Origin: Alphaproteobacteria bacterium
GTDB taxonomy: Bacteria > Pseudomonadota > Alphaproteobacteria > Bin95
Direction: 5' to 3'
Assembly: GCA_965205265.1 (NCBI GenBank)
Contig: CBDBGH010000003.1
Coordinates: 3,424,001 to 3,488,000 of the forward strand
Length of the DNA stretch: 64,000 nucleotides
This document shows, piece by piece, positions 1-64,000 of the stretch (positions within the stretch are counted from its first letter, which is position 1; the number at the start of each line of letters is the position of its first letter). Made by a program: the position numbers and the translations under genes. The notes beneath the pieces were generated by a model. It worked only from the letters and a program-made list of their open reading frames with translations. It ran no database searches and was not told the origin of the DNA.

Positions 1-14
1 GGCGCGCGGCGCTG

Positions 15-2213
15 ATGACGCGGGCGGCGAAGCGCGATGTCGATCGCGATGCATTGCGCGAGGCCTGGGCGCGGCAAGCCGCCGAACTCGGCTTCGATGC
101 CAGGGCGCTCGCGGCATTCGCCATGGAGCGGAGCCTGAATGGCGCGGAGAGGGAGCATGACGGCGCCGGGAACACCGGCAAGGGCGGTCCGCCCGCGGCG
201 TCGCGGCAGGCGGACCTGTTCGAGCACGCGGCGCGGGCGGACCCCGCGCGCGAGGCGGTGGACTGGGCGCTGGCCCATCTCTCGGAGCGCGACGCGGTGT
301 TCGCCAGGACCGACCTGCTCGCGGCCGCGCTGGCTTACAGTCCCGGTTGCGCCTCCATCGGCGAGATCGAGCGCGCCGTCGCCGGTCTCCGGCGCGAGGG
401 CCGGCTGCACGAAGCGCCGTGCTTGGAGAGCCTGTCCCGGGCCGGTCGCGGGAGCGGCAGTCTCACCACCGACAGGGCGGCGGCCGACGAGCGCGAGACG
501 ATCGCGCTGATGCGCGGCGGCGCGGGCCGGGGCAAGGCGCCGATGCGCGGCTGGAGGGTGGACCGGCATCTCAGGAAGGGACCGCTCACGGCCGGGCAGC
601 GGGAGGCGGTGAAGCTGATCCTGAGCGAGCGCGATCGAACGGTCGGGGTGCAGGGGTTCGCCGGGACGGGGAAGACCCGGATGCTGAACCGCGCCCGGGC
701 GCTGGCGGAGAAGAAGGGCTGGCGCATGGCGGGTCTCGCCCCGTCGGCTTCGGCGGTGCGGACGCTGGCGGCGGAATCGGGCATCGAGAGCGAGACCCTC
801 CAGCGGTTCCTCGCGAGAAACGCGGGCATCGCCGAGGGGCGTCTCACGAAGAAGGGCGCCAGGGACATGCGCGCGGCCTTCGCGAAGACCGTGCTGGTGG
901 TGGACGAAGGGTCCCTCGCATCGACCGTGCAGGCCCGCGACCTGCTCAGGATCGCCGCCGCCATCCGCATCCCGAAGCTGGTGCTGGTGGGCGATGCGAA
1001 GCAGCTCGACGCCGTCGATGCCGGCAAACCGTTCGCCCAGTTGCAGCAGGCGGGCATGAAGACCGCGGTGATGGACGAGATCCTGCGCCAGCGCGACCCC
1101 GGCCTGAAGGCCGCCGTCGAGGCGAGCCTCGCGGGCGAGATCGCCACGGCGTTCGAGAAGCTCGGCTCCCATGTCGCCGAGGTCAAGCCTGACAACATCG
1201 CCGGCGCGGTCGCGGCACGGTGGCTCGCGCTCTCGCCCGAGATGCGCGCGCGCACCGGGGTGATGGCCCCGAGCCATGAGTTGCGCGAGGGCATCAACGC
1301 CCATATCCGCGAGCGCCTCGCCCGTGAGGGGCGCATCGCGGGGCCGGTGTTGCAAACGCAGCGGCTGGTCTCGAAGGGCCACACGCACGCGGAGAAGGCG
1401 CTCGCCTCCAACTACGCCCCCGGCGACGTGGTCGCCTTCCACCGCCCCTACAGGCGGCTCGGCGTGGAGAAGGGCGAGGAACGCCGCGTCATGGGCGTCG
1501 AGCGCAAGGCCCGCGCGGTGCTGCTGGACGACGGCCACGGCGGCCGGGTCGCCTGGAAGCCGTCGGAGATCGGCGGACGCAAGGGCGGGACCGAGGTCTA
1601 CCGGACCGAAACCGTCGAACTGCGCGCCGGCGACCGTATCCGCTGGACCCGCAACGACAAGGGCCTCGGGCTGGTCAACTCCGGCACGGCCGAGGTGATC
1701 GGCGTGCGCAACGGGCGGGTGACGTTCCTGCTGGAGGAGGGACGCAGGCTCACCCTCACACCGGGCGATCCCCAGCTGCGCCATCTCGATTACGCATGGG
1801 CCGCGACCGTGCATGCGTTCCAGGGCCGCACCGTCGACAACGTGATCGCGGCGATGGAGGCGAACCACCCCAACCTGACCACCGCCAAGGCGTTCTATGT
1901 CGAGATATCCCGCGCCCGCGACCGGGCGGAACTGGTCACCGACGACGCCCAGGCGCTGAAGGAACGGCTGGAAGCGGTCACCGGAGAGCGTATCTCGGCC
2001 CTCGAAGGCATCGGCGAGAGCCTCCACCCGGAACGCGAACGCGGGCGGGAAAAAGACGGGAAGGCGCTGCTCGACAGGGAGCGGGCGAATGCCGAGACGT
2101 CGTCGCCGCACCCCCCGGTGCGGGATATCGAGCCGGTTCCGGCCCGCGACAAGGCGCCAAAGCCCGAACCGCCCGCCAGGGGCAAGGGCATCGAGATCGA
2201 CCTCGGTCTCTGA
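15..2213 (+). CDS. trwC: MOBF (TrwC/TraI-like) conjugative relaxase-helicase, C-terminal part; gene starts before window
   Basis: SF1 helicase motifs GFAGTGKT, VDEGSL, VGDAKQL, TVHAFQGRT, YVEISRAR; typical relaxase tail ending GIEIDLGL; the N-terminal relaxase domain is not visible. Confidence 0.85.
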   Translation: MTRAAKRDVDRDALREAWARQAAELGFDARALAAFAMERSLNGAEREHDGAGNTGKGGPPAASRQADLFEHAARADPAREAVDWALAHLSERDAVFARTDLLAAALAYSPGCASIGEIERAVAGLRREGRLHEAPCLESLSRAGRGSGSLTTDRAAADERETIALMRGGAGRGKAPMRGWRVDRHLRKGPLTAGQREAVKLILSERDRTVGVQGFAGTGKTRMLNRARALAEKKGWRMAGLAPSASAVRTLAAESGIESETLQRFLARNAGIAEGRLTKKGARDMRAAFAKTVLVVDEGSLASTVQARDLLRIAAAIRIPKLVLVGDAKQLDAVDAGKPFAQLQQAGMKTAVMDEILRQRDPGLKAAVEASLAGEIATAFEKLGSHVAEVKPDNIAGAVAARWLALSPEMRARTGVMAPSHELREGINAHIRERLAREGRIAGPVLQTQRLVSKGHTHAEKALASNYAPGDVVAFHRPYRRLGVEKGEERRVMGVERKARAVLLDDGHGGRVAWKPSEIGGRKGGTEVYRTETVELRAGDRIRWTRNDKGLGLVNSGTAEVIGVRNGRVTFLLEEGRRLTLTPGDPQLRHLDYAWAATVHAFQGRTVDNVIAAMEANHPNLTTAKAFYVEISRARDRAELVTDDAQALKERLEAVTGERISALEGIGESLHPERERGREKDGKALLDRERANAETSSPHPPVRDIEPVPARDKAPKPEPPARGKGIEIDLGL

Positions 2214-2309
2214 CTGCGGCCTTCGGAACTTCCTTTCGAACGTTCCCGGACGCGATCCGCTCCCGAACCGGGAAGCGGCCCGCATTGCACACAGTCCTGG
2301 TCCGGATCT

Positions 2310-2696
2310 TCACGCCGGTCCCTCGTCCATTGTCTCCGCCATGCTCCTGCGGGCGGCGGCGATGAGGTCGTCGAGCTCCGCGCCGCGTTCGGCGTCGAGC
2401 ATCTCCTCCCGGTCGAGCGTCGCCATCACGTAGACGAGGCGGTAGATCTCCTCGATGAGCGCGGCATGGCCCTGCGACAAGGTGGCCGGTGGAGGTTCCC
2501 CCAGGCGATCCTCGGCGGCGGCAACCGCGCTCGATCGCACGAGTTCGCCGGGGGACATGCCGTGCCGCGCGGCGGCCCGCCGGATCAGGTCCCACTCGGA
2601 ATCGGAGAAGCGGGTCGAGCGCTGCCGGCGCGCATTGCTCCGGTTCTCCGCGGGTTTCTTCCCGGTCTCGGGCCTTTCCCGTTCGCTTCCCGCCAT
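2310..2696 (-). CDS. Ribbon-helix-helix protein, probable relaxosome accessory factor
   Basis: RSTRFSDSEWDLIRRAAARHGMSPGELVR RHH pattern; ATG at 2696 with purine-rich RBS; lies between relaxase and candidate oriT. Confidence 0.65.
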   Translation of the reverse strand: MAGSERERPETGKKPAENRSNARRQRSTRFSDSEWDLIRRAAARHGMSPGELVRSSAVAAAEDRLGEPPPATLSQGHAALIEEIYRLVYVMATLDREEMLDAERGAELDDLIAAARRSMAETMDEGPA

Positions 2697-3123
2697 CCCT
2701 TCTGCCCTTTCCAGGTCGAACTGCCGGCCGGCCGCAATGAACTTCCGACCCTGAAACAGCACGCCGGCGGCCTGTTTGCGGCCGGGCCCGATCCGCCCGA
2801 CAAGGCCGCCGTACCCTTCTTCACCCGCCCCGACGGAACCGCAACCGGACGCCCCGAAGGGCGCCGCCGCGACCCGGATGCCGATCCCGGGGGCGTGTTT
2901 TTCCGTGTTTCGAGAGCCTGCACGGTGGAACACACCGTCACACACCCTGCCACCGATCGCAACCACCCTGACTGCTTTTGGCGACAGGCGCGCGCTGGAC
3001 CGCGCCCCGGTACGACGATCCGGCGAACACAAATCGGTGGCGCTCGGTCCGCGTTGCGCCGGCGGGATTCTGGCGGCGCCTGTCCACTCCTGGCGGCGCC
3101 AGGCAGCGCCTGTCATCGTATGC

Positions 3124-3160
3124 CGCATCCCTGCATCGGGATGCGTTCCGGTGTGACGAA
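3124..3160 (+). promoter_or_regulatory. Candidate MOBF-type oriT (hairpin plus nic; predicted nick after 3154)
   Basis: CGCATCCC-TGCATC-GGGATGCG hairpin followed by TTCCGGTGT/GACG; resembles the hairpin-TGCGTNNNGTGT nic architecture of F/R388/R46 (one extra base here); homologous site at 62449-62476. Confidence 0.6.
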
Positions 3161-3624
3161 TTAGCGGCTTTGCCGTAGAGACAGAGCCGGAACGGACAGC
3201 ATTCATGATGGGGAAATCGGCGCCGGCGAGAGCGGCGGATTGGAGCCTCCGCGGCGCCTGATGCGGGCGACGGTGGCGACACCACGAATGGACGAAGTGT
3301 CGAGCGCGGCGCCGGGGGCGGTGACGGCGGTTCCGACGGGAGCGCCGTCACGAGGATCGGCGGGAGTGCCGGGAGCGATGCAGGCGACAACGCGCGATGG
3401 CGGCGACAGCCGCAAGGCGCTGCTGCCTTGGCCGGCGATCGGGCTGGCGGTCGCCAGCACCGACGGCGCTGCCGGAGATGCCGGTCACGGCGTCGATCGC
3501 GAGCGGGGCGCGAAGCACGCGCGAGGAGGGCGTTGTCCGCGCGATGCCGTTTGCGGAAAGAGCAGCGAGCCGCGCCGCCGTCCCGTTGCCGGGGATGACG
3601 ATGCGGCCCGCGCTGCGTTGCGGC

Positions 3625-4563
3625 CTATGCGCTGGCCTGGAGGACCGGGATACCGAGCTGGCGCGCGCGGTCGATGAGGTTCCCGGTGATGCCGCCGCCG
3701 CTGGCGGGGAAGGCGATGACGCCCTTGGGCAGGAGGTTGAGCAGTTCGTCGTTGCGGCGGAAGGGCGCGGCGCGGCCGTGCCTGTTCCAGTCGGGCTTGC
3801 AGACGACCTGGTGGACGCCGTTGCGCTCGGCCCAGCTTGCGGCGACCTTCTCGACGCCGGGTCCGCCGCCGTGCACGAGGACCATGTCGTTGTGCTTGGC
3901 GCGGGTCCTGTCGAGCATGCGGATCACCGCGTCGGGGTTGTCGATGTCCTTGCCGCCGGCGATGGCGACGAGGGTTCCCTGCGGCATGTGGGCCATGGTC
4001 TCGCGGTCCTTGCGTGCGCGGACGAAGTCTCGGGCGTCGATGCTGGCGGAGGTCAGCCTGCCGGTCTGGCTGACGTGGCTGCCGCGCCGGGGCCGCCAGG
4101 TGTCGCCGGTCTCGGCGCGGTACTGTTCGGCCACCGCATCGCGCAGGGTCTCGAAGGCGTCGCGTCGGTCCCCGAGGTTCTGTGCGCGGTCGGTGACGAG
4201 TTCGAGTTCGCGGGACCTGATCTCGGTTCCGTCCTGGTCGCGCTGGAGGTCGCGGAGTTCGGGGGTGAGCCGATCGACGCCGCGGTCGATGCGCTGCGTC
4301 TGGGCATGGAGCATGTTGACGAACCCCCAGAGCAGGTGTTCGCGCTCGTCGGCGAGCTGCGTGCCGTCGGGGCAGACGCCTTCGGCCATGATGCGGAAGG
4401 CTTCGGCAACGGCGTCGGTGGCGTCGTCCTTGTCCCAGACGTCGCGGGTGTCGAACTCGCCGCGTTCGGGGGTTGCGCCGTAGAGGGCGGCGTTCTCGCA
4501 GACGGTTGCGGTCACGGAGTGCCCTTCGGTCTCCATGGTGTCGATGTTCTCGATGAGGGTCAT
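3625..4563 (-). CDS. DUF2493 (SLOG/YspA-like) domain protein
   Basis: C-terminal VLVHGGGPGVEKVAASWA...PDWNRHGRAAPFRRND...IAFP motif; AAGGAG RBS before ATG 4563; paralog at 58366-62089. Confidence 0.8.
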   Translation of the reverse strand: MTLIENIDTMETEGHSVTATVCENAALYGATPERGEFDTRDVWDKDDATDAVAEAFRIMAEGVCPDGTQLADEREHLLWGFVNMLHAQTQRIDRGVDRLTPELRDLQRDQDGTEIRSRELELVTDRAQNLGDRRDAFETLRDAVAEQYRAETGDTWRPRRGSHVSQTGRLTSASIDARDFVRARKDRETMAHMPQGTLVAIAGGKDIDNPDAVIRMLDRTRAKHNDMVLVHGGGPGVEKVAASWAERNGVHQVVCKPDWNRHGRAAPFRRNDELLNLLPKGVIAFPASGGGITGNLIDRARQLGIPVLQASA

Positions 4564-4920
4564 GACGGTCTCCTTGACGATCGGTTGCGCGCTGGGGCCG
4601 ATCCCCAGACGTGATGTCCTGTTGGGAGCCGCGCGCGCAGGGGAAGCACCTGGCCCTGGAAACCCTTGGGGCGGAGTGGTGCGGAAGATCGCTCCGCGAT
4701 CTTCACGGTCCGCCCTTAGGGTTTCCCTGGCCAGGCCGCAGGGAGCGGAGCGACCGGAGGACCCCGCAGGGGTTGCTGGAGCGAGCCCGTGGATCACAAT
4801 GGGACATCACGTCGTCCGGCCCATTCTCTCCCCCTGCACGGACCCCATCGGCCTCTCGGCAGACACGGCGCTGGCGGACGACGCACCGGCCGTGCCGCCA
4901 GCGGGCGATGGCCGCCGCGC

Positions 4921-5148
4921 TCATTGCCAGAGGGGGTGGCTCAGGACGCGCCGGGCGACGGTCTCGCGGATGCGCGAGCGATCATGGATGCGCACGGGGC
5001 CGCGGGGGTCCTCGTCGAGCCAGCAGACGTAGTAGTGCGAGCCCGGGTTCAGGATGTCGTCATGGCGGTGCACCTCGCCGACGAAGTCGCCCTCGACATG
5101 GATGCGTGACTCTTCCGGCGTGATGCGCCTGAAAACGATGTCGGTCAT
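4921..5148 (-). CDS. Small conserved hypothetical protein
   Basis: GGGGAG RBS; clear paralog at 57669-57896 (shared FRRI.P, YYV..LDEDPRGP.R.HDR, LSHPLW). Confidence 0.75.
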   Translation of the reverse strand: MTDIVFRRITPEESRIHVEGDFVGEVHRHDDILNPGSHYYVCWLDEDPRGPVRIHDRSRIRETVARRVLSHPLWQ

Positions 5149-5313
5149 GTTGTTCTCCCCGTCGGATGTTGCCGGAGGCAGGGACCGCTCCTTCTCTCCT
5201 CGCGGCGTTCGCCCGCCCGCCGCTCCACGCCGACCCCAGCCGGCTCTTGCAAATTGACGGCGACGCCGCCGTCCTTCGCGGCCGGCGGGTCAGGGAGGGC
5301 TCCGGACAGGCGG

Positions 5314-5344
5314 CAAAAGGGGGGCGGCCGCGCAGCGGCCGCCC
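5314..5344 (-). terminator. Probable intrinsic terminator after ssb
   Basis: GGGCGGCCGC/GCGGCCGCCC stem followed by TTTT on the minus strand. Confidence 0.5.
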
Positions 5345-5373
5345 GAGTTGGGAGGAAGGAAGTGTGATCGGCC

Positions 5374-5811
5374 TCAGAAAGGGATGATGTCGCGGGACTC
5401 CCCGGCCTGCTCCGGGGCGCCGCCGGCCGGCATGGCGCCGTTGCCGTTCGCGCCGAGAGGCTTGTCCAGGAACTGGACGCGCGAACCGGGCGCCAGCAGG
5501 ATCTCGGTGGAGAAGCGGTCGCTGTCCTCACCCTCCTTCTTCCACCGCCGGGTCTGGAGCTTGCCCGAGACGTAGACCAGCCGGCCCTTCCTCGCGTTCT
5601 TGACCAGCATGTCGATCAGCCCGTCCTGGAAGGTGACGACGCGATGCCACTCGGTGCGGTCGATGCGCTCGCCGCTGCCGTGCCGGTCGACGTAGCTCTC
5701 GTCGGTGGCGATGCTCATGTTGGCCACGCGGCCTCCCGAGGCGAGATGGTTGACGGTGACGTCGGTGCCGAGGCGGCCGATCACTTCCGCTCTGTTCAAT
5801 CCGAAGCTCAT
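5374..5811 (-). CDS. ssb: Single-stranded DNA-binding protein
   Basis: LNRAEVIGRLG, TEWHRVV, KGRLVYVSGKLQTRRW, tail ending IPF; GAAGGAG RBS. Confidence 0.95.
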   Translation of the reverse strand: MSFGLNRAEVIGRLGTDVTVNHLASGGRVANMSIATDESYVDRHGSGERIDRTEWHRVVTFQDGLIDMLVKNARKGRLVYVSGKLQTRRWKKEGEDSDRFSTEILLAPGSRVQFLDKPLGANGNGAMPAGGAPEQAGESRDIIPF

Positions 5812-5914
5812 GATCTTCTCCTTCATGCTCGATATTGACGTTGGGTTGACGAACGGCGGGAACCGGAATCCCTCGCTCCGGCCCCCTGCCGCTCACCTTC
5901 TCCGAAGCTTTCCT

Positions 5915-6058
5915 TCACTCTGCGTCGCGGCCGGCGAGGACCTCGCGGATGGCCCGGCTGTCGAGGCCGGCCTCGGCCAGCAGTTCGTCGCAGGCCGGCG
6001 TGTCACGTTCGGTGTCGGTTGCCGCATCGGCATCGGTGTCGTGGAAGAACTCGGACAT
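5915..6058 (-). CDS. Small acidic hypothetical protein (47 aa)
   Basis: GGGGAG RBS; ELLAEAGLDSRAIREVLA resembles ELLAELGIPSACVREVIA of 55315-55524, which has the same position upstream of ssb. Confidence 0.55.
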   Translation of the reverse strand: MSEFFHDTDADAATDTERDTPACDELLAEAGLDSRAIREVLAGRDAE

Positions 6059-6266
6059 GGGCATCTCCCCTGGGCGACGCCCGGACATCCGGCGGAAGGG
6101 CCGCTCCCTTCCACCCCGCCGGGCGCTCGCCCCCGCGAAAGCCCTTCTCCGACTCCGGGACGCCGGCCCCGGCGGAGACAGGGCGGGCGCGTGACGATGC
6201 GTTCGGCGGCAACACCATGGTCGCGGCCACCGGCGCCGGCCGGCGGCACGTGCCTCCGGCGGGCGC

Positions 6267-7316
6267 TCAGGCCCAGGATGCGAAGCGCGCCATGGGGCTG
6301 GCGTCCGCGACGATCTCGACCTCGTCGTGCGAGAGCTTCGCGAAGGCGAGGCAGAGCGCGACATCGGCCTCGCTGTCGAACGGCCCGTGCTCGCGGCCGG
6401 TCTCCAGTTCGATGACGGTCCAGGTCGGATCCCAGACCGGGATGCCCCTGAAATGCGCCGAGCCGTGGCAGGATTTCTCCGCGCAGGGCGGGCAGCGGGC
6501 GGCGCCCTGGGCCGGCGCCCCGCATGCCGTGCACAATCCGCGCTCGCGCCGGAACCTGTAGCGCCTCCGGCTCTGCGCGTTCTTGCGTTGCGGGTTGCGC
6601 CCGGCGCTGTCGGCGACCGCGCAGGGGGCGCAGTATGCCGCGCCGCCGAAGGTGGGGGTCCGGCACCGGACGCACAACCCGGCGGCGCGCCTGTCGGCAT
6701 GGCGCTGCCTTTTCGCCTGCCGGTGGTCGTCGCGGCACGGCCCGCACAGGGTCCGGCCGTCCTCGGGCGGGGCGTTGCCGCAGCGCACACAGAGGCCGGC
6801 GGCCTGGCGGGCCTCGCTGCGCCGGCGGCTGCGCTCCCGGCCGGCCTTGCGCCGGGCTACCGGATCGCGCCCGCCATAGGGTATCCTCTGGGCACTGGCC
6901 CGGGCGTGACGCTCGCGATCGTGCGCGCGATGCTTCTCAGCGCAAGGCCCGCAGGTCGTGCGCTCCGGGCGCGCCGGAACCCGGCCGCACCTTGTGCAGA
7001 TGCCCGTCGCCTTCCTCTCGACATACAGCTTGCGGTCGCGCTCGCGCCCCTGGCGCCGTGCCCGTTCGGGGTCGCGCCGGGGCTTCTTGCCGGCCCGCAG
7101 GCGGGCGTCCCGCGCCCGGCTCGCGCGGTTCTGTTTCTCGTTGCAGGGCGCGCACAGGCGGCGTTCCGGCACAGGGCCGGTCCGGCCGCATCCCGGGCAC
7201 AGGCCGGCCTCGGTCCGTGCGGCGGTGCGTCTGGCGATGCGCGCGCGGTCGCGCGCACGGCGGTTATCCCGAGTCGCTTCTAATGCCGAGTCGGGTGCGG
7301 AAGTCACCTTGTCCAT
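6267..7316 (-). CDS. Arg-rich protein with five CxxC-x9-11-CxxC zinc-ribbon repeats; native start 8090 separated by a mini-RIT insertion, present ATG 7316 supplied by the element
   Basis: Units GLCPGC..CAPC, GICTRC..CGPC, GLCVRC..CGPC, GLCVRC..CAPC, GLCTAC..CPPC; removing 7264-8067 joins MACSNPEIRR (ATG 8090, GAGGAGG RBS) in frame to ARDRARIARR. Confidence 0.75.
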   Translation of the reverse strand: MDKVTSAPDSALEATRDNRRARDRARIARRTAARTEAGLCPGCGRTGPVPERRLCAPCNEKQNRASRARDARLRAGKKPRRDPERARRQGRERDRKLYVERKATGICTRCGRVPARPERTTCGPCAEKHRAHDRERHARASAQRIPYGGRDPVARRKAGRERSRRRSEARQAAGLCVRCGNAPPEDGRTLCGPCRDDHRQAKRQRHADRRAAGLCVRCRTPTFGGAAYCAPCAVADSAGRNPQRKNAQSRRRYRFRRERGLCTACGAPAQGAARCPPCAEKSCHGSAHFRGIPVWDPTWTVIELETGREHGPFDSEADVALCLAFAKLSHDEVEIVADASPMARFASWA

Positions 7317-7365
7317 TGAGTTTCTCCATAGGTTTACTCGGCATTAAATTCGGGTGTCATCGCGC
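7258..7365. repeat. Left arm of 108-bp inverted repeat
   Basis: Reverse complement of 7934-8041 with one mismatch; contains TTATCCCGAG, TAATGCCGAG and CTCGGCATTA submotifs. Confidence 0.95.
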
Positions 7366-7893
7366 GCTGAGAACACTCATCAGGTCGTCCTGCACACCGC
7401 GGAACGTCCCCGGTCTGATGGACGGCGGTGGGTTGTTCTGAAGGATTTCCAGTTTCTCCACTGGGCTTGCACGGAGATACGCTTCGGTGGTTTTGATGTC
7501 CGCGTGGCCGAGCCAGAGAGAGACTTTCCGGACGTCTCCGGTGGCGTGCAGGATCGTCATGGCGGTGGCATGACGCAGCACATGCGGGGTCACCCGCTTG
7601 CTCCGGAGCGACGGAGCCTTCGGTGTAGCCGTGGCGACATGCTTCTTGAGGATGTACGCGAAGCCATCCGCGCTCATCGCCCGTCCTCGTGCGCGGTCGA
7701 CTGTTTCCAGCGCAATACCGGTCAACGCAAGCCAGACCACGAAGTGTCGGGCAGTGCTCCGGTAGCGACGGACACGATTTCCTTCGATCCCCTGACGGAC
7801 ACGGAGATCGTCGATAAACGCTCGAATGACCGGGTCGATGCTGGTCAGTGCCGTAGTCGCCAGCAGGGGCCGGCGATCTCGTCTTGAAGCCAT
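7357..7893 (-). pseudogene. Chimeric tyrosine recombinase remnant (RitA-like N-terminus fused to RitC-like C-terminus)
   Basis: C-terminal PHVLRH..VSLWLGHA...TEAYLRA..EKLE retained; first catalytic Arg region absent; only 178 aa; GGAGG RBS. Confidence 0.75.
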
Positions 7894-7933
7894 TGTCGTC
7901 CTCCATTTCATCGAAAGGGGGGACGACTCATAG

Positions 7934-8041
7934 GCGCGATGGCACCCGAATTTAATGCCGAGTAAACCTATGGAGAAACTCAATGGACAAGGTGACTTCC
8001 GCACCCGACTCGGCATTAGAAGCGACTCGGGATAACCGCCG
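7934..8041. repeat. Right arm of 108-bp inverted repeat
   Basis: Matches the reverse complement of 7258-7365. Confidence 0.95.
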
Positions 8042-8067
8042 AAATTCCGAGCTCGGAATTTCGGCGG
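8036..8067. repeat. Perfect 32-bp palindrome at the element junction
   Basis: CCGCCGAAATTCCGAG|CTCGGAATTTCGGCGG. Confidence 0.95.
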
Positions 8068-8198
8068 ATTTCCGGGTTGGAACAGGCCATGCCGTCCTCC
8101 TCGGTTCGTGGAACAAGGGGAAAGGCGGACGCCCGGCCGCCTGGCCCGGCCCCCGAGCCGGGGACGCCGGGCCGGCAGGACGTCCCGGAAGAAGGCCG

Positions 8199-8525
8199 TC
8201 AGCCCTTCTGGCGGCGGTCGATACCGAGCCCCATGGCGTAGGTGCCCCAGTACTGGACCCCGCCTCGGCTGCCGAGGCCGGTGCAGACGATGATCTCGTT
8301 GCGCTCGGGCCGCATCTCCCTCACCGCCTTCAGCGTCGCGGTGGCACGGCCCGCCTTGCGCCGGCCCTTCGCGTTCGCCGCCTCCGGCCGGACCGGGCGG
8401 ATATCGCCACAGGCCAGAGCCCGGAAACGCTCCACGGCATAGCGGTCATCGGAAAGCCCGCTGCCGAAGAAATGCGTCAGGAAGGTGTTCGCCGTGTTGC
8501 GGGGGAATGCCATGGCTGCCGTCAT
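8199..8525 (-). CDS. Hypothetical protein
   Basis: GAAGGAG RBS before ATG 8525; co-oriented with neighbours; no recognised motif. Confidence 0.5.
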   Translation of the reverse strand: MTAAMAFPRNTANTFLTHFFGSGLSDDRYAVERFRALACGDIRPVRPEAANAKGRRKAGRATATLKAVREMRPERNEIIVCTGLGSRGGVQYWGTYAMGLGIDRRQKG

Positions 8526-8840
8526 GGTGCCGTCTCCTTCGTGCCGATGAGGGGAAACGGACGAACGCCCTCTCCCGGACGCCCGACCGCCGCCCCGCTC
8601 ACGGCCAGGCCTCCCCTCCTGCCGGCGAGGGGCGCGCGGGCGGGGAGACCGGAAGGAGGGCGGCGGGCCGGCAACACGCGTCGGACGGAATGCGGATGCC
8701 GGGCCTTGTTTCCCCTCGGGACGGAACGGCTTTCCCCGCGCCGACGAAATGCGTATCCATTCGCCCGGAGAGAAGCCGCCGGAAGAACGGCGCGCGGTCC
8801 TCCGCGTCTGTCGCATCGCTTGCCGTCCGGGCTCTCGATC

Positions 8841-8876
8841 AAAAAAGAAGGGTGGCGCAGGAAACGCGCCACCCTT
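8841..8876 (-). terminator. Intrinsic terminator after lipoprotein gene
   Basis: AAGGGTGGCGC/GCGCCACCCTT stem plus T-run on the minus strand; a second hairpin lies at ~8895-8927. Confidence 0.8.
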
Positions 8877-8933
8877 GTCACGACCGGGGACCGGGCCGGG
8901 CTCCCGCATCAACGGGAGCCCGGCCCCGTTCGG

Positions 8934-11306
8934 CTACTCCTCCAGCTGAATCTTCGCGCCGAACGCGCCTACCATCCGGTGGGTGTCGCCGTGCTCGGCG
9001 TAGAACTTGCCGAGCACCGAACTCGGCCTGTCGCTGCCGTCGCCGCCATCCGCAATGGTGCCGACCGCCTCGTCATACAGCGAGGCAACCCAGCTGCCGG
9101 CCGGCGTCTCCTTGGTACCGTTGATCGACCAGACCGTCTTGGCCGTCTTGTCGGTGTGGCCTTTCTGCGCCCCAATCTCACGACTGGCCCCGGTGGTCCA
9201 GGCGCCCTTCTGCAACGTCACGCTCCAGTTCGGCTCCGACCCGTTGTCCAGGCGGAACCCGTCGATCGTGCCGGTCATGCCCGCCTCGGGCACCAGGTTG
9301 GTGGCCCCGAACTTGGCCAGGAGCTTGGCCGTCGCCGTGAAGTCGCCGCCGTCGCCCTTCTCGTTGAGCGGGTCGTGGATGGCGTACACGCCGACCGCGG
9401 GGCCCTCGTAGCGCGCCACGCCGTTCAGGCTGCCGCCGTCCGTGGTGAGCTCGATGTCCCCGCCAGTGCTTCGGTAGAAGGCGCTGACCGCCGCGGGCAT
9501 GCCGTTGACGTCGTTCCGCACCCACCAGCCGAAGTACATGTAGCTGAGGTCCCTTTCCAGCACCTTCGCGCCCGCGTCGTGGACGAAGTACCAGCCGTCG
9601 GACAGGAAGTAGTAGCCGCCGACCCCGGTCCCGATTATGCAGGTGCCGGAGACGGGGCAGAAGTAGGTGCCCGGCGCGCCGTAGTAGGTGCCGGGGATCT
9701 TGATCTCCGCGCCCCCGTCGGTCGGCTTCGGAGCGGTCACGCTCCCTATCCTGACGGTCCACTTGTCGAACGTTTCGGATGCGATCGCCCGGTCGGCCCC
9801 GGTGCCCAGGGACAGCTTGCGAGACTCCGCGGTGTAGGTCCCCTTGTTGATCCAGTCGGTGTCGTCCTTGAAGAACTTCGCGGCATCCATCGGGACGACA
9901 CCCCATCTCTCCAGCGGGCCGCCCTGCCGGTCGTTGTACACCCGGACCTTGTCGGTGACCTTCATGCTGCCGGAGCCGGTGGTCCTCTCGTAGTGCGTGA
10001 CGTTCCACCGGCCGACCTTGTCCATGGCCGTGTCGTGCCCGGGGCGCCCCTCCGCGCCGTGCCTGAAGTACACGGCGGTGTGGGTGTTCGCAGTCGCGAT
10101 GCTCCCCGCGCCGGCCGCGGGGTCGATGCGGAAGTCCCCCCGCTCGCCCCTCTGACCGGTCGCCTCCGCCGGGGCGTCGTGCTGGCTATCGGTGATACTG
10201 GTGATGTAGTACGGGACGGTCGCGAGGTTGTTCAGCGCGTTCACGGGGGCCGTTGTGTCGTCGGACGGACCCATCGCCGCGTACAGCGCCCTGCCCATCT
10301 TGTGCCCATCCATGCGTGCCTTCTTGGCGTTGCCGAAGGCGTCCTCCTGCAGGGCGAGCCTCATGCGCAGCAACTCCTTGTTGAGCTCGGGGATGTTCGC
10401 GTCCATGATCGCCGTCTTGGCCGCCGCGATGGCGGCTTCGACGTCGGTCACGGTGCTGTTGTCGGACAGGGGCGTGATCATCCCGATCGGTTCCGTGATC
10501 GCATCGATCTGCTGTATGATGCGGTAGAACAGATTCAGCTCGCTGCCTAGGCATCTCGTTGAGGTGCGGGCGATGGAGCACCACACCAGCGGCTCTTTCA
10601 CAACGAGCAACTCCAGATACGGGGCCTTTTCGTCGTCGGTCAGATCCTCGGCGCCCGAGATCGCGGCCTCCAAAGCGGTGATGGCGGCGTCGAGCTGCGT
10701 TTCCGTAGGAAACGCGTCCTGCTCAGCCCCTGCAGCAAGCATTGCGAGCTCCCCGGAAGCAGCCGAAAGCGCGTTCATCTGCTCTTTCCGGCGCACGTCT
10801 TTCTCGGCGCTGGCCAGCTGCGTCCGATACGTCGCCTTGTCGGCATCGCTCACGTCGGCCGCACCGTCCAGCGCCTCCTTGAGAGCCGCGATGGCCGCCT
10901 TGGCCGCGGCGAGCTTGTCCGCGTCCGACAGGTCGGACGTGTCGACCTCGGCGAGCGCGTCCATCAGCGCCTTCTTCTGCGCCTCGGTGCGAGCCATCGT
11001 CTTCTGCGCCTCGGTGCGAGCCATCGTCGCCAGCGCCGTCTTGCGCGCGGCAGCCGCCGCCTGAAGCTTCGCGAGTTCCGCGCCGGAAACGCCGGCCGTT
11101 GCATCGGCAACGGCCTTGTCGACCGCAGCGTCCGTCGTGGCCGCCTTGATGGCCGCTTCCGCCTTCTGGTAGGGCGTCTGCGTCGGCATCTGCGTCGTCG
11201 GCGTCTTCGGCGTCGTCGACGGCGAGCTTCCGCCCCCGCCGCAGCCCGCAAGCGCCAGGGTCGCGGCGGCCATCGCCACGAGCGCCAAGCGTTTCACAGT
11301 TCTCAT
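8934..11306 (-). CDS. Surface lipoprotein with C-terminal TbpB-like beta-barrel (probable Slam substrate)
   Basis: Signal peptide with lipobox LAGC followed by GGGGSS and a Pro/Thr linker; Ala-rich helical stalk; C-terminal ARYEGPAVG..GDFTATAKL..MTGTIDGF..GSW..MVGAFGA pattern. Confidence 0.8.
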   Translation of the reverse strand: MRTVKRLALVAMAAATLALAGCGGGGSSPSTTPKTPTTQMPTQTPYQKAEAAIKAATTDAAVDKAVADATAGVSGAELAKLQAAAAARKTALATMARTEAQKTMARTEAQKKALMDALAEVDTSDLSDADKLAAAKAAIAALKEALDGAADVSDADKATYRTQLASAEKDVRRKEQMNALSAASGELAMLAAGAEQDAFPTETQLDAAITALEAAISGAEDLTDDEKAPYLELLVVKEPLVWCSIARTSTRCLGSELNLFYRIIQQIDAITEPIGMITPLSDNSTVTDVEAAIAAAKTAIMDANIPELNKELLRMRLALQEDAFGNAKKARMDGHKMGRALYAAMGPSDDTTAPVNALNNLATVPYYITSITDSQHDAPAEATGQRGERGDFRIDPAAGAGSIATANTHTAVYFRHGAEGRPGHDTAMDKVGRWNVTHYERTTGSGSMKVTDKVRVYNDRQGGPLERWGVVPMDAAKFFKDDTDWINKGTYTAESRKLSLGTGADRAIASETFDKWTVRIGSVTAPKPTDGGAEIKIPGTYYGAPGTYFCPVSGTCIIGTGVGGYYFLSDGWYFVHDAGAKVLERDLSYMYFGWWVRNDVNGMPAAVSAFYRSTGGDIELTTDGGSLNGVARYEGPAVGVYAIHDPLNEKGDGGDFTATAKLLAKFGATNLVPEAGMTGTIDGFRLDNGSEPNWSVTLQKGAWTTGASREIGAQKGHTDKTAKTVWSINGTKETPAGSWVASLYDEAVGTIADGGDGSDRPSSVLGKFYAEHGDTHRMVGAFGAKIQLEE
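10974..11027. repeat. 27-bp perfect tandem duplication within the lipoprotein gene
   Basis: CTTCTGCGCCTCGGTGCGAGCCATCGT x2, encoding TMARTEAQK twice. Confidence 0.95.
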
Positions 11307-11334
11307 GAACCCTTCTCCTTTCCGTCCTGCGCCG

Positions 11335-11568
11335 TGCGGCGCGCCAATCAAGCTGAGACGTCTGCGTCAATCAGGATGAGACGGGGGCCGCCGGCTCGAA
11401 AGATTTTTCCCTGGGCCTTCTGGCGGTGTCGGTCGGCCAGCGTCAGGCTCTCACCGGCAGCGCCCGACCCGACGTGACCGTGAGGCTGATGGCTTCGCCC
11501 TCGGCTACCGCCGCCGGGTCGGCCGGCGATTGCTAATGTCGGCGTGATGTCCGTGACTGACGCCGCCA
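11335..11568 (+). mobile_element. IS21-derived non-autonomous remnant (MITE-like)
   Basis: 11335-~11427 matches the left end of the IS21 at 20222 (TGCGGCGCG.CAATCAAGCTGAGACG..., internally shortened); right end GACTGACGCCGCCA is tentative; no transposase. Confidence 0.6.
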
Positions 11569-11995
11569 GAGCCACCAGCGATCCGCAGGGGGCCTGCGCC
11601 CGCGCGGTTTGTGGCGCGAGGACGGCAGCGAGTGTCAGCAGTGAGAACAGAACGGCGAGAAGAGCCGCGCTCAGGCGGCGGGCAGGTCTCCGGAGGGTGC
11701 CCACCGGATCAGCCCCGCGCCGGATCGGATGCTGAATCCTCGGGGGGGGTTACGAAGGTCGCGCGCGCGTGAGGCAGTCACGTCCTCACCCCGCCCGGAC
11801 AGCAGCCGCAGGAGGCCGCGCATCGCAACGACGCTTGCAATGTTCGTCATGACTTCAACCTCCCTTGCCGAACTGGATTGCGACCGCAGGACAGCGGCAG
11901 CAAGCCTTTCGACCCTGTTCTTTAGGAAAAACAGCGGCCCGTTGCAACCCGATCTGCGGTCACATCAGGGCGAATGCGTTCTTCAGGCATTTGAT

Positions 11996-13690
11996 CCTAA
12001 ATCCGGCGGTTGGAGGGCGTGATCGCCCTCTCGGCGCGGTTGGAATGGTCGATTTCGGGTTCGATTTCAGCACGCTGGCGCGGCCCGAGGGGGCGGCAGC
12101 CAGGGCTGACGGCCCGGCTCGCGGCCGTGGAGGTATTTTTTGAGCGCTTCGGCGAGGATCCGGCGCCAGCGATCCTCGGCGCTCAACTGCTCCGCACTTT
12201 GCCTCACGGTCCGGAAGAAGCCGGCGATCCGCCGCAGGGCAGCAGCCACCGCCTCGCGCCGCCCGTGGTGGGAGGTCACCGTCAGCCGGGGCTGGCCGGC
12301 GTGCCAGGTCTGGCGGGCGACGCCGTGCAGCAGCAGCGGCCGGCTGGTGATCGCCTCGCGGTGGCGCTCGGGACCGGCGAGGCGGACGAAGAGGCTCCAC
12401 CAGTCGTAGATGAGCGCGATCAGCCGGGCCATGTGGCGGCAGCGCGTCAGGTCGTGCGTGGTGAAGCCTCCCCAGCCCCACTGGTTCTTCAACTCGTCGA
12501 AGCCGTTCTCCGCGTCGGCCCGGTCGCGGTAGAGCTGGGCCACAGAGCGCACCTCCAGATCGAGCGAGGTGGCCAGCACCGCGAACTCCCATACCCCGGT
12601 GCCGGGCTGCGCCTCGGTCCAGAACAGCTCGCCCTGGGCGGTGTCGCCGCGCGTCAGCGCCAGTGTCGCCGGAAGCCGGCGGCGCAGAACCACGGCCCGG
12701 CGCAACCGGCTCCAGCCCTGCAAGCGCAGATCGGCCCCGATCCCCTGCCAGCCCTGGCCCGCATCCTCCCAGCCGTCCCGCGCCATCTGCCGCTCGGCAA
12801 GCCGGCGCGCGCCCCTGGTCAGGCGCAGCTTGAACAGATAGTCCAGACCCGCCGCCTCGCACGACGCCATGTTGCCCTCGCTGCCCCAGTCCTTGTCCCC
12901 CCGCACCAGGCGCGGCCAGCGGTCCCGGCCGAGACGGTCCAGCAAAGCCCACAAGGACGGCGCCGCCCGGTTCGAGCGGTGATGATTGCCCGGCGCAACC
13001 TCGACATCCAGAACCAGCCGCGTGCCCGCCATCAGGAACGCATGGCAGGCGTGCGAGGGACGGCCCGGCTTCTTCGGGTTGTAGCTCACCACCGCCCCCT
13101 CCTGGCGGCCGTAGAGCGGCTTGATCGTCGTGTCGCAGTCCAGAACCCAAGGCTCGCTCAGCAGCGGGCGGACCGTGGCGTCGAGATGGCCCTGAAGCCA
13201 CGTTGTGCCCTCATCCGCCCCGATCCGCTCCAGACCGCGCCGCACCGAATCCTCGCTCGCGACCTTGCCCATACCCAACAGCGCCGGGTTCACCCCGTCC
13301 CCGCGCAGCGCCGTGATGTGCGCATAGCGAGACTGGCCCGCGAGGATCGACAGCAGCACCGTCCCCAGAACGTCCCGCTTCGACGGCGCGTTCGGGCTCG
13401 TGTAGACGAGCGGGCAGTCCGCCACCAGCGCCTCGAAGCGACCGCTCACCTTCAGATATTCCGCGAAGAACGCCAGATGGCCAAGCGGCGTCACCGCCGC
13501 ATCCGGGTCCCATTCGACGTGAACCGTGCCGCCGAAGGTGTCCACCTTCACAGCCTCGCAGGCGAGGTCCCGCACAGCGCCAGAACCCTCACCCGCAGGG
13601 TGACCCTCTCGGCCCCATCCAAATCCGCTCATACCCGCAGTCTACAAGGGCCACGGCGAATCCAGACCCCGATCAACTGCCGGATTTAGG
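11996..13690 (-). mobile_element. IS1380-like insertion sequence
   Basis: IRs CCTAAATCCGGC(G/A)GTTG at both ends; 5-bp TSD TTGAT (11991-11995, 13691-13695). Confidence 0.9.
12067..13632 (-). CDS. DDE transposase, IS1380-like
   Basis: VLDCDTT..LYGRQEGA..YNP, LVRGDKDWG, YRDRADAENGFDELK motifs; fills the IR-bounded element. Confidence 0.85.
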   Translation of the reverse strand: MSGFGWGREGHPAGEGSGAVRDLACEAVKVDTFGGTVHVEWDPDAAVTPLGHLAFFAEYLKVSGRFEALVADCPLVYTSPNAPSKRDVLGTVLLSILAGQSRYAHITALRGDGVNPALLGMGKVASEDSVRRGLERIGADEGTTWLQGHLDATVRPLLSEPWVLDCDTTIKPLYGRQEGAVVSYNPKKPGRPSHACHAFLMAGTRLVLDVEVAPGNHHRSNRAAPSLWALLDRLGRDRWPRLVRGDKDWGSEGNMASCEAAGLDYLFKLRLTRGARRLAERQMARDGWEDAGQGWQGIGADLRLQGWSRLRRAVVLRRRLPATLALTRGDTAQGELFWTEAQPGTGVWEFAVLATSLDLEVRSVAQLYRDRADAENGFDELKNQWGWGGFTTHDLTRCRHMARLIALIYDWWSLFVRLAGPERHREAITSRPLLLHGVARQTWHAGQPRLTVTSHHGRREAVAAALRRIAGFFRTVRQSAEQLSAEDRWRRILAEALKKYLHGREPGRQPWLPPPRAAPAC

Positions 13691-13783
13691 TTGATCTGTC
13701 TGACAACAGGTTGACGGCGATACTGAACTTCCCCGCCACGATTTGGTATGCCTGCCGCGAGGCAGCCGTGGGACGGGGAAGCT

Positions 13784-15480
13784 GTGGCGGTTCTATCGGA
13801 GGTGGCGGTCGACATCGTGGCGGCGGAGGACGAGGCCCGCTTCCGCGATCTGATGGATGCGCACCACTATCTCGGCGCGGTACCGGGGATGGGCGAGACG
13901 ATGCGCTATGTGGCGCATGATCGGGGGCGCTGGCTGGCGCTTGTTGTGTTCTCGGCGCCGGCGCTGAAGTGCGGCGCGCGCGACCGCTGGATCGGTTGGG
14001 AATACGGCGTCCAGTTCGGTCGCCTGCACCTGGTGACCAACAACGCGCGCTTCCTGATCCTGCCCGGCGGCCCGCCCAATCTGGGCTCGCGGGTACTGCC
14101 GCTGTGCACGCGCCGTCTGGTCCGCGACTGGCCGACCCGCTTCTGTCACGAGGTGCTCCTGGCGGAGACCTTTGTCGACCCGGCGCGGTTCCGGGGCACG
14201 GTCTACCGCGCGGCCAACTGGATCGAGGCCGGGCGCACACGCGGTTTCGCCCGCGGCGGGGCCGGCTACAGCGCGCACGCCAGGCCCAAGCTCGTGTTCC
14301 TGCACCCTCTGCGCCGGGACGCGCGGGCCCGGCTGCGCGCCGCCTCACTCGACCCCTGCTTGCGACATGGAGTGCCGAAGATGACGCTCACCGCCGCACA
14401 GATGCGATCCCTGCCCGAGGTCTTCCAGAACATCGACGATCCCCGTCGCCGCCAGGGCCGGCGCCACGCGCTGCCCACGGTGCTGGCGCTGGCCGTCGCG
14501 GCGACGCTGTGCGGCATGCGCGGCTACAAGGCGATGAGCGAATGGGTCGACGATCTCAGCCCCAGGGTGCTGCAGCGCTTCCGCGTGCGCCGCCGTGACG
14601 GGGTGTACCGCCCGCCCAGCCTGTCGGCGATGCGCAGCCTGCTGATCCGCGTCGATCCGGCCCAGCTCGACGCCGCGCTGAGGGCCTGGCACGAGACCCA
14701 CGGCTCGGGTGACAGCGCGCTGGCGATCGACGGCAAGACCATCCGCGGCGCCATCGACGACGAGGGATGCCAGGCTCATGTGCTCGGCATCGTGGGCCAC
14801 GACACCAAGGCGCCCTGGGGTCAAAAAAAGTCGGCATGAGGCCGGATGCCGGCCAAGGCGAGAAACGCACCAACGAGATCGGCACCGCCATCCCCTTGCT
14901 CGAGACCCTGCCCAACATCGCCGGCCGCACCGTCACCGCCGATGCCCTGCTCACCCAGCGCGCGCTGGCTTCCTGTCTCATCGCCCGCGGCGCCGATTAC
15001 CTGTTCACCGTGAAGGGCAACCAGAAGACCCTGCTGAGCGATATCCGGCTTCTGCTCGACGAAGACATCGCCAGCCGCGCGCCGGACTTTGAGGACCAGA
15101 GCCCGAAGCCCTAGCACGGCCGCCGAGAGAAGCGCTCCATCTGGGTCTCGGGAGAGCTCAACGATTATCTCGACTTCCCCGGCGTCGGTCAGATCTTCGC
15201 CGTGCGCCGCGAAACCGTCGAGGTCAAGTCCGGCAGGCGACGCAGCGAGATTGCCTACGGCGTCACCAGCCTGACCTCCGGGGCCGCATCGCCGCAACGC
15301 CTGCTCGCCCTCAATCGCGGGCACTGGACCATCGAGGCCACCCACCACATCCTCGATTGGAGCTTCGACGAAGATCGAAGCCGCATCCGCGCGGGCCACG
15401 GGCCGGAGAACATGACCCTGCTGCGCCGCTTCGCCATCGGCCTCATCAAGGGGCGCAGGCTCGCCGTCGCCGAGGTGAGT
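13784..15480 (+). pseudogene. DUF4338-ISAs1 transposase fusion, with -1 frameshift site and premature stop
   Basis: DUF4338 motifs (HHYLG, RDRWIGW, NNARFLILP, AETFVD..RFRGTVYRAANW), then DPRRRQGRRH, LAIDGKT, TNEI, TADALLTQ, FTVKGNQ, RGHWTIE..H.ILDWSFDED; TAG at 15112-15114 before HGR; start and end approximate. Confidence 0.8.
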
Positions 15481-15720
15481 GCTCATGCCCGGATGACGCC
15501 GCCGCCGACTCTCAGGCTCAGCAGGCTCCCTGTAGGGCAGAACGATAGCGGCCAAATCCAGCGCCCGCCAACCACGAAAACGACAACGCAAGCGCGCAGG
15601 CCATCATCAAACGCTCCGGGCCGGCAACGAAAATCAGAACGAATTGGCCGTGCCCTGCCGGGGCTTGCATGAGCCATGACGGCACGCTACCAATATGATG
15701 GCACGCTTGGAGACAGGACG

Positions 15721-15981
15721 ATGGCGACGATCAACGTCAGACAGCTCGACGACGATGTGGTGGCCCGCCTCAAGCGGCGCGCCTCGTCGAACAACCGTTC
15801 CCTGGAGGGCGAGGTGCGCCACATCCTGGAATGCGCATCCGACGATGACATGGCGGCGAAACGCGCCGCGTTCCTGGAGGCGTCGGACCGGCTGCGGGAG
15901 AAGACCCGGAGCCGCAGACAGACCCCGGCGGAAGTGCTGATCCGCGAGGACCGCGACCGCGGCCACCGCGACGACTTCTGA
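15721..15981 (+). CDS. FitA/VapB-like RHH antitoxin
   Basis: MATINVRQLDDDVVARLKRRA...RSLEGEVRHIL; stop overlaps the toxin start. Confidence 0.85.
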   Translation: MATINVRQLDDDVVARLKRRASSNNRSLEGEVRHILECASDDDMAAKRAAFLEASDRLREKTRSRRQTPAEVLIREDRDRGHRDDF

Positions 15982-16409
15982 TGCGCTTCGTCGTCGATGC
16001 GAGCGTGGCGGTCAAGCTGCTGGTCGACGAGCCGGATTCGGATGCCGCGCGGGACCTGGCGGCGAGCGGCGAGGCGTTGCACGCGCCGCGCCTGATGGCT
16101 TCGGAGGTCGCCACTGCGTTGTGGCGCAAGGCGCGGCTGGGCCAGATCGGGCGCGCCGATGCCGGCGCTGCCATGGCCTTGCTTGCCGACATGCCGGTGC
16201 GCTGGCACGGCGACGAAACCGTCAGCGCGGACGCGGTGCGGCTGGCGCTGGCTCTCGACCGTCCGGTTTACGACTGCGTGTATCTCGCGCTCGCGCACCG
16301 TATCGGCGCGACGGTGGTGACGGCGGACCGGCGATTCGCGACGGTCGTTGCGCCGACCGATCACGGCGGGGCCGTGATGACGCTGGCAGACCATGCGGAA
16401 ACGCGATGA
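15981..16409 (+). CDS. vapC: VapC PIN-domain toxin
   Basis: VVDASVAVK, E, YDCVYLALA, VTADRRF PIN motifs. Confidence 0.9.
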   Translation: MRFVVDASVAVKLLVDEPDSDAARDLAASGEALHAPRLMASEVATALWRKARLGQIGRADAGAAMALLADMPVRWHGDETVSADAVRLALALDRPVYDCVYLALAHRIGATVVTADRRFATVVAPTDHGGAVMTLADHAETR

Positions 16410-16582
16410 CCACGGAATTTTGTCGATCATCCCCCTGGCGCGGCATGCCGCGCCAGGGATGGACGGCGGCATGCAGGGGCATGATTGGATGCAGGAAACC
16501 CCATACATGGCCGGTTTGACAGGGCCGGATCTCAGGCCCAGACCGGCTCCCGGAAGCATGGTGCTGCGGGAGTTGCCGGGAG

Positions 16583-16804
16583 ATGCCGGAGAGCGGGGAG
16601 CGCGGGATTGCCGCTACGGGCGGCGCGGCGGCGAACGACAACCCCGGCCCGGGGGCCGGGGCAGGTGGCGAGGCGGAGGCGCGGGTCGATGCCGCCGTGG
16701 CGACGCTGGCCCGGCTGCTCGGGCGGCGCATCGCGCGCGAGCAATTCGACAGGCGCGCCGCGGCCAACGACAATGCACCGACCGGGGAGGCCGGCGAGAG
16801 ATAG
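16583..16804 (+). CDS. Small hypothetical protein upstream of recombinase
   Basis: GGGAG RBS; LARLLGRRIARE core flanked by two AANDN motifs; ends 13 bp before the recombinase start. Confidence 0.55.
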   Translation: MPESGERGIAATGGAAANDNPGPGAGAGGEAEARVDAAVATLARLLGRRIAREQFDRRAAANDNAPTGEAGER

Positions 16805-16817
16805 GAGACCTTTCATC

Positions 16818-18501
<1,684 letters not shown>

Positions 18502-18630
18502 TCTCGCGGAGATTTGCGCATCACGCCGCCTGACGTGCGCTGGAGTATGATAAAGCAAGGTATAGAAAGACTTTTCGGGTTCGTCAACTGCGACTCCTGA
18601 CAGCTGGCGACATCTGGAAGTTGATTCCGT

Positions 18631-18651
18631 GTGTTGACGCAAGTGTTGACG
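18631..18651. repeat. Direct repeat GTGTTGACG x2, possible integrase arm-type sites
   Basis: GTGTTGACG-CAA-GTGTTGACG between the att fragment and the integrase start. Confidence 0.5.
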
Positions 18652-18680
18652 TTTTGCCCGCGCGGTGGCACGATGCCCCC

Positions 18681-20000
18681 ATGCAACCGACTTCCGGAAA
18701 ACGCACCGCCAGGGTGCGCACGACGCTCACCAAACGCTCCGTGGAGACGCTCCAGCCTGCCGAGCGCTCGTGGATCGCCTGGGACGACCGGTTGACCGGC
18801 TTCGGCGTCCGCATCCACCCGGCGGGCACCCGGACCTTCATCGTCAACTACCGCGCCGGCGACGGCGGCCGGAAGGCGCCCAACAAGCGCGTCTCGCTCG
18901 GTCGCTTCGGCGCGGTCACCGTCGACCAGGCGCGCAGGAAGGCGCAGGAGATCCTCGGCAAGGTTGCCGGTGGCAACGATCCGGCCGGGGAACGCGCCGA
19001 GGCTCGCCGCATGCCCACGCTCGGCGAGGCCTTCGAGGACTACATGAAGGCCAATCCCGAGCGGTCGAAGCGCACCGACGAACTCTACCGCTACGAGGCA
19101 AACCGCTATCTCGGCGACTGGCTCGCCCGTCCCCTCGACCTGATCGCCCGCCGGGACGTCGAGGCCCGCTTCAACCGCATCACCGCAGACCACGGCTGGT
19201 CGCCGGCCAACCGGGCGATGTCGCTGTTGCGCTCGATCTATCGCCGGCCCTGCGTCGACCAGGAGGGACTGCGCAATCCGGTCGATCTCTGGCTTGCCGG
19301 CGGCGGCAAGTTCCACCGCAAGGCGCGGCGCAAGATCTCGGCGCCTTCGGAAGTGCTGCCGTGCTGGCGCCGGGGCATCGAGGTCGAGGTCCACAACCCG
19401 GCGATCCGCGACGCGCTCTGGTTCGGGCTCTACACCGGCATGCGCCGCGAGGAGGTGTTGACCCTGCGCTGGGAGCGGATCGACAGCGAGGCCCTCGCCT
19501 TCCGGGTCGAGGAGACCAAGACCGGCGTTCCGCTGGAGCTTCCCGTCACCCGGCAGCTCGCGGCTATTCTCGAACGGCGCCGGGCGGCGTCCGCAGACCT
19601 GCCCGACTGGGTTCGGGAGTGGGTGTTCCCGTCGCCCACAAGCGCGACCGGCCATGTGCAGGATCCGCACCATCTCTACACCCGCATCGGCAAGGCCGGC
19701 GGGGCGAAGTTCTGGTTTCACGGGCTGCGCAACTGCTTCATCACCGTCGCCGAGCGCGAGCTGATGCTGCCGCCCTCGCTGACCAAGCGACTGGTCAACC
19801 ATGCCCGGCCCAACGACGTGACCGAGGGCTATGCCGCCGACTGGACCCTTGCCCAGTTGCGCGAGCCGGCCCAACGGATCGCCGACCGGATCGAGGCCCT
19901 GATGACCTCGGCGGCGCCGACCGCAGATGCTTCCCGTGTCGCTCCGCCATCCGGGGAATGCTCCGAACCGGTCGATGCGAAGAAATCCGCCGGCCTGTGA
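18681..20000 (+). CDS. Tyrosine integrase with N-terminal arm-binding domain (DUF4102/P4-like)
   Basis: WDDRLTGFGVRI..G.RTF arm domain; TGMRREE, KTG, HGLRN, LVNH, TEGY catalytic residues. Confidence 0.92.
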   Translation: MQPTSGKRTARVRTTLTKRSVETLQPAERSWIAWDDRLTGFGVRIHPAGTRTFIVNYRAGDGGRKAPNKRVSLGRFGAVTVDQARRKAQEILGKVAGGNDPAGERAEARRMPTLGEAFEDYMKANPERSKRTDELYRYEANRYLGDWLARPLDLIARRDVEARFNRITADHGWSPANRAMSLLRSIYRRPCVDQEGLRNPVDLWLAGGGKFHRKARRKISAPSEVLPCWRRGIEVEVHNPAIRDALWFGLYTGMRREEVLTLRWERIDSEALAFRVEETKTGVPLELPVTRQLAAILERRRAASADLPDWVREWVFPSPTSATGHVQDPHHLYTRIGKAGGAKFWFHGLRNCFITVAERELMLPPSLTKRLVNHARPNDVTEGYAADWTLAQLREPAQRIADRIEALMTSAAPTADASRVAPPSGECSEPVDAKKSAGL

Positions 20001-20040
20001 TGAAGCCGGACCGGTACGCTTTCGTTTCCCCTGAAGTTCC

Positions 20041-20221
20041 GACTAGGCATTTGGCGGAGGCCGTCCGGGATGTGGCATGGAACGCGCAGGCGCGTCTGAC
20101 CAATCGCTACCGCAGCCTGATCGCGAAGAGAAGGCGCGCCACGGTCCCCGTCACCGCCGCCGCGGCCCGTGATCCGGTCGGCTTCATGTGGGCGATCGCC
20201 GTGATTGAGCCTACGGTAGCC
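20041..20221 (+). pseudogene. IS110-family transposase C-terminal remnant
   Basis: VRDVAWNAQARLTNRYRSL...AAARDPVGFMWAIA; frame would end at TGA 23021-23023 across the IS21 insertion. Confidence 0.6.
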
Positions 20222-20388
20222 TGCGGCGCGTCAATCAAGCTGAGACGTTTGCGTCAATCAGGATGAGACGGGGGAAGGCGGCGGCCTGGAACGCAGGGAG
20301 GGCGTAGCCCGACCGGAGTTCCGGGCCGCCGGCTCGAAAAATTTCCCCCGGGCCTTCTGGCGGCCAGGGCCGGCCGGGCGAACGGTGA

Positions 20389-22757
<2,369 letters not shown>

Positions 22758-23122
22758 GCCGCCGCCTGCTCAGGTAGAGCGGCCACGACAATCAGGGCCC
22801 GCGGGGATCGTCTCCGCGCGCCGTCTCTTCTCCGACCCGACGGCCTGCCGCGACAATCAAAACCATTCCCGAAAACACTGTTTGTCGCGCCGCGACAATC
22901 AAAACCGGAAACCGCTTGCAATCCACCCCCCGCGCGGCAATCATCAACTCGCCGCTGCCGCCGGGAATCTCATCCTGATTGACGCGCAGCTCTCACCCAG
23001 ATTGTCGCGCCATAGTAGCCTGATCTGAAGGGGCACGTATCAGCGACGACGGGGGCTCCAGCTTGTATTAGACGCCGGTCCCCCTTACGTTGCCACCCGA
23101 CGAAGCCAAACCCCGACGTCGT

Positions 23123-24601
23123 ATGTTCTCTATCCTCCATGTGTCCGACCTGCACAGGTCGGAGGCCGAACCGATATCCAACCAAGCTCTGATTGCGTCT
23201 CTACTGGCGGACCAAGGCCGATTTTCCCTCGAGACTCCGCCGATTCGCCAACCCGATGCGATGGTAGTAAGCGGCGATATTGTCGCTGGGGTACCGCTGG
23301 GGGAACCGGACTATGTCAACTCGCTTAAGGAACAGTACGCGATTGCTCAGGACTTCCTGGTCCGACTGACTGAACGCCTCTTTGGGGGCGACCGTACGCG
23401 CGTCGTATTGGTCCCGGGAAACCACGACTGCTGCTGGAACACTGCGATTAGCGGAATGACACCGGTGCCGGAGGATGACACTCCGAGGGACTTGGTAGGC
23501 AAGTTGGAGTTCCCCGATTCTCCGTTCAGGTGGAGTTGGCATGACCGAAAGCTCTACAGAATTTCGGATCCCGATTCATATGCGCGCAGGCTGGACAACT
23601 ACTGGGACTTCGTGGAGGAGTTCTATGTGGGTTCGGACCTGGCGTTCCCAATTCGACGGGACACTGGATACAACCTGTTCGAAATGAACGGCGGACAGAT
23701 CCTGGTAGCCGCCTTTGAGTCGCTCCATGGAAACGACTGCTTTTCTTCCAGGGCGCACTTCGAACCGGAAGCTGTGGCGAGTGCAGCGTTGCGGCTAAAC
23801 GACGAACGGAGGTACTACAACCTCCGCATCGCACTTTGGCATCACGGACTACACAGCCAACCATCGTACCGATCGGATTATCTCCCCATCAGTTCCGTAT
23901 ACGAGCTTATTGGGCACGGCTTTCGACTCGGTCTCCACGGTCACCAGCACTTCGCGGAGATCGGTTCCCATTACGTCCGCGTTCCGGGCGAGCCAGAGAT
24001 GGCAGTGGTGTCGGCGGGTTCCCTGTGCGCAGGAGCGAGGGAACTTCCTCGAGGAGTCAACCGCCAATACAACGTGGTCGTCGTATCCGACGACTATGAC
24101 AAAATTGACGTGCATGTGCGGGAAATGACGCGGGGAAACCACTTTATGCCGAGCAGCGGAGCGTCGGGATTTGCGAACGGACTCGTCCAATTGCAGCTCT
24201 CGTCGCCCGGTGCGAACGGAAAGCCAATGATCGACATCGACTATACACGCCGCAACGAACTTATCATGAAGGCCGAGTCCCACCTGCGGGTTGGTCGTCC
24301 GGCCGAGGCGTTTGGAATTCTCAGTGGAATTGACTGCGAGAACGAACCATATGCCCGCCGGTTGTTGATCCAGGCAGCCGAGCAGTCGGAACAGTGGGAA
24401 GATCTTGTGGCTGTTCTTTCTGATCCGCAAAACTCTGAAGAAGTAGTCCAGTTAGTCGAGGCGCTCACTCGGCTTCGAAGGATTGAAGACGCCATAGCCT
24501 ATTTGCGAGAGTCTGATCGGCCCCCTTTGGCAGATCATGTCCGACGAGATCTGCAACGCCGGCTTGAACGGCGAGCGGCAATTTCCGGGAGGAAAGCGTG
24601 A
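23123..24601 (+). CDS. Calcineurin-like metallophosphoesterase with C-terminal TPR-like helical domain
   Basis: ILHVSDLH, VSGDI, VPGNHD, WHH, LHGHQH motifs; alternative TTG start at 23090. Confidence 0.85.
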   Translation: MFSILHVSDLHRSEAEPISNQALIASLLADQGRFSLETPPIRQPDAMVVSGDIVAGVPLGEPDYVNSLKEQYAIAQDFLVRLTERLFGGDRTRVVLVPGNHDCCWNTAISGMTPVPEDDTPRDLVGKLEFPDSPFRWSWHDRKLYRISDPDSYARRLDNYWDFVEEFYVGSDLAFPIRRDTGYNLFEMNGGQILVAAFESLHGNDCFSSRAHFEPEAVASAALRLNDERRYYNLRIALWHHGLHSQPSYRSDYLPISSVYELIGHGFRLGLHGHQHFAEIGSHYVRVPGEPEMAVVSAGSLCAGARELPRGVNRQYNVVVVSDDYDKIDVHVREMTRGNHFMPSSGASGFANGLVQLQLSSPGANGKPMIDIDYTRRNELIMKAESHLRVGRPAEAFGILSGIDCENEPYARRLLIQAAEQSEQWEDLVAVLSDPQNSEEVVQLVEALTRLRRIEDAIAYLRESDRPPLADHVRRDLQRRLERRAAISGRKA

Positions 24602-25306
24602 ACACAAAAAAAATTCCGCTCCAGGTCAAGAGTGATCGCGTCATCGAGTTGTTCGCCCGAGACATATACCAGTCTCCGCTTTCACTGCTTCGCGAGAACG
24701 TCCAGAATGCCTTCGATGCCATTCTGATGAGGAGGCGTGCCGGTGACGAATTCTCACCGAAAATTGATATTTGCCTATGCGCTGAGACAGTAACGGTCAG
24801 CGACAACGGCAACGGAATGACGCCTGACGAGCTGGAGAAAAACTTCTGGTATGCGGGCAACAGCGGAAAGAACACCGAAGACGCCAAGAATGCAGGGGTC
24901 GTAGGCACGTTCGGCATTGGAGCTATGGCGAACTTCGGCATCGCCGAGCGGTTGCAAGTGGAAACGGAGAGCTCGGCTACCGGCGAGCGGTCTCGAAGCA
25001 GTGTAGATAAGGAAGATCTGTCGATCAATCAGGAGTGCATCGATCTCATCTTATTGGACTCGCGGGACGAGCCCGGTACGACAGTAACGGCATATCTTGC
25101 ACCCGACGAGCGACTGGATGTCGACGAGGCCCGTCGATACCTATCGGACTTCGTGTCACTTCTTGCGGTTCCCGTGTATGCGCGTTTCAGTAAGTCCCGG
25201 CCGGTGATTACGGAAAGTCCCGGCCGGCATGACCGGGGCGATTTGAGTTCGGCTTTCGGGTGCGCCGACTCGGCGTCTACCCCCTGGCATTTTGCCGGGG
25301 GGTGGC

Positions 25307-26860
25307 ATGCCGGGACGGAAGCAGACGAGACGAACGACAGTGAAGGACGTCAGGGCGATCCTGCGGCTGAGCCATGGGCAGGGTCTGTCGGAGCGCGAGG
25401 TCGCGGGGCGGCTGAAGCTCTCCAGGGCGACGGTGTCGACCTATCTTCTTCGGGCCCGGGAGGCGGGCCTGTCGAGCTGGCCGCTGCCGGCGGTCTACGA
25501 GGACGACGCGGTGCTGGAACAGTTGCTGTTCCGGCGCATGGGCCGCCCGCCGCGGGATACGCGCCAGCCGCACTGGCCGACGGTGGCGGCCGAGCTGAAG
25601 CGCAAGGGCGTGACGCTGAGCCTGCTGTGGCAGGAATACCGGGCCGCGCATCCGGACGGCTACGGCTATACCTGGTTCTGCGACGCCTTCAGGGCCTTCG
25701 AGCGCCGCACGCATGCGAGCTGGCGCAACCGGCACGAGGCCGGCGCGGTGATGCAGACCGACTATGCCGGCCAGACGGTCGAGATCGTCGATCCCGAGAC
25801 CGGCGAGATCCACGAGGCGCAGATCTTCGTCGCGGTGCTCGGCGCCTCGTCCTACACCTTCGCGACCGCGAGCCTGACGCAGCGCCTGCCGGACTGGATC
25901 GCTGGGCAATGCGAAGCGCTGGCCTTCTTTGGGGGCGTGCCGAAAAGCATTGTCTGCGACAACCTGAAGGCGGGGGTGGCGAAGCCGCTCTGGTTCGAGC
26001 CGACGCTGAACGCGACCTTCGCGGCGCTGGCGGAGCACTACGACACCACCGTCCTGCCGACGCGGCCCCGAAAACCCCGGGACAAGGCGAAGGTCGAGGT
26101 TGGCGTGCAAGTGGTCGAGCGCTGGATCCTGGCCCGCCTCAGGAACCGGCGCTTCTTCTCCCTCGGGCAGCTCAACGCGGCGATCCGCGTCCTCCTGGAC
26201 GAACTCAACGACCGGCCCATGCGCCATCTCGGCCAGAGCCGGCGCCAGATGTTCGAGGCCATCGAGCGCGCCGCGCTGGCGCCGCTGCCGAAGACCCCCT
26301 TCGAATACGCCGAGTGGAAGACCGCGAAGGTCCACCCCGACTACCATGTCGATGTCGAGCGCACCTTCTACTCGGTCCCTCACAGCCTGATCGGGCGCAC
26401 GGTTCGGATCCGCCTCACCCGGCGCACGGTCGAGGTCTTCCATAGCCACAGGCGCGTCGCCGCCCATGCACGCCGGTCTCCCTATGGCGGGCATGTCACC
26501 GTTGCCGCTCATATGCCCAGCGCGCATCGCCGCTATGCCGATCGCACCCCGGCAAGCCTGATCGGCAGGGCAAGACGCATCGGCCCCAACACGGCCGTGC
26601 TGGTCGAGCGCATGATGCGCGACAGGCCGCATCCCGAGCAGGGCTATCGAAGCGCCATGGGCGTCATATCGCTCTCCCGGCGATACGAGGCCGAAAGGGT
26701 CGAGGCCGCCTGCGAGCGCGCGCTCACCATCAATGCGCTCAGCTACTCCTCGCTCACCGCCATCCTCCGGTCCGGCCTCGACCGCGCCGCGCCCGAGCGT
26801 GAGCCCCTCCTGCCCCTGCCGGCGCACGACAACATCCGCGGCCCCGCCTACTACCGATGA
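25307..26860 (+). CDS. istA: IS21 transposase
   Basis: [50 protein letters not shown]. Confidence 0.93.
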
Positions 26861-26874
26861 ACGAAGGACTTCCC

Positions 26875-27651
26875 ATGCTGACACATCCGACCCTCGACCA
26901 GATGCACGCCCTTGGCCTCAAGGGTATGGCCGAAGCCTGGCGCGACATGGCCGAAAAGGGCCAGGCATCCGAACTCGACCGCGAGGAATGGCTCGCCCTC
27001 ATGCTCGACCGCGAAGCCGCAACACGCGCCGACAGGCGGCTCACCAACCGCCTCCGGCTGGCCAGGCTGCGCTTCCCCGAGGCCTGCATCGAGGATATCG
27101 ACTTCGATCCCGCCCGCGGCCTCGATCGCCGCAATATCCTCTCCCTCGCCCAGGGCGAATGGCTCAAGACCCACGACAATCTGATCCTGGTCGGCCAGAC
27201 CGGTACCGGAAAGACCTGGCTCGCATGCGCCTTCGGACATCAGGCCGCAAGGCTCGACCGCTCTGTCCTCTATGTCCGCATGCCCCGTCTCTTCGAGGAC
27301 CTCGCCATGGCCCGCCTCGACGGAAGGCTCCCCAGGCTCATCGACAAGCTCGCAAGGGTCCAGCTCCTCATCCTCGACGACTGGGGTACACACGGCCTCG
27401 CCGACCGCCAGAGGCTCGATCTCCTCGAAATCTGCGAAGAACGATACCGTCGGCGGTCCACCCTCATCACCGCACAGCTCCCCGTCGCCAAATGGCACGA
27501 CCTCATCGGCGAAGCCACCGTCGCTGACGCCATCCTCGACCGGATCGTCCACAACGCCCACCGCATCGACCTGAAAGGCGAAAGCATGCGAAGGAAAAAC
27601 GCCAGGCCCGACTTGACCCCGGCCGCCGCCGCGGAAGACAATCCCGGCTGA
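26875..27651 (+). CDS. istB: IS21 helper ATPase
   Basis: [10 protein letters not shown] start, [34 protein letters not shown]. Confidence 0.93.
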
Positions 27652-29666
27652 CCAAAACCAGGCGCCCGGAGCCACGCTCAAGGCCGGCCGCGACTTAATG
27701 AAATCCGCGGCCGGGACTTAGTGAAATACCCGGCCGGAATCACTGAAATCCGCACCGTGTACGTGAACGGAATCCAGGCGAGCGGTCGATGCGTCGAGGA
27801 AATCGTACCCCTTCCGCCCATTTCCTGGCGTGGACAAAGCTACGAGACTGCGGGCCGTCTTGCTGCGAATGTGGACTTGGTTGTCGCACAAGACGGTGCC
27901 GTGTGGGCGCGCTTCGACAGTATTACCTGGTCGGGATACGAGATGCAGGGTTCGATGACTCTGCGGAGCGATGTGCCGGGTCTGCGTACGTACCGGAACG
28001 GATTTGGATTGGCAACCGTGGGCGCGGCGACCGCCTACCAGTTCGGCGGCGTCGTAGACCTAATGGAGTTGTACCCGACAGCGGGAAGGGAAGCGCTGAC
28101 ATCTTCGAGCATGCAGTTGCTCCAGTCGATGCTTACTCATGTCGACGAAATCGTGTCTCTATTGTTGTCGAGCAGGCATGAGTCCGACTCTAGCACTGCA
28201 TTCATGAACTGGGTCGTGAATAACTCCAGATATGACCTATGTGACCGAATCCGGATCAGCACGGACGGAGATGAACATCTTGAATTGAATATAGTGAAGG
28301 CGAATGCGGACAGGGAGTTTCGCATCTATTCCGGTGCTGATCGAGGTTTAATTGAACAACTGTCGAGTGACGATTCACCTTTGTTACTTTTTGCGCGCTA
28401 CGACCCGAGACGACGCTGCCAACGCGAGTACATCCAGCGGTACTGCGCCGAACATGTCTCCGAAATTGTGGACGAGCCCCAAGTCACTGAGACACTCCCT
28501 GATTCGAGTTACAGTCATTCGGAGTATGGGACCGCGTTCCGAATCCAGTCTATCCTTGACAAGGATTACCTACTTTCGACAGAGGTACACTTTGGCCACA
28601 TAACCCACCGAGTTCCAGTAATCGCCAATGAGGTAGACAACAAAGTAATCATCACCGTCGAGCGCGACTTGAGCGCAATCGACCTAATCGTTGGATTGTA
28701 TGAAAACGAATACTCCGCATTCGGTGCGATGGTTGGCGATTTCGTTCGCGGCGTCGTCTTCCCGCGCATATCTCGTTACGTTCCAACCAGTCAAACTCAC
28801 GGCACTCAAGCGTTTTTGCAAACGATTCGACGCCAGCGGGAGGCGTTTGAGTACGAGCGGGACGACGTCACGGAGTTTCCAGATCTAGCATTTTGGGACG
28901 ATGTTCGCAACGACCGTATTAGCATCGCCGAGGCAATCAAGCGAACAATGGCCACGTCCCGTAGCGACGTTCAGGTGCTCGACTCGGCGTCCGCCGCGAG
29001 TATGGGTGAGGTATTGCCCGATGTAGCGGCCAATCAGCATGCGCTACAAGGGGACAACCAAGACGATGAATTGGCCCTTGGTGCGCTTCCTGCCATTGTC
29101 CGTTCCGACATATCTTGCGGTGCCAAACTGTTGACAATTCCGGTCGAGGAACGCGATTTGGCCGGATACAGGTGCTTTCTGGCGCTTGGCCGTAAAGCAA
29201 GGGAGGACAAGGCGGAGTTTTTCCTCCAACCACACACCACATCTATCGTGTGGGGTGGGCAGCGAGTGTTGTTTATTTTTGCCCACCGCTCCGAGGACTA
29301 CGGGTTGTATTATGATCTCGAGTCACGAAAGCTGATTTCCAACAAACCGGGTGGAGGACGTTATCCGACCTGCACAATTTTTCTGGCTAACCAAGTCTAC
29401 ATACCAATTCCAGTCGACATTCAGTCGTGCTTTCTACTTTCAGAAGGTGAACGCAAACGGTTTTTGGTCAGGGATGATCTGCTCTCGGTCGGCCCCAATA
29501 TCCGTGAATGACCATGGGAGTCCTGACCATAACAGCACTATCGCTTGGCGGAGGCCGTTCAGGCTTATCCGGCACGTTCAGGACAACACTAACCAATCTA
29601 AAGTCACAGCGGTGAACACATCTAAAGAAAGATTGAGGCGATGATAGGTTTCGTTATCATTGAGGG

Positions 29667-30143
29667 ATGGAATCCTTGACCCGCATTATATGGCAATGGC
29701 TTCTTAGCCTATCGGGTCTGTTCACCGTTATCGGCACAGTTCATGAGCTCTTTACTCGCCCCAATACAGACGTGTTGGCGGAGTCCATGGGCGCATATGT
29801 GAGCCTGCATAGCATTTACCTCGGCGTTTTGGGGGTAGGCGTTGTTCTAACTGTGCCTGCTGCCTTGGCCATTTGGCGTTGGTGGGTCGACACGCACAGC
29901 CTCAAGTCGAAATTTCTGCGACTGGAGACAAAACTGGAGAGAAGGGCGAGTCTTGAAGTTTATGACATCGCCGATATACGGGATCTACGATTTGCCCTTG
30001 CGGAACTGGGAATCGAATATCCTCTGGACGGTATTGACGCGAGGGACAGGCAATACGTTACAAAGGATTTGCTGGCCGCGTGTCGCAACGGGAAAGTGAA
30101 ATACGCTCGAACGTCATGGCAGCGGCGCGGAAAGCCGGATTGA
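29667..30143 (+). CDS. Hypothetical membrane protein (two predicted TM helices)
   Basis: GAGGG RBS; hydrophobic segments WLLSLSGLFTVIGTV and IYLGVLGVGVVLTVPAALAIW. Confidence 0.6.
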   Translation: MESLTRIIWQWLLSLSGLFTVIGTVHELFTRPNTDVLAESMGAYVSLHSIYLGVLGVGVVLTVPAALAIWRWWVDTHSLKSKFLRLETKLERRASLEVYDIADIRDLRFALAELGIEYPLDGIDARDRQYVTKDLLAACRNGKVKYARTSWQRRGKPD

Positions 30144-30194
30144 TGGTCGAATTCAAACAGGGGGGAATGCGATGATCCAAAACGTGCCCGTACA

Positions 30195-31238
30195 CTACGG
30201 TAGGCGCGCTGTTGCAGAGCGCTGTCTGCCGCCATCCTCGGGAAGGGGTTCCGCGTTATCCTCCGCGTGCCCATTCCAAAGCAGCCCCGGATGTGGAATG
30301 CGATAGTACCCGTCAGCGTCCTTCTTTGAGTTTTTTGGCTTCGGCGCCACTGTCGTCTTCTCAAACCGTCCCCTGGCGCCGCGCAGATACGATTCGACGA
30401 CTTCCGCGCATACCCACTTGCGTCCAAGCCGTTCGGCGACCTCGCCCGTAACGCAGCTCCCGGCGAATGGATCCAGAACCACATCGCCCGGATCGGTGAC
30501 CATCCTCACGAAATACTCCGGCAGGGCGGCCGGGAAACGGGCGGGATGCACCTTGATCCCGTTGTCCTTGCAGTAGCGCAGATAGCTGCTGTTGCTTTCG
30601 GTATTCGGAATGGCGATCAGGTTCGGAGGGATCGCGGCGCCATTGTCGGTGGAAAACTTGCTGCTGATATCGTGTCCCGATGGACGCAGCATTGGCTTGT
30701 AGCCATTGTTCAGCAAGCTCTTCATGCTGTCACTGTAAGGTTGCAGGACCCGGCGATTGCTCGCGCGCGGCCAAGGCGTCTTGGACAACCACCATACGGT
30801 ATTGATCCCGTCCTTGACCCGGATTCGCCTTACGTTGACCCATTCCGCTGGCGTAGGAAGCTTCGACGGATTCCACCAGTAGAACTCCTGAGCCAGATGA
30901 AATTCGTATTCCTCGCACAGCATGATCAACAGCTTGAAATGATAGAGGCTGCGCACGGGTATTCCGGGCTTCCACGCGCCGCCGAGATCGATCACAAGGC
31001 TTCCGTCGTCCCTGAGGATGCGGCGGAACTGCCTCGCGAAATCGCGAAACCATTCGAGATAATTATCCTCCTGTTCGTTTCCGTAGTCCTTCTTGCGGGT
31101 CAACGCGAACGGCGGACTCGTCATTACCAGAGCGACAGAAGCCGACTTTCTGTTCTTCATGACCTCCAGGCTGTCGCCATGATAGACGCAGCCAAGGGCA
31201 GTCCGATGGAACACGCGAGGGGCCTTGCTGCCTGTCAT
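30195..31238 (-). CDS. Beta-class N4-cytosine/N6-adenine DNA methyltransferase
   Basis: TSPPF catalytic motif N-terminal, HPARFP, VLDPFAGSCVTG SAM motif C-terminal. Confidence 0.93.
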   Translation of the reverse strand: MTGSKAPRVFHRTALGCVYHGDSLEVMKNRKSASVALVMTSPPFALTRKKDYGNEQEDNYLEWFRDFARQFRRILRDDGSLVIDLGGAWKPGIPVRSLYHFKLLIMLCEEYEFHLAQEFYWWNPSKLPTPAEWVNVRRIRVKDGINTVWWLSKTPWPRASNRRVLQPYSDSMKSLLNNGYKPMLRPSGHDISSKFSTDNGAAIPPNLIAIPNTESNSSYLRYCKDNGIKVHPARFPAALPEYFVRMVTDPGDVVLDPFAGSCVTGEVAERLGRKWVCAEVVESYLRGARGRFEKTTVAPKPKNSKKDADGYYRIPHPGLLWNGHAEDNAEPLPEDGGRQRSATARLP

Positions 31239-31254
31239 CTTCCGGCCTCCTTCT

Positions 31255-32622
31255 CTAGAGATCGAGTTTCTTCAGGTTCATGGCGTGGCGCGCCTCACGT
31301 TCGAACGCTTGCACTATTTCCGCCGGTCGTTCGCTTATCTCGTTCAGATCCCCTCCGTCCAGCATGACAATGGCAAGATTTGAGTCGGCCATGATTCTAT
31401 TGGCGTATCGCCGGGCCTCGCTGCCGACTTCGCCGGTGGTGACAATGACAATCGCATTGCTCTTCAGGAAATGGGTAAGGCCCACCTCCTTTGCGACATC
31501 GTCCAGAGACACGCGCGCAGTGTTCTTGCACTGGATTTGCCAGCGGGAGAATACCAAGCGGGCGCTCTCGAAAATCAGATCGACCTCCGCGCCGCCTGTC
31601 TGATTGGCGCGCAAGCGGGTCGCAACATAGGTCATGTCGAGGACACGCATGATCTTGAAGGCGAGCGCTTCGAGAGCGAGTCCGGCTCGATATCGATCTT
31701 TGCTCTTCATTTCTTTCAAGATCGTGGAAAGCGGCGTTCGCAATAGCGCCAGAAGCTTCGGCTCGGTCTGCTTCCGAAGCTGCTCGAGAAGCGGTTCGAC
31801 CACATCCGCGATCAATTTTTCCGTAGGCGACACCTGAAAAGGCTTGGCTCCTCGTCCAGCCGTGGTCTTCTCGGCCGTGATGTATCCTGCGCCCTCCAAG
31901 TCGTTGAGAACCAGCTTCGGAAGACTCTTTTCCGGAAACTTCACGCCGTAGGTCGCCGCGGCCAGTTTCGCAACCGCATTCGCGGGCTGCGGCTCAACGG
32001 TCCCCATGTTCGCGAGCGCCCTCAGAAAGGCCCGCTGCTCGACGGTCAGGTCGCCCAGAACTCCGAACTCGTCCGGACCAATGCCGAGGATGTACTCGAC
32101 TCGACGCTCGTTGACTTGCCACCGGCTGCCGGTGAACACTCCAGCCTTCGCAAGCCACAGCCGCATCATGCTCGGATGTTTGCCGCCCGACGGATAGTGG
32201 ATGCCGCGGGCTGCAAGGCCCTCCCGAAGGGTGGTCAGGTTCACCTGTTCGCCCGCCGCGACCATGTCGCGAATACACTGGACCAGTGTCATTCCATGAA
32301 GATGGAGGAGAATATGTCTGGCCAGTCGGTCGTGCAGAGCATCCTCGTCATTGCGCAGGTCGTTGAGTTCCTGACCGAACGGGGTCAGCGCCGCATCCCG
32401 ATCGATGATCCCGTAGGCGATCATCCCGAGCTTCGTGTTATTGGCGAGCTTGGCGCGGTTGTAGGCGCTGGTCTTGTGCCCCTCAAACCAGGCTTTCCGA
32501 ACGGCCTCCTCGAAGGCCCGCCAGTCCCCGCCATGGAGGGCCGCGAACTCCAGCACCTTCGGAAGCTCGATCTGCGAGGGCGAAAACTCGCTGCCGAAGG
32601 GCAGGTCACTTTTTCTGCTCAC
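31255..32622 (-). CDS. Restriction endonuclease with C-terminal Mrr-like PD-(D/E)xK domain
   Basis: GLALEALA..GGAEVDLIF..WQIQCKN..AIVIVTTG; directly upstream of the MTase; GTG 32622 with purine-rich RBS. Confidence 0.75.
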   Translation of the reverse strand: MSRKSDLPFGSEFSPSQIELPKVLEFAALHGGDWRAFEEAVRKAWFEGHKTSAYNRAKLANNTKLGMIAYGIIDRDAALTPFGQELNDLRNDEDALHDRLARHILLHLHGMTLVQCIRDMVAAGEQVNLTTLREGLAARGIHYPSGGKHPSMMRLWLAKAGVFTGSRWQVNERRVEYILGIGPDEFGVLGDLTVEQRAFLRALANMGTVEPQPANAVAKLAAATYGVKFPEKSLPKLVLNDLEGAGYITAEKTTAGRGAKPFQVSPTEKLIADVVEPLLEQLRKQTEPKLLALLRTPLSTILKEMKSKDRYRAGLALEALAFKIMRVLDMTYVATRLRANQTGGAEVDLIFESARLVFSRWQIQCKNTARVSLDDVAKEVGLTHFLKSNAIVIVTTGEVGSEARRYANRIMADSNLAIVMLDGGDLNEISERPAEIVQAFEREARHAMNLKKLDL

Positions 32623-32835
32623 CAATCCTGCCTTTCCTGGCTCGTCAGTGCGCTTCCCGGCTGCTTCCCGCGCGGCATGCCAAAGGAAAGGGCCGAATGC
32701 GGAGACGGCCTTCCGGATGACCCACGCAGTGGACACATCGTTGGCTTCGGCAAGAGCGGCGATGCGCTCGTAATCAGATTTCTCGAAGCTGACGCTCAGT
32801 CGGGCGGTCTGCTTGTTCTGCCTGGGCCGACCCAT
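32623..32835 (-). CDS. CopG/RHH regulator segment, in frame with the endonuclease (no stop between)
   Basis: MGRPRQNKQTARLSVSFEKSDYERIAALAEANDVSTAWVIRKAV. Confidence 0.7.
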
Positions 32836-32953
32836 GGCATCGAACCCCTGTCTTCTGGTCTGGTGTATTTTACACCAGATGAACGGAGGAACAATCCCCA
32901 CGATGCTGGGGAACGATGCCTGCGTCTCGCCAAAGGTGGATATAGACAGCTAA

Positions 32954-34584
32954 CCCACTCTATTCGGCACGGGGCGATGAAGTAGCGGCGAACGTTGCCC
33001 AAGTCGTTGGATTCGGATAGAAGTTCGTTGTCCAGTGCACTTCTGCCGAGGCAACGAAAGCGCCACGCCCGCCATGACCGAAGATACCTTCCTCCCGTTC
33101 GATCTTCCAGCCGTAAGCCGCAAGAAGGTAACCGCCGATTTCGCGGGCGGTTTGATCTCGTCGGACGGGGGCCTGGTCCTGCCGCGCGCGGCGGAACATC
33201 GGCTCGGGCTGGCCGAGGCGCTGGTCGGCTGCATCCGGGAATGGCGCGACCCCGACCGGGTGGTTCACTCGCTGGCGGCGATGCTGATGTTTCGCATGTT
33301 CGCGATCGCCTGCGGCTACAAGGACGCCGACGCCCTTCGACAAGCTCAGGAGCGACGCGCTCAGGGCGGATCCGCTGTTCAAGCTGGCCGTCGGCCGGAC
33401 GCCGGAGAGCGGCCGCGATCTGTGTTTCCAGCCGACCATGAGCCGGCTGGAGAACGCGCCCTCGCGGATCGAGGTGGCGCGTCTGACGGCCGCCCTGGTG
33501 GACATCTTCTGCCGTTCTTTCCCGGCTCCGCCGGCAACGATCACGCTCGATATCGACGACACCTGCGACCGGATCCACGGCCATCAGCAGCTGTCGCTGT
33601 TCAACGCCCACTACGACACAAGGTGCTTCCTCCCAGTCCACGTCCATCAGTCGAGAGCGGCAGGCCGGTGGCGGTCCTCCTGCACCCCGGCAAGACGCCG
33701 TCGGACGTCGAGGTCCGCGCCCTGATCAAGCACTTGGTGCGGCGCATCCGCCGACACTGGCCGCGCACCCGGCTGACCTTCCGCGGCGACAGCCATTACG
33801 GCCGCCGCGAGGCGATGGGCTGGTGCGAGGCGAGCGGCGTCGACTACATCTTCGGCCTGGCCGGCAACGCCGTGCTGCACGGCCTCGCCTACGAGGTCGG
33901 AGACGATATCAAGGTGCGCGGCGCCGAGGCCGGGGCGGAGAGGATGCGCGGCTTCGCCAGTTTCGATTATGCCGCGGCATCGTGGAGCCGCCAGCGCCGC
34001 GTCGTCGCCCGGCTGGAAGCCACGACGCGCGGCTTCGACGCGCGCTACATCGTCACCTCGCTCACCGGCGAGCCCCGCTATCTCCATGAAGGAGTCCATT
34101 GCGCGGAGGGGACACGCGGAAAACCTGATCAAGCGGCATCGCGCCCAGCTCGCTTCCGACCGCACCTCCTGCCAGAGCCCGCTCGCCAACCAGTTCCGCC
34201 TAGTGCTGCACACCGCGGCCTGCTGGCTGATGCTTGCGCTCCGCGACGCGGTGCCGCGCCGAATGCCGCTCGCCTGGACCGAGTTCACGACCCTCCGGCA
34301 GAGCCTACTCAAGATCGGCGCCCGGGTGGTCGAGAAGGCCGCCCGTGTCCGCATCCACTTCGCCTCGGCCTGTCCCAACGCCGCCCTGTTCCGCCTGCTC
34401 GTGGGCCGGCTCGCGACCTCGGGCCCCTGATCCCCGGGGCGGTGTGCCCCGCGAACCCGAGACCCTTGAACCCCCAACCCAGACACCGACAATCTCAGAT
34501 CCCGGCACCCCACAAGGCGCCGATCGGTAGACCCTGCGCGCTCCCAATTAACCGATAAAAGCGCCGTCTCGCGAATAAGTACGG
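32954..34584 (+). mobile_element. IS1380-family element (degenerate)
   Basis: Imperfect IRs CCCACTCTATTCG / CGAATAAGTACGG; 4-bp TSD CTAA. Confidence 0.75.
33074..34430 (+). pseudogene. IS1380-family transposase, multiple frameshifts
   Basis: DFAGGLISSDGG, ITLDIDDT..IHGHQQL, FRGDSHY, RGHAENLIK, LLKIGARV spread over several frames. Confidence 0.88.
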
Positions 34585-34621
34585 CTAAAGAGATATCCCG
34601 TCGAAGACCCTCATCTGGATT

Positions 34622-36280
34622 GGGTGCAAGTCCCGTATGGCGATTGTAACAGGTTGATTTATTGAGATTTTGCGTTGGTTTCCGATGGCCTTTTGGGCTG
34701 ATCGGTGACAATCGGGGTTTCGGGGTCGGGATCTTGTCACGGCCGCTCGGTTGCGGGGCCGGAAGCGGGACCGCTCCGCCCGCCAGAGGCGGGTAGGATG
34801 TTGTTCTGAACCAACCACAACCACGGGAGCGGCCCCATGGCAGTTTCGCAGTCTGCATCCTGCTCGTCCATCGATCTTGCCGGCTTGCCGGCCCGGATAG
34901 TGGAGGCGCTGTCGGGGCTGGTTGCGGTCTGTCGCGAGCCGCTTGCTTCGCCGCCCTGCGCGGCCGCATTCGAGGAGGTGGAGCTGCGCGTTCGGGAGAG
35001 CGTGAACGCGCTGGGCTGCGCGGTTCTGGGGGCCTGGGTGGAGGGTCTGGACGACGGGGCGTTGCGGGTCGAGCGGGCCGGGCAGTGCTGGTTCCGGGTG
35101 CCGGCCACGGCGAAGACGATCATGAGCACGCTCGGCCCGGTGACCTGCAGCCGGGCGCGCTATCGCCACGGCGCTGAGCGGGCATCGCTCGTGCCGGTGG
35201 ACGAGAGCCTGGGGCTGGTGAACGACTGCCTGACGCGCCCGGCCGCGCGGCTCGGACTGCTGATGATGGGCCACTGCACGGCGCGGGAAGCCGAAGCGTT
35301 CTTCTCGGAGATGGGCGCCATGGCGCCGTCCGCGAGCACGCTGCAACGGCTCGCCCGGACCATGCATGAGCGCTGGGAGGGCTTCGGGCCGCAGGCGATG
35401 GACGCTATCCGGGTCGCAGACGACATCCCGCCCGAGGCGGCCAGCGCCTCCGTCTCGCTTGACGGCGTCATGGTGGCGCTGCGCGCCGACGAGGACGGGC
35501 GCGCCGAAGCCTGCTGGCGCGAGGCCGCTTGCGGCACGGTCTCCTTCCACGACCGGGAAGGAGAGCGGCTCCGGACCCTCTACTTCGCCCGCATGCCCGA
35601 GAGCGGCAAGACCACGCTGAAAGCCCAACTCGCAAGCGAGGTCGCGCATATCCGGCGGGCCCGCCCCGATATCGCCATCGTTGCGCTTGCCGATGCAGCC
35701 CCCGACAACCGGACCTTCCTGGAAAGCCTCTCGCCCGAGGCCGAGGCCGTCGACTTCTGGCACGCCTGCGAGCACCTCCGCACGGCCTCCGACCATGCCG
35801 TCGATCCCCGCTGGTTCGAGACTTACCGCCATATCCTGCGCCATGACCCGCGCGGCAGCGCCAAGGTGATCCGGGCGCTGCGCTATCTGCGCGACAAGGC
35901 AGGCAGGAACCGCGCCGCGCGCAACGCCGTCGAGCGCGAACTCGCCTTCTTCCGCAAGCACCGCAGGCGCATGCGATACCGCGACCTCAGCGACCGGTGC
36001 CTCGCCATCGGCTCCGGCGTGGTCGAGGCCGCCAACAAAACGCTCGTCACTCAGAGAATGAAGCGCTCCGGCATGCGATGGCGTATCCAAGGCGGGCAGG
36101 CCGTCCTCACCGTACGCGCCCTCATCAAATCCGGGCGCTTCGACCGTGCCTGGAACGCCATCATGGGCGATGACCATACCCCGGCTAACGACAACATCCG
36201 CACCGGCAAACAACCCAGGCTCGCCACGTGAAACACGAACCTCAGCCCAGCCGCATCATCGCCATACGAGATTCACGCCC
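34622..36280 (+). mobile_element. ISKra4-like insertion sequence
   Basis: IRs GGG(TGCAAG/CGTGAA)TC(C/T)CGTATGGCGAT; 8-bp TSD TCTGGATT. Confidence 0.9.
34837..36231 (+). CDS. ISKra4/ISLre2-like transposase
   Basis: VSLDGVMV, LADAA, DFWHACEHL, IGSGVVEAANK..QRMKRSGMRW motifs. Confidence 0.85.
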   Translation: MAVSQSASCSSIDLAGLPARIVEALSGLVAVCREPLASPPCAAAFEEVELRVRESVNALGCAVLGAWVEGLDDGALRVERAGQCWFRVPATAKTIMSTLGPVTCSRARYRHGAERASLVPVDESLGLVNDCLTRPAARLGLLMMGHCTAREAEAFFSEMGAMAPSASTLQRLARTMHERWEGFGPQAMDAIRVADDIPPEAASASVSLDGVMVALRADEDGRAEACWREAACGTVSFHDREGERLRTLYFARMPESGKTTLKAQLASEVAHIRRARPDIAIVALADAAPDNRTFLESLSPEAEAVDFWHACEHLRTASDHAVDPRWFETYRHILRHDPRGSAKVIRALRYLRDKAGRNRAARNAVERELAFFRKHRRRMRYRDLSDRCLAIGSGVVEAANKTLVTQRMKRSGMRWRIQGGQAVLTVRALIKSGRFDRAWNAIMGDDHTPANDNIRTGKQPRLAT

Positions 36281-36374
36281 TCTGGATTGCGGTGGCAGCT
36301 TGCTTGGCCATAACGCAGGAGCAGGCTCACAACCATTCCTGTTTGGGGATTATATACGATAGTGCCGAAACCCC

Positions 36375-36542
36375 TCAATCCGGCTTCCGCTTCCAGTCCA
36401 CGTCAACGGTCCTGACAACGGCCTTCGCCAAATCCTCCGGCGTCCCTTCCGGGAACTCGACTTCTTCCTCCTTCTCGGCCTTGGACGGCTGGTAGGTGGA
36501 GCGGACAAGGGAGACGCGGGGAGCGGGTTTGCGGGTGGTCAT
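36375..36542 (-). CDS. Small hypothetical protein (55 aa)
   Basis: Translated by hand: MTTRKPAPRVSLVRSTYQPSKAEKEEEVEFPEGTPEDLAKAVVRTVDVDWKRKPD. Confidence 0.5.
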   Translation of the reverse strand: MTTRKPAPRVSLVRSTYQPSKAEKEEEVEFPEGTPEDLAKAVVRTVDVDWKRKPD

Positions 36543-37024
36543 GGTTCAATCCAGTTTGGGTGTCGCGCGAATAACACCCGGCAGTTCTTCGATGGGCCGC
36601 ATATCCTTCAGGTGCTTGGTGATCTTGGTCATGACTGACTGGCCTTCGGCCATACGCACAAGCCGACCGGCTTGTTCCTCGGCAACCTCACCTTTCCGCC
36701 ACATGTTGAAGACGATCTTGTCCGGGCAGATACCGACACACAGCAGTCGGGATGCGCGCAGATCGCGGTGGTGCAAGCCCGCACATAAACCCCACAAGCC
36801 GAGCATCGCGATCACGGTCCATTAGCGTTTTCGACCGCACTCAGGAACGCAGATGCTCGAACCTCGTCCCCATCGCGAGGATCCGATGTTGGTGGTCATC
36901 GATTCGGAAGTCCGCCGGTAAGCCCTGCGCCTCCGGGAGGAGGGGATAGCGTTCGGTCGGTCGAAGGACGGGGGCCGGAGGGTGCCGGACCTTCACCGTC
37001 TTCCCGCCATGCCGGAGGCTGCCG

Positions 37025-38050
37025 ATGACCGAACCCGGGACGATTTCCGCCGACTACACGCTGCGCCCGAGTGAGCTTGTGGCGACGCTGGCGCTGCTGG
37101 TCGAGGCCCGCCAGCCCTGCATCGTCTGGGGCCCGCCCGGGGCGGCCAAGAGCGCCATCGCGCGGCAGGTCGCGGCCGAGGCCGGACGCGCCTATGTCGA
37201 CATCCGTGCGCTGCTGCTCGATCCCGTGGACCTGCGCGGCATCCCCTGGCGCGACACTGACGGCCGCACCCGCTGGGCGCCGCCGGCCTTCCTGCCACCG
37301 GCGGACGATCCCGGCCGCTGGCTCATCAACCTGGAAGAACTGCCCTCGGCCGTGCCGCTGGTGCAGGCCGCCCTCTACCAGCTGGTCCTCGACCGGCGGG
37401 TCGGGGAGTACGAACTGCCCGAGGGCGCCTCGCTGATCGCCTGCGGCAACCGCGAGGGCGACAGGGGCGTGGTCCACCGCATGCCGACGCCGCTGGCCTC
37501 GCGCTTCGTCCACCTGGAGGTCGCGGTCGACGCCGACGACTGGCTCGCCTGGGGCGCCGCCAACGGCATCGCCCCTGAGGTGCTGTTCTGGATCCGCATG
37601 CGCCCGGACCTGCTGCACGCCTTCGATCCGCAGGCGAAGGAGAAGGCGTTTCCCTGTCCCCGCACCTGGGAGATGGCCTCCGGCATCGTCAACCGGCGCG
37701 TCGGCCTCGATGCGGGCGTCGAGCGCGCCCTGTTCCGGGGCACGGTCGGCGAGGCGGCGGCGGTGGAGTTCTCGGCCTTCCTCAAGGTGTGGAGGGAACT
37801 GCCCCATCCCAAGGCGGTGCTCGACGATCCCGCGGGCGCCCCGGTGCCGGAGAACGCCAGCGCCCTGATCGCGCTCTGCGGCGCGCTCTACCGCATGGCC
37901 GACGACATCACGCTCGACGCCATCGTCACCTATGCCGGACGGCTGCGGCGCGAGGTCGGCGAGTTCCTGGTCGGCTCCTGCGTCCGCCGCGACCCGGACC
38001 TCCAGCGCACGCCCGCCTTCATCCGCTGGGCGGCGGCGCGCACGCCATGA
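37025..38050 (+). CDS. MoxR-like AAA+ ATPase
   Basis: WGPPGAAKS, DLRGIP, LINLEEL, QAALYQLVLDRRVG, ACGNR..D, PLASRFVH, PCPRTWE. Confidence 0.88.
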   Translation: MTEPGTISADYTLRPSELVATLALLVEARQPCIVWGPPGAAKSAIARQVAAEAGRAYVDIRALLLDPVDLRGIPWRDTDGRTRWAPPAFLPPADDPGRWLINLEELPSAVPLVQAALYQLVLDRRVGEYELPEGASLIACGNREGDRGVVHRMPTPLASRFVHLEVAVDADDWLAWGAANGIAPEVLFWIRMRPDLLHAFDPQAKEKAFPCPRTWEMASGIVNRRVGLDAGVERALFRGTVGEAAAVEFSAFLKVWRELPHPKAVLDDPAGAPVPENASALIALCGALYRMADDITLDAIVTYAGRLRREVGEFLVGSCVRRDPDLQRTPAFIRWAAARTP

Positions 38051-38252
38051 CGAAGGACCCGAAGGCCGCACCGGCGGTCTGGAGGATTCTCCATGATCCC
38101 GCAGGAGACGCGCCCTCGCGCGCCTACGCCGTGCGCGCTCCCGACCGCGAAACGGCAAGACGCAGGCCCGCCGCCGCCCTGAACGTGCCGGTGTGGACCC
38201 TGCGATAGCCCTCACGGTCCCGCCGGACACCCCTCACACAGGAGTTGCCGCC

Positions 38253-39152
38253 ATGAATCTCACCCACGACGCCATGCTGGTCGGCTTGCGCATCGCCGCC
38301 TGGTCGGGCCGGCTCCACGACCGGCAGGCCTCGACCCATGTCGCGGTCCATCACGAGGCCAGCGCCGCCGCCGGGCGCTACAACAAGCGCCTGCTGCCCA
38401 GGACCGCCTTCGCCGCGCTCAACGCGACCGTCAGCGCGGCGCGCGGCGCCCACTACGCCAACACCCTCCCCTGGGACGACCAGGGGAGCCGCCTGCTCAC
38501 CGTCGCCAACCACGAGCGCTACACCGGACTGATGGAGGGCCTGCGGGAGCGTCTGGTGCGCGAGCGCGCCCGCTTCATCGAGGACTACGACGACAACATC
38601 GACAGGGCCCGGCTGGAACTCGGCCGGCTGTTCCGCATCGCGGACTATCCCGCGAAGGAGGATCTGCACGGCAGGTTCGGCCTGCGCTGGCGCATCGTCC
38701 CGGTGCCCGACGCCGACCACTTCATGGCGAAGCTGGCTTCCGCCGACACCGAGCGGGTGAAGCGCGACATCGAGAGCCAGATCGAGGAGCGCCTCCACGA
38801 CGCGGTGGGCGACCTCTACCGGCGCCTGGGCGAAGCGGTGGAGCGGGTCTCCGAACGCCTTCGGGAAGACGGCGACGGCAAGCCGCTGGTGTTCCGGGAT
38901 TCGATGATCGGCAACATCCGCGAACTGGTCGAGGTCGTGCCGCGGCTCAACATTTTCGGCGACGACGAGCTTGCGCGTCTCTGCGGGCAGGTCAAGGAGA
39001 AGATCGCCAGCGTCGAACCGGACGCACTCAGGCCGTCGAAAAGCTTCGACCCGGCGGCGCGGGCCCGCGTCAAGCGCGAGGCCGATGCGCTGGCGGAGGC
39101 GTTCGCGGGGTATTTCGGGACGCGGGCCGAGCCGGTGCGGGAGGCGGCGTGA
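38253..39152 (+). CDS. DUF3150-like helical protein of the AAA/VWA module
   Basis: AGGAG RBS; MLVGLRIAAWSG..D, NKRLL, TLPW.D.G.RLL, DYP, FRDS; lies between AAA and VWA genes. Confidence 0.65.
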   Translation: MNLTHDAMLVGLRIAAWSGRLHDRQASTHVAVHHEASAAAGRYNKRLLPRTAFAALNATVSAARGAHYANTLPWDDQGSRLLTVANHERYTGLMEGLRERLVRERARFIEDYDDNIDRARLELGRLFRIADYPAKEDLHGRFGLRWRIVPVPDADHFMAKLASADTERVKRDIESQIEERLHDAVGDLYRRLGEAVERVSERLREDGDGKPLVFRDSMIGNIRELVEVVPRLNIFGDDELARLCGQVKEKIASVEPDALRPSKSFDPAARARVKREADALAEAFAGYFGTRAEPVREAA

Positions 39153-40432
39153 TGGCGCACCGGGAATCGGCCGAGCGGGTGAGCCGCTGCGTCACGGCGC
39201 TGCTGCGCCGGCAACCCTTCTTCGGCGCGCTCGCGCTTCGCCTGCCGGTGCGGGCCGATGCCGGCCGCGAGACCCTGGCGAGCGACGGGCGCGAGATCCG
39301 CTATTCCCCGGCCTGGATCGCGGAGACCGACGCCCACCTGATCGAGACCGCGATCGCCCGGGTGGTGCTCGCCTGCGCGCTCAAGCACCACACGCGGCGC
39401 GGCGCGCGCGGCCCGGAACGCTGGCAGCGCGCCTCGCAGCTGGTCACCCACGGGCTGCTGAAGGAGGCCGGGTTCGTCCTGCCGCCGGACGCCGAGGCCT
39501 GGGACGGCATCAGCGTCGAGCAGGCCTATGACCGCCTGCCGGAGCCCGACGGCGATGACGCCGCGCCGTCCGGTTCGGACGGGTCGGGCAACGGAAACGG
39601 TGCGTCCGGCTCCCCGTCCGGCAGCGATGGCGGTGACGCCGACGACCCGTCCGGCCGGGGCGAACCCGGACAGGATGGCGCCGGGCCGCCGAGTTGCGAT
39701 CCCGCCCGCACCGGCGAGGTCATGGATGCGCCGTCCGGCATCGGTTCCGGCGAAGACTCCTCTGGCCCGCCGCCGGGCGCTCTCGCCGCCGAGGAGCAGG
39801 CGTGGGACGAAGCGATGCACCAGGCCGCCAGCCTCGCGAAGGCCGAAGGCCGGATGCCCGGCGCCGTCGCGGAGACGGTGAGGGGCGCCCATGTCTCGGC
39901 GCTGGACTGGCGCGCGCTGCTGCGCCGCTTCATGACCGGGGCGGCGAAGAGCGACTATTCCTGGAGCGTCTCCAACCGGCGCTTCATCGACTCCGGCCTC
40001 TACCTGCCCTCGCTTCGTTCCGAGGGCATGGACGCCATCGCCGTCATCGTCGACACCTCGGGCTCGGTCGACACGGCGACCCTGGCTGCCTTCTGGTCGG
40101 AGGTGCGCGAGGCGGCGATGGAGACCGATCCCGCGCGCGTCATCGTGCTCCAGGTCGACACCGCGGTGCGCGACGCCGCCGAGTACCCGCCCGACGGCCT
40201 GCCCGAGGAGATCGTCGTCAGGGGCCGGGGCGGCACCGACTTCCGGCCCGGCTTCGCCTGGCTGGAGGAGCATGACGTGAGGCCCGCGGTCTGTCTCTAC
40301 TTCACCGATCTGGATTGCAGCCGCTACCCCGAGGCCGAACCCGGCTACCCGGTGCTGTGGTGCGACTGGCAGTCCGGCGCCGGACCCTTCCGGCCCCCGC
40401 CGCCCTGGGGCGAGCGCATCGACATCGCCTGA
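39152..40432 (+). CDS. DUF2201-type protein (peptidase-like N-terminus plus VWA domain)
   Basis: PFFGALAL, TLASDG, LDWRALLRRF, DYSW..NRR, VDTSGS MIDAS, GRGGTDFRP, YFTD. Confidence 0.85.
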   Translation: MAHRESAERVSRCVTALLRRQPFFGALALRLPVRADAGRETLASDGREIRYSPAWIAETDAHLIETAIARVVLACALKHHTRRGARGPERWQRASQLVTHGLLKEAGFVLPPDAEAWDGISVEQAYDRLPEPDGDDAAPSGSDGSGNGNGASGSPSGSDGGDADDPSGRGEPGQDGAGPPSCDPARTGEVMDAPSGIGSGEDSSGPPPGALAAEEQAWDEAMHQAASLAKAEGRMPGAVAETVRGAHVSALDWRALLRRFMTGAAKSDYSWSVSNRRFIDSGLYLPSLRSEGMDAIAVIVDTSGSVDTATLAAFWSEVREAAMETDPARVIVLQVDTAVRDAAEYPPDGLPEEIVVRGRGGTDFRPGFAWLEEHDVRPAVCLYFTDLDCSRYPEAEPGYPVLWCDWQSGAGPFRPPPPWGERIDIA

Positions 40433-40563
40433 GCTTCGGCCCCCCGGCCCGCGCCGCCGGGAGAGGAGCCGGGCGGCGGTCCGGGGCGAAGCGGCCGGGC
40501 CGGCGGGAGCCGGTCCCCGACGCCGCTTTCTCCCCTTCTCCATACACCATCCAGGAGGTTTGC

Positions 40564-42837
40564 ATGAACCGCACCGCCACGACCGGCGCTCCCGGGGACG
40601 GGCCGCGCATCCGGGAGATCCCGCTCTCCCGGCTCGGCCTCGCGCCCGAGAACGTCCGCAGGACCCCGCCCGATGCCGAAGCCGACGCCGCGCTCAGGGC
40701 CTCCATCGCCGCCTTCGGCCTGCTGGAGAACCTGGTCGTCCGGCCCGATGAGCCCGACGAAGCCGGCGCCGAACGCTTTGCCGTGGTCGCGGGCGGGCGC
40801 CGCCTTCGGGCCCTGCAGGCGCTGGCCGCGGACGGCGCGCTGGAGGCCGGCCATCCGGTGCCCTGCCAGGTCAGGGCCGGCAGCGACGCGCCCGGCGAGG
40901 TCTCGCTCGCCGAGAACGTCATCCGCATCGCCATGCACCCGGCCGACCAGGTCACGGCTTTCGCCGAACTGGCCGCTGCCGGCCGGTCGGTCGCCGCCAT
41001 CGCCGCGCGCTTCGGCGCGTCGGAGCGCATCGTCGAACAGCGCCTGCGCCTCGGCAACGCCGCGCCGGAACTGCTCGACACCTACCGGGCCGACGCGATC
41101 GACCTGGAGACGCTGAAGGCCTTCGCCGTCACGACAGACCGGGCGCGCCAGCTGGCGGTCTGGGAGCAGGTCTCGGCCCAGGGCTACCGCCCGTCCGCCT
41201 GGCAGGTGAAGCGGCTGCTGACCGAGGAGCGGGTGCCGGGGGCTTCGGCCATCGCCCGCTTCGTCGGGGCGGAAGCCTACGAGGCCGCGGGCGGACAGGT
41301 CATGCGCGACCTGTTCGCCGATGACGACGAGGCCGGCGTCTGGTTCGAGGACCCGGCGCTGCTGGAGACGCTGGCCACGGCCAGGCTCAGGGCGGCCGCC
41401 GACGAACTTTCGACACGCTGGAAGTGGGCCGTGCCCATGGTCGAGATCGACTGGAGCACGACCGCCCGCCATGGCCGCATCCATCCGCAGCCTTCGCCGC
41501 CGACCGACGAGGAACAGGCCGAGCTCGCGAAGCTGGAGACCCGCCAGGACGAACTGGCCGCTCTCGACGAGGACGACTGGACGGCAGAGCTGGCCGCCGA
41601 GGCCGAAGCCGTCGAGGCCCGGCTCGACGCGATCGCGGCCGCCGTCGACGCCCGCGCGGTGTTCCGCCGCGAGGACTTCGCCATGGCGGGCTGCATCGTC
41701 ACGATCGGCCATGACGGCGCGATGCAGGTCATCGCCGGTCTGGTCAGGCCCGAGGACATGCCGGCGGAGACCGGCGCCGCGGCAGCGCAGGCCGGCAACG
41801 GCCGCGACCCGGATGCCGCGAGCCACGCAACCCATGCCGCCGGTCCGGCCATGGCCGCGCCGATGGCGGGGCCGAAGGACCGCGAGGCGGAGGCGCGCAG
41901 GGAGGCGGGCGTCGGCATCGGGCTTGCCGAGGACCTGCGGTCCATCCGCACCGCGCTGGTCAAGGCCCATCTGGCCCAGGACTTCGAGGCCACCTTCGAC
42001 CTCATGCTGTTCCAGATGGGCCGCGCCCTGTTCGCGCCGGGTTACCACAACCACGCCCTCGACATCGCGGTGAAGGAGACCCCCGACCGGCCCAACACCC
42101 GGATGAACGACCCCGACTTCGCGGAATGGTCGCCCGGCGAGACGATGCTGGCGGACCGTTCCGGCCTGCCGCTGGACTGGCTGGAGGCCGCCGACGACGG
42201 CGAGGCCTTCGCCGCGCTCCGGGCCCTGTCCCGGGCGGAGAAGGAGACGCTGTTCGCGGCCTGCGTCGCGCGCACCGTGCAGGGCCAGCTCGCCTTCGAG
42301 CTGCAGGCGCGGCCCGAACTCGAAGCCACCGTGGCCCGGCTCGGCATCGACTTCGCGGGCCATGTCCGCCCGACCGCCGGCCTGCTGTGGTCGCGCATGC
42401 CGAAGGGCCGCATCCTCGACATCGCCCGCACGGTGTTCGGCGCCGCCTGGGCCTCGGCGCGGTCGAAGTACAGGAAGCCGGCGCTGGCCGAGGCGATGGA
42501 GCAGGCCTTCGCGGCCGGCGAGCGCCCGCTCGGGCTCTCCGCCGCCGCCCACGCGGCCGCCCTGGCCTGGACGCCGCCGGGGTTCGCCGCCTTCGATGCC
42601 GGGCGGACGGACGGCAACGCCGGGAACGCGGCAGCCGCTGCCGGAGACGCGCCGGGCTCCGAACCCGCGTCCGGCCCGGCGGCCGATGCGGCCGGAACGA
42701 TGGAGGCGGCCGAACCGGAGACCGGGCGGCCGGACGCCGCCGCAACCGCCGATCCGGTGCCTCCGGTTCCGGTCAACGGCCATGACGTCGATGCCGGCCC
42801 GGCGGCGATCCCTGAGTTCCTGCGCCACGTCCGGTAG
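40564..42837 (+). CDS. Large ParB/Spo0J N-terminal domain protein
   Basis: ENVRR, LRASIAAFGLLENLVV, VVAGGRRLRAL, SLAENVIR..MHPADQ, HTH, YEAAGG...DLF; AGGAGG RBS. Confidence 0.88.
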   Translation: MNRTATTGAPGDGPRIREIPLSRLGLAPENVRRTPPDAEADAALRASIAAFGLLENLVVRPDEPDEAGAERFAVVAGGRRLRALQALAADGALEAGHPVPCQVRAGSDAPGEVSLAENVIRIAMHPADQVTAFAELAAAGRSVAAIAARFGASERIVEQRLRLGNAAPELLDTYRADAIDLETLKAFAVTTDRARQLAVWEQVSAQGYRPSAWQVKRLLTEERVPGASAIARFVGAEAYEAAGGQVMRDLFADDDEAGVWFEDPALLETLATARLRAAADELSTRWKWAVPMVEIDWSTTARHGRIHPQPSPPTDEEQAELAKLETRQDELAALDEDDWTAELAAEAEAVEARLDAIAAAVDARAVFRREDFAMAGCIVTIGHDGAMQVIAGLVRPEDMPAETGAAAAQAGNGRDPDAASHATHAAGPAMAAPMAGPKDREAEARREAGVGIGLAEDLRSIRTALVKAHLAQDFEATFDLMLFQMGRALFAPGYHNHALDIAVKETPDRPNTRMNDPDFAEWSPGETMLADRSGLPLDWLEAADDGEAFAALRALSRAEKETLFAACVARTVQGQLAFELQARPELEATVARLGIDFAGHVRPTAGLLWSRMPKGRILDIARTVFGAAWASARSKYRKPALAEAMEQAFAAGERPLGLSAAAHAAALAWTPPGFAAFDAGRTDGNAGNAAAAAGDAPGSEPASGPAADAAGTMEAAEPETGRPDAAATADPVPPVPVNGHDVDAGPAAIPEFLRHVR

Positions 42838-42852
42838 CCGTCCCGTCCCGAT

Positions 42853-42891
42853 GAAGCGCCCCGCCGGGCGGCAAACCCGGCGGGGCGCTTC
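42853..42891 (+). terminator. 16-bp perfect hairpin after the ParB gene
   Basis: GAAGCGCCCCGCCGGG-CGGCAAA-CCCGGCGGGGCGCTTC; weak T-tract. Confidence 0.6.
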
Positions 42892-42922
42892 CGTTTCCGC
42901 ATGTCCCAACGGAGGTCCACCC

Positions 42923-44737
42923 ATGAACCGCACGATCCGCGCCCGCATCCACGACAGCGCCGTCAGGCGCGTCACCCGCATCTACGCCGCCACCCTCGCC
43001 GAGATCTTCGTCGAACTGCTGCAGAACGCCCGCCGCGCCGACGCCGCGCGGGTGCGCATCTCTGTCGCCGCTTCCGCTCCCCGTCCGGCCGACTCCGTCC
43101 CCGCGACCGGCGACACGCCGTTCACCGTCACCGTCTCCGACGACGGCGCCGGCATCGCCGATCCCGCCGTGCTGCTGAGCTTCGGCGAGAACGGCTGGGA
43201 CGACGCCCTGGTCCGGCGCGAGGACGCCGCCGGCTTCGGCTTCGCCAGCCTGGCGCGGCGCACCTGCGCCGTCTCCTCCAGGCCGCGTGCGCCCGGCGGG
43301 GAGACGATGCCCGGCTGGCAGGTCTCCCTGTCGCCGGAGCACTTCCTCGGCGAGGCGGACGCCGAGGTCCATGCAGACGAAAGCGCGCCGCACCCGCACG
43401 GCACGGCGGTCTCGTTCCGGGCAGCGGAATCCGCCGCCGCCATCCGCAATGCTGCCGCGGCCGCCGCCCGGCATTATCCTCTGCCGGTGGTCTTCGAGGA
43501 TCGCACCGGCGGCGATGCCGCCCCGGAGGAGCTGCCGCGCCGCGCCTTCCTCGACGGCGCGGTCCATGCCGAGCCGTGGCGCGGCCTCGTCTTCGGCGTC
43601 TTCAGGAACCGCCATGACGGCTACAGGGACCCCGACCTCAATGTCCACGGCCTGACGCTTGCCGTCGGCCTGCCCACCGTCGAGACCGTCCACGGCGCCG
43701 CCTGGTCCGTGCTGGCCGATGCCGGGGACTGCCCCGGTCTCGAACTGGTGCTGCCGGCCCGCAAGGAGGCGGTCGAGAACCCCTTCCTCGGCGAGATGCG
43801 GGACGCCGCCCGTCTCGCCATCTGGCGCGCCATGGCGGCCGACCCCGATCCGCGCCCCGGCTTCGGAGACTGGATGCAGGCCCGCGAGGCCGGCATCGCC
43901 ATCGCCCCGCCGCCGGCCGTGCTGCGGCCCTGGCGGCCCGCCATCGCCAGCATCGACGACTGGCGCGACCCGCCGCCGCTCGCCGCCGCCGGCCCGGACG
44001 CCCTGGTCATGGCGGACGATCCCGAACCGCCGGAAGCCCAGGCGCTGTGGCGCGCCGCCGAACGCGACGGCCTCGCGCCGCGCCTGTTCGAGGCCGACCG
44101 CCGGCTCGAGGGCTACCCCTGGTACGACCGCCTCGACCGGGCGGCCGGCATCGCCATCAAGGTCACGCTGGACGGCACGCCTCATGCGCTCGGCGACGCC
44201 CCGCTGCCCGAACGGACAGATCCGGCCGCCGCGGCGCTGCCGCCGAGGCCGGACGCGGTCCGCATCGACCTCGCCGTCCGGGCGGCGGACGGGCGGGAAC
44301 GCACCCTCGGCCTTGCCGCCGATCTCGCCTTCGCCGGCGAGGCCTGGCGCTGCTGGCTCGACGACGCCCTGCCGCTGGTGACCGCCGGCAGCGCGCTGCA
44401 GCCGCACGACCTCGCGGCCTTGCTGCGCGCCGCCTTCTTCTCGGCCTCCGACGACGCCGACGCCGACAGCTACGAGACCCAGCTCGCACGCTTCGACGGC
44501 GACGCCCTCCACCTGGCGACGCGGCTGCTGCTGTCGGACGACGACGCCTGCCGCCAGTCCCTCGCCGAGGCGGCGCAGCGCGAGCTGATGTGGCTCGTGC
44601 CCGCGAACCGCGCCGTCGATATCCGCATCCGCCGGCCCGACGTCACCGTCACCCTCGCCGATCGCAGGGTTGCCGTCAGTCTCGGCCCGGCCGGTCCCGG
44701 CGAGGCCGATCCGGCGCCGGAGGTTCCCGCCCGTTGA
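42923..44737 (+). CDS. GHKL (HATPase_c) ATP-binding protein
   Basis: ELLQNARRA, VSDDGAGI, AGFGFASL, GTAV motifs; GGAGG RBS. Confidence 0.8.
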   Translation: MNRTIRARIHDSAVRRVTRIYAATLAEIFVELLQNARRADAARVRISVAASAPRPADSVPATGDTPFTVTVSDDGAGIADPAVLLSFGENGWDDALVRREDAAGFGFASLARRTCAVSSRPRAPGGETMPGWQVSLSPEHFLGEADAEVHADESAPHPHGTAVSFRAAESAAAIRNAAAAAARHYPLPVVFEDRTGGDAAPEELPRRAFLDGAVHAEPWRGLVFGVFRNRHDGYRDPDLNVHGLTLAVGLPTVETVHGAAWSVLADAGDCPGLELVLPARKEAVENPFLGEMRDAARLAIWRAMAADPDPRPGFGDWMQAREAGIAIAPPPAVLRPWRPAIASIDDWRDPPPLAAAGPDALVMADDPEPPEAQALWRAAERDGLAPRLFEADRRLEGYPWYDRLDRAAGIAIKVTLDGTPHALGDAPLPERTDPAAAALPPRPDAVRIDLAVRAADGRERTLGLAADLAFAGEAWRCWLDDALPLVTAGSALQPHDLAALLRAAFFSASDDADADSYETQLARFDGDALHLATRLLLSDDDACRQSLAEAAQRELMWLVPANRAVDIRIRRPDVTVTLADRRVAVSLGPAGPGEADPAPEVPAR

Positions 44738-44805
44738 TCCGGCCGGGCTCCGTCCCGCTCGCCGGGACGGGGCGCGTCGGTTCCGCTTCACTGGAGAACA
44801 GTGCC

Positions 44806-45564
44806 ATGCCCGATTCCGTGACGGGTTTCGACGACATGCCGCGCTGCGGCGTGCCCGCATCGGTCCGGCCGGCCGCGGACCGCCGGCTCCGGCGCCGCTT
44901 CCTGCGCGCCGGACGCGAGGCCGTCGACGACCGCGACCTGCTGGAACTGCTCCTCGCCGGCCGCCCGTCGGCGGACGGCGCCCTTGCCGCAACCCTGCTC
45001 GACATCTTCGGCACGGCCCCGCGCGTCCTCGCCGCCCGGGCCGACCGGCTGCGCACCGTGCCCGGCCTGCCGGACGACGCCATCGCCGCCCTCAAGGCCG
45101 CCGAGGCCCTCGGCATCCGCATGGCGCGGGCGGAGGTTCCGCCCCGGGTCCGCCCCTCCCTCGGCAGCTACGGCAAGGTGGTCGACTATTGCCGCGCCCT
45201 CGCCGGCCACCGTGAGGTCGAGGAGTTCCATGTCCTCTACCTCGACTGCCGGAACCGTCTCATCGCCGACGAATGCGTCCAGAGAGGCTCCGTCGGCCAC
45301 GCGCCGGTCTATCCGAGAGAGATCTGCATCCGCTGCCTCGAACTGCAGGCCAGCGCGGTCGTTGTCCTCCACCCGCACCCTTCCGGCGCTCCCGATCCGT
45401 CCCGTGCCGACCTCGTCATGACGCGACGCATCGAGGACGCGCTGAAGACGATCGAGGTCACACTGCTCGACCATGTGATCGTCACCCCCGCCGCCGCCTT
45501 CAGCTTCAGCCAGCAGGGCCTGCTCCGAACGGCCGCCCCGGCCCGGGCGACCACCGCCTCTTGA
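44806..45564 (+). CDS. radC: RadC family JAB-domain protein
   Basis: EEFHVLYLD..NRLI, GSVGHAPVYPREI, HPHPSG..PS.AD..MT, LLDHVIV. Confidence 0.88.
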   Translation: MPDSVTGFDDMPRCGVPASVRPAADRRLRRRFLRAGREAVDDRDLLELLLAGRPSADGALAATLLDIFGTAPRVLAARADRLRTVPGLPDDAIAALKAAEALGIRMARAEVPPRVRPSLGSYGKVVDYCRALAGHREVEEFHVLYLDCRNRLIADECVQRGSVGHAPVYPREICIRCLELQASAVVVLHPHPSGAPDPSRADLVMTRRIEDALKTIEVTLLDHVIVTPAAAFSFSQQGLLRTAAPARATTAS

Positions 45565-45582
45565 CACGACAAGGACACCGCC

Positions 45583-45999
45583 ATGCCCGACATCTCCACC
45601 GCCGCGCCGTTCGGCCCGGTCGTCTTCTCTTATACCCGCCGCCAGGCGATCGCGGACGGCGTGCTCGTCGACGTCACCGGCACCGCCCGCGAGGCCGGCT
45701 TCCGCATCCCCGTCGCGCTCAGCCGCAGCGTGTGGGACCGGCTGGTCGCCCTGCCCGAGGGCTACCGCGGCGTTCAGGACGAGGCCGGACGGCTGTGGGA
45801 CGTGCTCTGGATGGCGCGCCATCACGCGCTCGGCGCACCCGGCAGCGACCGCGTGAGGATGTGCGTGTCCGTGCGCGACATCGCCGAGGACCTGCGCGAC
45901 AGCAGCCGCCCGCCCCGCCGGCACTTTCCCGTCGTGGTCCTCGGCCCCGGCGACGAAGGTGAGGCGGTCGCCACCATCATGTTTCCCGAGGACGACTGA
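45583..45999 (+). CDS. Conserved plasmid hypothetical protein (DUF6573-like)
   Basis: SYTRRQAIADGVLVD, QDEAGRLWDVLW, TIMFPED. Confidence 0.7.
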   Translation: MPDISTAAPFGPVVFSYTRRQAIADGVLVDVTGTAREAGFRIPVALSRSVWDRLVALPEGYRGVQDEAGRLWDVLWMARHHALGAPGSDRVRMCVSVRDIAEDLRDSSRPPRRHFPVVVLGPGDEGEAVATIMFPEDD

Positions 46000-46085
46000 A
46001 CCGCCCGCGCCGCGATCCGCAGCCGGCGTGAACCCGGCGATCGACCGGCGTGCGATCGAAGACGCGAACTGACAGGGAGGAACCC

Positions 46086-46331
46086 ATGACCAGGGCCGGA
46101 AAGGAATACCTCAGGCAGTGCTTCCGGAAGGTGGGGCTCGACCTCGGCTGGGTGCCCGACCCCCATGTCGCGCAGATCCTGAAGGACGGCGCATACCAGA
46201 AGCAGTTCCCGTCATGGCGCGAAGTCGAAGCCTGGCTCTCCGGCTACGAACGCGCGCTCAAGCACCATGCCCCCGAAGTCTACGCCCGAAGCGAGGCCGC
46301 CCGTTACGAAGCGCTGCAGAAGAAGGACTGA
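46086..46331 (+). CDS. Hypothetical protein
   Basis: GGGAGG RBS; co-oriented; protein-like composition. Confidence 0.65.
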   Translation: MTRAGKEYLRQCFRKVGLDLGWVPDPHVAQILKDGAYQKQFPSWREVEAWLSGYERALKHHAPEVYARSEAARYEALQKKD

Positions 46332-46390
46332 CCGTCCCGCAACGCCTCGGCGCCTGTCCCCCGCATCCTCCAGCGCCCGAAGGAGCCGTC

Positions 46391-46897
46391 ATGCTGCACC
46401 GCATCACCGGCCGCGCCATCAAGTGCGGTTCCGCCGCCATCTCCGCCATCGCCGGCATGCCGACCCACGAGGCCGCCGCCGTCATCCGCCGCCTCACCGG
46501 CCGCCATGCGGTCAACGGCGTTCACATGGACGAGCTCGCCGCCGTCCTCGCCGAACTCGGCCGGGCGCCTGTCCAGGCGCTGCGTCATCCCACGCTTCGC
46601 GACCGCCCCCATGCCCGCGATGAGATCCGGAAACGCCTCTTCGCGGATGTCCCGTTCGAGGTCCGCGCCGTCACCCTCGGAACCTTCCTCGACGCCGCGC
46701 CCCCGGGCGCCTGGGCGATCGCGACGAGCGGTCACGTCGTCGCGTATGGCGATGGGCTCGTGGCGGATTCCGCCTGGTTCTTTTCGCGCCGGCCGGCGCC
46801 GTGGTCCCGGGACAACCCGGACCACGCCCGCGTTGCACTCCGGCGCATCGCGGAAGCCGTCCGCTTCGCGCCGGTCTCCAGGCAGCGGGAGGGCTGA
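46391..46897 (+). CDS. Hypothetical protein with C39/papain-like Cys-His-Asp pattern
   Basis: AAGGAG RBS; KCGSAAISAIAG ... SGHVVAYGDGLVAD. Confidence 0.55.
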   Translation: MLHRITGRAIKCGSAAISAIAGMPTHEAAAVIRRLTGRHAVNGVHMDELAAVLAELGRAPVQALRHPTLRDRPHARDEIRKRLFADVPFEVRAVTLGTFLDAAPPGAWAIATSGHVVAYGDGLVADSAWFFSRRPAPWSRDNPDHARVALRRIAEAVRFAPVSRQREG

Positions 46898-46900
46898 CCC

Positions 46901-47545
46901 ATGCCCAGGATCATCGAGACCACGGTCTACGACATCGACGAACTGTCCGGCGCAGCAAAGGAGGCCGCCCGAAGCTGGTATCGCCAGGCAGGCCTGCACA
47001 ACGACTGGCACGACGCCGTCTGCGAAGACTTCGAGACGGTCTGCGGGCTCCTCGGCGTCACCCTCGCCACCACGCCCGTGCCCCTCCATGGCGGCGGAAC
47101 CCGCGACAGCCCCCGCATCTTCTTCCAGCTCGCCTTCGCGCAGGGCGACGGCGCCAGTTACGAAGGCACCTACAGCCACGCCGGGGGCGCGGGCAAGGCC
47201 ATTCGCGCCCACGCTCCGACGGACGAGGAACTGCACCGGATCGCCGATGCCCTGCGCGACATCCAGAGGCGGAACTTCTTCCAGCTTCATGCCACCGTCC
47301 GCCAGCGGGGCCGCCATTGCCACGAATACGCCATGGCGGTCGAGGTCGAGCGCGACAGCCCCACCGGACAGCCTCCCACCGATGGCGCCGAGGACGCCGT
47401 CACCGGGGCGCTGCGCGACCTCGCCCGCTGGCTCTACCGTCAACTCCGCGCCGAATTCGAATACATGACCTCCGACGAGGCCGTCGACGAGGCGCTCGCG
47501 GCCAATGCGTTCAGCTTCACCGCGGACGGTCGCAGATTCGGCTGA
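46901..47545 (+). CDS. Conserved plasmid protein (family often labelled antitoxin of TA stability system)
   Basis: MPRIIETTVY..DELS.AAKE.AR.WYR, QGDGAS, LARWLYRQL.AE.EY.TSDEAVDE. Confidence 0.75.
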   Translation: MPRIIETTVYDIDELSGAAKEAARSWYRQAGLHNDWHDAVCEDFETVCGLLGVTLATTPVPLHGGGTRDSPRIFFQLAFAQGDGASYEGTYSHAGGAGKAIRAHAPTDEELHRIADALRDIQRRNFFQLHATVRQRGRHCHEYAMAVEVERDSPTGQPPTDGAEDAVTGALRDLARWLYRQLRAEFEYMTSDEAVDEALAANAFSFTADGRRFG

Positions 47546-47641
47546 CCTCGCCGATCATTTCGACCCGTCCTTCCCACCATTGACGAGGCCTGCACCGCCC
47601 GGCAATCCTTCCTCCGCGCTGCCATCCAAACAGAGTGCTTC

Positions 47642-48670
47642 ATGCTCGATCTCCACGCCATCAATCTTCATCTTCAGGAGCGGCTCGAACGGGCCGGGCG
47701 CGAGGAAGTCCGCGCCGTCGAGGCCGCGCGTTGGCTCGACGAGGCAGGCCTGCTGCCAGACCGCAAGAACGGCCTGCCGCTGCGCAATCTGCTGCGCGCC
47801 GGACGCATCGCAGGCCAGCAACAGCGTCCGGACCGCAAGAACGGCGCATGGTTCATCCGCCGCCTCGCGGCATCCCGCGACGCCGACGCGATCCGCGAGG
47901 CCCGCGAACGCTTGCGCCGCTGTCTCCCCATCGACCGCGACGCCTTGCCGTCCGACTGGCCGGTGAACCAGGGATCCGCCGTCTTCTGGCAGGAACTCGG
48001 CAAGACGGTCGCGGCTTTCGGATACCTGGAACACATGCTGGCCTCCACCTGCCACGCACTCCTCGCAACCGGCGAGCGGGCCACCGCGCTTCTGGAATCG
48101 AAGGACCAGGAGGCCATGCGCCGGTGGACCAGGCGGCTCCTGGCCTCCCGGACCGACACCCTGCACCGCCTGACGCGTGAACTCGACCGTGTCCTGAAAG
48201 AAGCCGGCCTGGTCCCCCGCGCCGTTCGCAAGGAACTCGTGGCCCGCCTCGACGAGATCAGGCCCTGGCGCAATGCACTCTGCCACGGCGCCTGGCTCAG
48301 TGTCGCCGAAGACGGATCCGCCTGCCTTGACTACGTTTACAGCCACGAAGACCTCCCCGCCGGGTTCGAACGGAACGTTGACATCAAGCGCCTGTGCGAC
48401 ATCCGTGCCCGCGCGGTCGATATCACCGTACGCATCGCCGAAGTCGCCTCCGTCGCCGGGCCCGCCTACAGGCATATGGGCGGCGTCGGCTACGCCCTCG
48501 CCACCCTGCTGCCGCGCATGCATGCGCCGAGAAGCGGCTCTCCCGAACCGGAACTGCTGCACGCGGCGCAGCGCGCCCTCAGGCGCGACGACACGCTCAT
48601 CAAGAAGAAACTCACCCGGCGTCTGGCGGCGACCGATACCGCCGGGACCGGACCGACCGGGACGGATTAG
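47642..48670 (+). CDS. Hypothetical protein with HEPN-like RxxxxH motif
   Basis: Helical domain ELGKTVAAFGYLE...LDEIRPWRNALCHGAW; small N-terminal domain with PDRKNG twice. Confidence 0.6.
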   Translation: MLDLHAINLHLQERLERAGREEVRAVEAARWLDEAGLLPDRKNGLPLRNLLRAGRIAGQQQRPDRKNGAWFIRRLAASRDADAIREARERLRRCLPIDRDALPSDWPVNQGSAVFWQELGKTVAAFGYLEHMLASTCHALLATGERATALLESKDQEAMRRWTRRLLASRTDTLHRLTRELDRVLKEAGLVPRAVRKELVARLDEIRPWRNALCHGAWLSVAEDGSACLDYVYSHEDLPAGFERNVDIKRLCDIRARAVDITVRIAEVASVAGPAYRHMGGVGYALATLLPRMHAPRSGSPEPELLHAAQRALRRDDTLIKKKLTRRLAATDTAGTGPTGTD

Positions 48671-49170
48671 CGAAGTCTCTCTGCTTCCTCGGCCGGGCGC
48701 CGACATCGGACCGCGCCCCAGCGACGTCCGGAAGCGGCGCATCCCGCAGGCTCTCTTCGGCCATGGCTTGCTCGTCTCGCGCAGCGCCATCCCGATCGTG
48801 AACTCCAAGTCATCCATCGCGGAGGCGAACGGTTGATGTTCCCGCTCATCGGTTGAGCGGACGCACAAGAACATTGTCAGGGTATCGGCCGCCGCCGGTT
48901 GTGCCGCGGCCGCTTTCGGCACGGACGACGGATTCCACCCCCTCCAGTCCGAGCGCCCTCGGCGATTCCCTGTCGCTGCCCGTGCCGACCGCCCGCCGTT
49001 TCGGCGACTCGCTGCTTCCACCCTCACATCTTCGTGCGTCTCGCCGCCGGGAGTCCGGCCAGCCGGCCGGGGGCGGTCCGGCGGGGCGGGGCGCGAGTCC
49101 TGTCCCGCGCCGGCCGCCTGCCCCGGTGCGACCCGGGGCCCGTCGATGTCCTTCCAGCACGGAGCCTGCC

Positions 49171-52100
49171 ATGCTCGACGCCCGCCCGGCGCCGGACGCC
49201 CTCGCGCGTCCGCCCCTTGCCGCCAACCCCATTGATCGTCCCGCCGCCCGCCCGGTCCGGGGCGACGCGACCCTCGCCGCGGCCCAGGCCCTGCTGCCGG
49301 TGCTGGAGGCCGGCACGCCCCTCGACGCCGCGACCCTGCGCGAGACCATGACGGCCGCCTTCGGCGCGACCGACGCCGCCGGCGGCTGGGTGTGGAAGGA
49401 CGCCTGGGAGGCCGCCGAGGCGGCCGTCGTGCTGTTCCTCCGGCGCCACGGCCGCGCCATGCGCCGCCATGCCGGCCCGGGACCGGACGGACCCCACCGC
49501 ATGCTGGCGATGCTGGAGGCGGTCGCGGCACTGGAGCCCTCGCACACCAGGCGTTCCGAGGAACAGGTCCGGCTCCAGCAGTTCTCGACCCCGCTGCCGC
49601 TGGCCTGGGCCGTGCTCCAGGCCGCCGCCGTCGGGCCGGGCGATGTGGTGCTGGAACCCAGCGCCGGCACCGGCATGCTGGCGGTGATGGCGGAATGCGC
49701 GCTGCGCGGCCGGGCGGCGGGCGCGCTCCATCTCAACGAGGTGGCCGCGACCCGCGCCAGGCTGCTGGCCGGGCTGTTTCCGCACGCCCCGGTGACCGCC
49801 TTCAACGCCGAGGCCATCGCTGACCGGCTGCGCGGCGTCCGGCCGACCGTGGTGCTGATGAACCCGCCGTTCTCGGCCACGCCGGGGGTGGCGCGGATCA
49901 ACCACGGCGCCGACCTCCGCCATGTCCGCTCCGCCGCCTCGATGCTGCCGCCGGGCGGGCGGCTGGTCGCCATCACCTCGGCCCGTTGCGTCCTCGGCGA
50001 CGCCGTCGGCCGGCTCGATCCCCCGGCGCGCTGCATCTTCACCATGGCCATCGACGGCCGCGCCTATGCCCGGCGGGGCACCGGGTTCGACACCCGCCTC
50101 AGCGTGCTGGAGCGCGGCGCCGGACCGGCCATCCACCTCGACGGAACCGCCCGCGCCGCCAACGCCGCCGAACTGCTCGACGCCGTCATCGCGGGCGTGC
50201 CGTCGCGTCTGTACATGGCGCCGCCGCCGGTTCCCGCCTGTCCCGCCCGCGACCTGTTCGGCAAGCCGGCAGTGGCGAAGCCCGCCACGCGCCGGGGTCC
50301 GAAGCCCGCATCGACACCCGAGACGCGGCAGTCCCACGACTGGGGGCCGGTCTCCGAACTCGCCGTCGAGACCGATCCGGTGGAACCTGCCGCCGACGCC
50401 CCTGCAAACGACGCCGGCCCCTGGGCCCCGTGGCGGCCGGGTGTCGTGCGGATGGCGGGCGCGGTCGCGCACCCGACACCGCTGGTGCAGTCCGCCGCCA
50501 TGGCCGCCGTGCCCCATCCCGTGCCGACATACCGGCCCATGCTGCCGGACCGCGTCGTGACCGAGGGCTTGCTGTCGGACGCCCAGCTGGAGAGCGTCGT
50601 GCTGGCGGGCGAGGCCCATGCCCCGCACCTGGCGGCGGACTACCGCATCGGCTCCGGCTGGGAGACCGTCCACCGCTGCCGCGAGGACGGCGGCGATGAC
50701 AGGGAAGAGGTCGTCACGTCCGAGGGCGAGCCCCTGTCGGCGCCGGTGCGCTTCCGCCGGGGCTGGATGCTGGGCGACGGCACCGGCTGCGGCAAGGGCC
50801 GCCAGGTCGCCGCGATCATCCTCGACAACCGCCTGCGCGGCCGGAAGAAGGCGCTCTGGCTCTCGCAGTCCGACAAGCTGCTGGAGGACGCGCGGCGCGA
50901 CTGGACCGCGCTTGGCGGGCTGGAAAGCGACGTCATCCCGCTCGGCAGTTTCCGCCAGGGCATGGAGATCCCGCTCGATGCCGGCATCCTGTTTGCCACC
51001 TACGCCACGCTGCGCTCGCCCTCCCGCCAGGGGAAACCCTCGCGGCTCGACCAGATCGTCGCGTGGCTCGCGGGCTCCCTCGACGAGGAGGATCGCCACG
51101 GATTCGACGGGGTCGTGGTGTTCGACGAGGCTCACGCCATGGCCAACGCCGCCGGCTCGAAGGGCGAGCGCGGCGAGACCAAACCGTCGCAGCAGGGCCG
51201 CGCCGGGCTGCGGTTGCAGAACGCGCTGCCCGATGCCCGCATCGCCTATGTCTCGGCCACCGGCGCCACCACGGTGCCGGGCCTCGCCTATGCCGGACGC
51301 CTCGGCCTGTGGGCCGCCGGCGAGACGCCCTTCGAGACCCGCGCCGCCTTCGTCTCCGCCATGGAGGCCGGCGGCGTCGCCGCGATGGAGGTCGTCGCCC
51401 GCGACCTCAAGGCGCTGGGCCTCTACCAGGCCCGCGCGCTCGCCTATGACGGCATCGAGGTCGACATCCTGGAACATCCTCTCACGCCCGAGCAGCGGCG
51501 CATCTGGGACGCCTATGCCGGCGCCTTCAAGGTGATCCAAGCCAACATCGAGGAGGCGCTCACCGCCACCGGCATCGTCCAGGGCGGGGACACGTTGAAC
51601 CGGAACGCCAAGGGCGCCGCCTTGTCCGCCTTCGAGGCCACGAAGCAGCGCTTCTTCGGCCATCTCCTGACCGGCATGAAGTGCCCCTCCCTGATCCGCG
51701 CCGTCGAGGCCGACCTCGACGCCGGCCGCTCGGCGGTGGTCCAGCTGGTCTCGACCGGCGAGGCGCTGATGGAACGGCGCATCGCCGAGGTCCCGGCATC
51801 CGAGTGGGACGATCTCAACATCGACCTCACCCCGAGAGACGCGATCCTCGCCTACCTGATGCACGCCTTCCCGGTGCAGTTGCAGGAGCCGTTCACCGAC
51901 GACGGCGGCAATCTGCTCAGCCGGCCCGCGACCGACACGCAAGGCAACCCGGTGATCTGCAAGGAAGCCGAGGAGAGGCGCGATGCGCTGATCGGGAAAC
52001 TGGCGGCCCTGCCGCCGGTGCCGACGGCATTGGACCGGATCGTGCAGCACTTCGGGCACGAGGCCGTCGCCGAGGTGACCGGGCGGTCGCGGCGCGTGCT

Positions 52101-53646
52101 CAGGATCGCCGATGCGAAGGGCGAGCGCCTGGCGCTGCGCTCGCGGCCGGCCTCGGCCAACCTCGCCGAGACCGCCGCCTTCATGGACGGGACCAAGCGC
52201 ATCCTTGTCTTCTCCATGGCCGGCGGCACCGGCAGGAGCTACCACGCCGATCTCTCCTGCGGGAACACCGAACGCCGCATCCACTACCTGCTGGAGCCCG
52301 GCTGGCGCGCCGACCAGGCGATCCAGGGCCTAGGCCGCACCCACCGCACGCACCAGGCCTCCGCCCCGCTGTTCCGCCCCGTCACCACCGACGTCAAGGG
52401 CGAACGCAGGTTCATCGCCACCATCGCAAGGCGGCTCGACAGCCTCGGCGCCATCACGCGGGGCCAGCGGGATTCCCAGACCGCCATGGGCGGCCGCGAT
52501 GCGGCGCTGTTCCGCGAGAGCGACAACCTGGAGAGCGTCTACGCCCGCGCTGCGCTGCGTCAGTTCTACGGCGCGCTCTGGCGCGGCGTCATCGACGACT
52601 GGACCTTGGAGCGCTTCGAGACCGCCACCGGCCTCAGGCTCACCTGGGAAGGCGGCCTCAAGGACAACCTGCCGCCGATGCCGACGTTCCTCAATCGGCT
52701 GCTGGCGCTTCCCATCGCCGAGCAGAACCAACTCTTCGCCGAACTGGAGGACCGCATCGCCGCCAACATCGAGCAGGCCATCGAGGCCGGCACCCATGAG
52801 GTCGGCGTCGAGACCGTCACCGCCGATTCGCTCATCGTCGCCGGGCGCGAGACCCTCCACGCGCATCCCGGCGCCGGCGCGGCGACCGAACTCGTCGAGA
52901 TCGTCCGTTGCGACCGGCTGGCGCCGCTCGCCGCCGAGGCCGCGCTGGAGATCGGCGAACGCGATCCCGGCCCCGACGGGAAGCCGCGCCTCGCCGTCAA
53001 TGCCCGCTCCGGGCGCGCCGCCGTCCTCCTGCCGGCGCCCTCGCGCCTGTTCGACGACGGCGGCGTCCAGGAACGGGTCCGCCTGATCCGGCCCGCCGCA
53101 GCTGAGACCATGGCCCGGGCCGAACTCGACGCCTCCCGTTGGCGCCGCGCCGACGAGGCCAGGTGGCGCGCTGTGTGGGACGCCGAGATCGCCGGCCTGC
53201 CGTCGCACCGGGACTCGCGCTTCTGGCTCGCCACCGGCCTGCTGCTGCCGGTCTGGGACCGCCTGCCGGCCGACAACATGCGCGTGCGCCGGCTCACCGC
53301 CGACTGCGGCGCGGCCATCATCGGCCGCGTGCTCGACGCCGAACAGGTCCGCGCCGTGCGGCTGAGCTTCGGCCTCGGCGGCGGTCCCGCCATGACCGGC
53401 GCCGAAGCCTTCGAGGCGGTCATGGGACGCGGCAACGCCCTCGCCCTCGCCAATGGTTGGCGGCTCGCCCGCCGGAGGATCATGGGCGCCGACCGCATCG
53501 AGGTCGAGGGGCCGGACGACACCGACGTGGACACGCTGAAGCGCATGGGCTGCACGGTGGAGATCGTCTCCTTCCGCGCCCGCATCTTCGCGCCCACGGC
53601 GGAGGCGCTCGAACGCATCCTCGAACGCTGGCCGCTCGCCGCCTGA
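49171..53646 (+). CDS. Methyltransferase-strawberry notch (SF2 helicase-like) fusion protein
   Basis: QQFSTP, VLEPSAGTG, MNPPF; LSDAQLE, GDGTGCGKGR, FDEAH, YVSATGA, EVTGR, GTGRSYHA, QGLGRTHR. Confidence 0.9.
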   Translation: MLDARPAPDALARPPLAANPIDRPAARPVRGDATLAAAQALLPVLEAGTPLDAATLRETMTAAFGATDAAGGWVWKDAWEAAEAAVVLFLRRHGRAMRRHAGPGPDGPHRMLAMLEAVAALEPSHTRRSEEQVRLQQFSTPLPLAWAVLQAAAVGPGDVVLEPSAGTGMLAVMAECALRGRAAGALHLNEVAATRARLLAGLFPHAPVTAFNAEAIADRLRGVRPTVVLMNPPFSATPGVARINHGADLRHVRSAASMLPPGGRLVAITSARCVLGDAVGRLDPPARCIFTMAIDGRAYARRGTGFDTRLSVLERGAGPAIHLDGTARAANAAELLDAVIAGVPSRLYMAPPPVPACPARDLFGKPAVAKPATRRGPKPASTPETRQSHDWGPVSELAVETDPVEPAADAPANDAGPWAPWRPGVVRMAGAVAHPTPLVQSAAMAAVPHPVPTYRPMLPDRVVTEGLLSDAQLESVVLAGEAHAPHLAADYRIGSGWETVHRCREDGGDDREEVVTSEGEPLSAPVRFRRGWMLGDGTGCGKGRQVAAIILDNRLRGRKKALWLSQSDKLLEDARRDWTALGGLESDVIPLGSFRQGMEIPLDAGILFATYATLRSPSRQGKPSRLDQIVAWLAGSLDEEDRHGFDGVVVFDEAHAMANAAGSKGERGETKPSQQGRAGLRLQNALPDARIAYVSATGATTVPGLAYAGRLGLWAAGETPFETRAAFVSAMEAGGVAAMEVVARDLKALGLYQARALAYDGIEVDILEHPLTPEQRRIWDAYAGAFKVIQANIEEALTATGIVQGGDTLNRNAKGAALSAFEATKQRFFGHLLTGMKCPSLIRAVEADLDAGRSAVVQLVSTGEALMERRIAEVPASEWDDLNIDLTPRDAILAYLMHAFPVQLQEPFTDDGGNLLSRPATDTQGNPVICKEAEERRDALIGKLAALPPVPTALDRIVQHFGHEAVAEVTGRSRRVLRIADAKGERLALRSRPASANLAETAAFMDGTKRILVFSMAGGTGRSYHADLSCGNTERRIHYLLEPGWRADQAIQGLGRTHRTHQASAPLFRPVTTDVKGERRFIATIARRLDSLGAITRGQRDSQTAMGGRDAALFRESDNLESVYARAALRQFYGALWRGVIDDWTLERFETATGLRLTWEGGLKDNLPPMPTFLNRLLALPIAEQNQLFAELEDRIAANIEQAIEAGTHEVGVETVTADSLIVAGRETLHAHPGAGAATELVEIVRCDRLAPLAAEAALEIGERDPGPDGKPRLAVNARSGRAAVLLPAPSRLFDDGGVQERVRLIRPAAAETMARAELDASRWRRADEARWRAVWDAEIAGLPSHRDSRFWLATGLLLPVWDRLPADNMRVRRLTADCGAAIIGRVLDAEQVRAVRLSFGLGGGPAMTGAEAFEAVMGRGNALALANGWRLARRRIMGADRIEVEGPDDTDVDTLKRMGCTVEIVSFRARIFAPTAEALERILERWPLAA

Positions 53647-53753
53647 GCGGCCCGTGTGTTACCCATGGCCGGCCCGGCGCCCGCTGTCATGACGCCGTCG
53701 GCGCATCGAGGTCCGTACCGCCGGCCCCGATTCCACGGACAAGGAGCACCTTC

Positions 53754-54023
53754 ATGACCGCGCAGACCCTGCCCGACGAACCCGACTTCTGCTTCGTCCC
53801 GGCCTGGGACGTCGAAACCGACGTGCAGCAGATCCGCATCGTCATCGAGGGGCTGGCCGGCCATGTGCCGACCGCCCTGATCGCGTTGAACCTCGACGAT
53901 GCGCTGAACATCTGCGACAAGCTCAACCGCCGCCTCGGCCACGACCGCGAGGCCTGGACCGCCATGGCCGCCGCCTCCATGCAGGCCGAGGACGACGATC
54001 CCGGGGGCGGCGCATCGCACTGA
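53754..54023 (+). CDS. Hypothetical protein
   Basis: AAGGAG RBS; co-oriented. Confidence 0.6.
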   Translation: MTAQTLPDEPDFCFVPAWDVETDVQQIRIVIEGLAGHVPTALIALNLDDALNICDKLNRRLGHDREAWTAMAAASMQAEDDDPGGGASH

Positions 54024-54138
54024 GCCGTTCCCCTGCTGCGCAGCCGGCCCGCGGGCGGCGGCTTGCCGATCATCTACACAAATGCTATATCTCGAAACTG
54101 ACCCAACACCCCGTGCCTTGCGCAAGAAGGAGACCGTC

Positions 54139-54396
54139 ATGCCCCAGGTGAACTTCCGCACGTCCAGCGAGCGCCTGACCGTCATCGACCGCGCGGCGGC
54201 GATTCGGGGGGTCAGCCGCACCGAGTTCGTGCTGCGCTCCAGCGAGGCGGCGGCGATCGAGGTCCTGAACGAGCGCCCGGTCATCGCCCTCGACGACGAG
54301 GCCTGGGACGACTTCGTCGCCGCGCTCGACGCGCCGGTGGAGGTCGACCCCGCCGTGAAGGCGCGCTACGCGCGCAAGCCCCTGTGGGACCGCTAG
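54139..54396 (+). CDS. DUF1778 RHH antitoxin
   Basis: VNFR...IDRAAAIRGVSRTEFVL...I.LDDEAWDDFVAALDAP; overlaps the GNAT gene. Confidence 0.88.
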   Translation: MPQVNFRTSSERLTVIDRAAAIRGVSRTEFVLRSSEAAAIEVLNERPVIALDDEAWDDFVAALDAPVEVDPAVKARYARKPLWDR

Positions 54397-54887
54397 GCCC
54401 GCCTGAGCCGCTCGCGCCCCGCCACGACATCTCGCAGTTCTCCTCGGGGGTCCCCACCCTCGACGCTTGGCTGCACGGCAAGGCGCGGCTGAACGAGGCC
54501 AGGGGCGGCGCGCGCACCTATGTGGCCTGCGACGGCGACCGCGTGGCCGGCTTCTACAGCCTCGCCGCCAGTTCCGCCGAACGGCGGCGGCTGTCGTCCC
54601 GGGTCGGCCGGAACATGCCCGACCCGGTCCCGGTCATCCTGCTGGGGCAGCTTGCGGTCGACGAGGCCTGGCGGGGCCGGGGTCTCGGCTCCGACCTCCT
54701 GGTCGACGCCGCGAGACGCGCGCTCGCTGCCGCCGGCGTGGTCGGCGCCCGCGCTGTCGTCGTGCAGGCCATCGACGATCGCGCCCGGGCCTTCTACGAA
54801 AGGTTCGGCTTCCATCCGTTCTCCGAGCGTGAGCCGCTCATGCTGGTGCTGCGCATGTCCGAGATCGACCGGCTCCTGGCGCCCTGA
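54384..54887 (+). CDS. GNAT acetyltransferase toxin
   Basis: HD...FSSG..TLD.WL, GFYSLAA, PVPVILLGQLAVD...GRGLGSDLL, ARAFYERFGF. Confidence 0.9.
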   Translation: MGPLGPPEPLAPRHDISQFSSGVPTLDAWLHGKARLNEARGGARTYVACDGDRVAGFYSLAASSAERRRLSSRVGRNMPDPVPVILLGQLAVDEAWRGRGLGSDLLVDAARRALAAAGVVGARAVVVQAIDDRARAFYERFGFHPFSEREPLMLVLRMSEIDRLLAP

Positions 54888-55314
54888 GCTGCGCAGCCGG
54901 CCCGTCGCCGCCCTCTCGGCCGCGCGGGCCAGGACCAGGCGATCCGGACGGGCAAGCTGAACAGTACCTCCCATATCGCCGCGGCCACCGGCCCGAACAC
55001 GCCGGCGGACACCGCCGCCGGAACCGTCAGGGCGCCGAGGCCGCTTCCCGCCGCCCGGTCCGCGCGCCGGTAGCCGGACCGACACAGGCGCCGGCCGCCA
55101 GGGGCTGACGGCAAACCGCGGGGCGCGGCCGGCGCAAGCGGTCCCGGGGCCGCCAACCGCTCTCTGGGACTCCGAACGCCGCATGGGACGGACCGAACCG
55201 GGTCGCAGCCGCAGAGCCGGAGAGGAGCGCCTGTCGGGCGAGTGTCCGGCAGGCCGGAGAGAGTGGTCTTTCCGCGCCGATGCCGGGCCGGGCAACGGCA
55301 GAGGAGACCCCGCC

Positions 55315-55524
55315 ATGTTCCATCCCGACCATTCCCTCGACGATCAGACCGGCGAACTGCTCGCCGAGCTTGGCATCCCGTCCGCCTGCGTGCGCGAAGT
55401 GATCGCCGAGGACCGGGCGCTGCGCTGCGCCGACCGCGAGGCGGTGTTTCCCGAACGGCGCATCGCGGACCTCTTCCCGGCTCCCGCGCCCGCCCCGGCC
55501 TGCCGGAGGTGGAGGAGGGCTTGA
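55315..55524 (+). CDS. Small hypothetical protein upstream of ssb
   Basis: GAGGAG RBS; similar to 5915-6058. Confidence 0.55.
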   Translation: MFHPDHSLDDQTGELLAELGIPSACVREVIAEDRALRCADREAVFPERRIADLFPAPAPAPACRRWRRA

Positions 55525-55616
55525 GGAGATCGAACGGTCGGGGGGTCGGGAGAGTGACCCCGGCCCCGGCCGTTCGCAAGCAAACGTCAGCAACCAGCCT
55601 TGCAAGGAGATTCTCC

Positions 55617-56063
55617 ATGGCATTCGGTCTCAACCGCGCCGAACTGATCGGCCGCCTCGGCGCCGACGTCGCCGTCAATCACCTCCAGAGCGGCGGCCGC
55701 GTCGCCAATCTGAGCATCGCCACCGACGAGTCCTACATCGACGCCAAGACCGGCGAGCGGGTCGACCGCACCGAGTGGCACCGCATCGTCACCTTCCAGG
55801 ACGGCCTGATCGACATGCTGGTCAGGCACGCGGTCAAGGGCCGTCTGGTCTACGTCGCCGGCAAGCTCCAGACCCGGCGCTGGAAGAAGGAGGGCGAGGA
55901 CTCCGACCGCTTCTCCACCGAGATCCTGCTGGTCCCGGGCGGCCGCGTCCAGTTCCTCGACAAGGCCAACGGCTCCCGGCCGCAGCCCGACCCGGACATG
56001 GCGGGCGACGCCGCTCCGGTTGCGGCGCCCGCCGACATGGACGGCGACCGGATTCCGTTCTGA
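55617..56063 (+). CDS. ssb: Single-stranded DNA-binding protein
   Basis: Near-identical motifs to 5374-5811; tail DRIPF; AAGGAG RBS. Confidence 0.95.
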   Translation: MAFGLNRAELIGRLGADVAVNHLQSGGRVANLSIATDESYIDAKTGERVDRTEWHRIVTFQDGLIDMLVRHAVKGRLVYVAGKLQTRRWKKEGEDSDRFSTEILLVPGGRVQFLDKANGSRPQPDPDMAGDAAPVAAPADMDGDRIPF

Positions 56064-56089
56064 TCGGCGTCATGCTTCCTCCCCGGCCT

Positions 56090-56118
56090 GGCCGGCGCTT
56101 CGGCGCCGGTCTTTTTTT
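56090..56118 (+). terminator. Intrinsic terminator after ssb
   Basis: GGCCGGCGC-TTCG-GCGCCGGTC followed by T7. Confidence 0.8.
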
Positions 56119-56293
56119 GCTGCCGGTCCGGAGGCGTCCCCGGTTCCATGGCGCGTCCGCGCTTCGCGCGGCGCGCGCCTTCTCCGGCGCCGGCCGGAGG
56201 CGGAGGCCGGCCGGTATCGGGCGTTCCGTTCCCATGCAGGAGTCCCGCCATGCCCGATGACAGGTTCCGCCGCCGTCCCGCCGGGGGCCGGCC

Positions 56294-57268
56294 ATGAACG
56301 CCGGCGCCCTCGCCGCCGCGCTCGCGGCGCGCGCCGAGGCGGTCTGCCGCCACTATTTGCCCCACGGCCGTCGCCAGGGCCGCTACTGGATCTGCGGCGA
56401 TCTCGACGGCGCCCGCGGGCGCTCCCTCTTCGTCCGCCTTTCCGGCCCCGGCAAGCCGGGCGGCTGGACGGATGCCGCCACCGGCGAGCACGGCGACCTG
56501 CTCGACATCATCCGCCACCGCTCCCGCGCGCCGACGCTGCGCGCGGCGCTCGACGAGGCGCGGCGCTTCCTCGCCTTGCCGGCTGCGCCGGCAACGGCAT
56601 CGGACGACCCCTGGGACGCCACCGAGGCGGCGCGCCGCCTGTGGCGCGGCTGCCGCGCCCTCGACGGCAGTCACGCCGAGCGCTATCTCCACGCCCGCGG
56701 GCTCGGCCGCTGCCGCTTCGCGGCGCTGCGCTTCCACCCGGCCCTTCGCTACCGCGAAGGCGCCTCGGTGCGCCGCCTCCCGGCGCTGGTCGCCGCCGTC
56801 ACCGGCGGCGACGGCCGGCTCTTCGGCGTCCAGCGCACCTGGCTCGATCCGTTCCAACCCGCCAAGGCGGGGGTCGCGCATCCGCGCAAGGCGCTCGGCC
56901 GCATCCACGGCCTCGCGGTGCGCTTCGGCGTTCCCGCCGACGACGCTGCGCTCGTCGTCGGCGAGGGCATCGAGACCGTGCTCTCGCTGGTCGCCGCCGT
57001 GCCGGAAATCCGCGCCGCGGCAGCGCTCTCGGCCGGCAGCCTCGGCGCATTCGCGCCTCCGCCCGGCCTCGCCCGGCTGGTGATCGCGCGCGACAACGAC
57101 GAGGAGGGCGCGCGCGCCGCCGAACGCCTCGCCCGGCGCTCCGCGCGGGCCGGCGTCGCCGCCACGGTGATCGTCCCTCAGGGCAACGACTTCAACGACG
57201 ACCTGGTCGCGCTCGGCGCGGCGGCGCTGCGCGCCCGCCTCGCGCCCCTGTTCCGCGCCGGCGCCTGA
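56294..57268 (+). CDS. Toprim-domain primase-like protein
   Basis: HYLP.GRRQGRYW, WTDAATGEHGDLLD, YL.ARG, QRTWL, VGEGIET, IARDND, DFND. Confidence 0.85.
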   Translation: MNAGALAAALAARAEAVCRHYLPHGRRQGRYWICGDLDGARGRSLFVRLSGPGKPGGWTDAATGEHGDLLDIIRHRSRAPTLRAALDEARRFLALPAAPATASDDPWDATEAARRLWRGCRALDGSHAERYLHARGLGRCRFAALRFHPALRYREGASVRRLPALVAAVTGGDGRLFGVQRTWLDPFQPAKAGVAHPRKALGRIHGLAVRFGVPADDAALVVGEGIETVLSLVAAVPEIRAAAALSAGSLGAFAPPPGLARLVIARDNDEEGARAAERLARRSARAGVAATVIVPQGNDFNDDLVALGAAALRARLAPLFRAGA

Positions 57269-57336
57269 CCCAGTCCGGGGAGGGAGAGGAAAGCGGAGGC
57301 CGGGCAAGCCGCCCCGAAGAGAGGAGGAGGGAGATC

Positions 57337-57672
57337 ATGAGTTCCGTCATCAACCTGAAGCACGCGCCCACGCTGCGCGCGCTGCTCGCCCGCCATCCGG
57401 TGCAGGACGCCGCCGTCCTGATCGACCGCCGCACGCCCTGGGGCAATCCGTTCCGGATCGGCCCCGGCCAGGACCGCGCCCGGGCGACCGCGCGCTACCG
57501 CGCCGATCTCTGGCGGCGCATCCGCGCCGGCGAGATCGATCTGGAGGCGCTGGCCGCGCTGCATGGCCGCCGCCTCGCCTGCTGGTGCGCGCCGCTGCCC
57601 TGTCACGGCCATGTGCTGGCCCGTGCCGCGGCCTGGGCGGCGCGGCAGCTGGCGGACGGGGGCGCGTCATGA
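57337..57672 (+). CDS. DUF4326 family protein
   Basis: IDRRTPWGNPF...LACWCAPLPCHGHVL. Confidence 0.85.
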   Translation: MSSVINLKHAPTLRALLARHPVQDAAVLIDRRTPWGNPFRIGPGQDRARATARYRADLWRRIRAGEIDLEALAALHGRRLACWCAPLPCHGHVLARAAAWAARQLADGGAS

Positions 57673-57896
57673 GTGCCATCGCCTTCCGCCGTATCGCACC
57701 GGACGTGGCGCGCGTCTACTGCGACGGCGACCATGTCGGCGACGTCTGCGCCCGCGACGATCCGCTGCGCGAGGGCGCGCGGTATTACGTCATCCATCTC
57801 GACGAGGATCCGCGCGGTCCCTGCCGCGTCCATGACCGCGACCGCATCCGCGAGGTGGCCAGGCAGCGGATCCTCTCGCATCCGCTGTGGGGGTGA
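57669..57896 (+). CDS. Small conserved hypothetical protein
   Basis: ATGA overlap; paralog of 4921-5148. Confidence 0.75.
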   Translation: MSAIAFRRIAPDVARVYCDGDHVGDVCARDDPLREGARYYVIHLDEDPRGPCRVHDRDRIREVARQRILSHPLWG

Positions 57897-59038
57897 ACCG
57901 CTGTCCATCGGCGCCCCATCGAACGGTGCGGGGATCGTCCGGGCGATGCCTCCGGTCGCTGGCGCTCCCTGCGCGCTTCGCTTGCACGGCCGGCCGCCAG
58001 GTCCGGGAGCACTCCCGGAGGCCGTGCCGGGCCGCACCGCCCAAGGGGTCCGTGCGTGTTGAAACAGATACGCACCCTGCTGTGATGTCCCATTGTGCCA
58101 CACGTGCTCACTCCACCAACCCGCTGCGCGGGTCCTCCGCTCCGCTCCGGCCGGGACTCGCAATGAAACGGCGCTCGCGCGCCTAGGCCCGATGGCGCGC
58201 GCGACCGTGGCTCCGCGCTCGCTGCGCTCGCTTGTGCGCCCGCACCATCGCGCACCCCATCGGGCCATTCATTCCGGTCCCGGTGGTTCCGCTGCGCGCG
58301 CGTGACCCAACAGGACACCACACCGGGGATCGGCCCCGGACGTGAAACCGATCAAGGAGATCGACATGAACACCATCATCGACACCATCGAGAGCACCGC
58401 GCACTCCGTCACCGCAACCGTCTGCGAAAACGCGGCGCTCTACGGCGCCACCCCCGAGCGCGACGAGTTCGATACCCGCGCCATCTGGGACCAGGACGGC
58501 GCCATCGATGCCGTCGCCGAAGCCTTCCGCGTCATCGCCGCCGACGTCTGCCCCGACGGCTTCCAGCTCGCCGACGAGCGCGAGAGCCTGCTCTGGGGCT
58601 TCGTCAACATGCTCCACGCCCAGACACAGCGCATCGAGCGCTCCGTCGACAGGCTCACCCCCGAACTCCGCGACCTCCAGCGCGAACAGGACGGCTCCGA
58701 GATCAAGTCCCGCGAACTCGAACTCGTCACCGACCGCGCACAGAACCTCGGAGACCGACGCGACGCCTTCGAGACCCTATAGCGCGACAATCTGGGTGAG
58801 AGCCGCGCGTCAATCAGGATGAGATTCCCCGGCGGCATCGGCGAGTTGATGATTGTCGCGCGGGGCGCGGATTGCAAGCGGTTTCGGATTTTGATTGTCG
58901 CGGCGCGACAAACAAGGTTTTCGGAGAGCGTTTTGATTGTCGCGGGGGGGCCGTCGGGTCGGAGAAGAGACGGCCCGCGGAGGCGATTCCCGCGGGCCGT
59001 GAGTGTTGTGGCCGCTGGGCCGATCTGGCGGCAGCGGT

Positions 59039-61386
<2,348 letters not shown>

Positions 61387-62448
61387 CTACTCGGAAAAAC
61401 GTCACCGTTCGCCCAGCCGACCGACCCCGCCAGAAGGTCCAGGAAAAATTTTTTGAGGCGGCGGCCCGGAACTCCGGTCGGGCTACGCCCTCCCTCCGTT
61501 CCGGGCCGCCGCCTTCCCCCGTCTCATCCTGATTGTCGCCAGCGTCTCAAGCTGATTGTCGCGCCGCAAGACCCTGCGCGACGCCGCCGCCGACGCCTAC
61601 CGCGACGCCACCGGCGAGGTCTGGCGCCCCCGGCGCGGCAGCCACGTCTCCGAAACCGGCAAGCTGACCTCCGCCAGCATCGACGCCCGCGACTTCATCC
61701 GCGCCCGCAAGGACCGCAAGACCGCCGCCCACCTGCCGCAGGGCACCCTCGTCGCCATCGCCGGCGGCAGGGACATCGCCGACCCCGCCGCCGTCATCGC
61801 ACGCCTCGACCAGGCCCGCGCCAAGTACGCCGACATCGTCCTCGTCCACGGCGGCGGCCCCGGCGTCGAGAAGATCGCCGCAGGCTGGGCCGAGCGGAAC
61901 GGCGTCCACCAGGTCGTCTGCAAGCCCGACTGGGACCGCCACGGGCGCGCCGCACCCTTCCGCCGCAACGACGAACTCCTCAACCTCCTGCCCAAGGGCG
62001 TCATCGCCTTCCCCGGCTCCGGCATCACCGAGAACCTCGTCGACAAGGCGCGCCAGCTCGGCATCCCGGTCATGCGCTGCGCCGCCTAATCCGCAACACT
62101 CTCGCGGGCCGCACCGTCGCTCCGGCGGCAGTGCGGCCCGTTTCCGCGTGCGCACACCGGTCGCTGCAACGCCATCCTCGCGCGCGCTCCGCGCCGCGCT
62201 CGGGCTCCGCATCCGCGTCACCCGACGCTGCACCATGCCGCGCATGAGTGCACCGGCCACTGCGCCGAACCCGGCGCACTGCCGCCCGCGCGCCCTCGCA
62301 TCATGCTCCGCATGAATGCTCCGGACGCCGCGCCCGACGCCGCCGCTCACACGCCGCGGCGGCTTCCCTCCGCCGCTCTCGCCGGCGTCGATTCCCCCAT
62401 CGTCAATGCCGCAGACTCAGCCGTCCCGACCGCCCGGGGCGGCCTCGG

Positions 62449-62476
62449 TTCGTCACACCCGACGCATCTGTGATGC
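62449..62476 (-). promoter_or_regulatory. Candidate MOBF-type oriT (predicted nick between 62455 and 62454)
   Basis: Minus strand GCATC-ACA-GATGC-GTCGGGTGT/GACGAA fits hairpin-TGCGTNNNGTGT; homologous to 3124-3160. Confidence 0.65.
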
Positions 62477-62680
62477 CTTTTCGCCTTCCGGTTGGCGTTG
62501 CGGGAGGTTGCCGGGGAACCCTTGTTTTGCAACGGTTTCCGGTCTTCCCGCCTGCCGCTTCCTTGTCCTCCTGCCCGCGAGCCCGGGGCCCTGTCCAGGA
62601 CACGTTGTGGCATGTCCTGCGGGTCGGGTCCACCCGTCCCGGACGCTCGGCCCCTTCCGGCGCGCCGCGGCCGGGTTCGT

Positions 62681-63955
62681 TCAGAACTGGCGCACGAAGC
62701 TGAGTTCGGCGCGGTTGCGCCGGTAGTCGAGGGCCTGGGCGTTGGTCTTGCGCTGCTCGCGGATGAGGGAGAGGCGGGGGCTGAAGCCGAGCACGGTCAC
62801 GGCGCGGTTGTGGACCGAGACCGAGAGGGTCCGCGTGTCGTCCCGGCGCGGCTTGCGGTCGATGGTGCGGTGGGCGGCGCCGCCGCCCTCATAGTCGGTG
62901 CGCTGCAGGGCGGCGCGCAGGCCGAGCGTGAAGCCGGCCGGCAGCGCCAGCGTGGCGCCGAGGCTCGCCCGCGGGCCGCTGTTGCGCCAGTGTTCGGCCC
63001 TGGCGCGGGCCCAGCTCCAGCCGGCATTGCCGCCGAGGCGCAGGATGGTCAGCGCGGCCCAGTTGGCGCCGAGCGAGACGTCGCCCACCGGGCCGTCGAG
63101 CCAGTCGCAGCCGCGGCAGTTGCGCCGGGCGGCGCCGGCGCGGGCGAAGAGCGCGAGGCGCGGCGTCAGCAGATGCTCGCCTTCGAGGCGCAGGCCGACG
63201 CTGTCGGTCTCGGGCCGGCCGGCGGTCCATTGCCGGTCCGCGGTCGCCAGCAGGCTCGCTTCGGTGCGGGCGTCGATCAGCCAGCGCGGGCCGACATGGG
63301 CGGCAAGGAAATGCCGGTCGAACTCCCCGCCCCTGTATTCCCGGACGCTGGCGTCCGCCCCGGCGCGCAGGCGCAGGCGGTCGTTCAGCGGATGCTGGTA
63401 TTCGCCGCCGCCCCAGAAGGAGACGCCGAGGCCGGATTCGGGCTTCGCGGGATCGTCCAGGGTGAAAGGCAGCCGGCCGAACGGGGTGTCGAGGAAGACC
63501 GTGCGCTCGCCCGAGGCGGCGTTGAGGTTGCTGTCCGGGACGATGGCCGCCCCGAACCACGCCTCCCAGCGCCGCCGCGCGCGGATGATGTCGAGGAAGC
63601 GCCGGATGTTGGCGGCGACCGCCGGGGGCACGTCGCCCGCCAGCACCTGCTCGAAATGCCGCCGCGCCAGCGTGTCCTCCTCCTTCAGGAAGAAGGCGCG
63701 GGCGAGTTCGAGACGCACCCGCACCAGCTCCGGGCGGTCCACCAGGATGGCCCGGAAGGCGGCGACCGCCTCGTCGAGCCTGCCCTCGCGGGCTTCCCGG
63801 TCCGGTGCGGCATCGGCGGCGGCAAGCGCCTCCATCCCGGCCCGGAAGCGCATGTCGGTCGCATCCTGGCCCAGGGCGGGGCGCGCGACGGGCGCCGCAA
63901 CAAGCAGGACCGACAGCCCCGCCAGCACGGGAACAAGGAACCGGAAAGGTCTCAT
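62681..63955 (-). CDS. Slam (DUF560) surface lipoprotein translocon, TPR plus beta-barrel
   Basis: Signal peptide; RVRLELARAFF..ARRHFEQVLA..VAANIRRFL; PDSNLN; alternating beta-strands; C-terminal F (FVRQF). Confidence 0.85.
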   Translation of the reverse strand: MRPFRFLVPVLAGLSVLLVAAPVARPALGQDATDMRFRAGMEALAAADAAPDREAREGRLDEAVAAFRAILVDRPELVRVRLELARAFFLKEEDTLARRHFEQVLAGDVPPAVAANIRRFLDIIRARRRWEAWFGAAIVPDSNLNAASGERTVFLDTPFGRLPFTLDDPAKPESGLGVSFWGGGEYQHPLNDRLRLRAGADASVREYRGGEFDRHFLAAHVGPRWLIDARTEASLLATADRQWTAGRPETDSVGLRLEGEHLLTPRLALFARAGAARRNCRGCDWLDGPVGDVSLGANWAALTILRLGGNAGWSWARARAEHWRNSGPRASLGATLALPAGFTLGLRAALQRTDYEGGGAAHRTIDRKPRRDDTRTLSVSVHNRAVTVLGFSPRLSLIREQRKTNAQALDYRRNRAELSFVRQF

Positions 63956-64000
63956 CGCGTCTGTCGCATCGCTTGCCGTCCGGGCTCCCGATCGAAAAAG

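Follow-up and report, generated by a model that had tools for sequence, protein, structure and literature searches.

A linked metallophosphoesterase and HSP90-like ATPase gene pair as a candidate anti-phage module

Introduction

Several anti-phage enzymes attack free nucleotides, splitting their pyrophosphate or phosphodiester bonds, and thereby halt phage replication. The reactions given in the available portions of the reports on them are NAD+ to NMN + AMP and dNDP to dNMP (10.1101/2025.11.05.686725; 10.64898/2026.01.15.699771; PMC13092281), and the substrate is disputed between two papers (NAD+ versus dNTP/dNDP). For one relative, DS-8, mutations indicate that both of its parts are needed, according to the accessible text of PMC13092281.

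A second precedent comes from the ATPase side. In the part of it that was available, a recent preprint (10.64898/2026.09.30.754977) refers to Nicastro et al. 2023 (NAR gkad879) for Hsp90-like proteins of prokaryotic defence that are coupled to calcineurin-like or HD effectors, and presents them as fusions whose variable C-terminus is a diversifying sensor. On this account, coupling of an Hsp90-like to a calcineurin-like protein has been in print since 2023, and the kind of system has therefore already been predicted. A first-pass annotation of the locus described here had called its two genes a candidate undescribed system, a label that goes too far. The two genes lie in a 64,000-nucleotide stretch of the genome of an Alphaproteobacteria bacterium, hereafter the window.

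Results

Genomic setting and state of the locus

The pair sits in an island at about 22500-33000 with a GC content of 0.51-0.62, against 0.66-0.73 in both flanks, which agrees with the lower-GC cargo noted in the first-pass annotation. Within the window, this island is associated with integrases and IS elements (Table 1). Gene 1 had been placed directly after the integrase; the integrase is not its immediate neighbour because a second IS21-family element, bounded by 61-nt inverted repeat arms (20225-20285 and 22951-23011), intervenes and stops some 110 bp short of gene 1. The restriction-modification genes reported nearby are indeed present, downstream of the pair.

Table 1. Features of the locus, numbered from the first nucleotide of the window
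Feature	Position	Strand	Basis or detail
Tyrosine integrase (Arm-DNA-bind_3 + Phage_integrase)	18621-20000	+	domain matches
Second, different IS21-family element	20225-23011 (about)	+	istA 20416-21918, istB ORF end 22757; IstB_IS21 1e-63
Gene 1, calcineurin-like metallophosphoesterase, 492 aa from ATG 23123	23123-24601	+	Pfam Metallophos 3e-11, motifs, model
Gene 2 N-terminal fragment, HSP90-like GHKL ATPase domain	24598-25178	+	HATPase_c_3 9.5e-11; codons 1-193 and two bases of codon 194
Target-site duplication CCGTGTA, left copy	25172-25178	.	read directly
IS21-family insertion sequence	25179-27754	+	istA 25292-26860, istB 26857-27651; rve, Mu-transpos_C_2, IstB_IS21
Target-site duplication CCGTGTA, right copy	27755-27761	.	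identical to left copy
Gene 2 C-terminal fragment	27762-29511	+	last base of codon 194 to stop; 88% identity to P0002 residues 192-776
N6_N4 DNA methyltransferase	30195-31238	-	domain matches
RHH + Mrr_cat restriction-endonuclease-like protein	31255-32901	-	domain matches

The stop codon of gene 1 (TGA, 24599-24601) and the start codon of gene 2 (GTG, 24598) form a GTGA overlap with GGAGG just 5' of it, confirming the translational coupling that had been claimed. Gene 2 itself is split by an IS21-family element with TG...CA ends and 44-nt imperfect terminal inverted repeats, and the duplication on its two sides is perfect, again as annotated, and measures 7 bp. The break in the ATPase follows codon 193, where the N-terminal ATP-binding domain ends. 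Three more genomic sites match the element at 100% identity (two over nearly the full length, one in part); the element is recently active, and the module is inactive in this host genome. The intact allele can nevertheless be rebuilt, as had been proposed: with the insertion removed, gene 2 has 776 codons, its N-terminal fragment is 89% identical to residues 1-196 of the intact 776-aa homolog P0002, and the two fragments together span that protein (residues 1-196 and 192-776) without a gap. That the effector gene is intact, the ATPase broken and the host alive points to an ATPase that activates the effector and does not restrain a constitutively toxic one.

Gene 1 belongs with anti-phage phosphoesterases

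Homologs agree better with a gene 1 start at ATG 23123, the first-pass coordinate, than at the upstream TTG 23090, which would give an ORF of 503 aa. The protein consists of a catalytic domain, encoded up to about 24214, and a seven-helix repeat tail (about 24236-24598). The five calcineurin-like motifs noted in the first-pass annotation (D20/H22, G62-D63, G110-N111-H112-D113, H251-H252 and G284-H285-x-H287) do not vary across 34 homologs. The tail had been described as TPR-like, and the structural model (pLDDT 89.4) bears out the shape, with seven helices at residues 383-502; the Pfam TPR_14 score of 18.6 bits is below the 23.5-bit cut-off, so the term describes structure and assigns no family.

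The best two of 18,950 NCBIfam models for gene 1 were DS9_1_antiphage (1.1e-8) and DS8_antiphage (1.3e-6), both with scores well under the model cut-offs (34 vs 420 bits and 26 vs 790 bits); the substrate of these relatives is therefore not confidently transferable. Profile comparison with hhalign provides further evidence. The gene 1 family profile aligned to a DS-9A-family protein, itself above the DS9_1 cut-off at 464.6 bits, with 98.5% and E 3.6e-15 over 288 columns covering the entire catalytic domain, while the control, a PPP-type Ser/Thr phosphatase from the same genome, gave 0.2% and E 0.36. Judged by sequence, gene 1 is thus a specific relative of the anti-phage phosphoesterase DS-9A/MisA. 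The leading fold matches were YydB (Z 26.8), SMPDL3A (21.8), Lmo2642 (21.2), Rv0805 (20.7) and GpdQ (20.2).

Gene 2 is an HSP90 paralog with an additional domain

The GHKL ATPase domain assigned to gene 2 is secure (Table 1). In its family, E33, N37, D69, G71, G73 and the G100-G108 box do not vary, and neither does the catalytic-loop Arg-Glu pair R303/E304; the segment GVVD..PTAGREAL aligns with GVVD..LNLSREML of the host HtpG, and the family profile matches the TRAP1/HtpG N domain at 2.5e-16. In the C-terminal fragment, an HSP90-like middle domain with the catalytic Arg loop reaches to about 28470 and is followed by a helical region resembling the HSP90 C domain, which ends near 28854; after a linker comes a beta-rich C-terminal extension (about 29086-29490). 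The HtpG-like middle region claimed earlier is apparent in structure, where the model matches TRAP1, Hsp90 and HtpG at Z 22-24 over model residues 10-431 or 10-558, and not by sequence profile, which gave no HSP90 likeness for this region.

The C-terminal domain of about 200 residues, unrecognized in the first-pass annotation, has no Pfam or PADLOC match and falls outside all HSP90 alignments. It is among the best-conserved parts of the ATPase; the extreme C-terminus is variable, is modelled with low confidence and has no conserved acidic tail. Among NCBIfam models, gene 2 matches the HSP90 family at 2.4e-25 and MutL at E 0.0031, and it falls in the HSP90 group rather than with MutL or MORC. 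It is not the housekeeping chaperone: it scores 50.5 bits against the HtpG equivalog (cut-off 371), and the host genome encodes a separate HtpG that reaches 733 bits.

The pair is a strictly linked, mobile cassette

A gene 1 homolog lies directly upstream of the ATPase, on the same strand, at all 80 loci analysed, the best 80 of 178 relatives on contigs from one genome per species, and these loci span many phyla. At the 62 loci where both ORFs are full length, the overlap is 4 nt in 47 cases and 1 nt in 7. The pairwise identity matrices of gene 1 and gene 2 products are correlated at r = 0.94. No third gene is conserved, the commonest further flanking cluster occurring at 4 loci only, and neither the top 150 of 1233 relatives nor longer proteins included a fused phosphoesterase-ATPase. 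Its occurrence is patchy, with 1 of 60 relatives carrying it (E <= 1e-30). It was found on four conjugative megaplasmids, and its neighbours across loci include integrases, resolvases, TnsA/B and TraI; no member of the family turned up among 50,697 phage records, a result counted as neutral. The pair is a co-inherited, accessory and widely transferred cassette.

Defence genes are frequent in its neighbourhoods. A match to a PADLOC family (E <= 1e-15) lies within two ORFs of the pair, on either side, at 35 of 79 loci, and at 25 of 79 once methyltransferase-only and partial matches are removed, PADLOC models also matching ordinary methyltransferases; both are raw counts. The neighbours comprise DISARM, Septu, short pAgo with SIR2, CBASS cyclases, type I and IIG restriction-modification, GmrSD, Hma and AbiE, and their Pfam annotation is consistent with these assignments. 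CBASS cyclases directly adjoin the pair at two loci (L060 and L067), and a Metallophos + NACHT protein of the same effector clade as gene 1 is encoded at another (L086). Housekeeping neighbours (PNPase, PolA, arginase) are seen at many loci.

Discussion

With moderate confidence, the pair is read as a mobile conflict module, most likely anti-phage, that combines a nucleotide-type phosphoesterase effector with an HSP90-paralog ATPase. Gene 1 would be the effector, a binuclear metallophosphoesterase from the clade of DS-9A/MisA/PUA-Cal and DS-8, and would deplete free nucleotides. Gene 2 would serve as sensor or switch, the part taken in DS-8 by the fused NACHT NTPase: on an infection signal, ATP would drive the HSP90-like clamp shut, and this would license the phosphoesterase, whose helical tail probably docks on the ATPase. 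Gating by a chaperone, as the first-pass annotation had it, is an inference, as are the defence role, the substrate, the direction of regulation and the physical binding. Nicastro, Burroughs, Iyer and Aravind reportedly proposed in 2023 that the HSP90-type ATPase works as a conformational switch, much as STAND NTPases do. The literature searched contained no experiments on protection or toxicity for this family.

The effector could also be a nuclease, with an Mre11/SbcD-like gene 1 attacking DNA or RNA while the ATPase clamps or remodels nucleic acid in the manner of MORC, MutL or Tiamat-type proteins, amounting to restriction-like degradation of invading DNA. Restriction-modification genes are common neighbours, and DNA is the target of GHKL ATPases in defence systems such as Tiamat, as stated in the available part of 10.64898/2026.09.30.754977. 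Mre11 does appear among the fold matches of gene 1, but only at rank 49 with Z 17.1, almost 10 Z units less than YydB and 3-5 less than the nucleotide phosphodiesterases; DS9_1 and DS8 reach E 0.01 in NCBIfam where no SbcD model does, the ATPase sits with HSP90, and a Pfam search of the pair detected no DNA-binding domain. A nuclease is therefore unlikely, and of the two effector types entertained in the first-pass annotation, nucleotide depletion fits better, by nearest families (DS-9A, DS-8) and by fold (YydB, SMPDL3A, Rv0805, GpdQ). A defence system with another output, hydrolysis of membrane or cell-wall phosphodiesters, is the least probable alternative. GpdQ and acid sphingomyelinases are both fold matches at Z ~20; neither protein model shows a signal peptide or membrane segment, however, and the relatives at the sequence level are anti-phage nucleotide-targeting enzymes.

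PP5 binds HSP90 through its TPR domain, and gene 1 could likewise be a protein phosphatase recruited by its helical tail to an HSP90-like chaperone, for stress or proteostasis, or to counter phage kinases. The outline architecture is the same (metallophosphoesterase fold, helical repeat, HSP90-type partner), Hsp90-PP5 complexes (8gae) occur in the structural matches of the ATPase, and a single complex prediction gave weak support for contact between tail and ATPase. This reading is nonetheless very unlikely given the failed match to the PPP-type control, the absence of PPP phosphatases from the top 50 fold matches, the lack of a conserved acidic tail on the ATPase, and a patchy, mobile distribution beside a normal host HtpG, which speaks against housekeeping. 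Slightly less improbable, though still doubtful, is a function for the mobile element itself, either as a toxin-antitoxin-like addiction module or as a counter-defence enzyme that destroys the cyclic-nucleotide immune signals of a recipient. Known anti-CBASS phosphodiesterases are small phage proteins, and the pair is missing from the phage records; a 776-aa ATPase kept at every locus is hard to square with a simple signal-degrading enzyme, and an effector gene that stays intact without its partner argues against a classic toxin checked by the ATPase. What favours this role is the carriage on conjugative megaplasmids among mobility genes, the adjoining CBASS cyclases, and the identity of the fold neighbours Rv0805 and SMPDL3A as cyclic-nucleotide phosphodiesterases (PDB titles; for SMPDL3A also the accessible text of PMC13092281).

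Comparison with known systems

No PADLOC system model fits the pair, in line with the first-pass annotation, which could not match it to a named system. On the effector side, Metis (PUA-Cal-HAD, MisA-MisB; DS-9 of DefensePredictor) has a catalytic domain of gene 1's clade, gives the best NCBIfam match and is likewise a two-gene operon with the phosphoesterase first. The Metis phosphoesterase has a PUA-like sensor domain that gene 1 lacks, and its partner is a HAD phosphatase instead of an HSP90-like ATPase. DS-8, a metallophosphatase fused to a NACHT NTPase, joins the same effector clade to a large NTPase switch, which is a P-loop STAND protein in cis, whereas the present ATPase is a Bergerat-fold HSP90 paralog in trans. 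PADLOC PDC-S60, which may be of the same kind as DS-8, matches the first 100 residues of gene 1 only (E 3.9e-6).

The closest structure to gene 1 is B. subtilis YydB (PDB 9a6c), with an rmsd of 3.2 A over 297 residues, a Z 5 above the rest and a Foldseek E of 1.2e-17 over 543 columns; this entry combines crosslinking MS with deep learning in an integrative model and is no experimental structure; sequence identity to gene 1 is 16%. Like gene 1, YydB has a partner encoded by a neighbouring gene, YydD, with which it was modelled in complex. YydD, presumably a P-loop ATPase, is absent from the relatives of gene 2 in profile and structure searches.

On the ATPase side, gene 2 shares with HtpG, HSP90 and TRAP1 the N-terminal Bergerat ATPase, the middle domain with its Arg loop and the C-domain-like region; these chaperones lack the C-terminal extension of about 200 residues, and gene 2 is accessory and mobile. 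Like gene 2, the defence protein Tiamat (TmtA) carries its Hsp90-like ATPase at the N-terminus, and the PADLOC TmtA match (E 9.3e-6) is confined to that domain (residues 15-115). Tiamat is a single gene, and gene 2 has neither its DUF3684 nor its NOV_C nuclease domain.

The Hsp90-like defence proteins of Nicastro et al., compared here through the citing preprint, share with the pair a predicted immune context in which an HSP90-type GHKL ATPase is coupled to a nucleotide-targeting phosphoesterase of calcineurin-like type. As portrayed there, they are fused, whereas the present effector has a gene of its own, translationally coupled to the ATPase gene, and its own helical tail; their C-terminus is variable, and the highly conserved C-terminal domain of the present ATPase is at odds with a diversifying sensor. 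The split two-gene form may already figure in the 2023 survey itself. Set against these systems, the pair looks like a member of a kind of anti-phage system so far predicted only by computer.

Conservation and distribution of the phosphoesterase-ATPase pair

Scanning one genome for each species recovered 178 relatives of the HSP90-like GHKL ATPase (gene 2), of which the best 80 loci were kept. A homolog of the calcineurin-like metallophosphoesterase (gene 1) lies directly 5' of the ATPase gene, on the same strand, in all 80 of these best loci, with a contig end cutting the homolog in four; the two-gene unit proposed in the first-pass annotation thus recurs among its homologs. Where both ORFs are full length, they overlap by 4 nt in 47 of 62 loci and by 1 nt in 7. 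The GHKL ATPase is the conserved partner of gene 1, and when all flanking ORFs were clustered, no third gene proved to be conserved; the cluster next in size is present in 4 loci. The pairwise identity values of the two proteins track each other (r = 0.94), which expresses their co-inheritance and does not serve as an independent test. No fused phosphoesterase-ATPase was found: the genes are separate in 80/80 loci, the best 150 gene 1 relatives are all at most 520 aa long, and a search among proteins of 1023-2920 aa, which carries little weight, gave no fused form at E <= 0.001.

The family occurs in more than a dozen phyla. The loci span Proteobacteria, Actinomycetota, Chloroflexota, Cyanobacteria, Planctomycetota, Acidobacteriota, Bacteroidota, Gemmatimonadota and Nitrospirota, among others, and the ATPase is present in only 1 of 60 relatives of the source genome. 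The pair is also carried by four conjugative megaplasmids (three from P. aeruginosa, one from Rhizobium), where it is annotated as 'metallophosphoesterase' and 'ATP-binding protein' and nothing more. On P. aeruginosa plasmid pPUV-9 (locus L084, 420627-424396), the pair has as neighbors an IS21, an ABC-three-component system and a protein of the YaaC family; its carriers here are IncP-type conjugative megaplasmids of ~450 kb. A phage collection gave no match to the family. In L009, L029, L030, L046, L053 and L061, one member of the pair is truncated or broken into two ORFs, which may reflect draft-assembly frameshifts or real decay. In Peteryoungia aggregata, a separate 215-aa HATPase_c_3 ORF (L004:3190-3837, minus strand) is found just upstream of the pair.

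Locus organization and the IS21 insertion in gene 2

Genes 1 and 2 lie head to tail on the plus strand inside a stretch of lower G+C, which a composition scan places at 0.51-0.62 over ~22500-33000 in a window of ~70%. The lower-GC cargo, the GTGA translational overlap and the neighboring restriction-modification system described from the sequence were all recovered. The position 'right after the integrase' holds as to side, the integrase being 5' of gene 1, but not as to direct adjacency, as a second IS21-family element intervenes. The longest gene 1 ORF begins at TTG 23090 and encodes 503 aa, while homologs begin at the residue of ATG 23123; gene 1 residue numbers follow the 503-aa ORF.

Features of the locus (window coordinates unless prefixed with C3, a contig of the source genome)
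Feature	Position	Strand	Remarks
DDE transposase	12067-13632		adjoins DruA-domain ORF
DruA-domain ORF	13748-14839	+	also carries a DDE_Tnp_1-associated domain
FitA-like RHH antitoxin and PIN toxin pair	15676-16409	+	5' of gene 1
Large serine recombinase	16485-18500		after FitA/PIN pair, before tyrosine integrase
Tyrosine integrase	18621-20000		5' of gene 1
Second IS21-family element	~20225-23011		different from the gene 2 IS21; istA 500 aa; ends ~110 bp before gene 1
Gene 1, metallophosphoesterase	23123-24601	+	
Gene 1 stop TGA	24599-24601	+	read from sequence
Gene 2, HSP90-like ATPase	24598-29511	+	split by IS21
Gene 2 start GTG	24598	+	GTGA overlap with gene 1 stop; GGAGG a few bases 5'
Target duplication CCGTGTA	25172-25178 and 27755-27761		flanks the gene 2 IS21
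IS21-family element in gene 2	25179-27754		TG...CA ends; imperfect 44-nt terminal inverted repeats
158-codon ORF	29667-30143	+	just 3' of gene 2
N6_N4 DNA methyltransferase, then RHH and Mrr_cat protein, then further transposases			3' of gene 2
Three co-directional genes	37025-40432	+	first gene a weak bpMoxR match
Other places of the gene 2 IS21	C3:3524075-3526644, C3:4344738-4347300, C3:433814-435318		

The second IS21-family element has 61-nt imperfect inverted repeats that end ~110 bp 5' of gene 1, so the native upstream region of the operon has probably been lost. Repeated CGCGACAATCA-like motifs in the intergenic region by this element are likely transposase binding sites. The 158-codon ORF has no Pfam or NCBIfam match and is not kept beside the pair in other loci, and no tRNA gene was found within the 64-kb window. 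Elsewhere in the window, one ORF carries the DruA (Druantia) Pfam domain (3.1e-21), and the third of the three co-directional genes encodes a DUF2201_N metallopeptidase with a VWA-like DUF2201 domain; this set resembles MoxR-VWA type systems.

The element within gene 2 displays every hallmark of the IS21 family: an istA with rve (DDE) and Mu-transposase C domains, an AAA-type istB (IstB_IS21, 2.4e-70), TG..CA ends, inverted repeats and a short duplication. In the gene 2 frame, recognizable protein sequence ends at 25178. Aligned with P0002, an intact 776-aa homolog, the fragments cover its residues 1-196 and 192-776 at 88-89% identity and gaplessly, which indicates a clean insertion after codon 193. 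Elsewhere in the genome, this IS21 recurs three times with 100% identity, twice almost complete and once in part, which points to a recent insertion and to a currently active element. No further copy of the ATPase gene is present in the source genome. The island is crowded with insertion sequences, and the smaller practical message for this genome is that the locus is a recent IS21 casualty.

Gene 1 is a member of an anti-phage phosphoesterase clade

Gene 1 matches the calcineurin-like phosphoesterase family (PF00149, 3e-11, 44.6 bits; cut-off 21.5). Across 34 aligned members of the family, the metal-binding residues D20, H22, G62-D63, G110-N111-H112-D113, H251-H252 and G284-H285-x-H287 are invariant, as are W148, W150 and D216, and all five motifs read at first sight are thus intact. 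In the AlphaFold2 model (mean pLDDT 89.4), the phosphoesterase sandwich occupies residues 12-375; the five motifs, DxH, GD, GNHD/E, H and GHxH, on an alpha/beta sandwich and fold matches at Z 17-27 place the protein in the calcineurin-like superfamily. Sequence searches of PDB chains, with a single sequence or a profile, returned nothing meaningful, and fold comparison alone gave matches. The nearest structure is Bacillus subtilis YydB (PDB 9a6c, an integrative model of the YydD-YydB complex; Z 26.8, rmsd 3.2 Å, 297 residues), followed by SMPDL3A (Z 21.8), Lmo2642 (21.2), Rv0805 (20.7), GpdQ (20.2) and purple acid phosphatases (~19). A search of the literature on YydB/YydD returned nothing useful. 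The tail, earlier called helical and TPR-like, is helical in the model (seven helices at 383-502, pLDDT mostly 85-97), but TPR_14 scores 18.6 bits, below its cut-off of 23.5; the gene 1 profile also gives weak matches to designed alpha-repeat proteins.

Among 18,950 NCBIfam models, the top two for gene 1 are DS9_1_antiphage (1.1e-8) and DS8_antiphage (1.3e-6), neither of which comes near its cut-off. Profile comparison with a DS9_1 member extends over the whole catalytic domain (hhalign 98.5%, E 3.6e-15, 288 columns). By this specific homology to known members, the catalytic domain is assigned at the sequence level to the 'Calcineurin-CE' effector clade, as named in the available part of 10.64898/2026.01.15.699771, which cites Nicastro 2023; phosphoesterases of the clade are also treated in the accessible portions of 10.1101/2025.11.05.686725 and PMC13092281. 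The combination of invariant motifs and clade-specific homology identifies gene 1 as a predicted catalytically intact member of this clade.

Gene 1 was rejected as a DS-9A/MisA/PUA-Cal protein proper. It scores 34.3 bits against the NF053862 cut-off of 420, over residues 14-120 only, gives no match to a PUA-like domain and has no HAD partner gene. The true DS9_1 member L085, by contrast, has PUA-like and Metallophos domains and reaches 464.6 bits. In the same phylum, a Metallophos-NACHT protein of DS-8-like architecture with DS8/DS9_1-type phosphoesterase matches (L086, G070:C112, ORF 1-2334, minus strand) adjoins a RecQ-like helicase C-terminal fragment. Of 301 genomes from this phylum, 15 have DS9_1-type domains at E <= 1e-20, and many of these domains lie in open frames spanning 1000-1800 aa.

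Gene 2 is an HSP90 paralog with a conserved C-terminal extension

The C-terminal fragment of gene 2 retrieved 233 relatives, the intact ones almost all 769-788 aa long. The Bergerat motifs are invariant (E33, N37, D69-G71-G73 and the G100-G108 box), and they supply the catalytic Glu, Mg-binding Asn, DxGxG box and glycine-rich lid of an HSP90 N domain. Consistent with this, the gene 2 profile matches the N domains of TRAP1, HtpG and Grp94 (2.5e-16), and NF010683 'HSP90 family protein' matches residues 7-207 (2.4e-25). As HtpG itself, gene 2 was rejected: it reaches 50.5 bits with NF003555, whose cut-off is 371. The genome encodes a normal HtpG (732.8 bits), and gene 2 is therefore not the housekeeping chaperone.

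Sequence profiles of gene 2 against the PDB and the host HtpG align the N domain alone, with nothing past residue ~205. A structural model was built from L001, an intact related locus whose ATPase is 91% identical to P0002 (pLDDT 81.4), and it superimposes on HSP90 N and middle domains (Z 22-24, rmsd 3.4-4.8 Å, 304-383 residues). R303 and E304 are invariant, and the invariant GGVVD..PTAGREAL of gene 2 aligns with GVVD..LNLSREML of the genome's own HtpG; in Hsp90, this loop carries the catalytic arginine. These residues, the loop alignment and the fold match define an HSP90 middle domain. Toward the C-terminal dimerization domain of HSP90, alignments to full-length chains (chain residues ~690-713) reach model residue ~558, at an rmsd of 8-10 Å.

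Residues ~560-776 fall outside every HSP90 alignment. In the model, this extension consists of a linker of low confidence, helices, and a domain rich in beta structure (~636-770) that carries the FFLQPH..WGGQ..LYYDL motifs. With means of 0.78 for residues 676-700 and 0.64 for 701-725, column conservation here ranks with the highest of the whole protein; the lowest values fall at 201-250 and 601-650. The extension has no match in Pfam or PADLOC, and an ESM Atlas search with residues 630-776 scored 0.76, under the useful range. The division into GHKL ATPase, HtpG-like middle region and unrecognized ~200-aa C-terminal domain made in the first-pass annotation is upheld, for the middle region by structure.

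An ESM Atlas search with the whole protein returned the family's own clusters and, as a lead, a GHKL cluster of similar character that is mostly viral (668 aa). A viral fold library gave giant-virus Hsp90 first, then phage rIIA proteins ('protector from prophage-induced early lysis'; E ~1e-14, TM ~0.29). Kinship with rIIA was set aside, the TM value being too low to build on.

The pair is often found next to defense genes

Neighborhoods were scanned over the two nearest ORFs on each side in 79 loci (286 ORFs from a crude longest-ORF caller), L025 being left out for want of a called core. At a PADLOC threshold of E <= 1e-15, with PolA and TnsB matches excluded as not defense, 35/79 loci have a matching neighbor, or 25/79 without methyltransferase-only and partial matches; both are raw counts. 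The matches include DrmB/C, DrmD, PtuA/B, short pAgo with SIR2-APAZ, CBASS cyclases, CapP, type I/IIG/IV restriction, GmrSD, HmaB/C, HEC-01/05/06, AbiE, SoFic and several PDC candidates. Pfam searches of the first 140 neighbor ORFs concur and add resolvases, TnsA/B, TraI and transposases; other neighbors are plain housekeeping genes. On these raw counts, and with housekeeping genes among the neighbors, enrichment of defense genes around the pair is graded as likely.

PADLOC v2.0.0 has no model for either protein and gave no full-length component match to any system, in agreement with the earlier failure to match the pair to a named one. Gene 1 matches PDC-S60 (3.9e-6) over ~100 residues. The N-terminal fragment of gene 2 matches TmtA (9.3e-6) and REase_II (2.1e-5) in the ATPase domain only, and its C-terminal fragment has no match at E <= 0.1. 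The literature searched contained no experiment on the pair, and PMC13552941 does not mention such domains.

A candidate effector-plus-switch system

The evidence is best accounted for by an effector-plus-switch system. According to the available sources, DS-8 joins an effector of the gene 1 clade to a NACHT NTPase in one protein, and Metis joins one to a PUA sensor. In the present pair, the regulator would instead be an HSP90 paralog with complete predicted ATPase machinery, and the helical tail of gene 1 would be the obvious docking element for the ATPase. Complex prediction with the full-length L001 ATPase and the tail of its phosphoesterase (380-494) gave a median of 0.39 (0.39, 0.43, 0.03) against a best control of 0.01, a value that counts neither way. 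In calibration, the mark was reached by 116/157 solved complexes and 2/215 mismatched pairs, and scores of 0.60 or less comprised only 18/157 solved complexes and both passing mismatched pairs. The run was graded 'weak support', with a partner pLDDT of at least 80, run agreement of at least 0% of contacts and no interface given. That gene 2 is broken while the neighboring effector gene is intact suggests that the ATPase exerts positive control over the effector, although the upstream IS21 may also have removed the operon promoter, which tempers this point.

Other roles appear less likely. If gene 1 were a nuclease, Mre11 would be the natural reference, yet it comes late among the fold matches, at only Z 17.1 against 26.8 for YydB. 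A PP5-like protein phosphatase likewise fits less well, as a control comparison of the gene 1 profile with a PPP-type protein phosphatase encoded in the same genome as the window (a single sequence, L094) gave hhalign 0.2%, E 0.36. Action of gene 1 on another phosphodiester substrate, or a role of the pair in the service of a mobile element, is also thought less likely than the effector-plus-switch arrangement.

A more specific version of the effector-plus-switch arrangement is conceivable, but we consider it rather doubtful: the HSP90 paralog would be an innate immune sensor whose clamp captures a phage protein or stalled client, with ATP-driven closure activating a tail-docked, nucleotide-destroying phosphoesterase. 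If so, the pair would be a bacterial convergent counterpart of the eukaryotic HSP90-TPR-phosphatase (PP5) and HSP90-NLR partnerships and the first chaperone-fold ATPase replacing STAND NTPases as an abortive-infection switch, and the conserved C-terminal extension of ~200 residues would represent a new domain for regulation or ligand binding. Phage protection by the pair, if shown, would place HSP90-type ATPases as immune switches on experimental ground; so far they are a prediction from comparative genomics only. The pair is compact (two genes, ~1270 codons), is present on Pseudomonas and Rhizobium megaplasmids and is annotated in generic terms; it is thus easily cloned and currently invisible to defense finders. 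Infection sensing by an HSP90 fold is a tractable question.

Comparison with known systems

Metis / PUA-Cal-HAD enzymes have a PUA sensor domain and a HAD partner, and gene 1 lacks both. A protective pair would add a third kind of regulator for the recently validated nucleotide-targeting phosphoesterase effectors, next to those of Metis / PUA-Cal-HAD and DS-8. The pair was also rejected as Tiamat, which joins an Hsp90-like ATPase, DUF3684 and a NOV_C / PD-(D/E)xK nuclease in one protein; gene 2 shares the ATPase only, and the other domains are absent from its Pfam matches.

The description of the pair as undescribed holds with respect to PADLOC, but Hsp90-like defense proteins as a kind were already predicted in 2023, according to the available part of the Tiamat preprint (10.64898/2026.09.30.754977), which summarizes Nicastro et al. 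2023. There is perhaps an even chance that the family is already in the catalogue of Nicastro et al., and it might be named among the 'putative antiphage Hsp90-like proteins' in Data S1 of the preprint. In that summary, the published proteins carry an N-terminally fused effector and a modular, rapidly evolving C-terminal domain. In the pair, a gene of its own encodes the effector, and gene 2 has a conserved C-terminus; these two differences from the summary mark the pair as a variant within the predicted Hsp90-like kind.
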